From positions 59,990 to 123,989 of the forward strand of contig CAZJVY010000001.1 of the NCBI GenBank assembly GCA_964549395.1: DNA of 64,000 bases, written 5' to 3'. Position numbers and translations under genes: made by a program. This document shows positions 1 to 64,000 of this stretch, piece after piece (the first letter of the stretch is position 1; the number at the start of each line of letters is the position of its first letter). The notes beneath the pieces are model-generated. The model did no database searches, was not told where the DNA came from, and saw only the letters and a program-made list of their open reading frames with translations. The DNA comes from an uncultured Armatimonadia bacterium (lineage in GTDB: Bacteria > Armatimonadota > Zipacnadia > Zipacnadales > UBA11051).

Positions 1-1
1 A

Positions 2-265
2 TACGAGGCAGCGTTGGCATTCGGTGTGAGCCTGGGCGTGGCGATCGCGGTTCTATCGGCGGCGATGGCACAGGCGAAGGCGGCGGTGGCGGCGATGGAG
101 GCGGTCGCCCGTCAGCCCGATATGGCCGGCAACATCCGTGGGCTATTGCTTCTCACCCTCGCCTTGATCGAGTCGCTGGTCATCTACTGTCTGATCGTGT
201 TCTTCACGCTGCAGGGCAAGCTGGCACCGGTAGCCGAGATGGTGCGCACGCAGGTCGGCGGATAA
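2..265 (+). CDS. atpE: ATP synthase Fo subunit c (5'-truncated at window edge)
   Basis: Hydrophobic hairpin with RQP loop and ion-binding IESLVIY. The frame is open to position 2 (YEAAL...), so the true start lies upstream. Precedes atpF. Confidence 0.95.
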   Translation, partial: YEAALAFGVSLGVAIAVLSAAMAQAKAAVAAMEAVARQPDMAGNIRGLLLLTLALIESLVIYCLIVFFTLQGKLAPVAEMVRTQVGG

Positions 266-286
266 GAGAGGGCCTGGGGTTGACCA

Positions 287-823
287 ATGGCGTCCATACT
301 GGAGCAGCTAGGGATAGAACCTGGCGCCATAGTCGTGAACATAGTCGGCTTCCTGATACTCCTCTACCTGTTGCGGCGGTTTGCTTTCGGGCCGATTAGC
401 AGCTTCATGGAGGAGCGGTCCGCAAGGATCGAGGCGGACCTGCGGAAGGCCGAGGAAGACCGTATGGCGGCGGCGGCGGAGCGGCAGCATCTGCAGGAGC
501 AGCTTGACGGGATGCGTGACCAGTTCAGGCATGAGATCGCTCGGGCCACGCGGGAGGCGAAGCAGGCCATGTCCGACCTGCACGGGGAAGCGCGGGCGCA
601 GCGCCAGCAGATGATCGCTCAAGGCGAGGAGGAGCTGCGGCGGAGCCGGGATGCGATGCTGGCCGAGTTGAAACAGCAGGTAGCTGAGATGGCGGTGGAG
701 GTGGCGGCGAAGGTGGTCAAGGATGCGCTGGACGAGCAGCGCGACGCGGCGCTGATTGATGCCTTCATCGCCGATGTGAACCGCATGGCGGCCGAGATGC
801 CGGAGGACGAACCGGCGCGGTGA
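287..823 (+). CDS. atpF: ATP synthase Fo subunit b
   Basis: N-terminal TM helix (NIVGFLILLYLL..FAFGPI), then a long charged coiled coil; operon position. Confidence 0.93.
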   Translation: MASILEQLGIEPGAIVVNIVGFLILLYLLRRFAFGPISSFMEERSARIEADLRKAEEDRMAAAAERQHLQEQLDGMRDQFRHEIARATREAKQAMSDLHGEARAQRQQMIAQGEEELRRSRDAMLAELKQQVAEMAVEVAAKVVKDALDEQRDAALIDAFIADVNRMAAEMPEDEPAR

Positions 824-872
824 CGGGGCCGGCAGCCAATGCGGTGTCGGCAGTGTCTGAGAGGCCCGTGTT

Positions 873-1418
873 ATGCCTGTGGACAGTCTGACGAAAAGAT
901 ATGCACGGGCGCTATACGCCAAGGCGGCGGAGCGCTCGGAACAAGGTGCCATCCATGCGCGGCTGCAGGCGACGGAGGCAGCGGTGCGCGCGGAGCCCCG
1001 CCTACTGGAGATGCTGAAGCATCCAGGGCTGCCGGTGGAGCGCAAGGTGCGGATGCTGCAGCAGGTGGTCGGCGGCGACGCGCAGGGGCGAGAAATGTTT
1101 GAGCGGTTCCTAACGCTGGTGCTGACGAAGGGACGGCAGCACGTGTTGGAAGCTGCAGCAGAAGCATTTCTCGAATTATGGGATGCGGATCGGAATGTGG
1201 TGAGGGCGGAAGTGGCTACGGTATCGGCCCTGTCAAGCATTCAGATGCAGAAGCTGCAGCAGGCGCTTGCGGAGCTGACCGGCAGCAGTGTTGAGCTCGA
1301 TGTGAGTATTGACCGGTCGCTAATCGGCGGAGTTGCGGTGCGACTGGGCGATAGGGTCATTGATGGCACGATCAGGGGTAAGCTGACGAGGCTGTCCGAG
1401 AGGCTGCAGCGCCATTGA
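873..1418 (+). CDS. atpH: ATP synthase F1 subunit delta
   Basis: RYARALY N-terminus and D.SLIGG...R.GD.VIDGTIRGKL C-terminus typical of delta/OSCP. Confidence 0.93.
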   Translation: MPVDSLTKRYARALYAKAAERSEQGAIHARLQATEAAVRAEPRLLEMLKHPGLPVERKVRMLQQVVGGDAQGREMFERFLTLVLTKGRQHVLEAAAEAFLELWDADRNVVRAEVATVSALSSIQMQKLQQALAELTGSSVELDVSIDRSLIGGVAVRLGDRVIDGTIRGKLTRLSERLQRH

Positions 1419-1483
1419 GGCAGATGGACGGGCGCAGGCCGGCACGGCTGAACCGGCGGACGTGAAGTCACATGTTGAGGTGA

Positions 1484-3061
1484 TTGGTCTTGCGGGCGAA
1501 ACCCGATGAAGTGTCGGCCATATTGAGGGACGAATTACAGAGGCTGGAGAGCCAGATCGAGATGGTGGGCGTCGGCACCGTCATCGAGATCGGCGACGGC
1601 ATCGCCCGCGTTTACGGGCTGGCGGACGTGATGGCGGAGGAACTGGTGGAGTTCCCCGGGGGCCTGATGGGGATCGCCTTGAACCTCGAAGAGGACAACG
1701 TCGGTTGCATCCTGATGGGGCCCTACGACCACGTCAAAGAGGGCGACCAGGTGCACACCACGGGCCGTATCGCCGAGACGCGAGTGGGCGATGAGCTGTT
1801 CGGGAGAGTGGTAACGCCGCTGGGCGAGCCGCTTGATGGCAAGGGCGCGGTGGTGAGCAAGCAGACGCGGCCGCTTGAGATCAAGGCTCCCGGGGTGATC
1901 AAGCGCCAGCCGGTCAAGGAGCCTCTGCACAGCGGCCTGAAGGCGATTGACTCGATGATACCCATCGGTCGCGGCCAGCGCGAGTTGATTATCGGCGACC
2001 GGCAAACGGGCAAGACGGCAATCGCCATTGACACCATCATCAGCCAGCGCGAGACGGACGTGAAGTGCGTGTACGTGGCCATCGGGCAGAAGGTTTCGGC
2101 AATCCGGCGGATCGCCGCCATTCTAGATGAACATGGGGCGTTGGAGTACACGTGCGTGGTGGCCGCATCGGCGTCCGATCCGGCTGCAGTGCAGTACATC
2201 GGGCCGTACGCAGGTTGTACTATAGGCGAATACGTCCGCGACAACGGCGGACACGCCCTGGTCGTCTATGATGACCTGACCCGCCATGCCAAGGCGTACC
2301 GGGAAGTGAGTCTGCTGCTGCGTCGTCCGCCGGGGCGCGAGGCCTATCCGGGCGACATCTTCAACCTACATTCGCGGCTGTTGGAGCGTGCGGCGAAGAT
2401 GAGCGATGAGGAGGGGGGCGGCTCACTGACCGCGCTGCCGATCATCCAGACGGAGGAGGGCGACTACGCCGCATACATCCCGACTAACCTCATCTCGATA
2501 ACCGACGGCCAGATCTATTTGGAGCCGGAGCTGTTCTATGGCGGCATTCGGCCGGCCGTCAGCGTGGGGCTGAGCGTTTCACGCGTCGGGGGGAATGCGC
2601 AGACGCAGATGATGCGGAAGGTGGCGGGGCGGCTGAAGCTCGACCTGGCCTCATATCGTGAATACCGAGCCTTCTCCCAGTTTGCCTCGGATCTGGACGA
2701 AGCGACGCGGAAGATCCTGAGCCGTGGAGATCGCATGACGGAGGTACTCAAGCAGGACCAGTACGTGCCGATGCCGCCGGCCCGGCAGGTCATCGCCATC
2801 TTCGCCGGCACGCACGGCTACTGGGATGACGTGAAGCTGGAGGCGATCACGAAAGTGGAGGCGCAACTGCTGAGCTTCCTGCATGAGCGGTATCCTGAGC
2901 TAGAGAGCCGGTTGCGGCAACAGAAGGAGCTTACGGACGACCTGGCAGAGCACCTGTCAGTGGCGTTGGATGATTTCAAGCGGAAGTTGCACGAGGAGTA
3001 TTTCGATCGGGAAAGCGAACCGACGTGTCCGTTCGTAGCCGAAGTCGAAAGCGCTGAGTAG
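1484..3061 (+). CDS. atpA: ATP synthase F1 subunit alpha
   Basis: GDRQTGKT Walker [22 protein letters not shown]; TTG start after GAGGTG RBS. Confidence 0.98.
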
Positions 3062-3066
3062 CCACG

Positions 3067-5383
<2,317 letters not shown>

Positions 5384-5394
5384 GCGAGGCGGCG

Positions 5395-5835
5395 ATGGGC
5401 ACAACTGGCGAATTGACAGTTGAGATTGTGACCCAATCTGGTGTAGAATACCAGGGGCCGGTTGATGGAGTGGTGGCTCCCGGGACGCGCGGCTATCTGG
5501 GCGTGCGTATCGGTCATGCACCGCTGCTGAGCAGTCTCAGTACCGGCCTGGTGACTCTCCACTGTGCCGATGGCGACACGTTCATTGCCGTTACCGGTGG
5601 TATGATGGAGGTATTCGACAATCGGGTCACGGTACTGGCCGATGCGGCGGAACGAGCCGCAGAGATTGACATAGGCCGGGCGCGGCGGGCGATGCAGCGA
5701 GCCAAGGAGCGGCTGGCGGCTGCATACACGCCCGATGGAAGACGCGAGGTTGATCCGGAACGCGCGCGAATGGCACTGGCCAGGGCGCTGAACCGATTGC
5801 ATACGGCCGAAAAAGCAGGTCTCCTGGGCTCCTAG
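5395..5835 (+). CDS. atpC: ATP synthase F1 subunit epsilon
   Basis: G.LGV..GHAPL, GGMMEV.DN.VTVLADAAE, IDIGRA. Confidence 0.95.
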   Translation: MGTTGELTVEIVTQSGVEYQGPVDGVVAPGTRGYLGVRIGHAPLLSSLSTGLVTLHCADGDTFIAVTGGMMEVFDNRVTVLADAAERAAEIDIGRARRAMQRAKERLAAAYTPDGRREVDPERARMALARALNRLHTAEKAGLLGS

Positions 5836-5920
5836 CAGGTGCGCAGCCGTTGGATCGCATTCGAGGCAGTGTTCGCAGCTTATTGGCAGGTAATGACCGA
5901 CGCCGGGAGGGAGAGAGATC

Positions 5921-7219
5921 GTGGCTCGCGTCAGGATACATGGCGGCAACCCCCTGCATGGTGACGTAACCGTCAGCGGCTCCAAGAACGCCAGTCTGCC
6001 GCTGCTGGCGGCTGCGCTGCTCATCGAGGGCCAGAGCATCATCGAGAACGTTCCCCGCATTGACGACATTGACGCAATGATACACATGCTTCGCTCGCTG
6101 GGCGCCAAGTGCGAATTCATTGATAGCTCGGCGCTCAGCATTGACGCAGCGGACATCAAGTCTCTCAGCGCCCCGTACGATCTTGTTCGCAAGATGCGGG
6201 GCTCTTTTTATGTGGCCGGAGCGCTGCTGGGGCGATTTGGGGAGGCGGAGGTACCGCTGCCGGGCGGCTGCGTGATAGGCTCGCGGCCGGTGGATTTCCA
6301 CCTTAACGGCTTCAAGGCACTCGGAGCCGTGGTGCAGGAACGCCACGGAGTGATGCGGGCACAGGCGGAGAAGCTAACCGGCGCGCACATCTACATGGAC
6401 AGCCGCTACCGCAGTGTGGGCGCCACCGTCAACGTGATGCTCGCGGCGACACTGGCCGACGGCGTGACGGTAATCGAGAACGCGTCACGCGAGCCGGAGG
6501 TGCTGTGCTGCCAGCAGTTCCTGGAAGATGCCGGTGCCGACATCCGCGGCATCGGTACGGACATACTGGTGATACGGGGAGTGGAGAAGCTAGATGGGCA
6601 GCGGTTCCGGTCGATTCCGGATCGCATGGAGGCGGGGACGTTCCTCATGGCAACGGGAGCCGCCAGGGGAGATGTTACGGTACACTCCGTCGAGCCACGG
6701 CACATGACGACAGTGCTGGAAGTTCTGCGGGCTGCGGGCTTGCAGGTTGATGTGGACACAGATTCAGTGCGGGTGAGATCGGAGGGCCGCCCGCGAGCCT
6801 TTGAGGTGACGACGGCTCCGTATCCCGGATTCCCGACCGACCTGCAGCCTAACGCCAGCGTGCTGGGAGCGGTGGCGGTGGGAACGACGGTAATCGAGGA
6901 GACCATTTTCGACGCCCGGTTCAACTATGTGGATGAGCTGAACCGCATGGGCTCCGACATTCAGTTGAAGGACAGCGTGGCAATCATCAGAGGCGTGCCG
7001 AAGCTGTACGGCGCGCCGGTGGAAGCCACCGATATTCGCGCGGGCTCGGCGCTGGTGATCGCGGGACTGGCAGCCGACGGGTACACGGAGATCAGCGGGG
7101 CGGAGTTCCTGGCTCGTGGATATGAGAACTTGGAGGGCAAGCTGCAAGGTCTGGGCGCAGTGATAGAGAGCGCACGAAACGCAGAGGACGACAAGGCACG
7201 GAATGCTTGGAATCGGTGA
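5921..7219 (+). CDS. murA: UDP-N-acetylglucosamine 1-carboxyvinyltransferase
   Basis: SGSKNA, LPGGCVIGSRP (active-site Cys), PYPGFPTDLQ, ATDIRAG. Confidence 0.97.
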   Translation: MARVRIHGGNPLHGDVTVSGSKNASLPLLAAALLIEGQSIIENVPRIDDIDAMIHMLRSLGAKCEFIDSSALSIDAADIKSLSAPYDLVRKMRGSFYVAGALLGRFGEAEVPLPGGCVIGSRPVDFHLNGFKALGAVVQERHGVMRAQAEKLTGAHIYMDSRYRSVGATVNVMLAATLADGVTVIENASREPEVLCCQQFLEDAGADIRGIGTDILVIRGVEKLDGQRFRSIPDRMEAGTFLMATGAARGDVTVHSVEPRHMTTVLEVLRAAGLQVDVDTDSVRVRSEGRPRAFEVTTAPYPGFPTDLQPNASVLGAVAVGTTVIEETIFDARFNYVDELNRMGSDIQLKDSVAIIRGVPKLYGAPVEATDIRAGSALVIAGLAADGYTEISGAEFLARGYENLEGKLQGLGAVIESARNAEDDKARNAWNR

Positions 7220-8237
7220 ACGGATCGGGATTGACCTGGGCACAGCCAGTATCATCGTATTTGCTCGCGGGCGTGGGATCGTAGTCCGCGAGCCTTCCGT
7301 CGTGGCCATTGACGGGCAGAGCAAGCGAGTGCTGGCGGTCGGCCATGAAGCCCGTGAGATGCTGGGGCGCACGCCCGGGAACATCGTGGCGATGCGGCCG
7401 CTGCGAGACGGGGTAATCGCCGACTACTCGGTGACGCGGGAGATGCTGCGTTACCTGATCCGCAAGGCGTGCGGCGGACGGGCGAAGTTCTTCAAACCGC
7501 TGGTGGTCATCTGCATCCCCTCAGGTGCGACGGCGGTGGAGGAACGAGCGGCGTTGGAAGCCGCTCGCGCCGCCGGAGGACGGAAAGTGATCCCCATCGA
7601 GGAGCCGATGGCCGCCGCAATCGGCGTGGGGCTGCCGATTGCCAATCCGGGCGGGAACATGGTGGTTGACATCGGCGGCGGGACCACCGACATTGCCGTC
7701 ATTTCGCTGGGCGGGACCGTGGTGAGCAACTCGCTGCGGGTCGGCGGGACGGCGCTGGACGAGGCGATAATCCGCCACATCCGGCACGTGTACAACCTCG
7801 ACATCGGTGAGCGGACCGCCGAGACGATCAAGCAGGAGATCGGGTCGGCGTTCGAGCTTGAGGAGGAGAGCGAGATGGAGGTGCGGGGCCTGGACATCAT
7901 CTCCGGGCTGCCGAAGACGGTGGAGGTCAACTCGCACGAAGTCCGCGAGGCGATGGCGGAGAACATAAGCCAGATTGTGGAGGCCGTGAAGGGCCTGCTT
8001 GAGCGCACGCCCCCGGAGCTGGCCGCCGACATCATCGAGCGCGGGATAACTCTGACCGGCGGCGTGGCTCTACTGCGGGGCCTGGACCGGTTGCTTTACC
8101 TGGAGACGGGGATTCCCGTACACGTGCCCGAGGACCCGATCTCTTCAGTGGCGATGGGCACCGGCAAGGTGCTGGACCAGTTGGATGTCATGGAGCGGAT
8201 GAGCAGCCGCCTGACCACGCGGCGCACGTGGCACTGA
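7203..8237 (+). CDS. mreB: MreB/Mbl-family actin-like rod-shape protein
   Basis: GIDLGT, EPSVVA, RPLRDGVIAD, EEPMAAAIG, DIGGGTTD, LTGG; overlaps the murA 3' end. Confidence 0.95.
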   Translation: MLGIGERIGIDLGTASIIVFARGRGIVVREPSVVAIDGQSKRVLAVGHEAREMLGRTPGNIVAMRPLRDGVIADYSVTREMLRYLIRKACGGRAKFFKPLVVICIPSGATAVEERAALEAARAAGGRKVIPIEEPMAAAIGVGLPIANPGGNMVVDIGGGTTDIAVISLGGTVVSNSLRVGGTALDEAIIRHIRHVYNLDIGERTAETIKQEIGSAFELEEESEMEVRGLDIISGLPKTVEVNSHEVREAMAENISQIVEAVKGLLERTPPELAADIIERGITLTGGVALLRGLDRLLYLETGIPVHVPEDPISSVAMGTGKVLDQLDVMERMSSRLTTRRTWH

Positions 8238-8246
8238 AGGGCGCGC

Positions 8247-10925
8247 CTAATCCCTGTCGGCTTCGTCGCGGAGTTCCTTGAGCTTGACGAGGGCCTCGAG
8301 CGGCGACATCGTGTCCGGATCAATCTCCTTGAGCTTCTCCACCACCGGATCGCGCACCCCCTCGAACAAACGCAACTGCACCGTCGGAGCCACCTTGCCC
8401 GCCGCGTCGCGGCTGGGAGCAGCGACGATATCCTCCTGTTCGAGGGTGTGAAGTACCTCTCTGGCCCGCTCGATGACCTCATGTGGCAGGCCGGCCAGGC
8501 GCGCCACCTGTATCCCGTAGGAGCGGTCCGTGCCCCCGGGGACGATCTTGCGCAGGAAGATGATGTCATCGCCCTGTTCCTTGACCGTCACCCGCAGGTT
8601 CTGGACGCCATCGAGCAGCTCAGTAAGCTCATTGAGATGGTGATAGTGGGTGGCAAAGAGCGTCTTGGCGCCGATGTGCTTGACGATGTACTCGGCCACA
8701 GCCCAAGCCAACGACATGCCGTCGAAGGTTGATGTGCCACGGCCGATCTCATCGAGGACAATCAGGCTGCGGTCGGTGGCGTTCTGGAGGATGTTGGCGG
8801 CCTCGGTCATCTCGACCATGAAGGTTGACTGGCCGGTGGCGAGGTCGTCACTGGCCCCGACGCGGGTGAATATGCGGTCAACAAGGCCGATGGCAGCCGA
8901 GCGTGCGGGAACGAATGAGCCCATCTGCGCCATCAGGACGATGAGCGCCACCTGCCGAAGGTAAGTGGACTTGCCGGCCATGTTCGGCCCGGTGACTATC
9001 AGCAGTTGGCTGCGCTCGCAGTCAAGCTCGGCGTCGTTGGGGACGAAGCGCTCATCCGCCTGCATCTGCTCCACGACGGGATGACGGCCATCAACTATGT
9101 GCAGGCGGGCGGATTGGTCCACCTGGGGCCTGACATAGTTGTGCTTGACGGCGGCATCGGCAAGCGACACAAGCATGTCGAGTTGGGCGATGGCGCGTGC
9201 GGTGGACATGATCCGCTCCGCTTGCTGAGCCACCTGGTCGCGCAACTCGACGAAAAGCTGGTACTCCACCTCCTGGCCGCGCTCGTCGGCGCCAAGCACC
9301 CTGGCCTCCTGCTCCTTGAGTTCCGGTGTGATAAAGCGTTCGGCGTTGACAAGCGTCTGCTTGCGCTGATAGTCGTCGGGAACCAGGTTGAGGTTGGCCT
9401 TGCTGACCTCTATGTAGTAGCCGAAGACCTTGTTGTAGCCGACCTTCAGGGACTTGATGCCGGTGCGGGCGCGCTCACCGTCCTGCAGTTGGGCGATCCA
9501 TTCGCGACCGTGTGCGGCCCCACGGCGGAGTTCGTCGAGGTCCGGGTTGTAGCCGTCGCGGATGATGCCTCCCTCGGTTATCACAACCGGCGGGTCGTCA
9601 ACAATCGCGCGCTGGAGAAGCGAGGTGACATCGTCGAGCACGTCAATGCGAGTGGATATGTCCTGCAAGAGGGGGGCCTCGGCAGCGCTCAACTCGTCAC
9701 AGATGGCGGGCAGTTGCTGCAGGGAAATGCACAGAGCGCGCAGGTCCTTTCCATTGGCGGTGCCGGCGGTAGCACGGGTAGCCAGCCGCTCCAGGTCATA
9801 GATTTCGTGCATGCTCTGGCGGAGCTGGCCCGCCAGGATGGTATTGCTGACGAGATTCCCAACGGCGTCCAGTCTCGCGTTCATCCGGTCCATGTCCAGG
9901 AGCGGCTGCAGGAGGGCGTCGCGCAACATCCTGGCGCCCATCGGGGTCTGGGTGCTGTCGAGCAGTGCCAGAAGGGTGCCGCGTTTGCCGCCGTCGCGCA
10001 GGGAGGCGACCAACTCCAGATTGCGGCGAGTGGAGGCATCTATGACCATGAAATCGCTCGTGGAATACGTCGCAATGCCCGCGAGACGAGGCATGGTTTG
10101 TAGCTGGGTGGCCTTGAGATAGCGCAAGGCCTGAGCCGCGGCCATGATGGCCGCAGGCTTGTCTTCGCAGCCGAAGCCGCGCAGCGTGGTGACGCCGAAG
10201 TGCTCCTGCAGTTGCCGGGCCGGCGATTCAAATGCCTCATCGTCACCGGCGACAGTAATGGGAACGCTGACGGCTTTGTGCAGTGCCGAGCGCGCCTGCT
10301 CGTCGGCGTCAATGGCGGGGCTGATGAGCACCTCGGCCGGCTGTAAGCGCACGATTTCATCAATTGCCGCGGCCAGAACGGGGTCCATTCCCTTTGTGGT
10401 AATTTCGGGCAAGGTGGGCGCGGAGGAAGATCCTGGGACCGCTCCCGGCGAATCGATCTGCGTGACGAGGAAGTCGCCTGTGGATGCGTCAACGGTAGCG
10501 ATGCCATAGGCACCGGCCAGGCTGTCGAGGGACGCGAGGAAGTTGTGGGCGCTGCTGCCAATGATGTGGTCGTCGAGGACCGTGCCCGGTGTCATGACAC
10601 GGGTCACCTCGCGGCGTACCAGGCCCTTGGCTTGCTTGGGGTCCTCGACCTGCTCACATATCGCGGCGCGATAGCCTTTCTGAAGCAGCGTCCTGAGGTA
10701 GCGGTCAATCGCGTGATGGGGCACGCCGCACATGGGCATGCGGCCCTTGTTGCCCATCTGCCGGCTGGTAAGGGTAAGCTCCAGTGCGCGGGCACCGACT
10801 TCGGCGTCGGGGCCGAACATCTCATAGAAATCGCCCATGCGGAACAGGATCAGGACATCGGGGTAGTCCCGTTTCGCCTGGGCCCATTGCCTGTACATTG
10901 GGGTCAAATCGGCGTCATTCAGCAT
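8247..10925 (-). CDS. mutS: DNA mismatch repair protein MutS
   Basis: TPM..Q, GDFYEMF, TGPNMAGKST, DEIGRGTST, FATHYH, SYGIQVA, C-terminal QLRLF clamp motif; ATG at 10925. Confidence 0.97.
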   Translation of the reverse strand: MLNDADLTPMYRQWAQAKRDYPDVLILFRMGDFYEMFGPDAEVGARALELTLTSRQMGNKGRMPMCGVPHHAIDRYLRTLLQKGYRAAICEQVEDPKQAKGLVRREVTRVMTPGTVLDDHIIGSSAHNFLASLDSLAGAYGIATVDASTGDFLVTQIDSPGAVPGSSSAPTLPEITTKGMDPVLAAAIDEIVRLQPAEVLISPAIDADEQARSALHKAVSVPITVAGDDEAFESPARQLQEHFGVTTLRGFGCEDKPAAIMAAAQALRYLKATQLQTMPRLAGIATYSTSDFMVIDASTRRNLELVASLRDGGKRGTLLALLDSTQTPMGARMLRDALLQPLLDMDRMNARLDAVGNLVSNTILAGQLRQSMHEIYDLERLATRATAGTANGKDLRALCISLQQLPAICDELSAAEAPLLQDISTRIDVLDDVTSLLQRAIVDDPPVVITEGGIIRDGYNPDLDELRRGAAHGREWIAQLQDGERARTGIKSLKVGYNKVFGYYIEVSKANLNLVPDDYQRKQTLVNAERFITPELKEQEARVLGADERGQEVEYQLFVELRDQVAQQAERIMSTARAIAQLDMLVSLADAAVKHNYVRPQVDQSARLHIVDGRHPVVEQMQADERFVPNDAELDCERSQLLIVTGPNMAGKSTYLRQVALIVLMAQMGSFVPARSAAIGLVDRIFTRVGASDDLATGQSTFMVEMTEAANILQNATDRSLIVLDEIGRGTSTFDGMSLAWAVAEYIVKHIGAKTLFATHYHHLNELTELLDGVQNLRVTVKEQGDDIIFLRKIVPGGTDRSYGIQVARLAGLPHEVIERAREVLHTLEQEDIVAAPSRDAAGKVAPTVQLRLFEGVRDPVVEKLKEIDPDTMSPLEALVKLKELRDEADRD

Positions 10926-10978
10926 GTCTGCAACCAATCATGTGCATTAGCTTACAGCTACGGTCGGGCAATCGTCCG

Positions 10979-11779
10979 TCAGTGTTCAGAAGGCGCCAGG
11001 TGGCCGGTCTGTTCGAGGTATTCGAGGTAGTCGGCCATTGCGTCCATTGCGCCCTCCAGGTTGGTCACCGCCTCCTCGATCATTTCGATGCCGATGTCGG
11101 CGCCGAGGCCGCTGCGCGGCGGCTGGTGCTGCAGGTCGTCAGTGTAGTGATAGCCGACTCTGCCGAAGCTGAGCGCACGTGCGACAACCTCCGGCATGTC
11201 GCGGCCCTGCTCAGCGGCGTAGAGGTCTTCAAGTGCCGTGGAGTCGGGGATGAGGTCCTCCCATCCCAGCAGCTTCATGGCCCCATAGGACATGCAGGCT
11301 TCCTTGAAGGCGTCATCGAAGTTCGGGATGCGCGCGGCCCACTTGTCCATGTCAACTCTGTGGTAGGGATTGAGCATCATGGCCGGTATGCGTTCCCACT
11401 GCCAGAGCTCGCGCAGGGCCTCGCCGATGCTGCAGCCATTGGGACCGTGAACGGAGACACAGAAGATCCGCCGGAAGCCGGTGTTCCATAGTTCGCGGAC
11501 CATCGCCCTGGTCAACTCCATCTGCAGGGAGGGAGGAATCTGTATGGTGGGCTTGTAGCCGGCGGTGGCTCCAGCGAAGTTGTAGGTGACAGGCGGCAGG
11601 CATATACCGCCGGTACGCTCGGCGAGCAGCATGGCAGCAGCCGTGGCGATATACCAGTCGCAGCCCAGCGGCATGTGGTTCCCGTGGCCCTCGGTGGGCC
11701 CCTGCGGCAGGAACACGATATCGGTGGCGGCCATCGCCGCTTCCGCTTCGGCCAATGTCATCTGATCAAGACGCTTCAT
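10979..11779 (-). CDS. Creatininase (creatinine amidohydrolase)-family protein
   Basis: P.G.TEGHG.H.PLG.D and HG.N motifs of the creatininase fold; substrate not assignable. Confidence 0.8.
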   Translation of the reverse strand: MKRLDQMTLAEAEAAMAATDIVFLPQGPTEGHGNHMPLGCDWYIATAAAMLLAERTGGICLPPVTYNFAGATAGYKPTIQIPPSLQMELTRAMVRELWNTGFRRIFCVSVHGPNGCSIGEALRELWQWERIPAMMLNPYHRVDMDKWAARIPNFDDAFKEACMSYGAMKLLGWEDLIPDSTALEDLYAAEQGRDMPEVVARALSFGRVGYHYTDDLQHQPPRSGLGADIGIEMIEEAVTNLEGAMDAMADYLEYLEQTGHLAPSEH

Positions 11780-11833
11780 ACGTGTGCCTTTCCGGTGCGA
11801 GTTACGGCATGGGGCCGCAGATTGGCTGCCGGT

Positions 11834-14623
11834 TCACTGCGTGAGCATCGGCCTGCCGGCGGCGGTCGCTGTGACTGCTACCTCGATGAGCTGAAGACTA
11901 CCATCGGCGATGCGCACCTCGCGTCTGTTGACGTCGGTGCGGATTCTGGGATCGTCGGCGCCGGCGCCACGAGCGCGGCGGAGTGCGAGGTCTTCGGCGG
12001 CGGCTCCGGCGGCGGAGATGGCATCCTCCAGCTCGCGGTATTCTGTGCGCTGCTCGCGGCTGTGAAGAACGAAGTTGTCTATCTCCCCAGGGCGCACGAT
12101 CACCTTCTCGTGGACAATCACCTCCGAGGCGGCGGCTCCGATGGCGTTGGCCACCTCGGCGTGTTCAGGTATGATGAGATTGGCGCCGAGGCGTTCGGCA
12201 ACTGCGGGGAAGAACGGGCGCACAGGTGCGCCGATGGCGACCAGGTCGTGGTCGTAGCGAAAATGCACGTGGACGGGCCGGCCGTCATCCTCCGAAAGCG
12301 CGGCACCGAGTATCTCCGTGCATAGCGGGCAGTCACAGCCGGTGATGTCATGCGGCGGCAGACTGTAGGCCGAGGTAAGAACCTGCATGCAAAGGCGGCG
12401 GACAATCTGCTCGCGCACGCCGCAGATGATCTCGTCCTGTGGCGCACCGTAGAGCTCGGAGAAGACTACAAGGCCGTGTGCCGCCGCATCCACGTCCCAG
12501 GCGACAAACTCGCCGGTTACGTGCAGGATATCCGTGGGCGTCAGGGCACTGCGCTGGACATAGCCGGCATTCTCCAAGTGCCTTGTGTCGAGCAGTTGTG
12601 GGGACTGCAGGCCGAGACGGCGTGCGAGGGCGGCCCTGGATAGAGGGCCGCTGGCAAGGGCCTGCAATACTGCGGCTTGGCGCTCCGGCAGCCTGACGGA
12701 GGCCGGCGGATTGGCAACCAAAAGGAAGAAATCCAGCCCGGCGGCGGTGCCGCGGTCGCTCACGGACAGCGGTTGCAGGTCCAGCAACTGGGTGCGGGCA
12801 TCTGGAGAAGTTGCGGCCAGGTAGCATAGGGGGACGACGCGACGCGGGCCGACGCGGAGGGCGCGGTCGGGTGTGAAATCCACGTGACTGTCGCCGCCGA
12901 GGCCGATGGTGGCGATGTCGGCGGCCTCGACGCAGGTGCGCCATCCATTGACGCGCGCGCCGTGGGGATGAAGGCGCGGAAGGCCGCCGGCAATCGTGGC
13001 CGTGTCGGTTGTCGTGCCGCCCATATCGAAGATGAGACCATCTCTGACGCCTGTGAGGAACCTGGCTCCCACAACGCTGGCGGCGGGGCCGGAGAGGACG
13101 GTTTCCACCGGCCGCTGGAGAGCGACCGCTTCATTGACAAGCGAACCATCGCCCTTTACGACCATCAGGGGCGCTGCAACGCCGCGCTGCCGGAGTGCGG
13201 CTTTGACGGCGAGGATGAGCTGCCCGATGACGGCGAGAAGGCGGCCATTGAGGATTGCGGTATTGGCCCTGGTCGTGTAATCAAGTTGGGTGGAGAGATG
13301 ATGCCCGCAGATGACGGGCAGATCGGTCTCCTCGCGGAGAATCCGCTGGACCAGGTCTTCGTGAGCGGGGTTGCGGACGCTGCCGTAGCCACTGACGACA
13401 AAGGCGTCCACTCCTTCCTCAAGCAACTCGTGAGCAGCACGGCGCACCTCGTCGGCATCGAGGGGCTCGTGTTGCCGGCCGCTGATGGACATGGCACCGG
13501 CGAGCTTGCGGACAAGCCGCCACCTGATCGCGCCGGGTGGCGGCTCGAAGGGGGCCATGATAAGGACGCCCGGGCGGCCGCCCTTGTCCTCGACTATCGA
13601 GTTGGTCGCGAGAGTGGTCGAGAGCGCCACCATCGAGATGCGGTCAGTGGGAAGCAGGGCCAGCCGGTCGAGCGCTTCTGCGATGCCGACCGTCAAATCG
13701 TGTCTCGTGGTGAGGGCCTTGGCTTTGGCGATGACCCTGGCGGCGGCGAAGTCATATACGACGGCATCGGTATACGTGCCGCCGGCGTCAATGCCGAGGG
13801 CGACGATCGGCCGAGGGCTCGAGGTGATGGGACCGGATGGTACGTCTTCTCGAGCGCGTTGGTGCCCGGAAGCGTGCTGTGGATCAACGGCGACCAGGAG
13901 GCGACTGTCGCCGCTGGTGGCGGATTTCTGCCCCGGCTGGAGCACAAGCATGTGCTCGCCGTCCCAGTCGCCTTCGAGAGCGCGGCGGAGAATGCTGCTG
14001 TCGCCGGGCAGGCACTCGTACTCCCACCCCATGCTCTCGGCAAGTTGGCGGGCGTAGCGCTCATAGTCCTGCGGGGCCTCGCTGACAGTATCAACATAGG
14101 CGGCACGGGTGTAGTTGCGCTTCCAACTGTCGTAGAAGTGGAGTATGGAATGGGCGGCTTCCTCGCCGAAACGCGCGGCCCATTCCTTGAAGCGCGGGTC
14201 GCTGTCAGGCTCGCGCATTCTTTGCGCGTCGGCGATGTGGCGGGCCCCGGCGCGGACCTTCTTCTCATACCAGCCGGGAGTGATGTAGAAGGTGCCCGGA
14301 TGCCTGGTGAACTGCTCCATGTAGGCGGTTCGCGAGCCGAGGAACAGCGTGATGCAGTCATGGACGCGCAGTAGGACAACGGGCACGCTGCGGGCGACGA
14401 TGCCGCTGGTGCCACGGCCGCACAGGCCGTAGCCGGCGATGATGGCGTCATACCCTTGGCCTTCGGCTTCGTCAATGGCCTGCTGCAATTGAGAGCGCAG
14501 GCTATCGGGCTGCTCGTGCAAGCCGGCGTCGAGGAAATGCAGTTCGACTTCGTTGCGGACCTGGGCGGCGAGTTCGATCAGTTCGGGTTCAAACACGCCG
14601 CAGGCTACGACTTTGATGCGCAT
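11834..14623 (-). CDS. DUF1638-like domain fused to hydantoinase A/oxoprolinase-family ASKHA ATPase
   Basis: N-terminus has ACG, GLH..P..L, YGLCG.G and HDCI (DUF1638-like). Then GIDAGGTYTD, STTLATN, SGPAAS, DMGGTTTD, NAIGA (hydantoinase_A). Start chosen at the ATG with a GGAGA RBS. Confidence 0.85.
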   Translation of the reverse strand: MRIKVVACGVFEPELIELAAQVRNEVELHFLDAGLHEQPDSLRSQLQQAIDEAEGQGYDAIIAGYGLCGRGTSGIVARSVPVVLLRVHDCITLFLGSRTAYMEQFTRHPGTFYITPGWYEKKVRAGARHIADAQRMREPDSDPRFKEWAARFGEEAAHSILHFYDSWKRNYTRAAYVDTVSEAPQDYERYARQLAESMGWEYECLPGDSSILRRALEGDWDGEHMLVLQPGQKSATSGDSRLLVAVDPQHASGHQRAREDVPSGPITSSPRPIVALGIDAGGTYTDAVVYDFAAARVIAKAKALTTRHDLTVGIAEALDRLALLPTDRISMVALSTTLATNSIVEDKGGRPGVLIMAPFEPPPGAIRWRLVRKLAGAMSISGRQHEPLDADEVRRAAHELLEEGVDAFVVSGYGSVRNPAHEDLVQRILREETDLPVICGHHLSTQLDYTTRANTAILNGRLLAVIGQLILAVKAALRQRGVAAPLMVVKGDGSLVNEAVALQRPVETVLSGPAASVVGARFLTGVRDGLIFDMGGTTTDTATIAGGLPRLHPHGARVNGWRTCVEAADIATIGLGGDSHVDFTPDRALRVGPRRVVPLCYLAATSPDARTQLLDLQPLSVSDRGTAAGLDFFLLVANPPASVRLPERQAAVLQALASGPLSRAALARRLGLQSPQLLDTRHLENAGYVQRSALTPTDILHVTGEFVAWDVDAAAHGLVVFSELYGAPQDEIICGVREQIVRRLCMQVLTSAYSLPPHDITGCDCPLCTEILGAALSEDDGRPVHVHFRYDHDLVAIGAPVRPFFPAVAERLGANLIIPEHAEVANAIGAAASEVIVHEKVIVRPGEIDNFVLHSREQRTEYRELEDAISAAGAAAEDLALRRARGAGADDPRIRTDVNRREVRIADGSLQLIEVAVTATAAGRPMLTQ

Positions 14624-14657
14624 CAGGTCTTCTCCGTGCCATGTCGGGAAGTTGCTT

Positions 14658-16163
14658 TTACTGGCTGTGCCTGGTTCGATAGTCTGCAATAGCTTGCCAC
14701 GTCGCGTCAAGTGCATCCGCGTAGCGTATGTGCAAAGCGGGGTATAGTGGCGCAGCTTCAGGGCGTGGCGGTATCTCCTTGCGTATGGTCACCATCTCCG
14801 CGACTTCGCGGGCGGATGCGATGTGCCCGTACCCTATGGCGGCGAGCATCGCAGCACCGTAAGCGGCGGCCTCCGAGACCACGGGCAGCTTGACTGGCCG
14901 CCCCAGAGCGTCAGCCACGAGTTGGGCCCAGAAATCGCTGCTCGCCCCGCCGCCGATCATGCGGACCTCCGCGACCTCGTACTGCATGTCGGCCATCGCC
15001 TGCAGGACGGAGGCCGTCTGAGCGGCCACGGCTCGGAGCAGAGATAGATAGACATCGCCGCGCGTGTGGGATAGCTGCAGGCCGAGCAAAGCTCCCATTG
15101 CGTAGCTGCGGCCCAGCGGGGGGCCGGAACCGTAGAAATGGGGCAGGAAGACAAGCGGGGTGTGTCCCGTCTGTTCGGCGGCCTGGGCTTCCTTCACCAT
15201 GTCATCATAGTCGGCAACGTCGGCGTCGGGCAGTTGCGAGAAGCCGTCGCGGGCCCAGCGGAGCAGCGAGCCGCCTGCGTACGCGCCGAGAATGGCGATG
15301 CCTTCGGGCATGGCGTGGCAGTAGCTCTGCAGGCGCGATTTGCGGTCAATGTGCAGCTCTCCCGCCGCGCCGAGGACCACCCAGGCGGTGCCTGTGGAAA
15401 GCATTACGGTGCCGGGACTGACGGCACCGCAGCCGACTGCAGCGGCCGTCTGGTCGTGTGCACCGAGGACCACCAGGGTCTCCTGCGGCAAGTCCAGTTC
15501 CGAGGCGGCGTGGGCGGTCAGCGTGCCCACGGGCGTACCCGACTCGGCAACCTCAGCGATGCGGGCGCGGTCTACAGCGGCGACAGCAAGCAATTCGTCA
15601 GACCAGTCGCGAGTGTGCAAGTCAAGCAGCAGCGTACGCGAGGCATTAGGGGCATCCACCCTGTAACGGCCGGTGAGACGCGCCGTCAGGAAGTCCTGTA
15701 CCAGGCAGAAGCGGGCGGCGCGGGTGAATACCTCGGGGCGTTCATCGGCCAACCACAGGAGGGTCGCGGCGGCGGCGTATTCGGCAGCTCTGGAGCCGGT
15801 CATCTCCGTCCAGCGCTGGGCGGGCAGGCTCTCGGTCATGCGTTTGACCTGGGCGGTCGTGCGCCTGTCCATCCACAGCCGCGCAGGAAGCAGAGGGCGG
15901 CCATCGGTGTCCACCGGCACCATGGTGTCGCCCTGGGTCGAGAGGGCCAAGGCAACCGGCGGCTGCGGCAGTTGACCGGCAACCCGCGCCGTAACGTGCT
16001 TGAGGCAGCGCCACCAGTCTTCTGCGTCCTGTTCCGCCCAGCCGGGACGCGGCTGGGAATAGGCGTACTCGATGCCGTGGGCACATATCACGCGGCCCGT
16101 CTCGTCGGCGGCGAGTGCCTTGACCATCGTTGTGCCCACGTCAATGCCCAGGAAGTAGCGCAT
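14658..16163 (-). CDS. FGGY-family carbohydrate kinase (xylulokinase-like)
   Basis: LGIDVGTT..K, W.D.R, D..NASRT, HDQ.AA..G, STGT, GGGA.S..W.Q, AAAYGAA. Confidence 0.9.
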   Translation of the reverse strand: MRYFLGIDVGTTMVKALAADETGRVICAHGIEYAYSQPRPGWAEQDAEDWWRCLKHVTARVAGQLPQPPVALALSTQGDTMVPVDTDGRPLLPARLWMDRRTTAQVKRMTESLPAQRWTEMTGSRAAEYAAAATLLWLADERPEVFTRAARFCLVQDFLTARLTGRYRVDAPNASRTLLLDLHTRDWSDELLAVAAVDRARIAEVAESGTPVGTLTAHAASELDLPQETLVVLGAHDQTAAAVGCGAVSPGTVMLSTGTAWVVLGAAGELHIDRKSRLQSYCHAMPEGIAILGAYAGGSLLRWARDGFSQLPDADVADYDDMVKEAQAAEQTGHTPLVFLPHFYGSGPPLGRSYAMGALLGLQLSHTRGDVYLSLLRAVAAQTASVLQAMADMQYEVAEVRMIGGGASSDFWAQLVADALGRPVKLPVVSEAAAYGAAMLAAIGYGHIASAREVAEMVTIRKEIPPRPEAAPLYPALHIRYADALDATWQAIADYRTRHSQ

Positions 16164-16166
16164 CTG

Positions 16167-17447
16167 TCAGCTCTCTCTCCGTATGCCGGTCACGCATCTG
16201 TCGGCCAACTGCGCGTAGAAGTCGGCGAACTGCGCAGCCATGCGCCTCATGCTGTGGCGCTGTATGGTGCGCTGCACGGCTGCCTGCTGTTCGTCGAGCT
16301 GCTTGCCTGCAACCGGGTCCAGGCCGCGGCTATCGAGGTCTATGACGGTGCCTGCGACCAGCAGGTCGCGGTAGCTGAAGCCGAGCTCATCATCATACAG
16401 ATTGTCGTCACCCGCCTGCGGGACGGCATCAATGAAGTCGCTCAGCGCGTCCACGAGCGCGGCCGGGCTGTCAGGTGGGACCGTGCGTGCCTGTTTGACG
16501 TCACTCACGACTTCAGGAAGGCCGCCTTCTGCGGCGACCACAAGCGGAATCCCGTTAGCCAGGGCGTGCACCGCATGGTAGCGGGCCCCCGGGTAGTCGG
16601 CAGGTATGACGAGGACGTTGAGGGAGGCGATCACTTCCACAACGTCAGCGCGCTCGCCGAGAAACACCATACAGCCGCTAAGGCCCAGATTGTGCGCGAT
16701 TCCGGCAAACTCCTCTGTCTTCGCATCCTCGCCGATTGAGACGAAGTCCACATTGGGTGTTCTGGCCATGACGGTCTGGGCGGCCTCAAGGAAGCACCTA
16801 ATGCCGCGCGCGCCGGGTGGAGCCATCACACCGACTACTGCGGCACCGGGGTCGAGGCCGACCAGTCTGCGCTTGGCGCCAGGCTCGAAATCCTCTCGCA
16901 GGCTCTCCAGGGCGACCCCCTCCGGCACGATGCGCAGGTTGTGGAGCGGGTCAGGCGCAAGGGTTTGCAGTTGCAGAGATTCGTGTTCGGAATGGACGAT
17001 GACCATGTCGGCCTCGCGGACCACCCAGCGGGCGGCGGTCGCCACCCAGCGGCGCTGAAGAGCAGGTCTGTCGTCCAGGCCGGGGAGTCCATAGGGGGTG
17101 CAGATGACCGCAGGCTTCCTGCGTAGATGGCGCCGGGCGTACAGGGCCGTGAACGCTGCCTGGAAGCCATGGGCGTGCACTACGTCAGTCTGCTGGTCCT
17201 GGAGAAGCCGGGCGAGTCGCTTGGCGGTGTCTATCTGGCGCAGGGGATGCAAGTCGGCAGGCAGAGACATCTGCACCCAGTGAGCCTTGCTCATAGCGAG
17301 GCGGCGTTTGGAGTAATCGTCCAGCTCGCCGGCGACGATGGTGGCGAACTGGCGGCGCGGCATGTGGGAGACGAGGGTCAGGGCCTGATCCCGAATCGAG
17401 CGCGCGCCGGAACGGAGTATGTGCATTAGATGTATTGGTTCAGACAT
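16167..17447 (-). CDS. GT-B fold glycosyltransferase family 4-like protein (atypical)
   Basis: DVVHAHG, FLG.R.DV, A.G.P.V....GGLPEVV; the EX7E motif is degenerate. Confidence 0.75.
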   Translation of the reverse strand: MSEPIHLMHILRSGARSIRDQALTLVSHMPRRQFATIVAGELDDYSKRRLAMSKAHWVQMSLPADLHPLRQIDTAKRLARLLQDQQTDVVHAHGFQAAFTALYARRHLRRKPAVICTPYGLPGLDDRPALQRRWVATAARWVVREADMVIVHSEHESLQLQTLAPDPLHNLRIVPEGVALESLREDFEPGAKRRLVGLDPGAAVVGVMAPPGARGIRCFLEAAQTVMARTPNVDFVSIGEDAKTEEFAGIAHNLGLSGCMVFLGERADVVEVIASLNVLVIPADYPGARYHAVHALANGIPLVVAAEGGLPEVVSDVKQARTVPPDSPAALVDALSDFIDAVPQAGDDNLYDDELGFSYRDLLVAGTVIDLDSRGLDPVAGKQLDEQQAAVQRTIQRHSMRRMAAQFADFYAQLADRCVTGIRRES

Positions 17448-17515
17448 GGGTCACCGATGCGTCACGTGCAGTGGGTGGGACCGCCCACTCCCGGCATATC
17501 CAAGTCAGGCAGGGA

Positions 17516-18271
17516 TCAGGGGTGAAAGTACTGCCCGGACCAGTTCTGCTTGCGTAGATATGTTTTGACTGCATCGCTACGGTCTGTATTGCCGGGGTGC
17601 GTCATAAAGAGTATTTCGACATCGCTCGGATCTTTGCCCTGGATCTCGCTGAACTTTTGAAGCACAGCGAGGGCAGCAGTGGGATCGTAGCCGGCCGCGT
17701 AGGCATGTTGGAGTCCCATACGGTCGGCTTCGAACTCGTTGTCGCGGCCGTAGTCCTGGAGAACCAGACCAGCTACGAGCCCGGCGATCTCCCCGGTGCT
17801 GTCCTTGCCGAAGACAAGCTGAATGAGCAGTTCGTATCCCAGTGCCTTTTCGAGACGCCGCGAGGCATGTTGGCGGCGAACGTGGGTCGCTTCATGGCCT
17901 GCGACCCATGCCAACTGGTCTTCGTCGTAGTTGAGGGCGTCGAAGATGCCCTTGAAGAAGTAGATACGTCCGCCGGGGAATGCGACGGCGTTGACGGCGT
18001 CATCGGCGAGCACGCGGAAATCGTAGGGGTAGTCGGGCGGCTCGGCGGCCGGTTCGATGCGGGATGCTATTCGCTGCATGAGTGTATTGCGCCGCTGGTC
18101 GCGGTCGCGGCCGTACTGCTGTTCGAAATCGTCGCCGGCCTCGCGGCCGAGCTGAATCTCGTCGTCCGTGCTCAGCAACCTGGTACCGTCCTTGCAGCCG
18201 AGGAGAGAGATGAGGACTGCAGCGGCGAACACAATGGCACAGGCCCGCGTCAGATGGAGCATAGCACGCAT
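17516..18271 (-). CDS. M48-family Zn metalloprotease lipoprotein
   Basis: Lipobox LLGC, NAVAFPGG, HEATH (HExxH), E.EAD, F.THP. Confidence 0.9.
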   Translation of the reverse strand: MRAMLHLTRACAIVFAAAVLISLLGCKDGTRLLSTDDEIQLGREAGDDFEQQYGRDRDQRRNTLMQRIASRIEPAAEPPDYPYDFRVLADDAVNAVAFPGGRIYFFKGIFDALNYDEDQLAWVAGHEATHVRRQHASRRLEKALGYELLIQLVFGKDSTGEIAGLVAGLVLQDYGRDNEFEADRMGLQHAYAAGYDPTAALAVLQKFSEIQGKDPSDVEILFMTHPGNTDRSDAVKTYLRKQNWSGQYFHP

Positions 18272-18310
18272 GGAACGGTTCAACCCCTTTCTCATTCCTG
18301 ACAGAGTGGC

Positions 18311-18319
18311 ATTATACCA
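18311..18319 (-). promoter_or_regulatory. Extended -10 promoter (TGG-TATAAT) for the M48 gene
   Basis: Minus strand reads TGGTATAAT; no good -35 hexamer at 17 bp. Confidence 0.5.
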
Positions 18320-18417
18320 CTATCGCCGCCCAAGTGCTCGGCTGATGGCTGGTATTTCGGGCGCATCGGCACAATTACCTGCCCGCAATCGGGCGTGGTT
18401 TGGAGGTCCGCAGTCTG

Positions 18418-18446
18418 TTGCTTCCGGTCATTGTTTTTGCTATACT
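18418..18446 (+). promoter_or_regulatory. sigma70-type promoter for the ftsE operon
   Basis: TTGCTT-17 bp-TATACT with a TGn extension. Confidence 0.7.
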
Positions 18447-18511
18447 GGACTGGAGAGCAAATCGCAAAAACGCATGCAGCTATACAATACAACAGAAGAT
18501 GGCGACAGCTC

Positions 18512-19198
18512 ATGATACACATGGAGGGAGTCGGCCTGGTTTACCCTGACGGGACCCGGGCCCTGCGTTCGATAGACCTGCACATAGAGCGGGGCGAATT
18601 CTGCTTCCTGGTGGGGGCTTCGGGGAGCGGGAAGAGCTCGGTGTTGGGGCTGATCTACCGGGAGTTTGTGCCGACCGAAGGAAGGGTAAGCGTGGCCGGG
18701 CAGGACGTCGCGGCCTTGCCACGCAAGATGATACCGTACTTGCGGCGGCAGGTTGGCGTGGTTTTCCAGGATTTCCGGCTTCTACCTGACAAGACCGCAT
18801 GGGAGAACGTGGCATTTGCGCTGGACGTTCTGGGCGCCAGTCGGAAGGAGAAGCACTACAAGGTTCCGATCAGCCTGGAGCTTGTGGGCCTATCAGCGAA
18901 AAGCGACGCGTTTCCCCACCAGCTCTCCGGAGGTGAGCAGCAGCGCATCTGCATCGCCCGGGCTCTGGTGAACGCTCCCCCCGTACTGCTGGCGGATGAG
19001 CCGACCGGGAATCTGGACCCGGATGTGTCGTGGGAGATAACCCAACTGCTGGCGAACATCTCCGAACGCGGCACTACCGTTGTAATCGGCACCCACGACA
19101 AATACATCGTTGACCGCATCCATAGGCGTGTGGTCAGTCTCGTCCAGGGCACCATCGTGAGAGACGCCAAGCAGGGGGGCAGCTACGATGGAACGTAG
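18512..19198 (+). CDS. ftsE: Cell division ATP-binding protein FtsE
   Basis: [34 protein letters not shown]; adjacent to ftsX. Confidence 0.95.
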
Positions 19199-20066
19199 CA
19201 GCGGCCTGGACTTCATACTCCTCGAGACGTGGACCGCGATCCGGCGTAACCCGCTGATAACGTTGGCCGCAATGGGGAACATGGCGATATCCCTGGCCAT
19301 ACTCGGGGCGTTCTTCCTCGGCGCAATCAACCTCGACTACATGGCGAGCTTGCAGGCCAAGAGCGCGTTCATCAGCGTTTATCTGGAAGATAAGGCGGAT
19401 GCCGGCGAGCTGGAGGCCAAACTATACGGCGACCTGCGCGTCAAGGAGACGGAGTTCGTCAGTAAGCAGCAGGCCTTGCAGGAATGGGCCGAGATGATGA
19501 GCGTTGATCCGGAGGCGTTGCGGATCATTGGCACCCCTCTGCCGGACATCATCCGAGTGAAGGTCGTGGACCCGAACGACATCGCAGCGGTTGCGGAGTT
19601 CGCGATGAAGCTGCCGGGCGTCGAAGATGCGACGTACAAGCGGGACGTGACCGACAAGATCCTGGTATTGTCACACGGGATCAAGGTGAGCGGCCTGGTG
19701 ATAGGGCTTCTGCTGGTCGCCGGCACGATGCTCATCGTGAGTACGACTATCCGGCTCACCATCTATGCCCGCCGGCGCGAGATCCGGATCATGCAACTCG
19801 TCGGGGCCACCAATTGGTTCATCAGGGCTCCGCTATTGTTTGAGGGCGGGTTCCAGGGGATTGTGGGCGGCATCCTGTCGGCAATTCTGCTGTGTGCGGG
19901 CTATGCACTCCTGCGGAGCTTCGTGGCGGATAACCTGCAATTCATCCAGCTCGTCTATTCGGCGCAATTCGTGATAGTGTTCGCGCTGGGGCTGGTTCTG
20001 GCCGGCGCCTTGTTCGGCGTTGCCGGCGCCCTGTTGAGCGCCAATCGCTATCTCGTAGAGGCGTAA
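19188..20066 (+). CDS. ftsX: Cell division permease FtsX
   Basis: Four-TM FtsX pattern, RRREI.IM.LVGAT.WFIR.P..EG. Confidence 0.95.
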   Translation: MERSSGLDFILLETWTAIRRNPLITLAAMGNMAISLAILGAFFLGAINLDYMASLQAKSAFISVYLEDKADAGELEAKLYGDLRVKETEFVSKQQALQEWAEMMSVDPEALRIIGTPLPDIIRVKVVDPNDIAAVAEFAMKLPGVEDATYKRDVTDKILVLSHGIKVSGLVIGLLLVAGTMLIVSTTIRLTIYARRREIRIMQLVGATNWFIRAPLLFEGGFQGIVGGILSAILLCAGYALLRSFVADNLQFIQLVYSAQFVIVFALGLVLAGALFGVAGALLSANRYLVEA

Positions 20067-20079
20067 GCGGGAGCTGTTG

Positions 20080-21252
20080 ATGCACAAGAAGGCACACGCG
20101 CAGGCTTCGTGGGCAGGCGTAGTGTTGTTGGTAGTCGCCTGCAGTACGTTGCTGGCAGCGGGACAGGCAGATGCGCAGAGCCGGTCCGCTCTCAAGCGCC
20201 GCCTGGGCCGCATTGCGGGAGAGAAGGCGGAGGTCAGGAGTCGGCTCAGGGACACCAAGGCGGAGCAACTGACCGCGCGCAATGAGTTGTGCGTGGCACA
20301 GCGGGATGTCGCTGAGGCGGAAAGACAACTCAAGGCCGCACAGTGGCAGCTTGGGAGAACACGCGGCACCATTCGCCGCGTGAAAGACGAACTGACGAAC
20401 ACCGAAGCGACGCTGAACCGTCATAAGCAGGAATTGGGGCAGCGCATCCTTGTCACGTACAAGGCCGGGATCCCCAGCTATCTGGAGGTGCTGCTCAATG
20501 CGACGGATTTCGGCGATTTCGTGAACCGTGCCGAGTTCAACGCGCGCATTGCGTCTGAGGACGCGGCATTGCTGCAGGCCATGACGGAGTACCAACATCG
20601 TCGCGAACAGCAGCGCGTGCAACTGCGGCAGAAGGAAGCGGAGCAGGTAAGCCTGCGCCGACAGGTGCAGGCACGCCGCGACGAAGTCGTCAGGAAGAAG
20701 CGACACGCCGAGGCTCTGGTAGAGAAAGCCAACGAGGACCGTGTCACCTACGAGCGGCAATTGGCAGAGATGGAAGCCGCCGAGAAGGCGGTAGAAGAGC
20801 TACTGGCTCGACTGCCGAGCGGCACGGGTCTATATGGCACATACAAGGGGAAATGGGCCGGGACATTTATCTGGCCCATGCGCGGGCGGATCACCTCGCC
20901 TTTCGGCATGAGATTGCATCCGATACTGGGCTATCGGAAGATGCACAAGGGCATTGACATCGCATTTGCGGGCTGCGGAGGAGCTCCCATCAAGGCGGCC
21001 GCGGACGGCCGCGTCGTACATGCGGGCTGGCGTGGCGCTTTGGGTGTATCGGCAATCATAGACCATGGCAGCGGCATGGGCACCGTGTACGGGCATTTCC
21101 AGAGCGGCAGTCTGCGCGTGGTGACGGGCCAGAATGTTACGCGGGGACAGGTGCTGGGGCGTTGCGGGACCACCGGCCGCTCTACCGGCAACCACCTGCA
21201 CTTCGGGGTGCTGCGCAACGGCAGATGCGTGGACCCGCTCGACTATCTATAG
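20080..21252 (+). CDS. Coiled-coil M23 peptidoglycan endopeptidase (EnvC/CwlO-like), copy 1
   Basis: Signal peptide, long coiled coil, WPMRGRITSPFG.R.HP, HKGID (HxxxD), STGNHLHF (HxH). Confidence 0.92.
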   Translation: MHKKAHAQASWAGVVLLVVACSTLLAAGQADAQSRSALKRRLGRIAGEKAEVRSRLRDTKAEQLTARNELCVAQRDVAEAERQLKAAQWQLGRTRGTIRRVKDELTNTEATLNRHKQELGQRILVTYKAGIPSYLEVLLNATDFGDFVNRAEFNARIASEDAALLQAMTEYQHRREQQRVQLRQKEAEQVSLRRQVQARRDEVVRKKRHAEALVEKANEDRVTYERQLAEMEAAEKAVEELLARLPSGTGLYGTYKGKWAGTFIWPMRGRITSPFGMRLHPILGYRKMHKGIDIAFAGCGGAPIKAAADGRVVHAGWRGALGVSAIIDHGSGMGTVYGHFQSGSLRVVTGQNVTRGQVLGRCGTTGRSTGNHLHFGVLRNGRCVDPLDYL

Positions 21253-21290
21253 CACAAGGAAGAATCGCGGTCGCGGATTGAGGGCTCAAT

Positions 21291-22454
21291 ATGCAGGATA
21301 GGACAAACTGGCGTGCGGTGTGGCTGCTAGCCGCTTTCGTGACGGTTCTGAGCGCAGTTGCGCCTGTCGGTCAGGGTGAGGCACAGAGCGGGAGGCAGCT
21401 CAGGCGCCGGCTCAATCGAATTGAGAACCAGAAGGCGCATATCCGCAGCAGGCTGCGAGACGCCAAGGATAACCAACTGACAGCCCGCAATGAGCTGACG
21501 GTGGCCCAGCGGGACCTCGCCGAGGAGGAGAGGCAACTCAGGGCCGCGGAAAGCGAATTGGCGGGCACCCGTGCAAGCATTCGCCGGGTCAAGAAGGACC
21601 TAGCCAACACGGAGGCGACTCTGGACCGGCACCGCCATGAGATGGAGCAGCGGATCCTGGTGATGTACAAGGCGGGCACGCCCACGTACCTGGAGGTGCT
21701 GCTCAACGCAACGGATTTCAGCGATTTCGTCAATCGCGTGGAGTTCAACAGCCGTGTGGCGGCCGAGGATACCAGTCGGCTGCAGGCGATGCTTGAGTAC
21801 CAACAGCGGCGCGAGAGGCAACGCGCGCAACTGCGGTCCAAGGAGGCAGAACAGGCGGCCCTCAGAACACGGGTGAAGAAGGAGCGTGACGAGGTTGCCA
21901 GGAAGAAGCAGGTTGCCGCTCAACTGCTCAAGAAGGCGAACACCGACCGGGCGACCTACGAGCGTCAGCTTGCGGAGATGGAGGCGGCGTCCGCGGCGGT
22001 AGGGCGGATGCTGGCCAGCCTACGCAGCGGTTCCGGCGTTGGGGGCGCATACGCCGGCAAATGGGCGGGCACGTTTGCATGGCCGCTCCACGGTCGCATC
22101 ACCTCGCCGTTCGGTATGCGCATTCACCCGATCTTGGGGACGCGCCGCATGCACACGGGAGTTGACATCGCCGCGCCGGGGGGCACGCCGATCCGGGCCG
22201 CGGCCGATGGGCGGGTAGTATCCGCAGGCTGGAATGGAGCCTACGGGGTCTGCGTCATCATTGACCACGGCAGCGGGAAGGCGACGCTGTATGGGCATCT
22301 GCAGGGAGGAAGCCTGCAGGTATGCACAGGCCAGAACGTCAGCAGGGGTCAAACGATAGGGCGTTGCGGCAGCACGGGATGGTCAACCGGCAACCATCTG
22401 CATTTCGAGGTACGGCAGAACGGCTCGCCGGTCAATCCGATGAACTATCTCTAA
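21291..22454 (+). CDS. Coiled-coil M23 peptidoglycan endopeptidase (EnvC/CwlO-like), copy 2
   Basis: Tandem paralog of the preceding gene; HTGVD and STGNHLHFE intact. Confidence 0.92.
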   Translation: MQDRTNWRAVWLLAAFVTVLSAVAPVGQGEAQSGRQLRRRLNRIENQKAHIRSRLRDAKDNQLTARNELTVAQRDLAEEERQLRAAESELAGTRASIRRVKKDLANTEATLDRHRHEMEQRILVMYKAGTPTYLEVLLNATDFSDFVNRVEFNSRVAAEDTSRLQAMLEYQQRRERQRAQLRSKEAEQAALRTRVKKERDEVARKKQVAAQLLKKANTDRATYERQLAEMEAASAAVGRMLASLRSGSGVGGAYAGKWAGTFAWPLHGRITSPFGMRIHPILGTRRMHTGVDIAAPGGTPIRAAADGRVVSAGWNGAYGVCVIIDHGSGKATLYGHLQGGSLQVCTGQNVSRGQTIGRCGSTGWSTGNHLHFEVRQNGSPVNPMNYL

Positions 22455-22485
22455 TCTCTGAGTTCGTGGAGGCTCATCAGGCAAA

Positions 22486-23778
22486 ATGAAGAGGAACCCG
22501 TACCTGGGGATCGTAGTAATAGCCGTCGCGGTATGCTTTTTTGTGGGGGGGATCACGACCGCCGAGTTGCTGGGACATCTCGGCGGCCCCGGCCTAGCCC
22601 AGATCATCCCCGGCACCTACCAGCATGTGACCGATTCGGAAATACCGACCGTGACGGACCTGTCGCCGATTTCCACATTCTGGCAAGTGCGGGAGAAGAT
22701 AAAGAGCCAGTATGTATATGAGGTCAAGGATGACAAGCAACTGACATACGGTGCCATCCGGGGGATGCTGGCGGCGCTTGAGGACCCCTACAGCCGCTTT
22801 CTGGACCCGGAGGAGTTCAAGGAATTCCGCACCGAGACGGAGGGGCACTTTGACGGCATAGGAGCGGTCCTGGAGGCGCATACGGACAAGAATACGGGCC
22901 AACAGAAGGTGATAATCAGTTCGGTGCTTGACGGCGGGCCGGCCTCTACGACCAAGATCAGACCGGGCGACGAGATCGTCATGGTTGACCACAAGATGAT
23001 CAGGGGGCAAACGCTGACTGATGTGGTTAACAAGATTCGTGGGAAGCGGGGCACGAAGGTGGTCTTGACGCTGATTCGCGAGGGTCTGGAGGGCAGCTTT
23101 GACGTAGAGATCATCCGCGCGAACATAGACTTCCCGACCGTTGAATCCAAGATGCTGGATGACCACATCGGCTACATCTGGCTCCGCAACTTCAACCAGA
23201 TAGCGGAGCAGAAGATGCTGGAAGCGATCGAGGATCTCAACAAGCAGAAAATGCAGGCGCTACTGCTGGATCTTTCCATGGACCCGGGTGGGATACTGGA
23301 CACCGCCGTGGCCGTGGGAGGCTTCTTCCTGGACGGGGGACCGGTCGTGTACATCAAGGGCCGCAATACCGAGCCGCAGCCGCTGAATGCCCGCAAGGGG
23401 ACGGCCATCGCTGCGGACATGCCGATGATGGTGCTTGTTGACCGGGGCAGCGCGAGCGCGTCGGAGATCGTGGCGGGGGCTTTGAGGGAGCGGGGCCGGG
23501 CCGAGGTGGCCGGGCAGTACACGTTCGGCAAGTCGAAGGTGCAGACGATCATAGAGATGCGAGACGGCTCGGCGCTATTCCTTTCGACGGCTGTGTATCT
23601 TACGCCTGATCTCACGGACATCGGGTTGGAGGATGAGAAGGGCAATCGCGGCGTGAAGCCGGACCATCTGTTCCCCGACCCCGATCCGAATGCGGAGTAC
23701 ACGCTCCAGCAGTGGCACGAGCAGCAGATAGAAAAGGCTGTCGCCCTGCTGAAGGCCAAGATGAAGGACAAGGCGTAA
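22486..23778 (+). CDS. ctpA: S41A carboxy-terminal processing protease
   Basis: DPYS.FL, PDZ with GIG, GSASASEI (catalytic Ser), TFGK (catalytic Lys). Confidence 0.9.
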   Translation: MKRNPYLGIVVIAVAVCFFVGGITTAELLGHLGGPGLAQIIPGTYQHVTDSEIPTVTDLSPISTFWQVREKIKSQYVYEVKDDKQLTYGAIRGMLAALEDPYSRFLDPEEFKEFRTETEGHFDGIGAVLEAHTDKNTGQQKVIISSVLDGGPASTTKIRPGDEIVMVDHKMIRGQTLTDVVNKIRGKRGTKVVLTLIREGLEGSFDVEIIRANIDFPTVESKMLDDHIGYIWLRNFNQIAEQKMLEAIEDLNKQKMQALLLDLSMDPGGILDTAVAVGGFFLDGGPVVYIKGRNTEPQPLNARKGTAIAADMPMMVLVDRGSASASEIVAGALRERGRAEVAGQYTFGKSKVQTIIEMRDGSALFLSTAVYLTPDLTDIGLEDEKGNRGVKPDHLFPDPDPNAEYTLQQWHEQQIEKAVALLKAKMKDKA

Positions 23779-23800
23779 GGCTGGCGGTTGTGGACTTCTG

Positions 23801-23837
23801 CGCGGCGCGGCGGATGCGGTATGGGGGCCGCGCCGCG
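23801..23837. repeat. Intergenic 11-bp perfect inverted repeat
   Basis: CGCGGCGCGGC (23801-23811) / GCCGCGCCGCG (23827-23837); no U-tract. Confidence 0.7.
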
Positions 23838-23857
23838 TCTCGTCAAAGGAGGCGCAG

Positions 23858-24889
23858 ATGAGGACGCAACGCGACCAGAGCGAGGATGCCCTGCAGCTCG
23901 CGGAACGGAAAATCGAGCGGCTCGAGCATATAGTGCGCATTCAGAGGATCGGCATTGGGGTTTGCGTGGGTCTGGTGGTCGTGGTGCTCGGCTTCATCGC
24001 GCTGGGGCATCGCAAGCAGTACGCGCGGGCCATCCTGGTTGACGACCAGATCTGCTGCCTTGTGGCGACACAGAGGGAAGCGGAGGCGGTGCGGAAGCAG
24101 ATCGTTGCGGCGGCCAAAGGGGGACTACCGGGCGAGGCATTCATCGAGGGGAAGTGGGAGGACGCGCCGGTGCCGATAGACGAGCGGCCGGTGCTTTCGG
24201 TGAACGAGGCCGTCGAGGCGCTGAAGGGGAAGGTGGAGGTGCTTGTGGAGGCGGCTGCAATCAACGTTAGCGGCGTGAACGTGGCGGCGTTGGCCTCTGA
24301 GGACCTCGCCAAGAAGGCGCTTGACACGCTGAAATCGGAGTACATAGGAGACGACGTTTCAAAGGTGATTTCGCAGACGATAGAGCCGCAGGCGAACATA
24401 TGCACGGTGGCTGAGCCTCCCGAGGACATTTCCACGGACATTCGCAGCGTCGTGCAGCAGTTGACGCGTGCCAGACGTGAGCCGAAGGAATACGTGGTCA
24501 GTGCGGGGGACTTTCCGGAGAAGATCGCGAAGGCACACGGGATGAGCGTAAAGGAGTTGTACCGGGGCAATCCGGGGTTGAAGGGGCGGACGATACATCC
24601 TGGCGAGAAGCTGCAGGTCGGGGTCGCGGTGCCTGCGATCAAGGTCGTCACGGTGTTCGAGGTGACACGCGAAGAGACGGTTGAGGCGCCGGTCAAGAAG
24701 CAGTATTCACCTGCGCTGAAGCGCGGCGAGCAGCAAGTGGCAGCGGAGGGGAAGGCGGGGCGTCGCAAAGCGACATACCGCATCACAAAGCACAACGAGA
24801 CGCAGGTGGCGAAGGAAGTGCTGAATGAGGAAACGCTTGAGAAGGCGGAACCCAAGCGTTTGCTCATCGGCACCGGAGACGAGACATAG
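23858..24889 (+). CDS. Membrane-anchored LysM + G5 domain protein
   Basis: N-terminal TM; LysM (YVVSAGD...IAKAHGMS..EL...NP..I.PG.KL); C-terminal G5 (GE..V..EG..G....TY......V..E.L.E....P). Confidence 0.8.
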   Translation: MRTQRDQSEDALQLAERKIERLEHIVRIQRIGIGVCVGLVVVVLGFIALGHRKQYARAILVDDQICCLVATQREAEAVRKQIVAAAKGGLPGEAFIEGKWEDAPVPIDERPVLSVNEAVEALKGKVEVLVEAAAINVSGVNVAALASEDLAKKALDTLKSEYIGDDVSKVISQTIEPQANICTVAEPPEDISTDIRSVVQQLTRARREPKEYVVSAGDFPEKIAKAHGMSVKELYRGNPGLKGRTIHPGEKLQVGVAVPAIKVVTVFEVTREETVEAPVKKQYSPALKRGEQQVAAEGKAGRRKATYRITKHNETQVAKEVLNEETLEKAEPKRLLIGTGDET

Positions 24890-24935
24890 AGACGTTGGAT
24901 GCGCGGCAAATCTGCAGATAGAGTGGACGCCTGCA

Positions 24936-25820
24936 ATGGAGATAGACGAGCAGCTCACAGCCGTGCGGGAGATGCTTGACGGCGTCATAGCCAGCTACTT
25001 GCCGGAGCCGGTGGGGCCGGCTGAGCGGCTGTTGATGGCGATGAGGTACGGCGTCGAGGGGGGGAAGCGCGTCCGCGCCTTCATCACCATCAAGGCTGCG
25101 GAGATGTGGGGCGTAGAGGCGGCGAGAGTACTGCCGGCGGCGGTGGCCGTTGAACTCATGCATGCGGCTTCGCTGATCCATGACGACATGCCGTGCATTG
25201 ACGACGCTGCGACGCGTCGCGGCCTGGCGTCGTGTCATGAGGAGTTCGAGGAACACACGGCGCTGCTGGCGGGGGATGCGCTTATCATACGTGCTTTCGA
25301 GTTGCTGGCGTCGCTGCATGGTAACGGGTTTGAGGCGGGGGCCGTACTGCGCGTTGTGGGAGAATTCGCCGAGGCAACAGGCGCCACGGGGCTGATAGGC
25401 GGCGAGGCGGCTGACATCGAGGGGGAGAAGATGGGTCCGCAGGCGAACGTGCTGAATTTCATTCACACCAACAAGACGGCGAAGCTGATTGTCGCCGCTG
25501 CGCGGAATGGGGCAATCCTGGCCGGCGCAGATGAGGCCGGCCTGCGGACGCTGACGGAATACTCACACCATCTGGGCCTGCTTTTCCAGATTACGGACGA
25601 CATCCTGGACGCGACGGAGACCGAGGCTCAACTCGGAAAGCCTGCCGGGGTGGATGCGGCGGCTGGCAAGATGACCTATCCGGCGCTGCTGGGCTTGGAG
25701 CGCGCGAAGGAGCGTGCCCAGGACGTGGCGCAGATGGCCGTTGCAGCAGCGGAGCGGCTACCGTCACACAGCGGGCTGTGGGTTGACCTGGCTAATCTCG
25801 TGCTCAACCGGCGCAAGTAA
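24936..25820 (+). CDS. ispA: Polyprenyl diphosphate synthase (IspA/GGPPS type)
   Basis: GGKRVR, DDMPCIDD (FARM), KTA, FQITDDILD (SARM), GK..G.D...K.TYP. Confidence 0.9.
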   Translation: MEIDEQLTAVREMLDGVIASYLPEPVGPAERLLMAMRYGVEGGKRVRAFITIKAAEMWGVEAARVLPAAVAVELMHAASLIHDDMPCIDDAATRRGLASCHEEFEEHTALLAGDALIIRAFELLASLHGNGFEAGAVLRVVGEFAEATGATGLIGGEAADIEGEKMGPQANVLNFIHTNKTAKLIVAAARNGAILAGADEAGLRTLTEYSHHLGLLFQITDDILDATETEAQLGKPAGVDAAAGKMTYPALLGLERAKERAQDVAQMAVAAAERLPSHSGLWVDLANLVLNRRK

Positions 25821-25832
25821 CAAGGCGAGCGG

Positions 25833-26684
25833 ATGGAGATACTGATCGTCAAAGAGGGAGGGTTCTGCTTCGGCGTCCGGCGGGCCCTGGACATGGCGAG
25901 GCAGGCCATCGAGGAGAAGCGGTTGAGCGCCACCCTCGGCCCGCTCATCCACAATCCCCAGGTCGTCGAGGAACTCCAGCAGCAGGGGGTTCGCGTCACC
26001 GAGCAGGTGTCCGACTTGCAGCCCGGCGAGACGTTGATGATCCGCACCCACGGCTGCAGCCCCGAAGTGCCCCAGCAGGCTCGCGAGCGCGGCGTGGAGA
26101 TAATTGACGCCACCTGTCCATTCGTCGCGCGCGCACAACGTGAGGCCCAGCGCCTGTGTGACGATAGCTGGCAGGTGCTGGTACTGGGGGAGCCCGAACA
26201 CCCGGAGGCGCGCTCGATCAGGGAGCATACTGGCGGTAGAGCTACCATTGTCGAGGGCCCGCAGGATCTGGATGGCGTTGACATCAAGGACAAGGTCGCA
26301 GTCGTCTGTCAGACGACGCAGCGTTTGGACAACCTCAATGCACTGGTGAGCGCCCTGCTGCCACGGGTGCGCTTGCTGACGGTCAGTAACACGATCTGCG
26401 ACGCGACCACTCAGCGACAGGAAGCCTCGCTGGGGGCCGCAAAGGAAGTTGACGTGATGATCGTGGTCGGCGGCTACCATAGTGCCAACACCACGCGCCT
26501 GGCGCAGATCTGCTCCGAAGTCAACTCCCGTACACATCATATCGAGCGGGTCGAGGAACTGGAGCGGGAATGGGTTGCGGGAGCCGACAAGGTGGGCATT
26601 ACCGCAGGCGCTTCCACGCCGGACAGCGCAATCGCTGGGGTGCACGCCGCGCTTGAACAGATCGCCGAGGAGGAGAGATCGTGA
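25833..26684 (+). CDS. ispH: 4-hydroxy-3-methylbut-2-enyl diphosphate reductase
   Basis: GFCFGV, LIHNP, DATCPFV, QTT, NTICDAT, SANT, TAGASTP. Confidence 0.96.
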   Translation: MEILIVKEGGFCFGVRRALDMARQAIEEKRLSATLGPLIHNPQVVEELQQQGVRVTEQVSDLQPGETLMIRTHGCSPEVPQQARERGVEIIDATCPFVARAQREAQRLCDDSWQVLVLGEPEHPEARSIREHTGGRATIVEGPQDLDGVDIKDKVAVVCQTTQRLDNLNALVSALLPRVRLLTVSNTICDATTQRQEASLGAAKEVDVMIVVGGYHSANTTRLAQICSEVNSRTHHIERVEELEREWVAGADKVGITAGASTPDSAIAGVHAALEQIAEEERS

Positions 26685-27622
26685 TAACGAAGTTTGAGCA
26701 GATACTGGAGGCAGTTGCCGATTACCCCGTGCGCACGGTTGCCGTGGCCGTTCCCGAGAAGAGGGAAGTCATCGAGGCAGTCAAGGCTGCCATGGAGCGA
26801 AGTATCGCGAGACCGCTGTTGTTCGGCAGCCGCGGGGTGATCGAGCAGTTGGCCGCAGATGCGGGCCTTGACCTGGGTTCTGTAGAGGTGATAGATGAGC
26901 CGGATGATCTGGAGGCGGCGCGCCAGGCGGCTTTGGCCGTACGCGAGGGCCGCGCCGACCTGCTGATGAAGGGGCACATCTACACCGATGACTTCCTGCG
27001 CGCGGTGCTGGACAAGGAAACGGGCTTGCGCGCCGGCAGCATCATGAGCCACGTATTCATTCTGGAGACGCTGGAACGTGGAAAGCTGACCTTCGTCACC
27101 GATGGTGCAATGAACATCGCTCCGGACCTGACCACCAAGGCCGACATCATCATGAACGCAGTTTACCTGGCGCGATGCTTTGGGATCGAGTGCCCGAAGG
27201 TAGGCGTGCTGGCGGCGGTGGAGGTCGTTAATCCCCAGATGCCTGCCACACTGGATGCGGCTGCACTCAGCACGATGGAGGCGCGCTGCCAGTTCCCTGA
27301 TTGCGTGGTGGATGGGCCGTTTGCGCTGGACAACGCGGTGTCACCCGCGGCCGCCGAGTTGAAGGGATTGAGGGGGGAAGTAGCAGGCTACTGCGACATC
27401 CTGGTCACTCCGGACATCGAGAGCGGGAACATCCTGTCGAAATCGTTCGCTTTCCTGGCCAAGGGGCGTGTGGCGGGGGTGCTTGTGGGAGCCGCCGCGC
27501 CGGTAGTGCTGACTTCGCGCGCCGACAGCGCCGAGGCGAAGCTGTACTCGATTGCCACGGCCGTGCTGATGGCGAATCTGCGCCGGAGCGAACGGCTGAA
27601 GATAGGTAAGGTGCATTTCTAG
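26681..27622 (+). CDS. ptb: Phosphate butyryl/acetyltransferase family protein
   Basis: ADLLMKG, TDGAMNIAP, VDGPFALDNAVS, P.IESGN, LTSRADS. Confidence 0.88.
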   Translation: MITKFEQILEAVADYPVRTVAVAVPEKREVIEAVKAAMERSIARPLLFGSRGVIEQLAADAGLDLGSVEVIDEPDDLEAARQAALAVREGRADLLMKGHIYTDDFLRAVLDKETGLRAGSIMSHVFILETLERGKLTFVTDGAMNIAPDLTTKADIIMNAVYLARCFGIECPKVGVLAAVEVVNPQMPATLDAAALSTMEARCQFPDCVVDGPFALDNAVSPAAAELKGLRGEVAGYCDILVTPDIESGNILSKSFAFLAKGRVAGVLVGAAAPVVLTSRADSAEAKLYSIATAVLMANLRRSERLKIGKVHF

Positions 27623-27626
27623 AGCG

Positions 27627-28226
27627 ATGCTTCCCCCTGCCCACTTCGCCGTCGGTGCCGCCATTGGCGTGTCTGTCAAGCGGAAATGGCTGGCTCTTCC
27701 TCTGGCTCTGGGGTCGCACTACCTGATGGACGCCGTGCCGCACTTCGAGCGGTACGTGCTGCTGTCGAATGCGTTCAAGATTGCGCCATGGAAGATTGAG
27801 TTGGCGTGGGTGGCGCCCTGGGTAGTTGCGACCGGCTTGCTCGTCGGTTGGATGGTAGTGCAGGCCTGGAGCACGCGGCGATGGAGTTGGTGGGCCTTTG
27901 CAGTGCTTTGCGGGCTGCTGGCGGCTTCGCCGGACCTGGGCAAGTTCCTATTGCCTCAACACCACGTGGTCAATGCGGTGCACGGCGCGATGCACGCGGC
28001 GCACGATTGGGGTTACTCGCTGCACAGTGAGATATATCACGATGGGAAGACGTTCCCGCCGGCGGAAATCGGCAGGTCGCCGGTTGCGTGGCTGGGGTTC
28101 TTGGCTGAAATCGGGGTGGAAGCTGCGCTGTTCTGGGTGGGTGTTGCCGTCTTGGCGTTTGCGTGGGGCAAGGTGAAGACGGACGAGGCGGAGAGGGCAG
28201 GTCAGCCGGCGGAAAGCGAGGAATAG
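27627..28226 (+). CDS. Hypothetical membrane protein with H..G / SH..MD..PH putative metal-binding motif
   Basis: Several TM segments with clustered His/Asp; ORF fills the gap between neighbours. Confidence 0.6.
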   Translation: MLPPAHFAVGAAIGVSVKRKWLALPLALGSHYLMDAVPHFERYVLLSNAFKIAPWKIELAWVAPWVVATGLLVGWMVVQAWSTRRWSWWAFAVLCGLLAASPDLGKFLLPQHHVVNAVHGAMHAAHDWGYSLHSEIYHDGKTFPPAEIGRSPVAWLGFLAEIGVEAALFWVGVAVLAFAWGKVKTDEAERAGQPAESEE

Positions 28227-28262
28227 TGAGACGTTTACCATCAGGTTTACGAGGTGAGGCGC

Positions 28263-29138
28263 ATGTTCAAGCTCAGCGTGATAAGTGATGAGATATCGCA
28301 GGACTTCGAGCGGGTCCTGCAGGTCTGCCAGGAGTATGACGCGCCGCAGGTCGAGCCGCGTTCGGTGTGGGACAATCCCCCGCAGAACATACCGGACAGT
28401 GATGTAACCAGGATGAAGAAGCTGCTGGGGCAATACAACATGAGCGTGTGCTGCATCGCCTCGCCATTTCTGAAGTGCGACCTGGGGGACGAGGAGCAGT
28501 ACAAGGAACACCTGGGGATATTGCGGCGCTGCATTGAGCTGGCTCATGCCTTCAACTGCAAGATCATCCGGGGCTTTACTTTCTGGCGCACCGGCTCGCC
28601 TGAGGATGTCTGGCAGCAGTTGCTCGATGCCTACGAGGAGCCGATCCAGATATGCGAGCAGGAGGACGTGTATATCGGGATCGAAAATGAGGCGTCAACT
28701 CACATCGGAGCGGCGGGAGAGGCCGAGAGGCTGTACAAGGACCTGGCGAATCCGCGCGTGCGGGCGATCTGGGATCCCGCCAACGAGGTATTTGCGGACG
28801 GCGGCGAGCTGCCTTTTCCGGATGCCTTCGAGCGCATGAAGCCGTTCCTGATTCACGTGCACATCAAGGATGCGGTGAAGACGGACACGCCGGAGAAGGG
28901 GCGCTGCGTGCCGGTGGGGGATGGCGGCTACATTGACTACCCGGGTCAGTTCCAGGCGCTGCTGGACATGGGCTATGAGGGCGCGTGCTCGCTGGAGACG
29001 CACTGGCGACCGGATGCGGAATTGGACGAGGCTCTGCTGAATCGGCCGGGTGGTGCGGCGTTTTCGGCCAGCGGAGAGCCGGCCAGCCGCATCTGCTTTG
29101 AGAAGATAAGAGAGATACTGGCAGGGCTGAAGTACTAG
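28263..29138 (+). CDS. Sugar phosphate isomerase/epimerase (xylose-isomerase-like TIM barrel)
   Basis: ISDE, IENE, WDPAN, HVHIKD, SLETH metal ligands. Confidence 0.88.
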   Translation: MFKLSVISDEISQDFERVLQVCQEYDAPQVEPRSVWDNPPQNIPDSDVTRMKKLLGQYNMSVCCIASPFLKCDLGDEEQYKEHLGILRRCIELAHAFNCKIIRGFTFWRTGSPEDVWQQLLDAYEEPIQICEQEDVYIGIENEASTHIGAAGEAERLYKDLANPRVRAIWDPANEVFADGGELPFPDAFERMKPFLIHVHIKDAVKTDTPEKGRCVPVGDGGYIDYPGQFQALLDMGYEGACSLETHWRPDAELDEALLNRPGGAAFSASGEPASRICFEKIREILAGLKY

Positions 29139-29174
29139 AGGGAGCGGCGCTGTGCCGCGAGAACGACGTCAGGT

Positions 29175-29202
29175 GCATCCGGCCGCGACACGGGCCGGAT
29201 GC
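29175..29202. repeat. Intergenic 10-bp perfect inverted repeat
   Basis: GCATCCGGCC (29175-29184) / GGCCGGATGC (29193-29202). Confidence 0.7.
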
Positions 29203-29231
29203 CTGCGGTACTGATCGGGGGATGCCTGACC

Positions 29232-30335
29232 ATGTTCGGCTATAGAGCAGAGATTGTAGGATTTGTGGCGACCTTACTGGTCGCGATGTTGACGGCCTGT
29301 GAAGCAGGCACCACGGCAAGGGCCGCGCAGAGGGGCGCTAGCATGATATTGGAACAGGACCAGGAGTTTGTCGCGCAGGAGTGGCCGTTCGCTCCCGGGG
29401 AGCGGAAGGTGAAGATGTGGGTGCAGGAGCCCCCTGCCGGCATCAAGGGGAATACGGGGCTGATGTTGTGCCTGCATAACTGGGGCGGCATCTACGATCA
29501 GGAGACATACGTGCAGTGGTGCAATGCGTTCTCCGAGCGGTACAACGTGGTCGCCGTGAGCGTCAACTATCTGCAAAGCGGGCAGGAGTGGAAGGCCGAC
29601 GGCCACCCGTACGACCACGGCTACCTGCAGGCGATGGATTGCATCGGCGCGCTGTATCACGTGCAGAAGCAACTGAGGGACAAGGGCATTGCTTTCAATG
29701 AGCATAGAGTGTATGCGATGGGCGGCAGCGGCGGCGGCAATGTTACCGAGATGGTGATGAAGCTGGCCCCACACACGTTCGCGTGCGGTGTGGACATCTG
29801 CGGGATGCCGGGACTGACGGACGGCATCGCGTACGGGACCGGCGAATATGGCAGCCACCTCAATGCACTGTATTCACAGGACCCGCAAAGCCCGAATTAT
29901 CTGACGGCGGACATGCAGGAGATCCGCGACTTCGGAAACCTTGCGCACTGCCGCCTGCTGCACGAGGCCAATCCGAACCTCAAGATCGTGATTGTGCATG
30001 GCGTTGATGATGCCTCGTGTTCGGTGGTACACAAGATCGGGCAGTTCCAACGCATGGTGATGGCGGGCATTGACGTGGACGGCCATTTCCTGACCGAGGC
30101 CGATGTGGATGAGGTCGCCGTGAAGACGACGGGTCATGCAGTGGGGGACAGGGAGCAAGTGGTCATCAAGTATGCGGATGAGTATCTGAAGGCAGACAGC
30201 AAGTTCGCTAAGGCGACTACGGGGCCGTGCGACTTCTCGCGTGGCGGCACCTTTGAGTACCCGACCACAAACGGCAAGTATGTGATTGACTTCTCCGACT
30301 ATCCGCTGATTGCGTTCGTGCCGGAGACGCGGTAG
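29232..30335 (+). CDS. Alpha/beta-hydrolase lipoprotein (DUF2920-like)
   Basis: Lipobox-like LTAC, LHNWGG, GGSGGG nucleophile elbow, HGVDD, distal His; start codon uncertain. Confidence 0.7.
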   Translation: MFGYRAEIVGFVATLLVAMLTACEAGTTARAAQRGASMILEQDQEFVAQEWPFAPGERKVKMWVQEPPAGIKGNTGLMLCLHNWGGIYDQETYVQWCNAFSERYNVVAVSVNYLQSGQEWKADGHPYDHGYLQAMDCIGALYHVQKQLRDKGIAFNEHRVYAMGGSGGGNVTEMVMKLAPHTFACGVDICGMPGLTDGIAYGTGEYGSHLNALYSQDPQSPNYLTADMQEIRDFGNLAHCRLLHEANPNLKIVIVHGVDDASCSVVHKIGQFQRMVMAGIDVDGHFLTEADVDEVAVKTTGHAVGDREQVVIKYADEYLKADSKFAKATTGPCDFSRGGTFEYPTTNGKYVIDFSDYPLIAFVPETR

Positions 30336-30375
30336 CCGGCTTTTCCGGCGCATTGCAGGTTGCGAGGGATTGTGC

Positions 30376-31179
30376 ATGGGCTTTGACGTAAAGCTGATTG
30401 CGACTGATTTGGATGGGACGCTGGTACACAACGCCAACGATATTTCCGAGGCGAATTTGGCGGCGGTCAAGGCCGCGGTGAGGGCCGGCATCGTCGTGTG
30501 CATAGCGACGGGCCGCAGCCACCGGTCGGCGGCAGGATTTGCGCGGCGGCTGGGGATCGAGGACAGCATCATCATCTCGTACAACGGCGCGATGGTGCGG
30601 GGGTGCAATGACGACCGTCCGCTGCATCACATCGCGGTCGCGCCGGAGAAGGCCGGGGCCATCGTTCGGCACAGCATGCAGAATGCGCGCTACCTGCACT
30701 ATTTCCTCAATAACACGCTATACGTGACGCACGTGAGCAATTGGGGGCGGCTCTATATGCGGCGGACAGGCGACGTGCCGGTGCCGGTGGGGGACTTGCG
30801 GCGCTTCGATGGGCAGTCACCCACCAAGCTACTGATCGCGGACCGGCCGGAGCTGATCGCGCAGGTACTGCCCGAGGAGCAGCGGCTGTGGAGCGGGGAG
30901 TTGTATGTCACCCACTCGTTGCCGGAATACATCGAGTATCTGAACGCTGAGGCGACAAAGGGCAATGCGCTGGCGTGGCTGGCGGAGCACCTCGGGATCG
31001 GCCTGGAGCACACGATGGCCCTGGGGGACCAACTCAACGATCTGCCCATGATTCAGCAGGCTGCAATAGGCGTGGCAATGCCGGATGCCTGCGAGGAAGT
31101 GCGGGAGGGCGCGGACTACGTGGCGACATCGGCGCTTGAAGGCGTTGCCGAGGCGATCCGGCGCTACACCGGTCTCTGA
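30376..31179 (+). CDS. Cof-type HAD-IIB phosphatase
   Basis: DLDGTL, ATGR, YNGA, KGNAL, GDQLND. Confidence 0.92.
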   Translation: MGFDVKLIATDLDGTLVHNANDISEANLAAVKAAVRAGIVVCIATGRSHRSAAGFARRLGIEDSIIISYNGAMVRGCNDDRPLHHIAVAPEKAGAIVRHSMQNARYLHYFLNNTLYVTHVSNWGRLYMRRTGDVPVPVGDLRRFDGQSPTKLLIADRPELIAQVLPEEQRLWSGELYVTHSLPEYIEYLNAEATKGNALAWLAEHLGIGLEHTMALGDQLNDLPMIQQAAIGVAMPDACEEVREGADYVATSALEGVAEAIRRYTGL

Positions 31180-31295
31180 CACGGAGCAGGGCAGCCGCAT
31201 TGTGCGTCGAAAGGTAACGTTGGCGCAGGATTCGAGCGCCGCAATGGTGGGATACCTGCTGGCAGACCGCGGGCATTTCGGGGGTGTGCCTGGAA

Positions 31296-32747
31296 ATGAC
31301 CAGACTCCGTGGAATTGGTGGGTTGTGTGCTGTCGTGCTGCTGCTGGGTTGCACACAGCGGGGGTGGGCGCTGAGCGGGGCGGACGTGCGCTCGCTTATC
31401 TTGCTGGAATGGCGGCCGGTCACCGATATCGTGGTGGAGAAGGCTGAATGGCTGGCAGACGGGACGAGGGTGGCCGTCGGTGGGTGGACACGCTGGCCCG
31501 ATCAGTGCGCCGTGGGGGTGTATCCGGTCGGCGATGGGACGATGCAACTTTGCCCCGGTGCCGCATCGCCGCACTTCGCCGTTTCGCCCGATGGGGTGAA
31601 GGTCGCGTACTGGCGCGAAGTGCCTGTAGAAGCGGGCGGCGCCGCTGAGCTGAGTGTCCTCGACGTCTCCGGGCCCGTCATCTCGACGCTGGGCGCTCCC
31701 CGGAGCAAGAACGCCGGCATGCACCTGGGGTGGCTCTCGGATCAGCAGATTCTGTTCACCTTCCAGCGGTCAGACTACCGCAGCGGTGCGCTGTTCATCG
31801 CCGACCTGCGGGGTGGAGCGCCCATCGAGCTGCTGAGGAAGGATGACGGCGTGTGGCAGGGGTTGCGACCGGTGATGGGGCCTGCCATCATCGCCGAGTT
31901 CCTGTCGGAGACGGGCGTGACGCGCTATCACGTGTCTCTGACACCATCGGGCCAGCCATCCGTCACGCCGGCAAACCCGTCGCAGATCGCGACGGAACCC
32001 GCATCGTTCGAGTTGGAGCAGAACGGTCAGTTGGTATACAACAAGTCAGCGGCGGAGGGAGTCATTGTTGACAAGGGTGTGGGCGGGCTGTGCATGTCGC
32101 CGGACCGCAGTGCGGTGCTCTACACAAAGGGCCGCGACCTGATGGCGGCAGGCTCGGGTGAGCCGAGAGGCCGGCAACTGAAGCACCTTGAAGACGGCGC
32201 CTACGCCTTGGCGGGATGCAGTTGGTCGCCAGGCACCTCCAGCATCTGTGCGTGGGGGAAGGCCGGCAATACAGGCAAGCTGTGGTACGGTGTGCTGGGC
32301 ACGGAGACGGTAACGTGTCGCTTCGAGTTCGGGCCGCAGTCGGGCATCAGCCCCGGGAACAAGCTCTGGGTGGCGGCGCGGTTCTATCTGGACGAGAAGG
32401 GGGACGTGAGGGAGCCGGACTGGACCACGCTGAAGGGTGCATTTGTGGTTACGCGGGTGCTGCGGGGCACCGACAGGGTGATCGTGGAGGCGGAAAGCCT
32501 TGGGTCGCAGACCGGCATCGTAGCGCGAATGACCGGAAGTGACAATCCGCCCGAGGCGAAGAGCAGTGCCAGCCATATCCGCATCGGGGTGAACGCCCAG
32601 CAGCCCGCACAGTGGATGTACAGCTTCGTCGCCGAGGTCCTACCCGACCGGGCAGGATGGCTGGAGAACAGCACGGAAGTGGGGAAGCCGCTCACCATCG
32701 CCGTTACGCGACAGGTATTAATGCCGTTGGGTCCGCAGCCTCAGTAA
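31296..32747 (+). CDS. Secreted/lipoprotein with TolB-like beta-propeller repeats and an unknown C-terminal domain
   Basis: Signal peptide with LLGC; repeated W/VSPDG, WLAD and WSPG blade motifs. Confidence 0.65.
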   Translation: MTRLRGIGGLCAVVLLLGCTQRGWALSGADVRSLILLEWRPVTDIVVEKAEWLADGTRVAVGGWTRWPDQCAVGVYPVGDGTMQLCPGAASPHFAVSPDGVKVAYWREVPVEAGGAAELSVLDVSGPVISTLGAPRSKNAGMHLGWLSDQQILFTFQRSDYRSGALFIADLRGGAPIELLRKDDGVWQGLRPVMGPAIIAEFLSETGVTRYHVSLTPSGQPSVTPANPSQIATEPASFELEQNGQLVYNKSAAEGVIVDKGVGGLCMSPDRSAVLYTKGRDLMAAGSGEPRGRQLKHLEDGAYALAGCSWSPGTSSICAWGKAGNTGKLWYGVLGTETVTCRFEFGPQSGISPGNKLWVAARFYLDEKGDVREPDWTTLKGAFVVTRVLRGTDRVIVEAESLGSQTGIVARMTGSDNPPEAKSSASHIRIGVNAQQPAQWMYSFVAEVLPDRAGWLENSTEVGKPLTIAVTRQVLMPLGPQPQ

Positions 32748-32771
32748 GCGACTACGCCAGGAGCGACACGC

Positions 32772-33761
32772 ATGGTCAGGCAACTACCGTCTGTTACACT
32801 AAAATCCGGCGAGACGGCCGAGATCTTCAAGGTCACCGGCCCGGAGCCGGAATGGGAGGAGAGGCTGCTATCGCGGCTGTCACACAAGGGAAGGCTGTGG
32901 GACAGGCCGATGCAGCAGGCACTACGGGGCGGCCTGCCGGGGATGAAGATGCACTTTTACCAGATGCGCCTGGATGACCATGCGGTGGGCAACATCACCG
33001 TAGTGGAGGCGTTGGAGCGGCCTGTGGCCTTGCTGCAGCATGTGTTCACAGACCCGGAGCATCGCCGGAAGGGCATCTGCAACCACTTGATGACGCTGGT
33101 GACGGATGATTTCGTGGCGGCCGGTGGGCGTGCGATGTACCTTGGAACGGAGTACGAAGGCCCGGCTTTTCGGATCTACCAGGAGTTCGGCTTCCGGGCC
33201 ATCGGCGAGGGCGGAGCCATGGTGTGGGCGCCGGATGACGGATACCCCGACAGCTTCTTCGTGCAGGGACCGGTGCAAGTGAGACCGGCGCAGTGGGGCG
33301 ATTGGCCCCTTCTGACCGCGCTCTATCAGCGTGAAGAGGGCTGGGATCTGCGAGGCTACATCCTCGGCCACTTCGGACACAGCTCATATGAAAGCGCATT
33401 CTGCAGGGTGGAGGAGCTAATCGAGGCGGGTAAGGCGGAGCAGTCTACGGTGCTACAGATCGAGGAGACCGGCGCCGTCGCGGGACACGCGTTCCTGGGG
33501 AAGGATGAGAAATGGCCTGACGGGCCGTGGGTTCTGGATTTCTTCGTGCATCCGCTCTTCACCGAGCGGACTGGTGAACTGCTGCAGGCCATCGAGTTCC
33601 CGGCAGGTCGCAAGGTGCAGGCATACTGCGATGAGGCCGCTGAGGACCGCGCGGAGGCGTTACGGGGGGCTGGGTTCAGCCTGGAGGCAACGCTTCGCGG
33701 GCAGTACAGCACCAAGGACGGCAGGCTGGTAAATGTACACGTTTACGCAAGGCAGGGGTGA
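32772..33761 (+). CDS. Tandem-domain GNAT N-acetyltransferase
   Basis: VFTDPEHRRKGI acetyl-CoA motif, A..IY..FGF, and a second degenerate GNAT domain. Confidence 0.8.
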   Translation: MVRQLPSVTLKSGETAEIFKVTGPEPEWEERLLSRLSHKGRLWDRPMQQALRGGLPGMKMHFYQMRLDDHAVGNITVVEALERPVALLQHVFTDPEHRRKGICNHLMTLVTDDFVAAGGRAMYLGTEYEGPAFRIYQEFGFRAIGEGGAMVWAPDDGYPDSFFVQGPVQVRPAQWGDWPLLTALYQREEGWDLRGYILGHFGHSSYESAFCRVEELIEAGKAEQSTVLQIEETGAVAGHAFLGKDEKWPDGPWVLDFFVHPLFTERTGELLQAIEFPAGRKVQAYCDEAAEDRAEALRGAGFSLEATLRGQYSTKDGRLVNVHVYARQG

Positions 33762-33771
33762 GAGTCGGCAC

Positions 33772-35199
33772 ATGAATCTGGTACTGATTGTCAGCGACAC
33801 GTTAAGATGGGACTATCTCGGCTTCTATGGCAACGAATGGATCGAGACACCGAATCTGGATAGCCTGGCATCGGAGAGCGCGATCTTCGTTGAGGCATAC
33901 GCCGAGGGACTGCCGACTCTTCCGGCCAGACGGTCCATTTTGACGGGGCGCGTCGTGTCGCCGGCGCGGTACATCAGGCAGCTCAGCGATGCGGTACAGA
34001 ACTACGGGTGGCATCCGCTATTCGATCAGGACGTGACTGCCGCCGAATGGCTCCAGACGAAGGGGTACTGCAGCGGCTTTGTGACGGACGTGTATCACAT
34101 GATGAAGCCGGGGAAGAACTACCATCGGGGGTTCGACTACTGGGAGTGGATACGCGGGCAGGAAGGGGACATGTATGCCCTGCGGGACAAGAAGCAAGTA
34201 TGGGATATGCTGGAGCAGACCACTTGTGGTGCCGAGAGCATGGGGGAGGACCACTGGGCCGTCCAGCACCTGATGCTGCGGCAGGACTGGCAGAGCGATG
34301 CGGATACATCGGTGGCCCGGGTGATGAACACTGCCGCCCGCTGGCTAGAGAACTACACACTGGACAAGCCGTTCTTTCTGTACGTGGACTGCTTCGACCC
34401 GCACGAACCGTGGGATCCGCCGGCGGAGTACGCGGAGGCATACTATGCCGACTATCACGGCTACTACGGAGTCTGCCCGCCTGGGTCGGTCAGTGACGTG
34501 ACGGATGAGCAGTTCGAGTGCATCAAGGCGGCGTATGCAGGCGAGGTCACGCTGGTTGACGCCTGGGTCGGTCACCTGCTGGCGACGCTGGCTGAAGAAG
34601 ACTTGATGGATGATACGCTGATCGTCTTCACCTCGGATCACGGAACCATGATGGGGGAGCAGGGGGAGCTTCACAAGGGGGAGAGCCGCCTGCGCAACCA
34701 GTGCACGCGAGTGCCGCTGCTCATCAGGCATCCCGGAGGGGAGTTGGCCGGCGAGGAGATCGAGGGCCTTGTTCAGCATCACGACATACTGCCTACGGCC
34801 CTCGGTGTAATGGGCCTGGATGTGCCGCAACGGGCGACAGGCAGCAACATATGGCCCATGGCGCTGGGGGAGCAGGAGCCGGAACGGGACAGCGTGTTCA
34901 TCGGCTGGAGTCGCTACTGCAGCGTGCGGACGAGGGACTGGAATCTCGTCATACCATTGTGGGAGGAATTCCTGGGAGATGCGGAGCCGGTCCGCGAGCT
35001 GTACGACTTGCGGAACGACCCGGAGGAGCTGACGAACGTGATTGAGGATCATGCCGATGTCGCCCGCGAGCTGGCCGAACTGGCCCAGTCGTACATAGAG
35101 CGGCAGGGTCCGCTGACAGTCGGCACGATCCAGGATGTGGACCCGAGGATGGGCCAGGATGTGCGGATAACGTTCGACGCCTTGCCGCCGCAGAGGTAG
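33772..35199 (+). CDS. Sulfatase-like alkaline-phosphatase-superfamily hydrolase (Thr at nucleophile site)
   Basis: SDTLR, PTLPARRSILTG, DPHEPWDPP, TSDHG, ELYDL..DP.E. Confidence 0.88.
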   Translation: MNLVLIVSDTLRWDYLGFYGNEWIETPNLDSLASESAIFVEAYAEGLPTLPARRSILTGRVVSPARYIRQLSDAVQNYGWHPLFDQDVTAAEWLQTKGYCSGFVTDVYHMMKPGKNYHRGFDYWEWIRGQEGDMYALRDKKQVWDMLEQTTCGAESMGEDHWAVQHLMLRQDWQSDADTSVARVMNTAARWLENYTLDKPFFLYVDCFDPHEPWDPPAEYAEAYYADYHGYYGVCPPGSVSDVTDEQFECIKAAYAGEVTLVDAWVGHLLATLAEEDLMDDTLIVFTSDHGTMMGEQGELHKGESRLRNQCTRVPLLIRHPGGELAGEEIEGLVQHHDILPTALGVMGLDVPQRATGSNIWPMALGEQEPERDSVFIGWSRYCSVRTRDWNLVIPLWEEFLGDAEPVRELYDLRNDPEELTNVIEDHADVARELAELAQSYIERQGPLTVGTIQDVDPRMGQDVRITFDALPPQR

Positions 35200-35206
35200 T
35201 GTTCGC

Positions 35207-36484
35207 CTAGGTGGATTCGTGGCCGTCGGAGGGGGCTATGGACTGCGGGATGTCACCTTGCGCTGTATGGCGGCCCAGGCCTGCGAAGTAGCTGCCAGCG
35301 CCGAAGATGATGAAGCCGAGCGAGGCGACGGTCAAACCGACGCGAAGGTCACCGGTCACTTGCCCTAGTTGCCCGACCATGTTGATGACACCGGCGTTCA
35401 TCACCCCGCAGACGATGAGTGCAGCCGCGAGCCACGAGGCGAAATCCTCGCCGGCTCGTGAGGCAAGCTCGGATAGCATCGCCGGCCACTCCAATGACCA
35501 GAACAGCGCGCCCAGGGGCAGGCAGATGCAGAGCAGGAGGGGATGGCCGGACCATAGGCCGGTCAGTAGCAGAGCGGTCCCGATAGGCCCGGGCAGCACG
35601 AGCAGGGCCCGCTGCAGTACGCCCTCGGGCGCCAGCGCCAGCGTTGAGCGCGAAAGTAGATAGGCGGCAGCCATCAGTGACATGACCGTTCCGGGGGCAA
35701 GCGGCAGGCGGCCGATCTGCGTTCCCATCATCTTCGGATACCAGGTACACAGGCCGCCGTCGGCGCTGGCGTGGAAGCCCATCAGGACAAAGATCCCGAG
35801 CGTTGACGGCCGGGTGAGGGTGTGCCAGTGTATGCGCCCTGTTTCGCGGGCGTCTGCGGCCTCGGGGGTGCCACGCAACATGGCCAGCAGCCACAGCGGC
35901 ATGATCGCCACGGCACAGCCGACGACCAGGAACGGAATGTGAAGGACCCAGGCAAAGCTGCGCCCCGTGCCGTCGGATGTCACTATGCCCAACAGGTACT
36001 GGGCCAGCAACGGGTACAGCAGGCCGGGGATGGCACTGGAGAGCAGGCTTACCGTCAACATGCGGCGTCTGAGCGCCGGGTATATGCGAACCAGAAAAGC
36101 GGGCACGCTGATGCCCAGAGAGGCGCTGAAGAGGGCGAGAAACAGAAGCGCAGGGGCGAACAGGAACAGGCTGCGGCTGACCCCCAGAAGCAGATAGCCG
36201 ATGCCACTGCCCCAGAGAGCGACGAACAGCACGCGGCGCAGGCCCCATAGTTGCGTCAAAGGGCCGACGAGCATCAGTGAAATCAGCGAGCCGACAGTGC
36301 CGACGGCCAGCAGCATGCCGAGTTGCCCGTAGTCCAGACCGAAGTGTTTCTGGAGGCCATCGGCAAACACGGGCATGGCGCCAGCGGTGTATGATGCAAT
36401 GATGGTCGTCGCGAGGACCGAGATGGTGATGCCCAAGCGGGCGTCTTTGGCGGCGGAGGCCGCCTGGGCTTGATTGTCTTGCAT
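35207..36484 (-). CDS. MFS transporter
   Basis: About 12 hydrophobic segments; G.....WG.RR loop motif. Confidence 0.85.
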   Translation of the reverse strand: MQDNQAQAASAAKDARLGITISVLATTIIASYTAGAMPVFADGLQKHFGLDYGQLGMLLAVGTVGSLISLMLVGPLTQLWGLRRVLFVALWGSGIGYLLLGVSRSLFLFAPALLFLALFSASLGISVPAFLVRIYPALRRRMLTVSLLSSAIPGLLYPLLAQYLLGIVTSDGTGRSFAWVLHIPFLVVGCAVAIMPLWLLAMLRGTPEAADARETGRIHWHTLTRPSTLGIFVLMGFHASADGGLCTWYPKMMGTQIGRLPLAPGTVMSLMAAAYLLSRSTLALAPEGVLQRALLVLPGPIGTALLLTGLWSGHPLLLCICLPLGALFWSLEWPAMLSELASRAGEDFASWLAAALIVCGVMNAGVINMVGQLGQVTGDLRVGLTVASLGFIIFGAGSYFAGLGRHTAQGDIPQSIAPSDGHEST

Positions 36485-36573
36485 TATGTGCAGGCTCCGT
36501 GGCTTGGGATCGGCCTCCTATATTGACCGGAGAGAGGCAAATGACCTTCCTTGCGCCAAGGCAGGCGGCTTGC

Positions 36574-36602
36574 TTGACAAGGAGGCAGTGCGCTGCTATG
36601 TT
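36574..36602 (+). promoter_or_regulatory. sigma70-type promoter for the dxr operon
   Basis: TTGACA-17 bp-TATGTT with a TGn extension. Confidence 0.8.
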
Positions 36603-36642
36603 TGAGGGCCATTGGCATTCCAGGCAGAGCAGGGAGTAAATG

Positions 36643-37797
36643 ATGGGCAGGAAGCGCATATTGCTGCTGGGGTCGACCGGCTCCATCGGCACGCAGACAC
36701 TGGATGTGGTAGAGCGTCACCGGCAGCTTTTTGAGGTGGTGGGGCTGGCGGCGCGGGCCGACCTTCAAACGCTTGCAGATCAGGCCGAACAGACGGGCGC
36801 CCGGTGCCTGGGCTTGTCCAATGAGAGCGCGGCAGAGAAGCTTTGCGGCTTGATGCAAGGTGTAGAGGTCTTCGCGGGGCCGGCCGGCCTGGTGGAGATG
36901 ATTGCGGCCTGCGAGCCGGACCTGGTGGTCGGAGCGATATCGGGATTTGCGGGCCTGCCGAGCCTGATAGCTGCACTTGAGGCCGGGGTGAATGTCGCGC
37001 TGGCGAATAAGGAGCCGCTGGTGGCCGCTGGGGAGCTGGTGATGGATGCGGCACGACGCGGCGGGGCTGAAGTCATCCCGATAGACAGCGAGCTTTCGGC
37101 CATTTTCCAGTGCCTCAAGGGCGAAGAGCGCAAGGACATCGCGCGCATCATGCTGACAGCGTCCGGCGGGCCGTTTGCGAATGTGCCGGCGGAGAAGCTC
37201 GGCGAGGTAACCGCCGAACAGGCGCTTGCTCACCCCAACTGGCGAATGGGGAAGAAGGTGACGATCGACTCGGCGACTCTGGCCAACAAGGGTTTCGAAA
37301 TATTTGAGACGCGCTGGCTGTTTGGTGTATCATTTGACCAGGTGCAAGTGGTCGTTCATCACCAGAGCATCATCCATTCCCTGGTGGAGTTCTGCGACAC
37401 GTCGGTCATTGCCCAGGTGGGCCGGCCGGACATGCGCGTACCCATTCAGTATGCTCTCAGTTACCCCGAGCGCCTGGGAAGCGACCTGAAGCCGCTTGAC
37501 ATGGTGGAGGCGGGGCCGCTTACGTTCGCCGAACCGGACACGGAGAAGTTCCCTTGCCTGCGGCTGGCTCGCGAGGCCGGTGAAGCAGGCGGCGGCTATC
37601 CCGTGGTGCTGGCGGGAGCGGATGAGGCGGCTGTCGCGCTGTTCCTGGAGGGGCGGATCCGCTTCACTGACATACCGCGCTGCATCGAGGGGGCGCTGAG
37701 TGCCTTCGATGGTAACCCCGCGCACACGCTGGAAGAGATCGAGCGTCTGAACGACTGGGCATTTGAGTACGTCACGGGGAAGGCGACAGGTTGCTAG
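36643..37797 (+). CDS. dxr: 1-deoxy-D-xylulose 5-phosphate reductoisomerase
   Basis: LGSTGSIG, LANKE, PIDSE, LTASGGP, HPNW.MG.K.TIDSAT..NK.FE. Confidence 0.97.
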   Translation: MGRKRILLLGSTGSIGTQTLDVVERHRQLFEVVGLAARADLQTLADQAEQTGARCLGLSNESAAEKLCGLMQGVEVFAGPAGLVEMIAACEPDLVVGAISGFAGLPSLIAALEAGVNVALANKEPLVAAGELVMDAARRGGAEVIPIDSELSAIFQCLKGEERKDIARIMLTASGGPFANVPAEKLGEVTAEQALAHPNWRMGKKVTIDSATLANKGFEIFETRWLFGVSFDQVQVVVHHQSIIHSLVEFCDTSVIAQVGRPDMRVPIQYALSYPERLGSDLKPLDMVEAGPLTFAEPDTEKFPCLRLAREAGEAGGGYPVVLAGADEAAVALFLEGRIRFTDIPRCIEGALSAFDGNPAHTLEEIERLNDWAFEYVTGKATGC

Positions 37798-37813
37798 TGT
37801 GGAGTGTTGATGA

Positions 37814-39223
37814 ATGGAATTAGAGGCGTTGCTGTCCACTTTGAATGAGATTGCAGCAGTCGTGGTGGTACTGGGGCTTTGCTTGTATTTCCACGAGGCA
37901 GGTCACTTCATCGCTGCAAAGGCCTTCGGGTGCAAGGTTCATGACTTCGCGTTTGGGTTCGGGCCTTCGCTGGTTGCCAAGCGGCTAGGCGGCACCACCT
38001 ACAGGCTGAATGCGGTTCCGTTCGGCGGTTACGTACGCATTGCCGGCATGGAGCCTGGTGCGGAAGCTGTGGAGGGAGGCTTCCACTCGATTCCCCGCTA
38101 CCAGTCCGCAATCATCCTCTTCTCGGGCGTAGCCATGAACGTGGTACTGGCCGTCATCATGTTTACGATAGTGGCGCTGTGGACCGGTGTGGGGGACCCG
38201 AGTGATGATAGCATCACCATCGGCAAGGTTGTTTCCGGTTCGCCGGCGGAGCAGGGGGGACTTCTGCCTGGCGACAGGATTGTCGCTATCGAGCACTCCA
38301 GAGACTCTCTGGCCATAGAGAGTGTGAAAAGCGGTGGCGCAGCGTCGCGGGCGGGTCTGAAGGCCGGCATGGTCATCAGCGCCGTCGAGGGGCGCCCGGT
38401 ATATGTGCCGATTTCCGTGTACGAAGGAGCCGTCAAGAGCCAGGAGGGCAGGGTGGAGATTGCGGCGCTAGACTACACCGCTGCCACTCTGGCGGACCAG
38501 CAGACAATCATCCGCTTGCCCCGCCCGAAATCCGAGCAAGAGCCCAAACCCGAACGGACCATCCAGCTCCTGGAGGAAGCGTGGGGAATCACGTTCGCGA
38601 AGCTGGACACGACCGCTGTGGTGGGCGCGATCACGATGCGGCCGAATCAGCCGGTGGACTTCACGGTGCTCCGCCAGGGGGCTGAAACGGATGTTACCGT
38701 GACCCCTGAAGCCGAATGGGCGCGCTACCCGATCCGTGATCGGTCGGGCACGATCAAGGCCCCCCACGTACAGATTGGCCGCATTGGGGTTGTGCTGGAG
38801 GCAGCGCGGCGGCGGGTGGGCTTTGGCGAGGCGCTGGTAGTAGGAAGCGTGGGCTCGTACGGCGCTGTGAGGATGGTCGTTGAGAGTCTCGTGTTGTGGA
38901 TTACCAAGCAGGTGCAATCTCCAGCCGGGGGACCTGTGGCGATAATGGCCATGAGTGCGGAACAGGTGAAGGCCGGGTGGGACGCCGTGTTCAGATGGGT
39001 CGGCATTATCAGCGCGAACCTGGCGGTAATCAACATGTTGCCGTTTCCGCCGTTTGACGGGTTCCGGCTGGTGTTGATCGGCTGGGAGGGCATGATCAGG
39101 CGGCGGATTGACGCGGAAAAGGAGCTGGTGATGACGCTGGCCGGCTTCATCGTCATCGTCATCTCTCTTCTGATTCTTACCTCGCGCGACATTCTCAATA
39201 TCGTCAGGTATGGCACGCCTTGA
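37814..39223 (+). CDS. rseP: Site-2 intramembrane Zn metalloprotease RseP/RasP with PDZ domains
   Basis: HEAGH, GGYVRIAG, two PDZ-like segments, NMLPFPPFDG; dxr-rseP-ispG synteny. Confidence 0.93.
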   Translation: MELEALLSTLNEIAAVVVVLGLCLYFHEAGHFIAAKAFGCKVHDFAFGFGPSLVAKRLGGTTYRLNAVPFGGYVRIAGMEPGAEAVEGGFHSIPRYQSAIILFSGVAMNVVLAVIMFTIVALWTGVGDPSDDSITIGKVVSGSPAEQGGLLPGDRIVAIEHSRDSLAIESVKSGGAASRAGLKAGMVISAVEGRPVYVPISVYEGAVKSQEGRVEIAALDYTAATLADQQTIIRLPRPKSEQEPKPERTIQLLEEAWGITFAKLDTTAVVGAITMRPNQPVDFTVLRQGAETDVTVTPEAEWARYPIRDRSGTIKAPHVQIGRIGVVLEAARRRVGFGEALVVGSVGSYGAVRMVVESLVLWITKQVQSPAGGPVAIMAMSAEQVKAGWDAVFRWVGIISANLAVINMLPFPPFDGFRLVLIGWEGMIRRRIDAEKELVMTLAGFIVIVISLLILTSRDILNIVRYGTP

Positions 39224-39237
39224 GGCGGGATGAGGGC

Positions 39238-40317
39238 ATGGGCGCAAGCCTTGAGCGCCGAGAAACCACGCAGGTGCGCGTAGGGGCTGTGTGCATAGGC
39301 GGCGGCGCACCGGTCAGCGTGCAGACCATGACGAACACGGACACCTGCGATGTGGAGGCAACGCTGGCGCAGATTCGGTCTGCGGTTGGCGCGGGTGCCG
39401 ATATCGTCCGCGTTGCAGTCCCCGATGCGCAGGCGGCGGCTGCGCTGCGGGAGATTGTGCCGGCTGCAGGGGTCCCGGTAGTGGCCGACATACATTTCGA
39501 TCACAGGCTGGCGATTGCAGCGGCCGAGGCCGGGGCGCACAAGCTGCGCATCAACCCGGGCAATATCGGCGATGATGCACGGCTGCGGGCAGTCGTCGAA
39601 ACGGCCGCTGAGCAGGGCATACCGATCCGGATAGGCGTCAACTCGGGGTCGCTGGAGAAGGACCTACTCAGCAAGTACGGTCATCCTACGGCGGAGGCTC
39701 TGGCCGAGAGCGCTGTGCGGAACGTGGAGCGCGTGCGAGGCATGTCGTTTGAGGACTTGGTGGTGTCAATCAAGGCACCGGATGTGGCGACGACGATGGC
39801 GGCGAATCGGGCCTTTGCAGAGCGATCCGACATCCCGTTGCACCTGGGCATTACGGAGGCGGGGATAGGACGTGCGGCGGTCGTGTACTCCGCCGTCGGC
39901 ATCGGAGCTCTGCTGGCGGAGGGGATAGGTGACACGATCCGGGTGTCGCTGACCGGCGGAGTGGTTGAGGAGGTGCTGGTGGGGCGCGAGATACTGCTGT
40001 CATTGGGGCTGGCGGCAGGCCCACGGCTTATCTCCTGCCCGACGTGTGCGCGGTGCAAGGTTGATCTGCCCGCACTGGCGGGGGAGGTGGAGGAGTCGCT
40101 GGCGGGCATTGATGAACCGCTGGTGGTGGCGGTGATGGGATGCGAGGTCAACGGCCCCGGTGAGGCGAGGGAGGCCGATGTCGGCCTGGCCGCCGGCGCG
40201 GGGCGAGTGGCACTATTCCGCAAAGGCGAGATCGTGCGCACGGTGGAAGCATCGGCGGCACTGGAAGCATTGCGCGAGTTGATTGCGGAGGCAGCGGCAA
40301 CGTTCGCCGAGCGGTGA
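39238..40317 (+). CDS. ispG: (E)-4-hydroxy-3-methylbut-2-enyl-diphosphate synthase
   Basis: VQTMTNT, ADIHFD, RINPGN, RIGVNSGS, HLGITEAG, CPTC..C, MGCEVNGPGE. Confidence 0.97.
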   Translation: MGASLERRETTQVRVGAVCIGGGAPVSVQTMTNTDTCDVEATLAQIRSAVGAGADIVRVAVPDAQAAAALREIVPAAGVPVVADIHFDHRLAIAAAEAGAHKLRINPGNIGDDARLRAVVETAAEQGIPIRIGVNSGSLEKDLLSKYGHPTAEALAESAVRNVERVRGMSFEDLVVSIKAPDVATTMAANRAFAERSDIPLHLGITEAGIGRAAVVYSAVGIGALLAEGIGDTIRVSLTGGVVEEVLVGREILLSLGLAAGPRLISCPTCARCKVDLPALAGEVEESLAGIDEPLVVAVMGCEVNGPGEAREADVGLAAGAGRVALFRKGEIVRTVEASAALEALRELIAEAAATFAER

Positions 40318-40378
40318 GGTTCCGCTTCCTGAGCATGAGCCGGCGGTGATTTGCTGCAACGAGAAAGGTTGTGAGTGA

Positions 40379-42094
40379 GTGCGAGTCAGTGATTTCTACA
40401 TTCCCACCTTGCGGGAGGCGCCTGCGGATGCGCAACTGCCCAGCGACAAGCTACTGCGGCGTGGGGGTTTCATCCGGCCGCTAGCGGCAGGGGTATTCAG
40501 CTATCTTCCGCTTGGCTACATCGTGCTGCGTCGCATCGAGCAGATAGTGCGGGAGGAGATGAATGCCGCCGGTGCGGTCGAGCTGTTCATGCCCGTGATG
40601 CAGCCGAAGGAGCTGTGGGAGCGAAGCGGCCGCTGGGATACCTTCGAGCCCCAGCCGCTGCGGTTCAAGGACCGTGGGGGCCGGGAATTCTGCATGGGAC
40701 CGACGCACGAGGAGGTAATCACGTCGCTGGTGGCCGAGGACGTGAGTTCATACAAGCAGTTGCCGGTGACGCTGTACCAGATTCAGACCAAGTTCCGGGA
40801 CGAGATTCGTGCCCGTGGCGGCCTCATCAGGGTGAAAGAATTCACGATGAAGGACGCCTACAGCTTCGACATGGACAGGGCCGGACTCGATGTATCGTAC
40901 GACAAGATGTACGACGCCTACGTCAAGATATTCGAGCGCTGTGGACTGGAGACGGAGATCGTGCGGGCCGATGCCGGCTCGATGGGGGGGTTCGACACTC
41001 GCGAGTTCATGGTCCTGTGTGAGAATGGCGAGGACAGTGTCTTCAAGTGTGATAGGTGCGAGTATGCCAGCAACGGAGAGTGCGCGTCGTACCGCCCGCC
41101 GGAGGTGCTTGCAGAAGGGAAGCGGGCGGGGAATGCCGAGACTGTTGATACCCCTGGTGCCAAGACCATCGAGGCCGTCAGCAAGATGCTTCAAGTTGCG
41201 CCGGACAGGCTGGTGAAGACGCTGCTGTATCGTGCCGGCGATGGATTTGCTGCGGCGCTTGTGCGGGGCGATCGCGAGCTTAACGAAGCAAAGCTGGCCA
41301 ATCGCCTGCAGACGGATGAACTGCGCATGGCAAACGAGGAGGAGGTACGCAGCCTGAGCGGAGCCGAGGTGGGCTACGCAGGACCCATCGGCCTGCCGGA
41401 GGAGGTGCGGATCATCGCCGACCATGAGGTCGCTGCGATGCGTGATTTCGTCGTAGGCGCAAACAAGACGGATGCGCACATCGTCGGCGCGAATGTCGGA
41501 ATTGACTTCCATGTCGGCGAGTACACCGATCTGCGGCATGTAGTTGAGGGGGACCCGTGTCCGGAATGTGCGAGCGGGCACCTAGAGAGCTTCCGCGCCA
41601 TTGAGGCGGGGCACATCTTCAAGCTCGGCACGAAGTACTCGGAGGCTCTGGGAGCGCTGGTGCAGGACGAAAGCGGCCGGCAGCGCCCGATAGTGATGGG
41701 TTGCTACGGCATCGGGGTGAGCCGCCTGATGGCGGCAATCGTGGAGCAGTCACATGATGAGAAGGGGATCATCTGGCCGCGAGCTGTTGCGCCGTTCGAG
41801 GTGGTCGTACTGCTCCTGGAGTCAAGCGATGCGGAGTTGTCTACGGCGGCGCAGAGGCTGCATGATGAGCTGTGCGGGAGTGGCATCCGGGTGCTGCTGG
41901 ATGATCGGGAGGAGCGGGCCGGCGTCAAGTTCCACGACGCAGAACTGGTCGGCTATCCCATGCGAGTCGTGCTGGGGAAGCGCACCAGGGAGTCCGGGAG
42001 ACTCGAGGTGCAACTGCGCAGGGATGGAGAGCAGTTGAGTATCTGCGCCGAGACGGCGGGTGAGGCGATCATAGAGCTATTGGAGGGCCTGTAG
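40379..42094 (+). CDS. proS: Proline--tRNA ligase (bacterial type with editing insertion)
   Basis: PTLRE.P, GPTHEE, KFRDE.R.R.G..R.KEF.MKD, MGCYGIGVSR. Confidence 0.97.
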   Translation: MRVSDFYIPTLREAPADAQLPSDKLLRRGGFIRPLAAGVFSYLPLGYIVLRRIEQIVREEMNAAGAVELFMPVMQPKELWERSGRWDTFEPQPLRFKDRGGREFCMGPTHEEVITSLVAEDVSSYKQLPVTLYQIQTKFRDEIRARGGLIRVKEFTMKDAYSFDMDRAGLDVSYDKMYDAYVKIFERCGLETEIVRADAGSMGGFDTREFMVLCENGEDSVFKCDRCEYASNGECASYRPPEVLAEGKRAGNAETVDTPGAKTIEAVSKMLQVAPDRLVKTLLYRAGDGFAAALVRGDRELNEAKLANRLQTDELRMANEEEVRSLSGAEVGYAGPIGLPEEVRIIADHEVAAMRDFVVGANKTDAHIVGANVGIDFHVGEYTDLRHVVEGDPCPECASGHLESFRAIEAGHIFKLGTKYSEALGALVQDESGRQRPIVMGCYGIGVSRLMAAIVEQSHDEKGIIWPRAVAPFEVVVLLLESSDAELSTAAQRLHDELCGSGIRVLLDDREERAGVKFHDAELVGYPMRVVLGKRTRESGRLEVQLRRDGEQLSICAETAGEAIIELLEGL

Positions 42095-42122
42095 GCAACG
42101 ACTGCTTGACTGGAGGCGATGC

Positions 42123-42968
42123 ATGATGGGTGCGGGACCGGTACGTGAGCCAATCGTCGCCGGACAGTTTTATGAGGGACAAGCCGACGCCCTGCGACGC
42201 CAGATCGCGAGCTGTTATACCGGAGCGCGCGGGCCTGGCCGACTGCCTCAGGTGAACCCGAGCGGTCCGCGAGCGATTGTGGGGCTGGTGAGCCCACATG
42301 CCGGATACGTCTTCTCGGGTGCAATTGCGGCCCACGGGTTCTCACGCGTGGCGCAGGACGGAGTTCCCGATGCCGCAGTAATCATCGGTCCCAGTCACCG
42401 CAGCCCGGTACCGGCGCTGCAGACGACGGGCAGTTGGCGCACGCCGCTGGGGGATGTGCCGATCCACGAGCAACTGGCCGGTGCGATTGCCGAGCGACTG
42501 CCACGGTTTCATGACGGGCCGGATGGCTTCTCCAGCGAGCATAGCATCGAGGTGCAGGTACCGTTCGTGCAGCACTTGTATGGGGATTCGTGCGCGATTG
42601 TGCCGATCATGGTAGCACGCCAGGATGCGGCCGAGAGCCGCCAGGTCGGAGAAGCGATTGCTGCGGCGGCTGTGGAGACGGACGTGCTGATCATCGCCAG
42701 CACCGACATGACCCACTACGAGCCGGCCGAGATGGCGATGGCGCAAGACAAGATACTGATTTCGCTGATGGAGAGGATGGACGCGGAGGGACTGCTGCGA
42801 ACCCGGCCGGACATCAGCATGTGCGGCCGTGGGCCGGTGGCGGCCATGCTGATTGCGGGGTCGGCATTGGGTGCAACGCGGGCCGAAATGGGGGCGTACG
42901 GCCATTCCGGAGAGGTGATTGCAGGCTCCGGCGTGGTCGGATATGTGTCAGTTGTGGTAAGCAGATAA
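42123..42968 (+). CDS. amrB: AmmeMemoRadiSam system protein B (MEMO1 family)
   Basis: AG.FY, PHAGY.FSG, GPSH, EHSIEVQ.PF, STD.THY, MCG.GP, VVGY. Confidence 0.92.
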   Translation: MMGAGPVREPIVAGQFYEGQADALRRQIASCYTGARGPGRLPQVNPSGPRAIVGLVSPHAGYVFSGAIAAHGFSRVAQDGVPDAAVIIGPSHRSPVPALQTTGSWRTPLGDVPIHEQLAGAIAERLPRFHDGPDGFSSEHSIEVQVPFVQHLYGDSCAIVPIMVARQDAAESRQVGEAIAAAAVETDVLIIASTDMTHYEPAEMAMAQDKILISLMERMDAEGLLRTRPDISMCGRGPVAAMLIAGSALGATRAEMGAYGHSGEVIAGSGVVGYVSVVVSR

Positions 42969-43014
42969 GCCGTCAAGAGAGCGAGAATCGTGGAAACCGA
43001 TTCTCCTTGACGGC
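42969..43014. repeat. Interrupted 17-bp inverted repeat (terminator or operator) overlapping a -35 box
   Basis: GCCGTCAAG/CTTGACGGC plus GAGAATCG/CGATTCTC, immediately after the amrB stop. Confidence 0.75.
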
Positions 43015-43035
43015 ATCCGAGTTGTCCACTATAAT
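43007..43035 (+). promoter_or_regulatory. Near-consensus sigma70 promoter
   Basis: TTGACG-17 bp-TATAAT. Confidence 0.88.
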
Positions 43036-43041
43036 GCCTAC

Positions 43042-43190
43042 AGTCAAACCACTGAGTCGCCGCACTCATCGTCGCAGCAATCCCCACAGACCTGGGTTCG
43101 ACAATGAACGGGTTCATTCCCGATAGCACGGGCGGGGTCCATATGTGTCGCCACATAACACATAGTGCCGGCAGGCCCAAGCAGTGCAAG
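43042..43190 (+). ncRNA. Candidate structured ncRNA, 6S RNA-like rod with central bubble
   Basis: Manual pairing: 43050-54/43182-86, 43059-66/43164-72, 43082-85/43134-37, 43094-96/43119-21, apical 43103-08/43113-18; starts just downstream of a consensus promoter. Not checked by covariance model. Confidence 0.45.
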
Positions 43191-43210
43191 GTCGCCGCGA
43201 GGTGGGGCGA

Positions 43211-43678
43211 ATGACGTGGCTTGACTTCTTGACCATAGGGCTGTGCCTGATTATGATGGTCATAGAGGTCAAACGCGGTGCAGTCTGCGCGATCATCGAC
43301 ACTGTCGGAATCTGGATCGGCCTCAAGATAGCCGCCCTCTCCTTCCAAGGCATGTCCTCCCCGCAATTCTCACAGTCCGCTGCCTACCTGACCATATTCC
43401 TGGTGTTTGCGGCAGTCACGATCGTCATTTCCAGTCTTGTGCAGCGACAGCTCAAGTCGGACCTCGGGCCATTTGACTCAACCATCGCGGCCGTTTTGGG
43501 TTTATTTGTCGGCCTATGCTTCTCGCACGTGTCGTTCGGTTTCAGCGCTCTGCACTTCGGTGTTGAGTACAAGGCCTTTGCGGATTCGGCGATGCGCGGG
43601 CAGGTCTATGAACTGCACGCAATCCGCGGTTTCCTGGACTTCATGAGTCGAATCGGCAGTAGCGACGTGGCCGGCTAG
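43211..43678 (+). CDS. cvpA: CvpA (colicin V production)-family membrane protein
   Basis: M.WLD......G pattern, D......LG...G, four TM segments. Confidence 0.72.
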   Translation: MTWLDFLTIGLCLIMMVIEVKRGAVCAIIDTVGIWIGLKIAALSFQGMSSPQFSQSAAYLTIFLVFAAVTIVISSLVQRQLKSDLGPFDSTIAAVLGLFVGLCFSHVSFGFSALHFGVEYKAFADSAMRGQVYELHAIRGFLDFMSRIGSSDVAG

Positions 43679-43788
43679 TGGTGGCTTCGAGAAGTCCACG
43701 ATGTGATGGCGTCGCGGAGGACAGGCAGGGATGCCTGTCCTCCGCGGAACAGCCGGGACGCGGACTTGCGCACGTGACTGATAGAGAC

Positions 43789-44223
43789 ATGACAGGCATG
43801 AACAACGCGGTCGCCAAGAGAGAGTATGACCTGTCCGACGTGGATTTGCTGCGGGAGCGCATGGGCGTTGGCTATAGGAATGCTCGGGACGCGCTGGAAG
43901 CTGCGGACGGCAACGTGGTGGATGCTCTGGTTTGGCTTGAGGAGAATACCGGTGCCTCAGACGCGGACCTGAATGCCTTCGGAGAACGTATAGCGGAGAA
44001 AGTAAGGGAGGTGATGGCCGGGCGCGAGATAACGGACATCCGGATGACACTCTTGGATAAGATGGTATGCCAGTTTACAACGGCTCTCGGGGGACGCGCC
44101 GCGGCAGTGGCGGTAGTGCTGGGGGAGCTCATCTCGCATTGCTGTATCGAACTGCAGTATGGTCCAGTTGGCGAGTCGGAACCATCAGACGGTGATGTGA
44201 GTCTGAACCATTCAGGAGACTGA
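43789..44223 (+). CDS. DUF4342-like protein with N-terminal EF-Ts/UBA-like domain
   Basis: VD.LRERMGV.Y..ARDALEAADGNVVDAL.WLE resembles the UBA-like N-terminus of clostridial DUF4342 proteins. Confidence 0.7.
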   Translation: MTGMNNAVAKREYDLSDVDLLRERMGVGYRNARDALEAADGNVVDALVWLEENTGASDADLNAFGERIAEKVREVMAGREITDIRMTLLDKMVCQFTTALGGRAAAVAVVLGELISHCCIELQYGPVGESEPSDGDVSLNHSGD

Positions 44224-44234
44224 GGAGCCGAAGC

Positions 44235-44921
44235 ATGGTCAATCCTGCCGAGTTCTTTCGCGAGGCGGCCCAGCGGAGACGGGCGCTTCCGTATCAACCT
44301 CTTTCCGACGAAGAACTGGTGCGACGGGCGCAGGATGAACAGGATACAGAAGCTTGTGAGTATTTGTTGTACAAGTACCGGAACCTGGTTAGATCGAAAG
44401 TGAAGTCGTACTTCCTACAGGGGGCCGAGCGGGACGATCTGCTGCAGATCGGTCTCATCGGGCTCTGGGAAGCGATAACGGACTTCAAGGCAGACCGCCA
44501 CACCTCGTTTGCGTGCTTCGCCAAGGTGTGTATCCAGCGGCAAATGATCTCGGCCATCAAGGCGGCTACCCGTCAGAAGCAGACGCCCCTGAATTCCTCG
44601 ATTTCTCTGGAGGCCCCGCCGAATGGTGACGAGGAGGACCGCGGGCTGGCGGAGGTGCTGAATGCGGACACGCACATAGACCCGCAGACGCTGGTACTGG
44701 GTAGGGAAGGCGAGCGAGTACTCAAGGAGACACTGCGCGACGAGCTCTCGCCGTTCGAGTGGGAGGTGCTCTCCGAGTACCAGACGGGCAAGTCGTACAA
44801 GGAGATGGCCAGCGTACTGAACTGCAAGATCAAGTCAATAGACAATGCGCTGTCGCGGATACGACGCAAGCTTCCGAAGGTCGCGCCGGAACAGGCTGCG
44901 AGGCTGCGCACTGAAGAATAG
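44235..44921 (+). CDS. sigH: RNA polymerase sigma factor SigH (Spo0H orthologue)
   Basis: YFLQGAERDDLLQ.G.IGL, F..FAK.CI.RQ.ISAIKAATRQKQ.PLNS..SL, K.IDNAL.R.RRKL, all diagnostic of the B. subtilis SigH family. Confidence 0.92.
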   Translation: MVNPAEFFREAAQRRRALPYQPLSDEELVRRAQDEQDTEACEYLLYKYRNLVRSKVKSYFLQGAERDDLLQIGLIGLWEAITDFKADRHTSFACFAKVCIQRQMISAIKAATRQKQTPLNSSISLEAPPNGDEEDRGLAEVLNADTHIDPQTLVLGREGERVLKETLRDELSPFEWEVLSEYQTGKSYKEMASVLNCKIKSIDNALSRIRRKLPKVAPEQAARLRTEE

Positions 44922-44953
44922 GCGAGGACCGCATCGTTGGCGTACGTCAGATA

Positions 44954-44978
44954 ACGGCGCTCGGAGCAGGAGCGCCGT
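44954..44978 (+). terminator. Hairpin after sigH (probable terminator)
   Basis: ACGGCGCTC/GAGCGCCGT 9-bp stem followed by GTCATTTT. Confidence 0.6.
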
Positions 44979-45015
44979 GTCATTTTGCCTGAGGCGGAGG
45001 GCGGAGTGGAGAGCC

Positions 45016-45045
45016 TTGCAAAGGGAGCCCCTGACCTGCTAACCT
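45016..45045 (+). promoter_or_regulatory. Possible sigma70 promoter for glyQS
   Basis: TTGCAA-18 bp-TAACCT with a TGn extension. Confidence 0.45.
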
Positions 45046-45129
45046 GTAAGCTGGCGACGTTGCCGGGCTGACGATCCCCGACGAGGTTGCTGCCACGGGA
45101 CGGATGGGCCGGGCCCCCGGAGGTGTTGC

Positions 45130-45999
45130 ATGAACTACCAGCAGTTGATCTTCAGACTAGAGGAGTTCTGGGCCGAGCAGGGCTGCCTGATTCTGCAGCC
45201 ATATGATTGCCCGGTGGGCGCCGGCACGATGTGCCCGGCCACCTTCCTGTGGGCATTGGGGCCTGAGCCGACGAAGGTTGGGTACGTACAGCCATCGCGG
45301 CGGCCCAGTGATGGGCGCTACGGCGAGAACCCGAACCGCTTCCAGAAGCACCTGCAATATCAGGTGCTGCTGAAGCCGTCGCCGGCGGACGTTCAGGACA
45401 CCTATCTGGCCAGTCTGGCGGCAATCGGACTGGACCTGGCGAGCCATGACATCAAGTTCGTGGAGGATGACTGGGAGGCACCGACGCTGGGAGCCGCCGG
45501 TCTGGGGTGGGAAGTTCGTCTGGACGGCATGGAGATAACTCAGTTCACCTACTTCCAGCAAGTCGGCAGCCTGCCGTGCAAGCCCGTTGCGGTGGAGCTG
45601 ACCTACGGGCTGGGCCGGCTGGCGATGTATCTTCAAAACGTGGACGACTACCGCGACTTGAGGTACAGCGACACAGTGACGTGCGGCGAGATCAAATTCG
45701 AGGAAGAGCGGCAGTTTTCCATCTACAATTTCGAAGCGGCTGACGTGGAAATGCTGTGGAAGCTTTTCGACATGTATGAGGCGGAGGCGTTGCGGCTCGT
45801 GAAGCAGGGCCTCCCGCTTCCCGCGTATGACTACGTGCTTGGCTGCTCGCACACGTTCAACCTGCTGGAAGCGCGGGGTGCGATCTCGATAACGGAACGC
45901 CCCGGAATGATCGAGCGGGTGCGCGACCTGGCGCGGGATGTGGCAAAGGTCTACATCCGCCATCGCGAGGAGTTGGGCTTTCCACTATTGACATCGTGA
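45130..45999 (+). CDS. glyQ: Glycine--tRNA ligase alpha subunit
   Basis: [56 protein letters not shown]. Confidence 0.98.
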
Positions 46000-46038
46000 G
46001 GCGCAGAATGACACGCATGCACGAAATGGAGTATGCAT

Positions 46039-48138
46039 ATGCCTGACCTGCTGTTTGAGATAGGTGCCGAGGAGATGCCCGGGCATGCCGTGCTGCCGGC
46101 GTTGACGCAGATGGAGCGGCTGATTGCCGAGTGCCTCCAGCGGCTGCGGCTGTCGCACGGACAGGTGAGCAGCTACGGCACGCCACGGCGGTTGGCGTTG
46201 GTTGTGAAGGATGTTGCCGACCGCCAGCCGGACCGCGAGGTCGAATACAAGGGGCCACCGGCGGCGCGAGCCTTCACCGAAGGCGGCGACCCCACGGATG
46301 CGGCCTTCGGGTTCGCCAATGCGCGAGGGGTCGCTGTCAACGATTTGACGATAAAGAAGACGGAGAACGGCATTTTCGCCTTCGCTACGGTGAAGGAGCA
46401 AGGCAAGCCGGCGAAGGAAGTGCTGCCCGGACCTCTGGGTGAGATCATTACGTCGCTCACCTTTCCCAAGACCATGCGCTGGGCCGACCTGGATGTGCGG
46501 TTTATCCGGGCGATACGCTGGCTGGTGGCGATGCTGGGGGGAGAGGTCCTACCTGTTGAGGTGGGCGATGTAGCAGCCGGCAATGTTACGCGCGGCCATC
46601 GCGTGCTGGGTCCCGTGTCAGTTACACTCACCGACGCGTCCGAGTATGTGGCACAACTGGAGAAAGCGCATGTGATTGCCGACCACAGGCGAAGGCGCGA
46701 GACGATCATCCAGCAGGCTCAGGCGGCAGCGGCGGAATTCAACGGTACGGCCGTGCTGCGCGGCGCAATCGTTGAGGAGAACAACTTCATGGCGGAGTGG
46801 CCCGTGTGCATAGTCGGGAGCTTCGGCGAGCGGTACCTGGAGCTGCCGGACGAGGTAGTCGCCATGGTCATGGAAAAGCACCAGGGCTACTTCCCGGTAG
46901 CCGCCGAGAGCGGCGCGCTAATGGCCAAGTTCATCATAGTGGCCAATGTCGGGAAAGATGCGGCGGACATCGTACGTGCTGGCAACGAGAAGGTGATCGA
47001 GGCACGCCTGGCGGATGCGGAATTCTACATTCGGGAGGACACGAAGACAAGCCCGGAGCAGGCGCTGGAAAAGCTGAGGCGCGTCACGTTCCTGGAGAAC
47101 CTCGGTACGCTGTACGACAAGACGATGCGGCTGCAGGTGCTGGTGAAGTGGCTAGGCGAGCGTGTGGGCGCCGACAAGCAAGAGCTTGCGGCGTTCCAGC
47201 GGGCGGCGCTGCTGAGCAAGACCGACCAGGTCACGCAGATGATCGGAGACACGAAGCTTGCGGAGCTGCAGGGGACGATCGGGGCCTACTACGCGGTTGC
47301 CGCTGGTGAGGACCAAGTGGTCGCCGACGCCATCGCCGAGCAGTACATGCCGGTAGGTGCGGATGGCGCCCTGCCGGCCAGCGTCGGGGCCGCGCTGCTG
47401 GCCATCGCGGACAAGATTGACAACCTGGCGTCATCATTCTATCTGGGCATGGAGCCAAGTGGCACCAAAGACCCGATGGGTCTGCGGCGCCAGGCACAGG
47501 GCATCATCGCGATAGCGTTCGACCGCAGAATCCACTTCTCGTTTGACGATATCGTCAGCCTTGACATGGGACTGCTGCCGGAGGTGAAGGATGAGGATGC
47601 CCCGAGCATCTCGGAGGCGGCGGAGCGGTTGAAGGCGTTGATGGCATCGCGCTTGGAGAGCGCTCTGGAGGCTGCCGGAGTCGGCTATGACATAGTCCGA
47701 GCGGTTCTTGCGACGAAATGGAACGATGTTGTCGAAGTGATGGAGAGAGGGCAGGCGCTGGCGAAGATCCGCGCCGAAGACACCGAATTCGAGGCGGCTG
47801 TGGATACGGCGACGCGGCCTGCGAACATAGTCCGGCCCACCAACCTGGCACCAGGTGTGGACGTGGAGCCGGCGCTCTTCGTGGAGCCGATAGAGGAACG
47901 GCTGTGGGACGCCTACGAGGAGACAGCCGAGGAGGTCAAGGCCGCGCTGAGTGACAGCGCCGACTATGGCGGTGTCTGGGAGGCCCTGAAGAGCCTGCGC
48001 AAGCCGATAGACGAGTACTTCCTCCAGGTGATGGTGAACGTTGAGGATGACAAGCTGCGAACCAATCGGCTGGCGTTGATGCGGAGATTGGATCGTCTTT
48101 ACATGAAGCTGGCGGATTTCACCGAGATTGTGCAGTAG
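46039..48138 (+). CDS. glyS: Glycine--tRNA ligase beta subunit
   Basis: LLFEIGAEEMP, TPRRLA, K.MRW, GNEKVI.ARL.DA, DP.GLRR, NRLAL. Confidence 0.96.
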   Translation: MPDLLFEIGAEEMPGHAVLPALTQMERLIAECLQRLRLSHGQVSSYGTPRRLALVVKDVADRQPDREVEYKGPPAARAFTEGGDPTDAAFGFANARGVAVNDLTIKKTENGIFAFATVKEQGKPAKEVLPGPLGEIITSLTFPKTMRWADLDVRFIRAIRWLVAMLGGEVLPVEVGDVAAGNVTRGHRVLGPVSVTLTDASEYVAQLEKAHVIADHRRRRETIIQQAQAAAAEFNGTAVLRGAIVEENNFMAEWPVCIVGSFGERYLELPDEVVAMVMEKHQGYFPVAAESGALMAKFIIVANVGKDAADIVRAGNEKVIEARLADAEFYIREDTKTSPEQALEKLRRVTFLENLGTLYDKTMRLQVLVKWLGERVGADKQELAAFQRAALLSKTDQVTQMIGDTKLAELQGTIGAYYAVAAGEDQVVADAIAEQYMPVGADGALPASVGAALLAIADKIDNLASSFYLGMEPSGTKDPMGLRRQAQGIIAIAFDRRIHFSFDDIVSLDMGLLPEVKDEDAPSISEAAERLKALMASRLESALEAAGVGYDIVRAVLATKWNDVVEVMERGQALAKIRAEDTEFEAAVDTATRPANIVRPTNLAPGVDVEPALFVEPIEERLWDAYEETAEEVKAALSDSADYGGVWEALKSLRKPIDEYFLQVMVNVEDDKLRTNRLALMRRLDRLYMKLADFTEIVQ

Positions 48139-48144
48139 GCCATC

Positions 48145-49197
48145 ATGCAGGTGCGCGAACGTCTCGAGGAGCTTGAACGCCAGAACTTGTCACCCCATGC
48201 GACGCTGAGCGCGGAGTCCAAAGGCCGCCGGGCGCCGGAAGCGCCTTGCCCGGTGCGCACGTGCTTCCAGCGCGACCGCGACCGCATCATCCACCTGTGC
48301 CGGGCGTTCCGGCGCCTTGCTCACAAGACGCAGGTCTTCATCTCTCCGCGAGAAGACCACCTCAGGACGCGCCTGTCTCATACTCTGGAAGTCTCCCAGA
48401 TCGCACGCACGATTGCCAAGGCGTTGCGCCTGAATGAGGACCTGACCGAGGCGATTGCCCTGGCCCACGATGTCGGCCATACACCATACGGACACTCCGG
48501 TGAGGCGGCCCTGGATGAGGCGTACCGCAGATACGACGCGGGCGCTTCGTTCAAGCACCAGGAGCATAGTTTGAGGGTGGTAAGCGAGCTGGAACGCGAT
48601 GGCGCAGGGCTTAACCTGACACTGGAGACGCTTGAGGGGATCGCTCTGCACAGCAAGGGGCAGACGGATCTGGCTTCGCTGCTCGCAGCGCCTCTACAGT
48701 CTTCGGTCGAGGCGCTTGTGCTGAGTGTATCCGACCGCATCGCGTATCTGAACCACGACCTGGATGACTGTCTGCGGGCCGGGGTTCTGGCGCCGGGGGA
48801 TTTGCCTGCCGGCCTGATGGAATCGCTGGGCTGGAGCCACAGCGCGCGGGTCGGGACGATGGTGGAGGACCTGATTCAGCACAGCATTGAGCAGCCATGC
48901 CTGCGGATGAGCGCTGCGGTGCTGGAGGCGACCGATGCGCTGAAGTGCTTCATGTTCGAGACGGTGTACTCGCGGCCGGAGCTACTGGATGATTGTAAGA
49001 AGGTCCGGGGCATCGTCGGCGGGCTGTTCGATGTGTACATGTCCAGCGATACCGCGCTGTTCGAGGCGTGTGGGTACGTGCCTGATGACCCGGCGCGGCG
49101 CGCGCGCCTGGTCTGCGACTACATCGCGGGGATGACGGATCGGTTCGCCGCCGAGCAGTACAGCAAGCACTTTCTCCCCTCAAGCTTCCCCTTCTGA
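48145..49197 (+). CDS. dgt: Deoxyguanosinetriphosphate triphosphohydrolase (HD family)
   Basis: FQRDRDRI, KTQVF, RTRLSHTLEV, HDVGHTPYGH.GE, DYIAGMTD. Confidence 0.93.
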   Translation: MQVRERLEELERQNLSPHATLSAESKGRRAPEAPCPVRTCFQRDRDRIIHLCRAFRRLAHKTQVFISPREDHLRTRLSHTLEVSQIARTIAKALRLNEDLTEAIALAHDVGHTPYGHSGEAALDEAYRRYDAGASFKHQEHSLRVVSELERDGAGLNLTLETLEGIALHSKGQTDLASLLAAPLQSSVEALVLSVSDRIAYLNHDLDDCLRAGVLAPGDLPAGLMESLGWSHSARVGTMVEDLIQHSIEQPCLRMSAAVLEATDALKCFMFETVYSRPELLDDCKKVRGIVGGLFDVYMSSDTALFEACGYVPDDPARRARLVCDYIAGMTDRFAAEQYSKHFLPSSFPF

Positions 49198-49229
49198 GAA
49201 GTCACTCATGCTAATCACCGGCGTACCTG

Positions 49230-50654
49230 TTACTCGCGCTCAAAGCCGAGGCGCTGCAAGTGGCGCATGGCCTCCTGGGTTGTCATGCGTGTAATCTTCG
49301 CAGCACCGGCGGCGAGCAGTTCGGAGACCGTGCACAAGCGGAGGCCACGCTGACCAGCGCCGTCAATGATGAGCGGCAAGGCGTTGAAGCTCTCCATACT
49401 GCCCTGGTGCATGAGGACGATGCCGCCAGGCCGCAGGCCCTTAAGGGCATTAGCGGCGATGACCGACGGAGCAGGCTTGAGCCAGTCGTCAGCGTTGGTG
49501 GTCCACATAACCAGAGCGTGACCGGATACGGCGATGGCCTGGAGCCCCGGCTCGTTCAGTCTTCCCCCCGGAGGGCGGAAATAACGGGTGTTCACGCCCG
49601 TCAATCCGCCGAGGACGCGCTGACAGGTCGTAAGCTCGGCCAGCATTTGGGCGCTGTTGAGTTCATGGGCGCGGCGGTGGGAATACGAGTGGTTGGCTAT
49701 CTCATGTCCCTCGGCCACGATGCGGCGTACCAGCTCCGGGTACTCCTCTGCCTTCTCCGCTACGAGGAAGAAGGTGGCATGGACACCGCGATCCCGCAGG
49801 ACGGCGAGCATGAGGGGGGTAGTCAGAGGATGTGGACCATCGTCAATCGTGAGTGCGGCCATGCCGTGGCCGTCGTTGGTGCCCTCGAGAACGTCAATGC
49901 GTGCGCCGTTTGCCGCCGCCAACCGTGCCTGGGCCTCCGCGACATGTGCCTCCCAGTTGTCGAGCATGGGAGTGGTGTCGTAGACGGTTGGGGGTACCAT
50001 GCTGAGCAGATCGAGGCCGGCACAGCAGGCGTACTGGAGGTATGTCGGAGACAGCCTGACGAGGCCGAGGCCGGCCAGAGCGAGTGAGGAAGACCGGGGC
50101 TCGTCTGTAGCGCGGAAGAAATCCTGCCGCGTGGCATATGCCGAGAAGACCGGCAGGTGGTCGTAGTCATGGGTGCCATTAGCCGGCACAACGGCCCACA
50201 CGTCCACGGACTGCATCTGCGGGTCGAGTTGAAACGCGACTGACAGGGCAGTGACCGCGTCCTCCTGGAGGGCCTTGGCATCAAAGCGCCGGCCGTACTT
50301 GTCGCTTGCCTGGAGCTTGACGAGGCCCATCAGTTGGCCGTTGTAGGAGCCGACGGCTACCCTCATGATATCGTGGCGGAGGTTGACGGCCAGCAGCTCG
50401 CGGGCAAGTCGCCCTTCCCACTCGGGCGAGTAGCCTTTGATGATGCCGCCGTTGCCTTCCGTGAGGCTGCAGATTAGCTCCGGTGGCGGCTTGACTGCAG
50501 CGTGAGGGTAGAGCTGTGAAAGGCCCGTAGCATGGATGTGTGGTGCAATGTGGGACAGGGAGAGCAACGGATTGGTCGGGGCGGCGCTCTCCTCTGCATA
50601 GACCAACATGCCGACCAGAAAGACGGCGCACAATATGATGCAGACTATCTGCAC
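49230..50654 (-). CDS. Secreted polysaccharide deacetylase (CE4/NodB) with an unknown N-terminal domain
   Basis: LTIDDGP, HSYSH, YFRPPGG, IVLMH. The start is uncertain; GTG at 50654 gives a signal-peptide-like N-terminus. Confidence 0.85.
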   Translation of the reverse strand: MQIVCIILCAVFLVGMLVYAEESAAPTNPLLSLSHIAPHIHATGLSQLYPHAAVKPPPELICSLTEGNGGIIKGYSPEWEGRLARELLAVNLRHDIMRVAVGSYNGQLMGLVKLQASDKYGRRFDAKALQEDAVTALSVAFQLDPQMQSVDVWAVVPANGTHDYDHLPVFSAYATRQDFFRATDEPRSSSLALAGLGLVRLSPTYLQYACCAGLDLLSMVPPTVYDTTPMLDNWEAHVAEAQARLAAANGARIDVLEGTNDGHGMAALTIDDGPHPLTTPLMLAVLRDRGVHATFFLVAEKAEEYPELVRRIVAEGHEIANHSYSHRRAHELNSAQMLAELTTCQRVLGGLTGVNTRYFRPPGGRLNEPGLQAIAVSGHALVMWTTNADDWLKPAPSVIAANALKGLRPGGIVLMHQGSMESFNALPLIIDGAGQRGLRLCTVSELLAAGAAKITRMTTQEAMRHLQRLGFERE

Positions 50655-50759
50655 GCCGATCTGGTCTCTGGACGGCGGTAATGAAGTGGGTGATCGCCTC
50701 AATTGCTTCGTCGCTCGCTGCCCCGAAATGTGCGGTGTCTGAAGCTGATACTGCCTACA

Positions 50760-50788
50760 ATAATACGTCCTTTTCGTCGCGGTGACAA
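50760..50788 (-). promoter_or_regulatory. sigma70-type promoter for the deacetylase gene
   Basis: Minus strand TTGTCA-17 bp-TATTAT. Confidence 0.65.
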
Positions 50789-50902
50789 GTGCTGCTGCCG
50801 TGAATGGGAAGTTCATAGCGACGGTGGGGCAGCAAGGGATTGCGCAGGTGCCGCAGAAATGAAACCATTGCTGTGAGCAAGTTGGCTGGGAGGTGCTCAA
50901 GA

Positions 50903-51898
50903 TTGGACAAGTTGCGTTTCGGCATCATCGGAGCCGGCGGCATTGGCGGCAGCCATCTGCGGGTAATCGAGAAGCGTGACGACGCGGAGGTGGCTGTCGT
51001 TTGTGATACGTCCGAGGATGTGCGCGATAGGTTTGCGGCGGAGGGCTATGCGGTTACGGCGGAATGGTCGGAAGTGATCGCCGGCGACATTGATGCGGTA
51101 GTCGTGGCCCTGCCGCACTACCTGTATCCTGAGGTCGTTTCCGCCGCGCTTGCTGCGGGGAAGCACGTGCTACAGGAGAAGCCGTTCGCCCACAACCTGG
51201 CTGCCGCACGTCAGACCGTGACGGCGGCGGAACGGAGTGAGGCCGTGCTCATGGTCGGCGGGCAAAGCAAGTACCAGGCCGGCTTCCAGCGGGCGAAGGA
51301 GGTGGCCGAGACAGGCGTGCTGGGCGACGTCTTCATGATTCGCGGCGTCATCACCTATCGGTGGGGGAATGCCTTCGCCGGCAAGTGGTCGTGGCGAGGT
51401 CGTAGGGAGCTGTCCGGGGGGACAGCGATCATTGACTCGGGCTGGCATATCCTGGAGCTGATGAACTGGTTCAGCGGAGTCCCGCAGGCGGTCTATGCGA
51501 CCACGGGCCACGGCAACGCGCTGCCGGGTGACTATGATGTTGACGACCGCGCGGTGATGGCGATGGAGTATGAGAATGGCGCAATAGGCGTGGCGACCAT
51601 ATCGTTCATTTGTCTCCCTGGAGAGCGCACGCTCACACTTCACGGGACCGAGGGCTCGATGCAGATCAGCGACAACGAGGTGCGGCTGCACACCGGTCCG
51701 CAGAAGGATGCGGAGGTCATTACGTTGGCGGCAGCGGAGGACTCGCTGGGGCCGCAGATGGGCCGCTTCATCGAGCTTGTGCGGACCGGTGGCGACGGGA
51801 TGCCGGGCGTGTTGGCGGCGCTGGACGTGCAACGCGTTATCGAGGCGGCATACATGTCCGCCGCCGGCGGGAAGCGCGTGATGCTGGAGGAAGTGTGA
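50903..51898 (+). CDS. Gfo/Idh/MocA-family oxidoreductase
   Basis: GIIGAGGIG, HVLQEKP, GG..IDSGWH; TTG start after GGAGGT. Confidence 0.92.
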   Translation: MDKLRFGIIGAGGIGGSHLRVIEKRDDAEVAVVCDTSEDVRDRFAAEGYAVTAEWSEVIAGDIDAVVVALPHYLYPEVVSAALAAGKHVLQEKPFAHNLAAARQTVTAAERSEAVLMVGGQSKYQAGFQRAKEVAETGVLGDVFMIRGVITYRWGNAFAGKWSWRGRRELSGGTAIIDSGWHILELMNWFSGVPQAVYATTGHGNALPGDYDVDDRAVMAMEYENGAIGVATISFICLPGERTLTLHGTEGSMQISDNEVRLHTGPQKDAEVITLAAAEDSLGPQMGRFIELVRTGGDGMPGVLAALDVQRVIEAAYMSAAGGKRVMLEEV

Positions 51899-51934
51899 CC
51901 CGCTACCCCTCGGTCTTGCTGGGTGGTTTGCGGC

Positions 51935-52999
51935 CTACATCGGCGTGAAATCGGTCGTGTCGTCTATCCGGGTCAGGGCCTCGGCAATCATCCTGGCTGC
52001 ATTCTCCAGGTCGCAAAGCGCAACTATCTCGCATGGGCCGTGCATGTAGCGGTTCGGGATGCTGACGAGTGCAGCCGCGACACCCGCGCGGTTGATCTGG
52101 ATCGCATTGGCGTCCGTGCCGGTTCCGCGCGGCTCCGGGTCGGTCTGATACGGCAGCTTGCGCGCCTCGGCTGACTTGACGAGGATGTCCCGCAGCGCCG
52201 GGTTGATGTTCGGGCCTCGTGCAATCGTGGGGCCCTTGCGGACGACAATCTTGCCCGTGCGCTTCTCGTCCACTCCCGGGTAATCGGTGGCATGGGTGAC
52301 GTCAACGGCGATGCCGGCGTGTGGGTCGATTCCGAAGGCGCTGGTCCGTGCGCCGCGCAGACCGAGTTCCTCCTGGACCGTTGACACGGCATATACGGCG
52401 CACTTGAGCTTGCTTTTCGGTATGAGGCGCAGTGCCTCCATCGCGACGAAGACGCCAACCTTGTCATCACATCCCGGGGCGGCTATCAGGTCCTGTTGAA
52501 GCGGGGTGTAGTGCAGGTCGAAGGTGATGGGATCGCCGATTTCGACGAGCCTCTCCGCAGCCGCTTTGTCCTTGGCGCCGATGTCCACCCACAGGTCCTC
52601 GACCTCGAGCTTCTCTTTGGCACGGTCCTCGGCGGTCAGGAGGTGGATGGGCTTGCGGCCGATCACGCCTGCAATGGGCTTCTTCGCGGTGTGGACGGTG
52701 ACACGCTGGCTGAGCAACACCTTGGCGTCAATGCCGCCGATGGCCGCGATATGGAGCATGCCCGAGTCGGCGATGTACTGGACCATCAAGCCGACCTGGT
52801 CCACGTGACCGGCCAACATGACGCGCACCGGTGCTGCGGCGTTGCGGACGGCGATTACGTTGCCGTGGACATCGGTGCGGACATCATCGGCGAATTCGGC
52901 GGCGTATGCACGGACGATGCGTTGTGCCGGCTGCTCGAAGCCGGAAGGGCACGGTGTCATGACAAGTTGCTTGAAGAACTCCAGTGATTTGTCGCGCAT
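51935..52999 (-). CDS. M42-family metalloaminopeptidase (TET-like)
   Basis: PSGFE, AGHVDQVG, DDKVG, TVQEE.GLRGA, DVTHA, TD, RYMH. Confidence 0.92.
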   Translation of the reverse strand: MRDKSLEFFKQLVMTPCPSGFEQPAQRIVRAYAAEFADDVRTDVHGNVIAVRNAAAPVRVMLAGHVDQVGLMVQYIADSGMLHIAAIGGIDAKVLLSQRVTVHTAKKPIAGVIGRKPIHLLTAEDRAKEKLEVEDLWVDIGAKDKAAAERLVEIGDPITFDLHYTPLQQDLIAAPGCDDKVGVFVAMEALRLIPKSKLKCAVYAVSTVQEELGLRGARTSAFGIDPHAGIAVDVTHATDYPGVDEKRTGKIVVRKGPTIARGPNINPALRDILVKSAEARKLPYQTDPEPRGTGTDANAIQINRAGVAAALVSIPNRYMHGPCEIVALCDLENAARMIAEALTRIDDTTDFTPM

Positions 53000-53049
53000 T
53001 GCGTTCCTCCAGGTGAGACGGGTATTGTGCTGCTATCCGAGACGGCCGG

Positions 53050-54162
53050 CTACTGCTTCGCTTCGACCTCGATGTCGTCGAAGTAGACCTTCCCAACGCC
53101 GCCGCTGCGCAGGTAGACTACGAAGCCGGTGTTGTCCTCCTTCGCGGTAAACTCCCAGGAGAATAGGGCCCAGTCGTCCGCCTTCTTGAGGCCGGGCATA
53201 TTGCTGTACTGGTCCTGCTTGCCGGTCGCCTTGTTCTGGGCGATGATGGATGCGTACCCGCGGTCGGCGTCGGTCTTGTAGTACCCGGACAACACATAGG
53301 TTCTGCCCGGGATGAGGTCAACGGCCTGGCCGCAGACGATATTGAGGGATCCGGCTATGCCGTCAATCATGAGGCACTTGCCAGAGCGGCCGCCATCCAC
53401 GACCTTTATGTCGGCCTTGGTATTGGCATCGGAACTCCAGGTGCTGGATGACCAGTTGGTTGGCGCTCCGTTCTTGTCTGCAAGCTCGAAATCACCGTTG
53501 GCCAGCAGCGGAGCGGTGGTGAACTCCATCTGCAGGGTGGCGGTGTTGAAGCTGGGTGAGGCGTCGCAAACGGAGACGAAGACGGTGTGGGGCGCTTTGG
53601 GTAGATCCCCGATTGTGATGATGAGGTCCAGGTGCTTGCCGTCCGCGCTCTGGTCAAGCTTGACAGCGCCGCCGCACGCCTTTGGCTCGCGCCCGTCAAT
53701 TGAGATGGACGCTCTGCCAGGATGGATCGGGTTCTTCCTGTCACCAAGCGTCAGCATGATCGTCTTGGGGGTCTGCGATAGGTGGCCGAGCTTGACGACG
53801 GTGTCCGCGACGGTCACAGCGGAGCCGTCCATGCTAACGGCCTCGAACACTGGCGGGTCCTCATCGGGCAACTGGAGCCACTTGGGCTTGTTAAGGAGTA
53901 TGACCGTGGAAGCGAGGGCGTCCTCAGGCGGCGAGAATGAGACGGCAGTGCCGGACTTGTCCACCTTGAGCTGCTTCCATTCGCCCTGTGAAGTGCGATA
54001 GATGGGGGAGTTGACGGTAGGCCCGCCACTGATGGTTATCTTGACAGGGACGTTGGAGGTGACTCTGATCGGCTGGAGCGTGAAGTCATCGCCCGCAAGC
54101 GGGAACTGCGGGATAATCATCAAACATGCGCCGCACACGAACATCAAAGCGGTAGTTCTCAT
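53050..54162 (-). CDS. Secreted Ig-like + CBM-like (galactose-binding fold) protein, paralog A
   Basis: Signal peptide; KPKWLQLPDEDPP; PLLANGDFE...W...TYVLSGYYK...W..FSWE...YFDD (CBM4/9/16-like pattern). Confidence 0.75.
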   Translation of the reverse strand: MRTTALMFVCGACLMIIPQFPLAGDDFTLQPIRVTSNVPVKITISGGPTVNSPIYRTSQGEWKQLKVDKSGTAVSFSPPEDALASTVILLNKPKWLQLPDEDPPVFEAVSMDGSAVTVADTVVKLGHLSQTPKTIMLTLGDRKNPIHPGRASISIDGREPKACGGAVKLDQSADGKHLDLIITIGDLPKAPHTVFVSVCDASPSFNTATLQMEFTTAPLLANGDFELADKNGAPTNWSSSTWSSDANTKADIKVVDGGRSGKCLMIDGIAGSLNIVCGQAVDLIPGRTYVLSGYYKTDADRGYASIIAQNKATGKQDQYSNMPGLKKADDWALFSWEFTAKEDNTGFVVYLRSGGVGKVYFDDIEVEAKQ

Positions 54163-54218
54163 GAGCACTCATCCTCCGTATCACGGCCGGTTAGGGGCGT
54201 CTGCGCCGTGCAGCGGCG

Positions 54219-55322
54219 CTATTCCTTGAGTTCGAGCTTGACGTCATCGAAGTACACTTTGCCCTGCCCGCCGCTGCGCAGGTACAGTGTATAGGTCGGC
54301 GCACCCGCTTTGGGGACTATCTCCCAGGAGAACGGCGTCCACTCTTCGGCATGCTGCAGGGGCGGCATGCTATCGTACTGCTTGTCCTTGCCACCGCTGG
54401 CGATGAGAGAAGCGTGGCCGAGATTGCCCTCGTTCTTGTAGTAGCCGGAGAGCACATAGGTCTTCCCCTCCTCCAGCTCGACCTGCTGTCCCGCCACCAG
54501 ATTGAGGGGAGGCGAGATGCCCTGTATCATCAGGGCCTTGCCACTGCGCCCGCCGTCAACAATCTTGGCCTCGAACTTGGTCTCCGGCTTCTGATCCCAG
54601 GCGCCAACGACCCACTCCAGGGGGCCGCCGTTCTTGTCGGCTTGCTCGAATTCGCCGTTCTTCAGCAGAGGCGCGGTGCTGAACAGTAGCGTGAGGGCGG
54701 TGGCATTGGCTTCCGGCGAGGCGTCGGCGAGTGTCACGAGGACGCGGTAGGTGTCGAGGGGCAAATCGCCGGGCGCAATGATGATGTCGGCATGCTTGCC
54801 ATCCTTGCTCTGATCCGTCTTCACCATGCAGCCGAGTTCGGCTGCAGGTCGGCCATTGACGCTGACCGCAAGCCGACTGCAGGCCAGCGGGTTAGTCCTA
54901 TCGGCAACGGTAATCATGATGTTGCGCGGGGTGTCCTTGAAGCGGCCGAGGGCGACCTCGGTTCCGGTGGCATAGGCCGTGCCGTCAATGCTGATGGTCT
55001 CAACTACCGGCGCATCGGCGTCAGGCAGCGCCAGCCACTTGGGTTTGCGGAGTATGATGACGGTGGAGCCGAGAGTGTCCTGAGGCAAGGAGAAAGAAAC
55101 GGCAGTACCGGCTTTTGACGTCTTGAGGACCTTCCACTGGCCCTTTGCATCAAGGTACATCGGATTGTTGATGTCGTCTCCCGCAGGCATCCGGACTTCC
55201 AGAGCGGCGTTTGCCACGACGGCTATGGTCTGAAGCTGGTAGTCATCAGCCGCTGCCAATGTAGGCGATGCCATGGCGGCGGCAAGCGCCAGAACGAGAC
55301 ACATGTTGAGTATGATCCTCAT
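54219..55322 (-). CDS. Secreted Ig-like + CBM-like protein, paralog B
   Basis: Same architecture and motifs as paralog A over the full length. Confidence 0.75.
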   Translation of the reverse strand: MRIILNMCLVLALAAAMASPTLAAADDYQLQTIAVVANAALEVRMPAGDDINNPMYLDAKGQWKVLKTSKAGTAVSFSLPQDTLGSTVIILRKPKWLALPDADAPVVETISIDGTAYATGTEVALGRFKDTPRNIMITVADRTNPLACSRLAVSVNGRPAAELGCMVKTDQSKDGKHADIIIAPGDLPLDTYRVLVTLADASPEANATALTLLFSTAPLLKNGEFEQADKNGGPLEWVVGAWDQKPETKFEAKIVDGGRSGKALMIQGISPPLNLVAGQQVELEEGKTYVLSGYYKNEGNLGHASLIASGGKDKQYDSMPPLQHAEEWTPFSWEIVPKAGAPTYTLYLRSGGQGKVYFDDVKLELKE

Positions 55323-55335
55323 GCGCGTTCTCTCC

Positions 55336-56454
55336 CTACTGCTTCATCTCCAGCTTTACATCATCAAAGAACACAGTGCCCTTGGACGTGCTGCGCAGGT
55401 ATATGATGAAGTTCTTGTTGTCCTCCGCGGCAGTAATCTCCCACGAGAACGCCGTCCAGTCGGCGGCGGGCGGCAGGGATGAAGTGTTCGTGTACTGGGC
55501 CTTGGCACCGCCGACGCCCTTCCCGATAAGCGACGTATAGCCGCCGGTGCAGTCGTTCTTGTAATAGCCGGAAAAGACATAGGTGCGTCCGGGCACCAGG
55601 TCCACGTCCTGGCCGACGACCATGTTAAGACGGCCGCCGATGCCCACGAACTTCAGGGCGTTGCCGGTGCGGCCTGCGCCCTTGGCGACCGTCAGTTCGT
55701 ACTCGGTGGGGTCTCCCGAGTGCCAGGAGCCGAGAGACCAGTACTGGGGCTTTCCGTCGTCCTTGAGTGCCTCAAAGCCCCCATCGCGCAGCAGCGGGGC
55801 TGTGCTGAATGTAAGCTGCGCCGTCAGGAGGTTGCGGCGGGGAGAGGCGTCAGGCACCTGCAGAAGCACTTGGTGTTTGTCCTCGGGAAGGGCGCCCGGC
55901 GCGATGATGATGTCTACATGTTTGCCGTCGCGGCTCTGATCAACCTTCACAGCGCCTCCGTAGGAAGCCGGCGGCTTTCCGTTGATGAAGACACTGACGC
56001 GGTCGGCCGCAATGGGATTTGTGGCGTCGGCGACAGTGAACATGATGTTCGAGGGAGTCTGGCTAAGGTTGCCAGCGTTCATGTCTTCCGTCAGCTCCAC
56101 GGCCTGCGTGCCGATGCTGGCGGCCTGTATGAGCGGCGAATCCGTATCCGGCAAGGTGAGCCAATCCGGCTTGTTGAGGATGACAACCGTGCTGCCTACT
56201 GCATCGGCGGGGACGGAAAAGGAAATGCCGCCGCCGGCCGTGGCTACCTGCAAGGGCTTCCACTCACCGGCGGCGTTGACATACATCGGCCGGCTGAGCT
56301 TCTCCTTTGCGGGCACCGTTATGTCCACAGGCGCATTGGCGGTTATCTTGAATGCCTCGAAGGTGAAGTCAGCCCTTGCGCAAGGGCAATAGGTGGCTGC
56401 GGCAAAGGCGGCGACCACGAAGCAGACTACGGCAATCACACCTAGAGGACGCAT
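55336..56454 (-). CDS. Secreted Ig-like + CBM-like protein, paralog C
   Basis: Same architecture; ATG at 56454 with a GGAG RBS gives a signal peptide. Confidence 0.75.
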   Translation of the reverse strand: MRPLGVIAVVCFVVAAFAAATYCPCARADFTFEAFKITANAPVDITVPAKEKLSRPMYVNAAGEWKPLQVATAGGGISFSVPADAVGSTVVILNKPDWLTLPDTDSPLIQAASIGTQAVELTEDMNAGNLSQTPSNIMFTVADATNPIAADRVSVFINGKPPASYGGAVKVDQSRDGKHVDIIIAPGALPEDKHQVLLQVPDASPRRNLLTAQLTFSTAPLLRDGGFEALKDDGKPQYWSLGSWHSGDPTEYELTVAKGAGRTGNALKFVGIGGRLNMVVGQDVDLVPGRTYVFSGYYKNDCTGGYTSLIGKGVGGAKAQYTNTSSLPPAADWTAFSWEITAAEDNKNFIIYLRSTSKGTVFFDDVKLEMKQ

Positions 56455-56597
56455 CGGATCGGTCTCCTTCCCTCGGCTGGACCGGCAAGACAAACTGGCC
56501 GCGCCGAAGCGCTCAGCAGACATTTCGATGGGTGGCGCGTTGATACCTGCCAAAAGCAGCGGCTGGGACGAAAAACGGTGGGAACGACAGGTGAGCA

Positions 56598-58946
56598 TCA
56601 GCAGCGCAATCGCAGCGCGCAGAGCAGGAGCAGAGCACATGCCAGAACGCCACAGAGCAGGGCGGCTCCGGCAACACCGAACAGCGGCACGAGCAGCGCA
56701 CCGGCCAGCACAGCGCCGGAGCTGGCACCGAGCAGGTCAGCAGCGTACATCGCGGCGGCGACAGGCCCCCGGTTCTCCATCTGCCCGCCCGCCTCGGTCG
56801 CCAGCGGGAACTGGACACCGACCAGGAGACCAAGGAATAGTGACACGAAGAAGAAGCCGACTGTCAGCGACCAGGTGGTCTCGCCGGGCATGAGAACGCC
56901 AACGCCCTGGAGCAGCGGAGTGAAAACGAAGGCTGTTGCGGCCAGGACGCCGAGAGCCACGCACAAGTGCACGAGAGCGGCTCGTGCGCCGGGGTTACGA
57001 GCCACCAGGCGGCCCGCAAGCAGGCCGCCGGCCGCCAGCCCGACCATGAAAGCGCCGCTGAGGACGCCGATGAGGCTGTAAATGTGGCCGACGTACACCT
57101 GGAAGCCGTACAGGACGCCCAACTGCAGGACCATACCGATGAAGCCGGTGCCCGCGATTGCGATTGGCACAGCGAAGCGGCGCGCGCATCGAGAGACGCC
57201 GGCGAGGGCGACCAACAGGAGGCTGAAGGCAAAAGTCACGCCGAGTGCGAGTTGCCAGGAGATGCCGGCCGCCCATTCCAGCGCCCTAGCTCCGAGCGGA
57301 TGGAATTGGCGCATCGCGTATACCTGATTGTAGAAGTAGGCGATGGGGCGCAAGTCGGTATTGAGCGGCGAGCGCGGGAAGGCGTCGAGCTGTTGCCGCA
57401 CAAAGGCTATGTTCATGGGCTCCAGATGGTCGTAGATGACCGATTCCCAGAACGGGGCGCTGACGCCACGCTGGTGGAGGCGACGCAGTATCTCGTCGGG
57501 GTCCTCCGTGAAATACGCACTGTCCGGGCCTACAACGGCATAGAGGCTGTAGGTGGGCATGAGCACGGTGCAGTAGTTAGGAGCGACCTCGGCTGCGTCG
57601 AGGAGCGTGGTATCGAGGCGGAGTAGGTCGGCGCTGTAGTAGGTCTGAGTGCCGGGCAGTTGAAGACCGATGACCGTAGCAGGTGAGGCGGCTGCTACCT
57701 GCTGCAGGCAGTCACGGGTGTAGTAGCGGTTGAGCAGCGCAGTAAGCGGGGACGGAAGGGCAATGATGGCCGCATCCCACTTCGGGAGGTCGCCGCTATG
57801 GGCGCGACTGCGCAGATAGGAACGGAGGTCCTGTGGCCAGATGTGGGCCCTGTCAACAGGAATGGCCCCACGGTAGTCCTCATACACCCGCAGCAGGCCG
57901 GGATCAAGTTCGAAGTAGTCGAGAGACTCGATGTCGTACTTCAGGGCTTCGGCGACTGCACCCGTACCCAGGCCGCCGACCACCAGCACGCGACGCGGAT
58001 GCGGATGCTGGAGCATGGTGAAATGGACGAGGAATTGAGTATCGGGCATCGTTTCAGTATATGCAGCAGGTTCTCCATTGATGAAGAAGACCTTACCAGC
58101 TTCGCCATGTTTCGCTACGACGATGTTGCTTTGCAGTGTGTCCACATTGGCTATCAACTCATACCCGTGCCAGCGCACCGCGAGGGTGTAGTCATCGAGA
58201 AGGACCGCACCGTGCAGTAGCACCGGAGCAAGCAGGAGGATGGCGATGGCTGCGACACGCAGGGAGATGCGTTGTCTGGGTGGACTGAGCGCCCCACAGA
58301 CCGCAAGTGTCGCGAGGAGAGACAGCAAGCCGGCCGCCGTGACAGCCGTGTACGGGTCCAGGACGGTGGTGAGCAGATAGGCGGCGGCCGTGCCACCGAC
58401 GAGGTGCCCGGCCGCATCTATGGCATAGGACCTGGCGATAGGGGAAGGTCCGGCGCGCAGGCGGGCGTAGAGGGAGATTGCAGAACCGAACTGGGCCTCG
58501 ACAACGAATGCGGCAGGAAATGTGCCCACGACTGTGAGGAGGAGTACCTGCAGCAGACCGAACATCTCGCCGCGTCGCGCGGCCAGCATCACTGGTAGCT
58601 TTGGGAAGAGCTCGGGGCTGATGCGGATGAGGCCGATGGCGGCCAGCGAGGCCAGGAGCGAAAGACAGGTCAGAAGCAGCAGCCGAACCGCAGTCACGGC
58701 AGTGGCGCGGTCGGCCTTCGCCTGACGGCCCGCCCACCAGCAGCCGAGAGCGCCGCTGAAGAGCCACACGCCGAGGATGATGCCGACCGTCAACTCGCTG
58801 CCGGAACAGACGATCAGAAGCTGGCGGATGAGGACGACCTGTATGATGCCGCAGCAGAGGCCGATACAGAAGATGGCAAGATTTATCGGCCAGACGGCAG
58901 GGCTGCTGTCCTCGAACGGCGCATCCGTGGTCGGTTGCGGTGGCAT
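56598..58946 (-). CDS. Membrane-fused spermidine-synthase-like (class I SAM-fold) protein
   Basis: N- and C-terminal multi-TM blocks flanking VLVVGGLGTG..E..K....D.FELDP and the N.D.RP motif. Confidence 0.8.
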   Translation of the reverse strand: MPPQPTTDAPFEDSSPAVWPINLAIFCIGLCCGIIQVVLIRQLLIVCSGSELTVGIILGVWLFSGALGCWWAGRQAKADRATAVTAVRLLLLTCLSLLASLAAIGLIRISPELFPKLPVMLAARRGEMFGLLQVLLLTVVGTFPAAFVVEAQFGSAISLYARLRAGPSPIARSYAIDAAGHLVGGTAAAYLLTTVLDPYTAVTAAGLLSLLATLAVCGALSPPRQRISLRVAAIAILLLAPVLLHGAVLLDDYTLAVRWHGYELIANVDTLQSNIVVAKHGEAGKVFFINGEPAAYTETMPDTQFLVHFTMLQHPHPRRVLVVGGLGTGAVAEALKYDIESLDYFELDPGLLRVYEDYRGAIPVDRAHIWPQDLRSYLRSRAHSGDLPKWDAAIIALPSPLTALLNRYYTRDCLQQVAAASPATVIGLQLPGTQTYYSADLLRLDTTLLDAAEVAPNYCTVLMPTYSLYAVVGPDSAYFTEDPDEILRRLHQRGVSAPFWESVIYDHLEPMNIAFVRQQLDAFPRSPLNTDLRPIAYFYNQVYAMRQFHPLGARALEWAAGISWQLALGVTFAFSLLLVALAGVSRCARRFAVPIAIAGTGFIGMVLQLGVLYGFQVYVGHIYSLIGVLSGAFMVGLAAGGLLAGRLVARNPGARAALVHLCVALGVLAATAFVFTPLLQGVGVLMPGETTWSLTVGFFFVSLFLGLLVGVQFPLATEAGGQMENRGPVAAAMYAADLLGASSGAVLAGALLVPLFGVAGAALLCGVLACALLLLCALRLRC

Positions 58947-58991
58947 CTTACACCAACAGTAACGGCTCGGACCGGCATTCATTACGGAAAA

Positions 58992-59016
58992 CGGGGCCGC
59001 GGCATCCGCGGCCCCG
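58992..59016 (-). terminator. Intrinsic terminator downstream of tRNA-Ala
   Basis: CGGGGCCGCGG/CCGCGGCCCCG 11-bp stem followed by TTTT on the minus strand. Confidence 0.8.
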
Positions 59017-59024
59017 GCATTGTC

Positions 59025-59100
59025 TGGTGGACGGAAAGGGGTTCGAACCCTCGACCTCATCCGTGCGAGGGATGCGCTCTCCCAACTGAGCTATCCGCCC
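59025..59100 (-). tRNA. tRNA-Ala (anticodon CGC)
   Basis: Full cloverleaf: GGGCGGA/TCCGTCC acceptor with the G3:U70 alanine identity pair, D arm GCTC/GAGC, anticodon loop CTCGCAC, TTCGAAC T-loop, discriminator A, encoded CCA. Confidence 0.97.
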
Positions 59101-59111
59101 ACATCAGTGCC

Positions 59112-59140
59112 ATTTTAGCGGGAAACCGACATTCAGTCAA
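59112..59140 (-). promoter_or_regulatory. sigma70 promoter of tRNA-Ala
   Basis: Minus strand TTGACT-17 bp-TAAAAT. Confidence 0.85.
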
Positions 59141-59185
59141 CCCGGCCGGCCGTGGCGTGCCGGATACTGCGGGAACAACGGACGA

Positions 59186-60289
59186 CTACTCCTTGAGCTC
59201 TAACTGGACGTCGTCGTAGTAGGTTGTACCTTTGCCCGCGCTGCGCAGATAGAGGTATTTCCGGTTTGCGCCGGGCTTCATCGTGAACTCCCACCGGAAA
59301 GGCGTCCAGTCGCCGGCAGGAGTCAATAGATGGTGCTCGTACTGGATGTCCTGGCCGCCCTGCAGCGTGTAGAGCGTGACCCCCGCGTTTGTCGCGTCGC
59401 TCCTGTAGTAGCCGGAGATGACGTAGGTCCTACCGTCCTCCAGTGGCGGTTCCTGGCGGGCAAGCAGGGAGAGATTGCCTGCTATCCCGATGATGCGTAG
59501 TGCGCGGCCTGTACGTCCCGCGCCCTCAGCGGATGAGAACTCGTATTCCGTGTCAGACGAGAGCGACCAGGCATCGGCGTACCAGTGCTTGGCCGTACCG
59601 TTCGCCGCCACCTCCTCGAAATCGCCGTTCTTCAGCAGGGGGCTTGTGTCGAAGGCGAGACGCAGTGCAAGGGTGTTGGATGTGGGTGCGGCATCCGGCA
59701 CGAGCACCTCAACCACATGCTTGTCACGGGCCAGATTGCCGAGGCTGATGGTGATGTCGGCGTGTCGGCCGTCCTTGCTCCGGCTTACCCTGAATGAGCC
59801 GCCGCGTGCCTCGGGCGCTCTGTCGTCAATCAGCGCTGCGGCACGGCCAACCGCGATGGGATTGGCTTCATCTGCCACTGTGACAACGATGCTGGTCGGA
59901 ATTCCCGCGACATGGCCGATGTCGGTCGTTCCAGAAACAGGTTCAACGGCCTTGCCGCCAACACTGAGAGCGCTGACAACGGGCGGATCGGCATCCGGGA
60001 GCGTAAGCCACTGTGGCCTGTCGAGGATGATTACGCACTTGCCCAGCGCATCATCGGGCACAGAGAATGCAATGCCGGCGGCATCCTGGCGTACTGCCAG
60101 GGGCTGCCAGTTGCCCTGCGTGTCCAGGTATGCCGGCTGATGAACGGTTTCCCCGTTCAGGATTTGAACCTGCATCGGCGCCCGGCATGTGAGGTTGAGG
60201 GACCGGAGGGAGTAATCGTCCGCGGCCCACGAAAGGCTTGACGCCATCAGCGCCCATATAACGGCCGGCCTCATGCAGAATCGCTTCAT
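59186..60289 (-). CDS. Secreted Ig-like + CBM-like protein, paralog D
   Basis: Same architecture (RPQWLTLPDADPP; PLLKNGDFE; TYVISGYY; WTPFRWE; YYDDVQLELKE). Confidence 0.75.
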   Translation of the reverse strand: MKRFCMRPAVIWALMASSLSWAADDYSLRSLNLTCRAPMQVQILNGETVHQPAYLDTQGNWQPLAVRQDAAGIAFSVPDDALGKCVIILDRPQWLTLPDADPPVVSALSVGGKAVEPVSGTTDIGHVAGIPTSIVVTVADEANPIAVGRAAALIDDRAPEARGGSFRVSRSKDGRHADITISLGNLARDKHVVEVLVPDAAPTSNTLALRLAFDTSPLLKNGDFEEVAANGTAKHWYADAWSLSSDTEYEFSSAEGAGRTGRALRIIGIAGNLSLLARQEPPLEDGRTYVISGYYRSDATNAGVTLYTLQGGQDIQYEHHLLTPAGDWTPFRWEFTMKPGANRKYLYLRSAGKGTTYYDDVQLELKE

Positions 60290-60374
60290 GACAGTCACCA
60301 TCCTCCGGCCCGGCTGCGGAACGCGATTCGCCGGTGTCTGAATTCGTCCCATGTCGAACGGTCGGCAGATGAGA

Positions 60375-62258
60375 CTACCCGGCCGGCTCAGGCTCCGGCA
60401 TCGGCACAAACCGCTGCAGACATTCGGCGTGCCGCTGGCGCAATCCCTCAAAGACACTTTCTCTGGAGTATATCAGGAGCATCTCGACGGGATTTGCGGC
60501 GGCGTTGAACTTCACCGTCGAATCCTTAATATCGGCCGGGATGTCGGGCAGGCCGCCGGGGAAGCGCATCCGCACAACCCCTGCCGCCTTCATGAAGGAC
60601 GGCAGCCGCACGCGTACTGCTGCGGCCGGTGTCTCGGCGCGAATGAACTGCTCGGGCGTGGACTGGAAGTCCTTGTTGACGAGAATGACCACCATAGCCT
60701 TGTCGCCGCACAGGATGCAACTGCTCAGATAGTTGCCGCCGTCCACAAGCGGCTCGCCGACGGGAATACCGATGGAGGTGAGGGGCAGCACCTGTTGGAG
60801 GATGCCGTTGACCTCGCCGACGGCGTTCCACATCTTGGGATGCTTGAGCAGGCCGTTAGTGCCGTGGGCCGGGTACCATTGCAGCGACTTGGCGCCGGAC
60901 GCCAGTGCCGTGTACACCTCAATGCGCATCTCGTCGGGATCGAACTCACGCTCTTTGTTAGCGCAGTAGCCGTCATTCAGGTAGTAGAAGGGCCTGGGAC
61001 GGCTCGCCGCCTGGGTGTTCAGGACGTGGTCCTGCGTCGGCTCGATTATCCCGCGTCCGAGCGCATAGGCGTGGGCGCAGATGTAGTCGGGTATCTGCCC
61101 GTAGACGTAGAGGTTGCGCGGGTAGCCGCCGTGGTCTATCTGAAGATAGGTGGGGTGCGCCAGGTCGAATATGCGGCAGAACTGATTGGCCCGCTCCACA
61201 TCGCGTGAGATGGAGAGCCTCGGCAGGTCGGTGTTATGGTAACGACCGTCAGGCTCATCCTCCAGGAAATAGGCCCACAGTGCTTCCTGTTCCTTGATTG
61301 GCGCGACTTGCTCCACGTTGTCGTAATAGACAGGCTCTCGCTTCTTCTCGCCGGGCTTGAGGCTGCGGCCGTAGATATATGCGCCGCCGAGGCCGTACTT
61401 GCTGAGCATCGGATATGAAGTGGCGGGCACTGCCGTGAAGGCGATGGTCGCATCGAACAGGTGATTGGCGTATTGCTGAAGCTCGCTCTCATGGTTGTTG
61501 CCCATGATCCCCAGCGGGGCAGGTGAGGGCAGGGCCCGTATCAGTACTGCCCGCAGATCGTCGGCTGTGCCGATGGCGACGGCGTGGAAGCTACCCTTCT
61601 GCCAGGAGTCTTGCAGCTTGACCTGTGCATAGGTGTATCCGGAGAAGACGGTATGGATATCTGCTTCCGCACTCCGACCATCAAGCTCCACACGCAAGAT
61701 GTCCATATCAGCACCTGCCTGGCTGCGGGTATATATGTGCAGCTCGTCCAGATTCTCGCCGATGCCGACGTACTCAAGCGTGAAAGACGGTTCGGACATG
61801 CTCACCACAGCGGTGAGTGGTTCCTGACCGGCCGCGGTGAGTGACACTTCATGTTGCGCCGCCTCGCAGGCCGTAGAATCGAGGCGCAGTATCACCTCTG
61901 CGATGCCGCCTGCAGGTACGGGATTGGGATAGACGCGGTACCATGCCACCAGGTCGTTTTCAACGGGAATGTACTGATCCCTCACGTCCGGCTGCAGGAA
62001 GCTCTCGTCGGTTTTCCATACCTTGCCGATGGATTTGCCGTCCAGTGCGATGTCGGTGATCGCCAAGGGAGCATTCGTCGTGTTCTTGAGGTACACGAAG
62101 ATGCTGCCTGCGTACTCAACCGCATCGGGTACGTAGTAGGCGGTATAGATGGCCCCCGTCCCACTTGAGACTGCCACACAGGAGCTTACGGAGAGCACGC
62201 CCACCACAGCCACCAGTTGGACAATGAACTTCCTTCCCTTATGCGACACGCCAAACAC
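60375..62258 (-). CDS. Secreted/lipoprotein with N-terminal beta-rich domains and a putative glycoside-hydrolase-like barrel, paralog E
   Basis: Signal with VSSC lipobox-like site; WAYFLEDEPDG, PDYICAHAY, GAKSLQWY motifs; paralog of the next gene. Confidence 0.6.
   Translation of the reverse strand: MFGVSHKGRKFIVQLVAVVGVLSVSSCVAVSSGTGAIYTAYYVPDAVEYAGSIFVYLKNTTNAPLAITDIALDGKSIGKVWKTDESFLQPDVRDQYIPVENDLVAWYRVYPNPVPAGGIAEVILRLDSTACEAAQHEVSLTAAGQEPLTAVVSMSEPSFTLEYVGIGENLDELHIYTRSQAGADMDILRVELDGRSAEADIHTVFSGYTYAQVKLQDSWQKGSFHAVAIGTADDLRAVLIRALPSPAPLGIMGNNHESELQQYANHLFDATIAFTAVPATSYPMLSKYGLGGAYIYGRSLKPGEKKREPVYYDNVEQVAPIKEQEALWAYFLEDEPDGRYHNTDLPRLSISRDVERANQFCRIFDLAHPTYLQIDHGGYPRNLYVYGQIPDYICAHAYALGRGIIEPTQDHVLNTQAASRPRPFYYLNDGYCANKEREFDPDEMRIEVYTALASGAKSLQWYPAHGTNGLLKHPKMWNAVGEVNGILQQVLPLTSIGIPVGEPLVDGGNYLSSCILCGDKAMVVILVNKDFQSTPEQFIRAETPAAAVRVRLPSFMKAAGVVRMRFPGGLPDIPADIKDSTVKFNAAANPVEMLLIYSRESVFEGLRQRHAECLQRFVPMPEPEPAG
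61672..61754. repeat. 83-bp exact direct repeat, copy 1 (copy 2 at 63603-63685)
   Basis: Identical run CTCCGACC...TCCAGATT inside the near-identical N-terminal halves of paralogs E and F. Confidence 0.9.
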
Positions 62259-62299
62259 CTACCTTTGAATATGTTGTAGCGACTGGCACGACCATGCAT

Positions 62300-64000
62300 T
62301 CAGGCATTGTCATCAGGTTCGGGCATGGGCACAAAGCGCTGCAGGCAGCCTTCCCGCGTGTTGCGCATCTCCTGCAGAACCGCGTCATCGGTATATATGA
62401 CCAGAATCTTGCCCGCCTGAACCTGCGTAGTGAACGCGACGGTTGAACTGGCGATATCTGCCTCAATCTGTACCGTTTCTTCTGGGAAGTTCGCCTCTGC
62501 TACGCCTACGGCCTGCATGAAACTCGGTAGCCGGACGCGGACATTGGCGGTCGCCGGGTTGAGTGTGAAGCTCTGGGCATCGGCAGTGAAGTCCTGGTTG
62601 ACCAGCACTACAACCACGGCATTGTCACCGCACAGGATGGCGCTGCCGAGCAGGTTGCCCCCGTCAATGCGTGGGGCACCCAGCGGCACTCCGACCGACA
62701 CCAGCGGCAGCACCTGATGCAGCACCCCATTCATGGCGCCGACTGCATTCCACATCTTGGGATGCTTAAGGAGGCCGCTGTTACCGTGGGCCGGATACCA
62801 CTGCAATGACTTGGCCCCCTCAGCGAGGGCGGTATGAACCTCCAGGCGCATCTCGAGGGGGTCAAAGTCGCGGGTGTCCTGACGGGCGCAGTAGCCACAG
62901 TTGAGATAGTAGAACGGGTGCGGACGCGCGGCGTTGCGGGTGTGGAAGACATGGTCCTGGGTTGCGGTGATAACCTTGGGGCCGCCGAGCGCGTACGCAT
63001 GGGTGCAGATGTAGTCAGGTATCTGCCCGTAGATGTAGAGGTTGCGCGGGTAGCCGCCGTGGTCTATCTGTAGATAAGTCGGGTGCGCCGGGTCGAATAT
63101 GCGGCAGAATTGGTTGGCGCGCTCCACATCACGGGATATAGAGTGACGATGGAGAACCGTGCGGTGGTATCGGCCATCCGGCTCGTCTTCAAGGAAGTAC
63201 GCCCAGAGGGAGGGCAGGTCCTTGATCTGCTCCAGCGCCTCAGGTTGATCGTAGTAGACCGGTTCCTTCTTCTTCTCTTCCTCCGGCTTCAGGTAGCGGC
63301 GGTAGATGTATGCTCCGCGCAGACCGAACTTCTCCAGCCGCTCGTAGGTCTCGGGCGAGGCCGGGCCGAACGCGATGTTGGCGTCGAACAGATGGGTTCG
63401 GTACTCTTCCAGAACGCGCTCCTGCGTGTTGCCCATGATGGCCAGCGGCGCAGGTGATGGCAGCGCCCGTATGAGCACTGCCCGCAGATCGTCGGCTGTC
63501 CCAATAGCGACGGCGTGGAAGCTGCCCTTCTGCCAAGGGTTTTGCAGCTTGACCTGTGCATAGGTATATCCGGAGAAGACAGTGTGGATATCAGCTTCCG
63601 CGCTCCGACCATCAAGCTCCACACGCAAGATGTCCATATCAGCACCTGCCTGGCTGCGGGTATATATGTGCAGCTCGTCCAGATTGGCGCCGATGCCGAC
63701 GTATTCAACAGTGAAAGATGGCTCGGACATGCTCACCACGGCGGTGAGTGATTCCTGACCGGCCGCGGTGAGTGATACCTCATGCTGCGCTACCTCACAA
63801 GCCGTGGAATCGAGCCGCAGTATCACCTCCGCAATGCCGCCTGCAGGTATGGGATTGGGGTAGACGCGGTACCATGCCACCAGACTATTCTCGACGCAGA
63901 TGTACTGATCTCTCACGTCCGGCAACAGGAAGCTCTCGTCGGTCTTCCATATCTTGCCGATGGATTTGTCGTCGAGTGCGATGTCGGTAATCGTCAAAGG
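62300..64000 (-). CDS. Putative glycoside-hydrolase-like protein, paralog F (5'-truncated at window edge)
   Basis: Colinear with paralog E along its whole length; frame open to the window edge. Confidence 0.6.
   Translation of the reverse strand, partial: PLTITDIALDDKSIGKIWKTDESFLLPDVRDQYICVENSLVAWYRVYPNPIPAGGIAEVILRLDSTACEVAQHEVSLTAAGQESLTAVVSMSEPSFTVEYVGIGANLDELHIYTRSQAGADMDILRVELDGRSAEADIHTVFSGYTYAQVKLQNPWQKGSFHAVAIGTADDLRAVLIRALPSPAPLAIMGNTQERVLEEYRTHLFDANIAFGPASPETYERLEKFGLRGAYIYRRYLKPEEEKKKEPVYYDQPEALEQIKDLPSLWAYFLEDEPDGRYHRTVLHRHSISRDVERANQFCRIFDPAHPTYLQIDHGGYPRNLYIYGQIPDYICTHAYALGGPKVITATQDHVFHTRNAARPHPFYYLNCGYCARQDTRDFDPLEMRLEVHTALAEGAKSLQWYPAHGNSGLLKHPKMWNAVGAMNGVLHQVLPLVSVGVPLGAPRIDGGNLLGSAILCGDNAVVVVLVNQDFTADAQSFTLNPATANVRVRLPSFMQAVGVAEANFPEETVQIEADIASSTVAFTTQVQAGKILVIYTDDAVLQEMRNTREGCLQRFVPMPEPDDNA
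63603..63685. repeat. 83-bp exact direct repeat, copy 2
   Basis: Identical to 61672-61754. Confidence 0.9.

Follow-up and report, generated by a model that had tools for sequence, protein, structure and literature searches.

Upstream open reading frames (uORFs) whose stop codon overlaps the start codon of the gene behind them are established in other bacteria. In Mycobacterium tuberculosis the leader ORF uPPE2 lies out of frame with ppe2, its UGA shares an AUGA with the main ORF and its peptide is poorly conserved; this uORF is needed for ppe2 expression, on which it acts by termination-reinitiation, and ppe2 itself lacks a Shine-Dalgarno and sits behind a B12 riboswitch (PMC11260477). A survey of Sinorhizobium meliloti used a Shine-Dalgarno together with a start codon to predict uORFs, and reporter assays confirmed them, showing either coupling or occlusion of the ribosome-binding site (PMC13285730). 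Rho-dependent attenuation in long 5' UTRs has also been reviewed (PMC12360218). A short translated ORF in an operon leader is also found in the trpL and hisL attenuators and in the ermCL, secM and mifM arrest leaders. 6S RNA is a different kind of molecule, a discrete transcript of about 180 nt which binds the RNA polymerase holoenzyme and templates pRNA.

We set these systems against the leader of a sigH operon in a window of 64,000 nt (the whole stretch of DNA analysed here) from an uncultured member of the Armatimonadota, a phylum in which, to our knowledge, almost no gene regulation has been studied. The leader carries a putative uORF which resembles uPPE2 in lying out of frame, in sharing an AUGA with the main ORF through its UGA and in its poorly conserved peptide. 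It differs from the ppe2 case in that the downstream gene, cvpA, has a strong Shine-Dalgarno of its own, no riboswitch or other structure was detected in the leader, and the case is known from sequence alone. As in S. meliloti, the short leader ORF overlaps the main ribosome-binding site, so that any ribosomes translating it must cross the main Shine-Dalgarno, but its own Shine-Dalgarno is weak and the evidence for it is comparative. The long, C-rich, G-poor, unstructured leader ahead of a regulatory gene, in a genome which encodes Rho, also recalls Rho-dependent attenuation, though the C over G skew is moderate (1.27). With the attenuators and arrest leaders it would share the short translated ORF, but it has no conserved run of regulatory codons, arrest motif, terminator/antiterminator pair or hairpin hiding the ribosome-binding site. 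It resembles 6S RNA (RF00013) in being ~170 nt long, in having a strong promoter and in being tied to a sigma factor through its neighbours, whereas it lacks a covariance match, a conserved rod or bubble, excess folding energy and a 3' end before cvpA. By defining features the leader falls outside the 6S RNAs, the riboswitches and the leader-peptide attenuators, and it shows the features of a stop-start-overlapping uORF that can be read from sequence, namely a candidate start with an open frame, the AUGA overlap and a frame apparently kept beyond chance. No new principle is involved, because uORFs of this kind are already established elsewhere; the interest lies in the comparative evidence that one heads a highly conserved SigH-type operon in a phylum whose regulation is essentially unstudied.

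A promoter, a long leader and three genes

The features of the locus, in window coordinates, are as follows.

Ending at 42968: Memo/AmmeMemoRadiSam-B gene, the upstream neighbour of the leader
43007 to 43035, plus strand: sigma-70-type promoter, TTGACG (-35), 17-nt spacer, TATAAT (-10), 11 of 12 consensus positions
43042 to 43210, plus strand: 5' leader of the cvpA-like/UBA-like/sigH operon, ~169 nt
43042 to 43103, plus strand: C/A-rich stretch of the leader with a conserved sequence and no consensus structure (alignments, RNAalifold)
43042 to 43052, plus strand: conserved block AGTCAAACCAC
43078 to 43087, plus strand: conserved block CAATCCCCAC
43091 to 43103, plus strand: conserved block CCTGGGTTCGACA
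43104 to 43214, plus strand: putative uORF of 36 codons, MNGFIPDSTGGVHMCRHITHSAGRPKQCKVAARWGE, its TGA (43212-43214) overlapping the cvpA ATG (43211-43213) as ATGA
43119 to 43132, plus strand: small possible hairpin CCCG-ATAGCA-CGGG, inside uORF codons 6-10, in the block TCCC...GGGCG
43199 to 43205, plus strand: Shine-Dalgarno of cvpA, GAGGTGG, within the 3' end of the uORF
43211 to 43678, plus strand: gene for a cvpA-like membrane protein of 155 aa, which opens the operon (Pfam Colicin_V, E 1.5e-4)
43678 to 44223, plus strand: middle gene, 181 aa, whose only similarity is a weak one to UBA-like/NAC domains (residues 46-90)
44235 to 44921, plus strand: gene for a sigma factor of the SigH family, 228 aa (NCBIfam PRK08295.1-5, 'sporulation sigma factor SigH')
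44954 to 44988, plus strand: terminator-like hairpin with T-rich tail at the operon end, the hairpin itself at 44954-44978

An earlier sequence-only reading of this DNA had pointed to a near-perfect promoter ahead of the first coding sequence, and there is one: TTGACG-17-TATAAT lies at 43007-43035, 175 nt 5' of the cvpA-like ATG at 43211. Judged from the position of this promoter, transcription probably begins near 43042. With the promoter upstream of it and three genes followed by a terminator-like hairpin downstream, 43042-43210 forms the 5' leader of an operon of three genes; within the leader, or anywhere before cvpA, no terminator-like site was detected. The start codon of cvpA is fixed by an N-terminus, MTW(L/P)D, which is kept in all relatives, and the Colicin_V match of its product (E 1.5e-4) falls under the Pfam gathering score. 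The sigH label given earlier holds, with 225.3 bits against a cut-off of 208 for the NCBIfam SigH model, but the label 'DUF4342' for the middle gene is unsupported, as the 43678-44223 product shows no DUF4342 match in Pfam even at E<=10. Directly 3' of the Memo-like stop there is also a nested palindrome (42969-43014, GCCGTCAAG/CTTGACGGC, inner arms GAGAATCG/CGATTCTC), the right arm of which includes the -35 box TTGACG; it is not evident by eye in the upstream regions of relatives.

Conservation of the promoter, the leader and the gene order

A blastn search with the leader against 40 relatives gave no useful match; homologous leaders were instead reached through the CvpA protein in genomes and metagenomes, which yielded ~40 distinct upstream regions. 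A TTGAC...TATAAT or TATACT promoter is found 5' of cvpA in nearly all relatives, order-wide, followed by a leader of 172-189 nt in the window's own genus and its sister genus, of 141-186 nt in other genera of families f1 and f7, and of ~81-87 nt in two further families. The order of genes from cvpA to sigH, with the small gene between them, is kept in 25 of the 25 related loci checked, which span several families (L005-L070). Across these loci SigH is far better conserved than CvpA or the middle gene, at 66-89% identity (78-89% over most of the order's loci) against 28-74% for CvpA. The gene upstream of the promoter differs between relatives, so the promoter and leader belong to the cvpA-sigH operon. 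On these comparisons the conserved feature, throughout one order of the Armatimonadota, is a strong promoter followed by a long leader ahead of cvpA-like/UBA-like/sigH.

Within the own and sister genus approximately the first 95 nt of the leader are kept as blocks at the nucleotide level: AATCACACCAC at the 5' end, CAATCCCCAC, then CCTGG(G/A)TT(C/T)GAC(T/A)ATG and TCCC-N6-GGGCG. The last ~75 nt are unalignable (22-55% ungapped identity), the Shine-Dalgarno of cvpA excepted. A motif CACA(A/C)TCC recurs at -109 to -139 in several genera, and the C/G ratio over the first 100 nt is 1.27 in the window and 1.05-1.8 in relatives.

The leader is not a folded RNA

On the sequence-only reading the interval was a divergent 6S RNA, and a bona fide 6S gene elsewhere in the genome was named as evidence that would count against it. 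Such a gene exists: a full-length RF00013 match of 81.6 bits lies on the minus strand of contig C37 (31483-31665) of the same genome, G000. The 6S call also finds no covariance-model match and no compensatory support for its rod, and by the criteria set out with it the call is refuted. The proposed searches with Rfam 6S (RF00013) and riboswitch models returned no relevant match, either here or at 14 related loci: over the whole window at gathering score only a tRNA was matched, over 42900-43350 at E<=10 there was nothing relevant and no RF00013, and the loci of the 14 relatives likewise gave nothing relevant. This removes a false non-coding-RNA call and locates the real 6S gene of the genome, which is also indexed as locus L001:1501-1683. 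A literature search returned nothing relevant on 6S RNA in Armatimonadetes, nor on sigH together with cvpA.

Folding energies are those of ordinary sequence, with a minimum free energy of -58.1 kcal/mol for the 174-nt stretch against -56.5 +/- 4.1 for dinucleotide shuffles (z -0.40), and a mean z of +0.18 over 28 homologous leaders. The individual elements described earlier can be found in this sequence, but they fare poorly in others. The stems CACTG/CAGTG, GCCGCACT/AGTGCCGGC and CCCC/GGGG do pair as described but none is kept in relatives, and the inverted repeats AATGAA/TTCATT (43103-43118), TATGTG/CACATA and TATGTGT/ACACATA are all present but do not exceed chance. When the covariation check was made on an alignment of 16 relatives, 47.8% of cells in the proposed rod were paired, and column shuffles gave 47.2%; sliding the partners gave 35-44%, the share for rod helices 1-4 and 6 was 31-55%, and the AATGAA/TTCATT hairpin, at 33%, is not kept. 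The consensus fold from RNAalifold reached -2.6 kcal/mol for the whole leader and 0.00 kcal/mol for the part upstream of 43104, and an all-against-all column scan for pairing found nothing above 3-bp stacks. The only helix kept in relatives is helix 5, the hairpin at 43119-43132, with 81% of cells paired and a C-G to G-C exchange in one lineage; it is a weak candidate of 3-5 bp, and is broken in L014, L093 and L094.

The pentamer GTCGC does occur four times (43056, 43071, 43147 and 43191), as had been noted, but the repeats are not conserved, homologous leaders holding 0-2 copies, and they are marginal against shuffles, 5.7% of which contain some 5-mer at least four times; we rejected them as a functional motif. 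The suggestion that the last copy pairs over the cvpA ribosome-binding site has no comparative support, and this site is no more paired than with a shuffled upstream leader (0.35 vs. 0.37 unpaired). In the window CCCCAC (43082-43087) can also form a long-range pairing with GTGGGG (43202-43207), but this was rejected because, over 13 lineages, cognate duplexes of the CAATCCCCAC-type block (43078-43087 here) with the ribosome-binding site are no better than non-cognate ones (P=0.99). No riboswitch expression platform, whether an intrinsic terminator or a helix hiding the ribosome-binding site, was found in the leader, and across the own genome and 14 loci the leader neither recurs before several genes nor matches a described riboswitch family.

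The idea that the interval is a divergent 6S-like RNA, another stably folded non-coding RNA or a riboswitch can draw on the strong promoter and on inverted repeats that exist in this one sequence, and has to be held against the absence of RF00013 or any other relevant Rfam match at E<=10 here and in the 14 relatives' loci, a separate 6S gene at 81.6 bits, a z of -0.40, a rod paired as often as its shuffles (47.8% vs. 47.2%) with nothing beyond 3-bp stacks, and no terminator before cvpA; we find it scarcely credible. The leader is neither a free-standing nor a stably folded RNA. The fallback offered earlier, a new cis-regulatory leader, survives in the broad sense of a conserved, single-copy 5' leader, but what is conserved is a frame and blocks of sequence, not a folded RNA.

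Some folding features were seen in other genera or in this genome alone. In other genera of the family (L015, L017, L018, L019, L058-L062) the 5' part of the leader, read by eye, holds a hairpin with the loop GUGGGG, and CCCCAC follows at a distance of 55-80 nt. L059 and L060 have GUGGGA and UCCCAC at these places, a possible compensatory change pointing to a long-range pairing that is absent from the genus of the window. In this genome only, the uORF start codon lies in the stem of a perfect 6-bp hairpin (43103-43118, AATGAA-CGGG-TTCATT), which could lower initiation on the uORF in this species.

An open frame that ends on the start codon of cvpA

The frame which begins at ATG 43104, the conserved ATG of the block CCTGG(G/A)TT(C/T)GAC(T/A)ATG, 69 nt past the -10 box, is open to 43214 and out of frame with cvpA, its stop sharing ATGA 43211-43214 with the cvpA start. 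We examined it in 21 sequences from ~9 lineages of the own genus and the sister genus. All 21 have an ATG-initiated frame ending on ATGA, which in nearly all of them is 35-38 codons long. The conserved ATG is spaced 104, 107, 110 or 113 nt from the cvpA ATG, that is, the spacing changes in multiples of three. Between these two ATGs there are no stops in the uORF frame vs. 34 and 29 in the other two (0/17/10 in nine representative lineages), and when the count is confined to the unalignable 3' part it is 0/10/2 (Fisher P=0.006, for lineages that are not fully independent), one of the other frames having just 2 stops there. Leader ATGs are distributed over the frames as 30 in the uORF frame, 2 and 7. 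L012 has lost the conserved ATG and L011 has it out of frame; there a different in-frame ATG opens a coupled ORF of 29 or 32 codons, and L089, the third member of the L011/L012 clade, has the standard 36-codon frame. On the opposite strand no frame is kept open, and a conserved antisense ORF was rejected.

Per sequence, 8-28% of shuffles contain an ATG-initiated, coupled ORF of 24 codons or more, so a single sequence proves nothing, and it is the consistency over diverged lineages that counts. These shuffles speak for a plain long 5' UTR with no regulatory role, in which the conservation would reflect promoter-proximal constraint and recent ancestry and the frame would be there by chance; the lack of structure, the absence of any sequestering of the ribosome-binding site and the unconserved peptide sit well with it. 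It has difficulty with a frame that stays open in ~9 lineages through a 3' half at 22-55% identity, with length changes in threes, with ATGs biased to one frame, and with a leader length kept across families, and we judge it distinctly unlikely.

The frame is probably not there for its product. Peptides cannot be aligned past the first ten residues and the C-terminal two thirds differ freely, the alignable start coincides with the nucleotide-level block and hairpin, and in the first 12 codons differences fall evenly on the codon positions (198/194/184). Among close relatives non-synonymous codon changes far outnumber synonymous ones, and GC content by codon position is flat (0.61/0.56/0.63) with no GC3 bias, unlike the neighbouring genes. 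By every measure except the missing stops and the placement of ATGs the frame looks non-coding. A functional small protein was rejected as the main reading for want of codon periodicity, GC3 bias and a family match; an N-terminus of the form M-x-(I/V/F)-(S/A)-x-P-(N/D/Y)-x-(L/M)-G, partly kept within the genus, speaks for one, but the even differences, the unalignable C-terminal two thirds, the flat GC, the lack of a Pfam match and the overlap of the kept stretch with the nucleotide block and hairpin make it very improbable. The free variation of the peptides between lineages, with no terminator-like site, also led us to reject a leader-peptide transcription attenuator.

Initiation signals differ between the two ORFs. 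The Shine-Dalgarno of cvpA is predicted to pair with the 16S tail at -7.7 kcal/mol here and at -5.8 to -11.3 in relatives, whereas that of the uORF is weak (-2.2 to -4.0 kcal/mol predicted) and in several lineages within the background of the leader; accessibility around the uORF start is unremarkable. As cvpA has a strong Shine-Dalgarno of its own, coupling is not obviously needed.

Outside the clade of the own and sister genus there is no such frame: these other genera and families keep the promoter and a similar leader, with almost no ATGs. The older function of the leader does not need the uORF, because genera and families with the same promoter lack it, and the distribution fits a uORF added in one clade to an older leader. 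The leaders of other genera and families L016-L020 and L059-L070 fold worse than dinucleotide shuffles (z +0.8 to +3.1) and contain almost no ATG triplets, as if selection had kept structure and upstream starts out of them.

How the leader might act

The pattern fits a uORF selected for translation to its end without selection on its product, and we consider it probable that the leader, itself conserved, carries a translated uORF that is coupled to cvpA and whose peptide is irrelevant. Transcription would start near 43042 and ribosomes would load at AUG 43104, downstream of the conserved, unstructured C/A-rich stretch. They would then traverse what remains of the leader, and with it the cvpA Shine-Dalgarno, and stop translating at the AUGA, on the start codon of cvpA, where they might re-initiate at cvpA, or else modulate independent initiation there and so determine how fast cvpA is translated. 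During translation they may also cover the C-rich leader and protect it from Rho, which we put forward as a hypothesis on what uORF translation might counteract. The act of translation would matter and the peptide would not. We infer from sequence comparison both that the uORF is translated and that this affects cvpA and sigH, upwards or downwards.

The conserved blocks allow another explanation, in which the leader acts in cis through its sequence and the open frame is incidental. The blocks would then be bound by a protein, by a small RNA or by Rho, or would be a DNA operator immediately 3' of the promoter. Much of what is conserved suits it: the 5' 95 nt are kept at the nucleotide level without codon periodicity and without consensus structure, CACA(A/C)TCC stands at a similar distance from cvpA in genera that have no uORF, the 5' part is C-rich (C/G 1.05-1.8), shuffles fold better than the leaders of other genera do (z +1 to +3), and the genome has a gene for Rho. 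It leaves unexplained the count of 0 vs. 34 and 29 stops and the 30/2/7 distribution of ATGs, it has no known partner, and the C over G skew is moderate; nhmmer of the own genome found one copy of the leader only, hence no multi-copy element or regulon-wide motif. We regard this explanation as rather unlikely.

If the coupled, translated uORF is real, it offers the first concrete handle on the control of a highly conserved SigH-family sigma factor in Armatimonadota, and adds a further AUGA-coupled uORF, kept purely as an open frame, that was found by comparison alone. A bolder proposal, which we think doubtful, is that the uORF is a clade-specific translation sensor of the SigH-type operon, in which coverage of the leader would set the output of CvpA-like protein and SigH, via Rho or AUGA re-initiation, on top of an older, order-wide, unstructured C/A-rich element. 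Expression of an alternative sigma factor would then be tied to the translational state of the cell.

Gene calls across the leader

Some public gene calls extend cvpA through the leader, probably wrongly. In the lineage of L008, where the frame of cvpA itself chances to stay open 5' of its start, cvpA is for this reason called at 246 or 265 aa (L087, L088), running through the leader. The public call in L094 is instead a 139-aa 'gene' in the uORF frame, ending on ATGA. The calls in L087, L088 and L094 are probably all over-extended.

Follow-up and report, generated by a model that had tools for sequence, protein, structure and literature searches.

A gene cluster in a freshwater Armatimonadota bacterium that probably contributes to complex polysaccharide degradation through an uncharacterised enzyme family

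Organization of the cluster

All eight protein-coding genes between positions 51935 and 64000 of the window (the whole 64,000-nucleotide stretch of DNA that was analysed) lie on the minus strand, and encode an M42 peptidase, the proteins A, B and C, a membrane protein that we call SpeEmem, and the proteins D, E and F (Table 1). Several mechanically listed ORF starts lie too far upstream, and the corrected coordinates given for C, SpeEmem, D and E are the likely ones. The original prediction had the single strand and the gene list right but overlooked a tRNA-Ala(CGC) gene inside the cluster. This tRNA gene lies directly 5′ of the SpeEmem gene, a position kept in most related loci, and divides the cluster into F-E-D and SpeEmem-C-B-A-M42. 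Because the tRNA gene has its own promoter-like site and terminator-like hairpin, the stretch is not one plain operon; there are probably at least two transcription blocks with the tRNA gene between them. Gaps between genes within each block are 13-83 bp.

As predicted, no match to SusC/D, ABC binding-protein, cohesin or dockerin families was returned for any of the eight proteins. The cluster in the window holds no sulfatase, no lyase and no transporter, ABC and MFS sugar transporters included. Upstream of F lie a gene for a GntR/FCD regulator and pilin-like genes. On the other side, the listed ORF of the CE4 deacetylase has a hydrophobic stretch before the CE4 domain, and its true start is probably later.

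Table 1. Features of the cluster and its neighbours (positions in the window).
Feature	Position	Strand	Description
CE4 deacetylase	49230-50900	-	Polysaccharide deacetylase (CE4 domain); conserved neighbour, context only
GFO/IDH/MocA	50840-51898	+	Oxidoreductase, opposite strand; also found nearby in some of the related loci (context only)
M42	51935-52999	-	M42-family metallo-aminopeptidase; follows A after a gap of 50 bp
A	53050-54162	-	Exported Ig-Ig-CBM_4_9-like protein
B	54219-55322	-	Exported Ig-Ig-CBM_4_9-like protein; modelled copy
C	55336-56454	-	Exported Ig-Ig-CBM_4_9-like protein
SpeEmem	56598-58946	-	782 aa; ~7 TM helices, SpeE-like SAM-fold domain, ~7 further TM helices
Terminator-like hairpin	59016-58992		Of tRNA-Ala(CGC)
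tRNA-Ala(CGC)	59025-59100	-	Inside the cluster
Promoter-like site	59140-59112		Of tRNA-Ala(CGC)
D	59186-60289	-	Exported Ig-Ig-CBM_4_9-like protein; variable member of the set, upstream of the tRNA
E	60375-62249	-	Exported; two Ig-like domains, (β/α)8 barrel, C-terminal β-sandwich
F	62300-64000	-	Exported GH-like paralogue of E, related to clan GH-A; truncated at the window end

E and F: members of a large family with distant ties to clan GH-A

E and F are paralogues with signal peptides: E is probably a lipoprotein, judging by a VSSC lipobox, and F has a type I signal peptide. F extends past base 64000 to a full length of ~628 aa and is 99% identical to a 628-aa protein (P0005) of another contig. 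Neither protein matched Pfam or NCBIfam. The AlphaFold2 (AF2) model of E (pLDDT 91.2) is a TIM barrel flanked by β-sandwiches with an Ig-like pair ahead of it, for which Foldseek returned GH66 as the best match (E 3e-14), followed by GH2, GH13, GH35, GH51 and GH157, at modest TM-scores of 0.40-0.46.

An exhaustive profile search placed 1,580 cluster representatives in the E/F family at E<=1e-3 (243 at E<=1e-30). Pfam, NCBIfam and PDB contain no member of the family, and a catalytic-domain Pfam match was found in none of 59 diverse members; some members bear Laminin_G_3, F5/8C, CBM_4_9, CBM_6 or Dockerin_1 modules. A broad family profile matched GH42 (E 4.5e-6 and 4.7e-4) and GH158 (E 1.4e-4), and this significant profile match makes the family a distant relative of clan GH-A. 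The signal peptides, the TIM-barrel model and the clan link bear out the predicted presence of at least two GH-like secreted proteins.

Like the GH42 β-galactosidases and GH158, the clan members closest by profile, E combines a (β/α)8 barrel with flanking β-sandwiches, and it differs from them in that conservation of W103 and P108 places two N-terminal Ig-like domains within the conserved core of the family. Its D331-E332-P333-D334 motif lies at the end of β4, and the profile alignment pairs GH158 'LGNES' with 'lmDEP' of the E family; the β4-end Glu, followed by Pro, is thereby aligned with the N-E acid/base motif, the family having Asp where clan GH-A has Asn. The Glu of GH42 'LMEQ', which we take to be the nucleophile, falls on a non-acidic E-family column at the β7 position, and Y395 (β6) is paired with the 'DAYP' Tyr of GH42. 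Across the superfamily, D331 is conserved in 130 of 135 rows, E332 in 128 of 135, P333 in 132 of 135, D334 in 122 of 133 and Y395 in 141 of 146.

GH20 and GH123 are families that cleave HexNAc linkages with assistance from the substrate and have an adjacent Asp-Glu pair. E is like them in its nearly invariant D-E pair at the β4 end of a TIM barrel and in the missing β7 nucleophile, a resemblance at the motif level only, there being no sequence or fold match to either family among the matches listed. The acid/base Glu that appears to be retained in the D-E-P-D motif and the apparent loss of the β7 nucleophile hint at substrate-assisted cleavage of HexNAc sugars: since E332 is kept with an Asp before it and the β7 Glu is lost, hydrolysis of a 2-acetamido sugar linkage by this mechanism would be most likely. 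The original guess of a HexNAc-containing target fits this pattern, from which we can at present only infer such a target. E440, nearly invariant (133 of 146 rows) and just past β7, could act as a displaced nucleophile, in which case the HexNAc argument falls.

The N-terminal ~250 aa of E and F are ~93% identical. Third-codon-position identity is 0.72-0.85 in this part, compared with 0.35-0.55 in most of the remainder, a rise that indicates gene conversion between the tandem copies as the best explanation, and not selection for docking.

A to D resemble the C-terminal module of heparinase II/III-like lyases

A to D are four exported paralogues of about 367-372 aa with pairwise identities of 40-49%. 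With Pfam CBM_4_9 scores of 26.7 and 30.8, respectively, A and D pass the gathering score, whereas B (15.6) and C (17.4) fall short of it. In the AF2 model of B (pLDDT 88.9), the ~190 N-terminal residues form two Ig-like β-sandwiches, and Foldseek found the C-terminal domain to be like CBM70, CBM4-2, CBM16 and CBM61 (target TM 0.62-0.76). The description of these four as secreted CBM-only proteins was thus right about export and the CBM-type domain and wrong about the remainder of the chain.

Residues 62-367 of A to D match the C-terminus (300 aa) of proteins with DUF4962 and Hepar_II_III_C domains (hhalign probability 99.96, E 9e-39), residues 62-215 being the same Ig-like region that precedes the CBM-like domain in heparinase-like lyases. 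Elsewhere, homologues of A to D adjoin or are fused to such lyases, with an MFS sugar transporter also nearby; at L021 and L037, stand-alone copies lie directly 3′ of lyase-like genes. We conclude from these alignments that A to D are free-standing copies of a module found elsewhere as the C-terminal part of heparinase II/III-like lyases. The heparinase II/III-type enzymes belong to the (α/α)n plus β-sheet fold group PL12/15/17/21/33/39 (PMC11848413) and have the Ig and CBM module as an accessory part, whereas in the window it is free-standing, in four copies and without an adjacent lyase, and is adjoined by the SAM-fold membrane protein and M42. The mature N-termini of A to D are not conserved and none starts with His.

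The membrane protein and the M42 peptidase

SpeEmem is, as predicted, a polytopic membrane protein with a SAM-fold (Spermine_synth) domain. It is without the aminopropyltransferase residues (GLGTG replaces GxG(D/E)G and ALPSP replaces DxxDP), while E346, D348 and D373, which putatively bind SAM, are conserved. The protein appears not to be a spermidine synthase but a SAM-fold protein, possibly a methyltransferase. In 12 orthologues, loops assigned to the cytoplasm had a K/R count of 11.2 compared with 2.4 in the short loops assigned to the periplasm, and this positive-inside rule, the sole basis for the topology, predicts a periplasmic location for the soluble domain. All told, 13 clusters of SpeEmem orthologues were found, and in each locus that was examined the gene immediately preceded CBM-like genes. 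A distant homologue sits among GT2, PMT_2 and epimerase genes.

The M42 peptidase matches PF05343 over its whole length (289 bits), in accordance with the original assignment, and is presumed cytoplasmic since its sequence has no signal peptide. Wherever M42 was found in related loci, an A-type copy immediately precedes it. We regard M42 as no more than a conserved, presumably cytoplasmic neighbour of the other cluster genes.

Distribution and genomic context

At least six contigs share the gene order E, tRNA, SpeEmem, CBM-like genes, M42, with copy numbers varying across related loci (E 1-3, CBM 1-4). When co-occurrence was examined across genomes, the linkage of E-like and A-D-like genes proved confined to a single syntenic clade of Armatimonadota; elsewhere the two kinds of gene were apart. 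In this clade the flanking housekeeping genes are conserved as well and the cluster has a fixed position between them, so the linkage may reflect vertical inheritance and not joint function. E homologues occur at L006, L007, L010/L017, L012, L016, L018 and L019 with no CBM-like, SpeEmem or M42 gene up to 10 kb away, and CBM-like genes occur without E at L021, L037, L040, L047, L049, L051 and L054. At L032 and L033 the tRNA, one CBM-like gene, M42 and PDA are retained and E and SpeEmem are absent. Elsewhere, E homologues neighbour genes for sulfatases (SGSH_C), GH2+CBM60, SIS_2 isomerases, BadF/G-type sugar kinases, Amidohydro_1, esterases, LacI, DUF4838 and an ABC sugar-binding protein.

Interpretation

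We judge it somewhat likelier true than false that this is a clade-specific Armatimonadota cluster whose exported products target a complex polysaccharide outside the cell or in the periplasm, and the genes probably help this freshwater bacterium to degrade such a polymer through an uncharacterised enzyme family. Catalysis would fall to E and F, as exported enzymes of a large family derived from the TIM-barrel glycosidases of clan GH-A; A to D would be non-catalytic proteins that, by their fold and the fusions of their homologues, presumably bind the polymer; and the substrate would probably be acidic and/or contain amino sugars, perhaps GAG-like or sulfated. The glycan-degrading role, already part of the original prediction, is supported by the catabolic genes around E homologues and by the lyases that accompany A-D homologues. 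CAZyme gene clusters and PULs outside Bacteroidota likewise combine exported glycosidase-like enzymes and carbohydrate-binding proteins with a nearby GntR-type regulator, but the cluster in the window is without a SusC/D pair or ABC/MFS sugar transporter, holds a tRNA gene and has a fixed place among housekeeping genes.

One alternative, which we consider unlikely, is that the gene products, instead of foraging for external glycans, remodel the envelope or exopolysaccharide of the cell itself, such as a HexNAc polymer that is partly deacetylated; E and F would then trim the polymer, A to D bind it, the CE4 deacetylase modify it and SpeEmem act on it during export. The fixed chromosomal place in every syntenic locus, the conserved CE4 neighbour, the company of the distant SpeEmem homologue and the lack of a transporter or catabolic enzyme in the cluster are consistent with such a role. 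However, LacI, sulfatases, sugar kinases and isomerases and an ABC sugar-binding protein accompany E homologues elsewhere, degradative lyases and an MFS sugar transporter accompany those of A to D, a GntR/FCD regulator lies upstream, and the variable copy number is typical for substrate-facing catabolic genes. We also assign a low probability to inherited synteny with no joint system, in which E and F are ordinary secreted glycosidases, an A-type CBM protein and M42 form one unit and SpeEmem another. Loci that keep one part of the set without the others, L032 and L033 among them, and the tRNA gene that splits the cluster argue for it; the short gaps inside each block, and the fact that every part is either exported or a membrane protein and has a carbohydrate-type fold, argue against it, as does the occasional fusion of CBM_4_9 to E-superfamily members, a precedent for functional pairing of both domain types.

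The original prediction went further and proposed that A to D bind E and F via conserved N-terminal modules to build a modular complex outside the cell, different from both PULs and cellulosomes. The genes are adjacent and on the same strand in one clade, the N-terminal region is conserved among A to D, and the N-terminal domains of E and F are nearly identical. Nevertheless, the modules of E/F and A-D have no detectable homology (hhalign probability 4.5%), the identity between E and F carries the signal of gene conversion, and residues 62-215 of A to D are the Ig-like region of heparinase-like lyases; the two families do not occur together outside the one clade, the tRNA gene with its terminator-like hairpin separates F-E-D from the rest, and no window protein has a cohesin-like or dockerin-like match. 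We therefore find glycan degradation supported, and nothing that indicates a docking-based complex or a new machine of that kind, a very improbable reading. Scarcely less doubtful is a role for SpeEmem as an extracytoplasmic SAM-dependent methyltransferase that modifies secreted A to C, or the bound glycan, after export, as a bacterial counterpart of fungal NHMT, a 7TM SpeE-like N-terminal histidine methyltransferase acting on secreted LPMOs (PMC10349129). Both proteins combine a polytopic membrane domain with a SpeE-like SAM fold without the acidic residue specific for decarboxylated SAM (the GxG(D/E)G position is non-acidic in NHMT and Thr in SpeEmem), and both are associated with secreted carbohydrate-active proteins; the predicted periplasmic domain, the conserved putative SAM-binding residues and the constant place upstream of CBM-like genes also favour such modification. 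In contrast to NHMT, SpeEmem is bacterial, has a second ~7-TM block after the domain and has candidate substrates with unconserved N-termini that lack His; no supply of SAM is known in the bacterial periplasm, the topology is that of the positive-inside rule, and at L032 and L033 the CBM-like gene and M42 persist without SpeEmem.

Organization of the cluster

Every protein gene in the interval 51935-64000 lies on the minus strand, as the original prediction held, and the order of transcription is F, E, D, tRNA, SpeEmem, C, B, A, M42. Here E and F are paralogous exported proteins resembling glycoside hydrolases (GH), A-D are exported proteins with two Ig-like domains and a module like the carbohydrate-binding module (CBM) family CBM_4_9, SpeEmem is a polytopic membrane protein with a SpeE-like SAM-fold domain, and M42 is a peptidase. 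Pfam and NCBIfam searches confirmed the M42 and SAM-fold assignments and, again as predicted, found no SusC/D, ABC binding protein, cohesin or dockerin in the cluster proteins. The cluster therefore differs from a Bacteroidota-type PUL, which has an adjacent SusC/SusD pair, and from a cellulosome, whose cohesin and dockerin modules were absent from all window proteins (Pfam).

Features of the cluster and its flank, with positions in the window
Feature	Position	Strand	Remarks
F	62300 to beyond 64000	-	cut by window end; 628 aa in 99%-identical contig
E	60375-62249	-	
D	59186-60289	-	
promoter-like site before tRNA	59140-59112	-	TTGACT-17-TAAAAT, 10/12 matches
tRNA-Ala(CGC)	59025-59100	-	Rfam 65 bits; anticodon by ARAGORN
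terminator-like hairpin after tRNA	59016-58992	-	11 bp, all G+C, then T run
SpeEmem	56598-58946	-	782 aa
C	55336-56454	-	
B	54219-55322	-	
A	53050-54162	-	
M42 peptidase	51935-52999	-	
GFO/IDH/MocA oxidoreductase ORF	50840-51898	+	mechanical call
polysaccharide deacetylase ORF	49230-50900	-	mechanical call

Because the tRNA gene, which the original prediction missed, lies inside this stretch with its promoter-like site and terminator-like hairpin, the cluster probably comprises at least two transcription blocks, F-E-D and SpeEmem-C-B-A-M42; matches to the promoter consensus were no commoner in the cluster region than in shuffled sequence. A structured RNA upstream of the SpeEmem gene was considered and rejected, the hairpin being the terminator-like element of the tRNA gene. 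Among related loci (L numbers), a tRNA-Ala gene lies directly upstream of the SpeEmem gene or of the first CBM-like gene in L001, L003, L005, L013, L020, L030, L032 and L033.

What varies lies upstream of the tRNA: the number of E copies, gene D and also, in a single relative, a lyase gene together with genes for pilin-like proteins. The region upstream of F was taken from L022, a contig 99% identical to the window, in which pilin-like genes (N_methyl plus SBP_bac_10/DUF1559) and a GntR/FCD regulator occupy 6611-9846. Pilin-like and GntR/FCD genes likewise lie directly upstream of the E-family genes of L001 (170-3185), and the distant E homologue of L018 also has a pilin-like neighbor. At the other end, the deacetylase and GFO/IDH/MocA ORFs overlap head to head by ∼60 bp, and their real starts are probably further in; the deacetylase is 460-485 aa long in relatives.

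The E/F family and its predicted catalytic site

E and F had no Pfam or NCBIfam match. The AF2 model of E, built from 38 sequences (pLDDT 91.2, pTM 0.90), consists of a signal peptide, two Ig-like beta-sandwiches, a (beta/alpha)8 barrel with its eight beta/alpha units at residues ∼265-491, and a C-terminal beta-sandwich. A Foldseek comparison of this model with the PDB placed a GH66 dextranase at the top (E 3e-14, TM 0.40-0.46), followed by GH2, GH13, GH35, GH51 and GH157. When compared with PDB sequences, a profile of the broad superfamily matched GH42 (E 4.5e-6 and 4.7e-4) and GH158 (E 1.4e-4), with GH5 near E 0.1; these three families all belong to clan GH-A. A narrow E-clade profile gave no significant match to PDB sequences, the best being GH42 at E 0.2. 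The barrel-shaped catalytic domain typical of clan GH-A is present in the confident model of E and is backed by both the Foldseek and the profile matches, which upholds the description of E and F as GH-like. A direct link between E and the GH42M/GlmA-like protein of L007 was rejected, as hhalign found nothing.

A word-indexed search returned 46 close relatives of E, and the named ones are 'hypothetical' proteins of Armatimonadota or unclassified-bacterium MAGs. Thirteen E loci were found among 185,579 species genomes: eleven carry an Armatimonadota label (Armatimonadia among them, and one 'Candidatus Zipacnadia'), and the other two come from an unclassified bacterium and a Victivallaceae member. 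An exhaustive profile search recovered 1,580 cluster representatives of the E superfamily at E<=1e-3, 673 at E<=1e-10 and 243 at E<=1e-30. No Pfam match covered the catalytic region in any of 59 diverse superfamily members (0/59), some of which carry extra Laminin_G_3, F5/8 type C, NPCBM, BNR_4, PA14, CBM_4_9, CBM_6 or Dockerin_1 modules, typical accessories of carbohydrate-active enzymes; one distant member had a weak Dockerin_1 match (E 6.8e-4). An exact-sequence look-up of ten members gave no functional name, all being unnamed or 'hypothetical protein'. The family thus has at least 1,580 cluster representatives in public data, yet no Pfam or NCBIfam model, solved structure or functional name, and we propose that it is a new, large enzyme family derived from clan GH-A, unusual in its catalytic constellation.

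The two N-terminal Ig-like domains of E and F are ∼93% identical, with a third-codon-position identity of 0.72-0.85 (window 61500-64000), compared with ∼55-78% and 0.35-0.55, respectively, over most of the remainder. The raised third-position identity of the N-termini looks like the result of recent gene conversion between tandem copies.

Conservation was counted in an alignment of 148 distant superfamily members. Besides a D-E pair at residues 331 and 332, the conserved positions are P333 (132/135), D334 (122/133), D388 (143/146), Y395 (141/146), R434 (133/144) and E440 (133/146). Strand beta4 of the AF2 model spans residues 324-331 and ends at D331, and the 'LGNES' of GH158 aligns over the family's 'lmDEP', so that D331 falls on the Asn position and E332 on that of the acid/base Glu. 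Whereas clan GH-A has Asn-Glu at the end of beta4, the E family has Asp (D331, 130/135) before the conserved E332 (128/135). The second difference is at the C-terminal end of beta7, where clan GH-A has its nucleophile Glu and the E family has a non-acidic residue: the column under the Glu of GH42 'LMEQ', the nucleophile of that family, is L, Y or P in the superfamily at large and, in the clade of the window, N425.

Among retaining glycosidases, substrate-assisted catalysis on 2-acetamido sugars is recognizable by adjacent Asp and Glu residues in an enzyme that supplies no nucleophile itself; GH20 and GH123 are examples. The E family has the adjacent pair and the non-acidic beta7 position in common with HexNAc-ases of this type, a match of motif only; GH20, GH84, GH123 and GH18 were absent from the Foldseek matches listed for E and from the PDB profile matches, and none was matched in Pfam. 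From the D-E pair and the missing beta7 nucleophile we infer that E and F are probable HexNAc-directed glycosidases, a target already suggested in the original prediction and now indirectly supported. E440, which is conserved and lies after beta7 off the canonical nucleophile position, could instead be a displaced nucleophile. For the HexNAc-directed reading, the D-E pair together with the missing nucleophile provides a concrete and cheaply testable hypothesis, and demonstrating an activity of E or F should probably establish a new glycoside hydrolase family and allow annotation of many metagenomic genes.

A-D resemble accessory modules of lyases

A-D share 40-49% pairwise identity, and all four have a signal peptide. 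The AF2 model of B (pLDDT 88.9) consists of two Ig-like sandwiches and a jelly-roll domain, whose Foldseek matches among solved CBMs (target TM) include the hyaluronan-binding CBM70 (4d0q, 0.73), CBM4-2 (0.62-0.69), CBM16 (0.68-0.76) and CBM61 (0.63-0.64), with CBM22 also among the matches. In the C-terminal 150 aa, CBM_4_9 (PF02018; cut-off 25.9) scored 26.7 in A and 30.8 in D, and stayed below the cut-off in B (15.6) and C (17.4). The earlier description of A-D as CBM-only proteins is therefore right about the CBM fold, as modeled in B, but overlooked the two Ig-like sandwiches, and the family threshold is exceeded in A and D only.

We scanned metagenomes with an A-D family profile and followed the matches with tblastn and Pfam. 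In L047 and L051, the A-D module is found as the C-terminal 300 aa of proteins 989 aa long that also contain DUF4962 and Hepar_II_III_C domains; the fused module corresponds to A-D residues 62-367, which take in part of Ig1 as well as Ig2 and the CBM (L047: hhalign probability 99.96, E 9e-39). Stand-alone copies directly follow DUF4962/Hepar_II_III_C-type lyase-like genes in L021 and L037, and the E genes of L001 have a Hepar_II_III_C gene upstream. Lyases of the heparinase II/III fold group have glycosaminoglycans, alginate or gellan as substrates (PMC11848413). The finding of one module both fused to and directly after heparinase-like lyases shows that A-D are free-standing copies of a lyase accessory module, and supports a predicted role in glycan binding. 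Such a module can thus be released as multi-copy free-standing binders, an arrangement that we consider new.

This origin bears on the proposal that A-D dock on E and F via conserved N-terminal modules. Because most of the A-D N-terminal region is the Ig-like region of the lyases, it argues against special enzyme docking for most of that region; a docking module shared by the E and A-D families was also rejected on an hhalign probability of 4.5%.

A SpeE-like membrane protein

SpeEmem matched PF01564 with 34 bits (cut-off 22.9) and SpeE structures in the PDB down to E 1e-9, which gives it a SpeE-type SAM fold. For motifs and topology it was compared with its relatives in an alignment of 12 clade orthologues. 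At the GGG(D/E)G of aminopropyltransferases SpeEmem has GLGTG, and its orthologues show T, V, R or A in place of the acidic residue; its 'ALPSP', LP(S/P)P in clade orthologues, aligned with 'DLTDP' of 7xif (D-x-T-D-P in solved aminopropyltransferases). The acidic residue of GxG(D/E)G is needed for decarboxylated SAM (PMC10349129). Since both this residue and the Asp residues of D-x-x-D-P are missing, we rejected the assignment of SpeEmem as a spermidine synthase. E346, D348 and D373 are conserved and plausibly bind SAM.

Hydropathy indicates ∼seven helices, 310 soluble residues and ∼seven more helices, a count that is itself a prediction because TM5 is weakly hydrophobic. The mean K/R over the 12 orthologues was 11.2 in loops assigned as cytoplasmic versus 2.4 in the short loops of the opposite side, and from this bias the SAM-fold domain is predicted to lie in the periplasm. 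Such a location is odd, as SAM is a cytoplasmic metabolite. The fungal NHMT, which is without the acidic motif residue, is a methyltransferase of secreted LPMOs (PMC10349129). In both NHMT and SpeEmem, seven TM helices (predicted in SpeEmem) precede a SpeE-like domain whose motif residue is non-acidic, but NHMT substrates have an N-terminal His, whereas the mature N-terminal residue predicted for A-D and their homologues varies (D, A, E, Q) and is never His.

Orthologues of SpeEmem form 13 clusters at >=52% identity, with the syntenic arrangement wherever the neighborhood was seen, and one distant homologue has GT2, PMT_2 and epimerase genes as neighbors. In other distant relatives (proteins P0249-P0258; ∼1,300 aa) a SpeE-like domain is fused with Fer4_5 and FMN_bind, and one source names these proteins membrane-bound spermidine synthase / Rnf-like; we know of no studies of this fusion architecture, and our literature search found no functional study of membrane-bound SpeE-like proteins. 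SpeEmem, with its predicted periplasmic domain, belongs to a group of proteins that is widespread but unstudied and frequently annotated as spermidine synthase; it is new in lacking the residues by which that enzyme is defined.

Distribution and linkage of the families

In one syntenic clade, one to three E copies are followed by tRNA-Ala, SpeEmem, two or three CBM-like genes and M42, an order seen in L001/L004/L026, L003, L005, L009, L013, L020 and the window. The clade's conserved flanks are housekeeping genes: rnhB, lepB, rplS, trmD and rimM on one side and the polysaccharide deacetylase gene, an HD-domain gene and glyS on the other. The M42 protein has a full-length PF05343 match (289.5 bits, profile positions 1-292/292), reached none of the NCBIfam equivalog cut-offs and has no signal peptide. 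Wherever an M42 gene was found, an A-type CBM gene directly precedes it (window 51935-54162; L027, L028, L031, L032, L033, L050), and this pairing persists even without E and SpeEmem. Because L032 and L033 keep tRNA-Ala, one CBM-like gene, M42 and the deacetylase gene (the HD-domain gene was seen only in L032) and have neither E nor SpeEmem, we conclude that the A-type CBM gene and M42 are the tightest pair in the cluster.

Outside the syntenic clade the E and A-D families occur apart, so that the co-occurrence proposed as a check has a mixed outcome, with linkage in one clade. With linkage confined to that clade and N-terminal modules lacking detectable homology, our data do not support a new kind of modular extracellular system. 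The neighborhoods of E homologues outside the clade are catabolic, for sulfated, acetylated and/or amino-sugar glycans. Thus, neighbors of the E homologue in L017/L010 are a GH2 with CBM60, a sulfatase with SGSH_C, a DUF6785 membrane protein, two SIS_2 proteins, a BadF/G-type ATPase, a GHMP kinase and a transaldolase; L006 has LacI, sulfatase, DegT, GNAT and Amidohydro_1 genes; L007 has two SIS_2 genes, BadF/G, the GlmA-like/GH42M protein, an esterase and a lambda-carrageenase-like propeller; and L012 has SIS_2, esterase and sulfatase genes. Distant E members adjoin an ABC sugar-binding protein and a pilin-like protein, or DUF4838 with CBM9. At the place that SpeEmem takes in the window, a ∼650-aa membrane protein follows the E homologue in L017 (11998-13932; DUF6785/DUF6784) and L010 (11941-13950); its membership of the SpeEmem family was rejected, as hhalign found nothing.

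Glycan degradation is the best-supported reading of the cluster's role and, on balance, a somewhat likely one. Far more speculative, and in our view improbable, is the combination in which E and F would be a new GH family, an offshoot of clan GH-A in which the nucleophile was lost and HexNAc-containing, possibly sulfated glycans are attacked by substrate-assisted catalysis, while SpeEmem would be the first bacterial extracytoplasmic SAM-fold modifying enzyme, fed by its own TM domain and acting on the co-encoded secreted CBM proteins or the glycan that they bind. Any functional handle on carbohydrate use in Armatimonadota is valuable because the phylum is poorly cultured. In an expression-data search the E gene was absent from RNA runs, and the DNA metagenomes that contain the stretch were from freshwater and freshwater sediment only.

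Follow-up and report, generated by a model that had tools for sequence, protein, structure and literature searches.

What can a glycosidase-like protein do once its usual nucleophile is gone? The question is raised by two tandem genes of an uncultured Armatimonadota bacterium, which lie on the minus strand at the end of the window (the whole stretch of 64,000 nucleotides analysed here) and encode paralogs of ~627 and ~629 aa that are 73% identical. The genes and their shared motifs are as follows:

60375..62258, minus strand: paralog A (P0001), a lipoprotein-type GH-like enzyme, from the ORF and its translation (627 aa including the stop codon)
62300..64000, minus strand: paralog B (P0002), whose C-terminal 566 aa lie inside the window
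61245-61271, minus strand: YFLEDEPDG of A
63173-63199, minus strand: YFLEDEPDG of B
61065-61091, minus strand: PDYICAHAY of A
62993-63019, minus strand: PDYICTHAY of B
60969-60989, minus strand: FYYLNDG of A
62894-62914, minus strand: FYYLNCG of B, on beta-7, with Asn-Cys at the nucleophile-equivalent site (sequence)

Paralog A starts at a GTG codon and has an identical counterpart in a database cluster of 624 aa; paralog B runs ~190 bases past the end of the window, its total length being read from the contig. The first-pass annotation had described the pair as unassigned, had listed the motifs YFLEDEPDG, PDYIC.HAY and FYYLN(D/C)G, and had proposed a new family. We recovered all three motifs in both paralogs at the places given, and searches with both proteins returned nothing above noise in Pfam and no match in NCBIfam or among PDB sequences, so that the pair is indeed unassigned and belongs to no family known to these resources. 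This unannotated family comprises at least 343 clusters when grouped at 50% identity and is present in 30 of 81 sampled Armatimonadota genomes. Between A and B, dN/dS is 0.10-0.13 over the N-terminal domains and the barrel (0.125 for the barrel), and both copies are under purifying selection.

Inspection of the N-termini by eye suggests that A is lipoprotein-anchored and that B carries an ordinary signal peptide, both proteins being extracellular. The lipobox of A, VSSC, spans residues 24-27, and a Cys stands at the same place in many relatives; the N-terminus of B is hydrophobic and signal-like. The earlier claim of secretion is thus upheld by eye only. An AlphaFold model of A (pLDDT 89.7 overall and 94.7 in the barrel domain) predicts, in this order, a signal peptide, a pair of beta-sandwiches, a compact (beta/alpha)8 barrel and, at the C-terminus, a further sandwich:

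62178..62258, minus strand: signal peptide of A, ending in the lipobox VSSC with Cys27 (sequence reading; helix 6-24 in the model)
61530..62156, minus strand: two N-terminal beta-sandwiches of A, residues 35-243 (DSSP of the model)
60768..61529, minus strand: (beta/alpha)8 barrel of A, residues 244-497, presumed catalytic (model, structure matches, hhalign to GH42)
60378..60767, minus strand: C-terminal beta-sandwich and terminal helix of A, residues 498-627 (DSSP)

The TIM-barrel fold had been set beforehand as a point on which the first reading could fail, and it is what the AlphaFold models show. The C-terminal part is the least conserved region between A and B (50% identity), and in the N-terminal sandwich region W106 is kept by 60/60 and P111 by 58/60 distant relatives.

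The barrel is homologous to that of GH42, the clan GH-A family of beta-galactosidases and alpha-L-arabinopyranosidases (PF02449). When aligned by hhalign with 27 GH42 sequences, the family matches from beta-5 to alpha-8 (96.6%, E 5.8e-10), N428 falling on the nucleophile Glu of the GH42 LME motif, and an extended alignment of low confidence places D334-E335 opposite the GH42 Asn-Glu acid/base. The GH42 profile itself has no match in either protein at E up to 10. GH42 chains are the sole PDB sequence matches of the family profiles (E 0.0098-0.53), and the neighbours found with a protein language model are also GH42-like. In structural comparison, GH42 scores Z 17.7 against the whole model and 20.8 against the barrel domain, whose best 50 matches by VIA-align are nearly all clan GH-A-type glycosidases (GH164, GH42, GH5, GH2, GH35, GH1, GH157 and similar, Z 15.8-20.8), and Foldseek concurs. 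The best of these are GH42 4ucf and the GH164 beta-mannosidase 6t5o (both Z 20.8; for 6t5o, rmsd 3.5 A over 256 residues), while GH5, GH2, GH35, GH157 and GH158 barrels score Z 17-20, sequence identity to these families and GH164 being 8-14%. GH164, GH5, GH2, GH35, GH157 and GH158 are all known to use one Glu on beta-4 and another on beta-7.

Common to GH42 and the new family are the acid/base Glu after beta-4, a D-x-x-x-x-[DH]-x-Y motif on beta-6 and G-A-x-G before beta-8. However, the family barrel is far smaller (~255 aa), and its beta-7/alpha-7 loop is shorter than that of GH42 by four residues, so that the GH42 Trp is absent. GH42 enzymes form trimers and have the barrel first, unlike the family described here, where two sandwiches precede it. 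We conclude that the family is an undescribed descendant of GH42-like clan GH-A barrels with altered catalytic machinery.

The alteration can be located at the ends of a few strands:

61248..61259, minus strand: D334-E335-P336-D337 at the C-terminal end of beta-4 in A (model, conservation, extended GH42 alignment)
63176..63187, minus strand: DEPD motif of B (sequence)
61065..61073, minus strand: H396-A-Y398 at the end of beta-6 in A, equivalent to GH42 W-D-x-Y (hhalign)
60972..60977, minus strand: N428-D429 at the end of beta-7 in A, N428 lying on the GH42 nucleophile Glu (hhalign)
60930..60950, minus strand: R437 to E443, beta-7/alpha-7 loop and helix start of A (location by DSSP)

D334-E335 comes directly after model strand 327-334, which is beta-4. 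We counted conservation in 140 diverse relatives, 47 of them close and 93 distant. The Asp-Glu pair is retained in more than 93% of the 140; DEPD is invariant in the close relatives, and its residues are kept in 94% (D334), 89% (E335), 97% (P336) and 84% (D337) of the distant ones, which argues that the motif is not a matter of chance. In model and alignment, the Asp-Glu pair noted in the first-pass annotation occupies the canonical acid/base position, with E335 as the presumed general acid/base and D334 as its Asp neighbour. Compared with the Asn-Glu of GH42, the Glu is kept and the Asn is replaced by Asp in 134/140 relatives.

The same annotation had noticed that a clan-A nucleophile was missing, and this is now seen to hold for the whole superfamily. 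FYYLND forms beta-strand 7 of the predicted barrel, and the beta-7 nucleophile Glu of GH42 (L-M-E) has given way to Asn or Cys among the close relatives, and to Leu, Pro or Thr in distant members. No conserved carboxylate occurs at positions 428/429 among the 140 relatives. In the 47 close ones the pair reads NC (16), CE (11), NE (7), ND (4) or a rarer combination, a variability which indicates that Asp429 of A is not a conserved catalytic residue. Other polar positions are better kept: residue 396 is His or Asp in ~90%, Y398 is found in 134/140, R437 in 130/140 and E443 in 132/140 (94%), D337 in 89% and D375 in 75%. R437 and E443 may represent an alternative catalytic or binding pair. Y426 is conserved in the close clade only, and an acid-rich DEPDxx[DE] site is seen in distant members.

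With the usual nucleophile lost, glycans would probably be cleaved by an unusual mechanism, perhaps a substrate-assisted one. Among single mechanisms the leading candidate is a hexosaminidase-like one, proposed on the model of GH123; the analogy is drawn because GH123 has the same DE-P motif and because Cys or Asn occupies the nucleophile site. As no enzyme nucleophile is available, the attack on C1 would come from the 2-acetamido group of a beta-linked HexNAc, polarised by D334, with the leaving group protonated by E335. An oxazolinium intermediate and net retention would follow, as in GH123 and related beta-N-acetylgalactosaminidases and, by convergence, in GH20. The acetamido pocket would be lined by the small Asn/Cys at the old nucleophile site together with Y426, Y398 and Y462. 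An extracellular glycan, which may be sulfated, is the probable substrate, and, as a guess, four neighbouring CBM proteins might serve in its capture. Taken together, we tentatively read the pair as members of a secreted, undescribed GH family of GH42-like descent that would cleave HexNAc with assistance from the substrate, a plausible proposal that we hold with some reserve.

Other conserved acids (E443, D375 and D337) could supply a base instead. The same new GH family might then work with two enzyme carboxylates, E335 (or D334) being joined by a relocated base or nucleophile, on a sugar without an acetamido group, in a sulfated galactan, fucan or comparable polymer; it might be inverting, with E443, D375 or D337 as base, or alpha-glycosidase-like, with the nucleophile on beta-4 and the acid/base on beta-6 (H/D396). 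We regard this as possible, if somewhat doubtful. The conservation of E443, R437, D337 and D375 (75-94%) and of Asp/His at 396, the position of all these residues at C-terminal strand ends or in beta-alpha loops of the model, and the DEPDxx[DE] site of distant members speak for it. However, E335 should be the acid/base by descent because the barrel is homologous to that of GH42, the nearest structures nearly all pair a beta-4 acid with a beta-7 nucleophile, no alpha-galactosidase or amylase type appears in the top 50, and D375 and residue 396 are not strictly conserved. Moreover, the change from Asn to Asp beside the acid/base, along with loss of the nucleophile, is a known substrate-assisted pattern (PMC11087588).

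The genomic context bears on the substrate. Four CBM_4_9 paralogs, enzyme-less, adjoin the gene pair, and synteny is kept in four genomes. There is no sulfatase within 25 kb at the window's own locus. In other Armatimonadota, family members lie within sulfatase and glycosidase clusters, a sulfatase being found within 5 kb of 8/12 family genes from three genomes, against 3-9% expected. Further neighbours in relatives include GH2+CBM60, a GH32/43-like protein, DUF2961, a BNR protein and an NPCBM-melibiase, as well as a GDPD phosphodiesterase and esterases, and distant members are fused to NPCBM, F5/8-C, CBM4_9 and PA14 domains. The neighbouring sulfatases are no more like HexNAc sulfatases than like Gal-3S, carrageenan-type and arylsulfatase enzymes, and the relatives' neighbours point to sulfated glycans generally rather than to HexNAc specifically. 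In the host genome, nagA has no match above the cut-off and GH18 was not found, so that GlcNAc catabolism is not evident; the genome does carry weak GH20-like genes, a GH3 and a GH123-like gene. That nagA was not found, and that sulfatase, GH2 and alpha-galactosidase-like neighbours do not require HexNAc, also favours catalysis by two carboxylates.

The GDPD phosphodiesterase and esterases, together with the lost nucleophile, raise the alternative of a non-GH enzyme built on a GH-A-type barrel, such as a phosphorylase, transglycosylase, esterase or phosphodiesterase with decorated glycans as its substrates. GH112 phosphorylases, which are GH42-like barrels without the nucleophile, provide a precedent; however, GH112 enzymes are cytoplasmic, and the signal peptides therefore disfavour a phosphorylase. 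The canonical acid/base Glu, the aromatic platform residues and the CBM/NPCBM fusions best fit glycoside cleavage, and no other enzyme class comes near the top of the structural matches, which makes this alternative improbable.

The adjoining enzyme-less CBM_4_9 proteins and the missing canonical nucleophile may also be read in another way, as signs that the pair are catalytically dead pseudo-glycosidases that bind carbohydrate in partnership with those proteins, GH-A and GH18 barrels having repeatedly turned into lectins. Yet at least 140 sequences, with identities of 20-30%, retain the acid/base Glu and at least eight polar strand-end residues, which lectin derivatives usually lose. The barrel dN/dS of 0.125 and the occurrence of the family alongside sulfatases and exo-glycosidases in degradative clusters also speak against a dead enzyme, which we judge quite improbable.

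If active, these proteins represent a new glycoside hydrolase family that is invisible to annotation by Pfam, NCBIfam and PDB sequence, widespread in Armatimonadota and beyond, and placed in clusters rich in sulfatases and carbohydrate-active enzymes. In practical terms, new activities towards sulfated or amino-sugar glycans might be obtained from it. The proteins would also offer an evolutionary case, a clan GH-A barrel that kept its acid/base Glu, lost its nucleophile and exchanged the neighbouring Asn for Asp, as expected where a retaining glycosidase of the classical kind evolves into a hexosaminidase assisted by its substrate. More speculatively, they may constitute a new CAZy-level family standing between GH42 and GH123, of substrate-assisted beta-N-acetylhexosaminidases or endo-hexosaminidases derived from GH42-like barrels by the Asn to Asp change and nucleophile loss, and residing in sulfated-glycan loci with stand-alone CBM and pseudopilin-like proteins; in this full form the proposal is possible but rather doubtful.

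How does the family relate to known substrate-assisted enzymes? Kinship with GH20, whose mechanism the first-pass annotation had cited as an analogy, finds no support, hhalign against 18 Armatimonadota GH20 sequences giving 0.1%. Like GH20 (clan GH-K), the family lacks an enzyme nucleophile and has an adjacent Asp-Glu where beta-4 of its TIM barrel ends, but any such likeness would be convergent. GH163/GH185 has been recognised recently as a substrate-assisted family on sulfated HexNAc, its 6-sulfo-GlcNAcases being distant relatives of GH20 (PMC10570127). The family described here is GH42-like instead, but the sulfatase neighbours of its members make GH163/GH185 a conceivable functional parallel.

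It is very unlikely that the pair simply represents divergent members of GH20, GH123, GH163/GH185 or GH42 that were overlooked by profile libraries. The hhalign match to GH42, a weak co-linear match to GH123 and the common DE motif would be consistent with this. However, PF00728 (GH20), PF13320 (DUF4091, GH123_cat), PF16126 (DUF4838, GH163/GH185) and PF02449 have no match in P0001 or P0002 at E up to 10, and none of the four, PF13320 included, figures in the list of the 25 families matched most often by 60 relatives at E up to 0.01. GH20 reaches only 0.1% and PDB GH42 chains only E 0.01-0.5, the Asn-Glu and the nucleophile of GH42 are both altered, and the domain order is unlike that of GH42.

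GH123 provides a mechanistic precedent. The co-linear match to it lies below every safe threshold; it runs from beta-5 to beta-8 with a wide profile (26.9%, E 6.8e-4) and falls to 1.1% with a narrower one. On beta-4, GH123 reads h-A-M-D-E-x-P and the family L-E-D-E-P-D; on beta-7, Y-V-C-C-G-P corresponds to Y-L-[NC]-x-G-Y, GH123 having Cys where GH42 carries its nucleophile and the family Asn or Cys. In an alignment of low confidence, Y426 and Y462 lie opposite Y392 and W431 of NgaLy, conserved residues that contact the substrate there. GH123 and the beta-NGA groups 1-4 combine a DE motif, substrate-assisted catalysis and an N-terminal sandwich plus barrel (Sumida et al. 2024, PMC11087588), and primers in the same study read ADEPV and SDEPG. 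The family shares with GH123/DUF4091 groups 1-4 an N-terminal beta-sandwich, a (beta/alpha)8 barrel, a consecutive Asp-Glu with a Pro after it where beta-4 ends and, in the N-terminal domain, a conserved Trp, with EDEPD in place of the ADEPV, SDEPG and MDExP of the GH123/beta-NGA groups. In the same hhalign test GH123 itself is nearer to GH42 (46.8%) than to GH20 (0.4%), so that the family could show how GH123-type enzymes originated.

The tandem GH-like genes paralog A (P0001) and paralog B (P0002) belong with their relatives to a family that is itself unannotated and whose catalytic machinery differs from that of its nearest relatives; its fold, clan and general function are of established types. 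The two genes have the same orientation and share 73% identity across 565 residues (residue numbers below are those of paralog A):

60375-62258, minus strand: paralog A, 627 aa, GTG start
62300-64000, minus strand: paralog B, truncated at the window end; the contig adds ~190 bases, with the start MDMLSRC and ~629 aa in total

Within these coordinates both carry the three motifs quoted in the first-pass annotation (YFLEDEPDG, PDYIC.HAY and FYYLN(D/C)G). Read by eye from the sequence, the N-terminus of paralog A has a basic and hydrophobic segment up to VSSC (Cys27), a lipoprotein-type signal, and that of paralog B is an ordinary hydrophobic, signal-like segment. Both are functional genes, and their divergence varies along their length.

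Divergence between paralogs A and B by region
Residues 64-243 (N-terminal domains): dN/dS 0.10, amino acid identity 93%, dS 0.40
Barrel: dN/dS 0.125, amino acid identity 72%, dS 1.6
C-terminal domain: dN/dS 0.33, amino acid identity 50%, dS 1.36

The N-terminal sandwiches are far more alike than the barrel, which suggests gene conversion over part of the gene or replacement of that part at a later date. The step in similarity is sharp (window 61530-62066 in paralog A versus 63573-64000 and beyond in paralog B).

The unassigned status proposed for the pair is borne out by our searches, as Pfam-A, NCBIfam and PDB sequence searches gave noise only (Mucin_bdg, E 0.18; GH30C, E 0.056; uroporphyrinogen synthase, E 1.2), with zero matches in NCBIfam and a single chance match in PDB. 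A word-indexed protein search returned 46 relatives, all labelled 'hypothetical protein', the named ones coming from Armatimonadota MAGs. When 1.84 billion cluster representatives were searched exhaustively, 343 matched at E<=1e-3, 151 of them at E<=1e-10; identities are mostly 22-33%. Family members are present in 30 of the 81 sampled Armatimonadota genomes (E<=1e-8), and a single genome has as many as 8 matches. No Pfam catalytic domain was found in the 60 distant relatives scanned, whose sole Pfam domains are the accessory modules NPCBM, F5/8 type C, CBM_4_9, Laminin_G_3, PA14, BNR and fn3, all typical of carbohydrate-active enzymes. None of the papers listed in a literature search on the DEPD motif had that term.

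An AlphaFold2 model of the whole of paralog A, built on a 27-row alignment (pLDDT 89.7, pTM 0.89), predicts the following architecture:

Residues 6-24: signal helix
Residues 35-243: two beta-sandwiches
Residues 244-497: eight-stranded beta/alpha barrel
Residues 498-597: beta-sandwich
Residues 600-616: terminal helix

The barrel was also modelled separately, on a 66-row alignment (pLDDT 94.7). Among its best 50 matches in a VIA-align search of 48,161 PDB representatives, nearly all are clan GH-A-type glycosidases.

Structural matches of the barrel (VIA-align)
6t5o, GH164: Z 20.8, rmsd 3.5 A, 256 aligned
4ucf, GH42: Z 20.8, rmsd 3.0 A, 260 aligned
5xb7, GH42: Z 20.0
Various GH5, GH2, GH35, GH157 and GH1: Z 15.8-19.8

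Foldseek with the barrel alone likewise returned GH-A families, and VIA-align with the whole model placed GH42 first (Z 17.7). GH66 dextranases and cycloisomaltooligosaccharide glucanotransferase (CITase) came out on top in whole-model Foldseek; we discarded them and attribute their rank to the sandwich-barrel-sandwich layout that they have in common with the family, as the matches of the isolated barrel are GH-A families. No structures of GH20, GH18, GH84, GH123 or beta-NGA were among the best 50 of either VIA-align search, an absence that we do not count as evidence. Models, VIA-align and Foldseek all agree on the TIM barrel that the first-pass annotation expected, and none of them points to the non-TIM-barrel fold that it had named as contrary to its proposal.

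Profile comparisons with hhalign, using sets of GH42 (27 sequences), GH20 (18) and GH123 (20) taken from Armatimonadota genomes, single out GH42 as well.

Profile comparisons (hhalign)
Family vs GH42: 96.6% probability, E 5.8e-10
Family vs GH20: 0.1% probability, E 0.48
Family vs GH123, wide profile: 26.9% probability, E 6.8e-4
Family vs GH123, narrow profile: 1.1% probability, E 0.047
GH42 vs GH123: 46.8% probability, E 2e-4
GH20 vs GH123: 0.4% probability, E 0.13

The GH42 match spans residues 358-492 and aligns N428, at the end of beta-7, with the GH42 nucleophile Glu (L-M-E), H396-x-Y398 with D-x-Y, and D391 with a conserved GH42 Asp. In an extended, low-confidence alignment, D334-E335, the presumed acid/base site, fall on the GH42 Asn-Glu acid/base, which is consistent with the DSSP assignment of residue 334 as the end of strand beta-4. 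GH42 chains are also the only PDB chains reached by the family profiles (E 0.0098-0.53), and the clusters that neighbour the family by ESM-Atlas features are GH42-like. With GH123 the match is weak and runs co-linear from beta-5 to beta-8, and kinship with GH20 was rejected on its score. In the same comparisons GH123 itself lies closer to GH42 than to GH20.

We assessed conservation in an alignment of 140 domain-covering rows to the family HMM. Retained residues are D334 (134/140), E335 (130/140, plus 9 Asp), P336 (137/140), D337 (125/140), D391 (136/140), Y398 (134/140), R437 (130/140), E443 (132/140) and G455 (138/140); position 396 is His or Asp, and position 375 is Asp in 105 rows, Asn in 19 and Cys in 8. 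At position 428, equivalent to the nucleophile, the close clade has Asn or Cys and the other members have Leu, Pro or Thr; position 429 is free (428-429 pairs in the close clade: NC 16, CE 11, NE 7, ND 4, plus rarer ones). The adjacent Asp-Glu and missing nucleophile, first noticed in these two genes, are therefore features of the whole superfamily. W106, which lies in the first of the N-terminal sandwiches, does not vary even among distant members. These data show a barrel of GH42-like ancestry that has retained the acid/base Glu, replaced the preceding Asn by Asp, and carries no carboxylate at the nucleophile site.

Genes downstream of the pair on the same strand encode a CBM_4_9 protein, a membrane protein with a spermidine-synthase-like (SpeE-like) domain, three further CBM-type paralogs, an M42 peptidase and a CE4 deacetylase. 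Other features of the locus are two upstream genes, on the pair's contig (L002), and a distant sulfatase:

56598-59060, minus strand: 820-aa polytopic membrane protein with SpeE-like domain
L002:3485-4102 and L002:4185-4805: two pseudopilin-like genes (N_methyl plus DUF1559/SBP_bac_10), upstream of the pair, just past the window end
33733-35199, plus strand: nearest sulfatase to the pair (PF00884, 152 bits), ~25 kb off, one of ~13 in the genome

Another four genomes repeat the order pseudopilin-like gene, family gene (1-3 copies), SpeE-like gene, CBM protein gene(s), M42, CE4, with identities of 52-75%. Between the GH-like and CBM genes, the SpeE-like membrane protein occupies the same place in four other genomes (53-70% identity). 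Pseudopilin-like genes lie directly upstream of a family gene, on the same strand, at at least 8 loci (also L003, L004, L008, L012, L013, L065 and L071), and may be tied functionally to secretion or to the capture of glycans.

Sulfatases adjoin other members of the clade, at L005/L067, at L007/L009 together with a GH2 plus CBM60 protein, and at L011, where an esterase is also present. In three further Armatimonadota genomes, a PF00884 sulfatase lies within 5 kb of 8 of 12 family genes, for a chance expectation of 3-9% per gene (conservative binomial over 9 independent loci, 0.006). Distant members occur in dense sulfatase clusters, with up to 7 sulfatases in 16 kb:

G020:C7:100263-121795 (L090)
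G073:C1:531767-547304 (L088/L089)
G047:C30:18614-34678

One cluster runs family gene, GH32/43-like protein, family gene, two sulfatases, DUF2961 and more sulfatases; another includes a BNR protein, a GDPD phosphodiesterase and an NPCBM-melibiase. Such sulfatase and glycosidase neighbours support the view that the family at large takes part in breaking down glycans, probably sulfated ones; at the pair's own locus the nearest sulfatase is 25 kb away. Sulfatase typing did not fix the substrate, as comparison of the neighbours with solved structures gave mixed specificities.

Two more conserved proteins of 620-675 aa without Pfam match adjoin family genes (L007:12063-14087, plus strand; L009:12054-14162, plus strand; L006:12175-14040, minus strand; L072; L073). 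In two genomes of one genus, a GH123_cat-containing gene (~890 aa) is found 2-3 kb away from a family gene (G073:C4:89114-89746; G047:C36:106333-106965), and the opposite flank of the same G073 family gene holds a separate neighbour with GH20b and CBM9 domains (L092:11520-14066). GH123_cat (PF13320) is strikingly expanded in Armatimonadota, with matches in 53 of 81 genomes and up to 19 in one genome.

The retained Glu, the Asn to Asp change and the missing nucleophile together make up, we infer, the combination found in families that use the substrate 2-acetamido group as nucleophile. By analogy, the family would perform substrate-assisted cleavage of a beta-HexNAc linkage, which we propose tentatively as the likeliest single mechanism. 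The first-pass annotation had invoked both GH20 and GH123; GH123 stands as the best precedent, and GH20 does not. GH123 and four related groups all combine a consecutive DE motif with an N-terminal sandwich and a barrel (Sumida et al., PMC11087588); they bind GalNAc-thiazoline, mutation of the DE motif abolishes activity, and the mutagenesis primers encode ADEPV and SDEPG (PMC11087588). DSSM_1 from the same study, CITase-like and without DE motif (PMC11087588), was weighed as a candidate member of the family; its entry has no DEPD motif.

Alternatively, the conserved E443, R437, D337, D375 and H/D396 could form a different catalytic pair. Against the substrate-assisted reading stand the weakness of the GH123 match, adjoining sulfatases that are not specifically HexNAc sulfatases, and the 94%-complete genome of the pair, where neither nagA above cut-off nor GH18 was found. 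The same genome has one match each for GH3 and GH123_cat and two weak, GH20-like ones (39-47 bits); the idea of the pair filling a gap for a needed hexosaminidase fails. The motifs compare as follows: on beta-4, the GH123 set reads h-A-M-D-E-x-P, the family L-E-D-E-P-D and GH42 S-N-E-Y; on beta-7, the GH123 set reads x-Y-V-C-C-G-P, the family Y-Y-L-[NC]-x-G-Y and GH42 x-L-M-E-Q.
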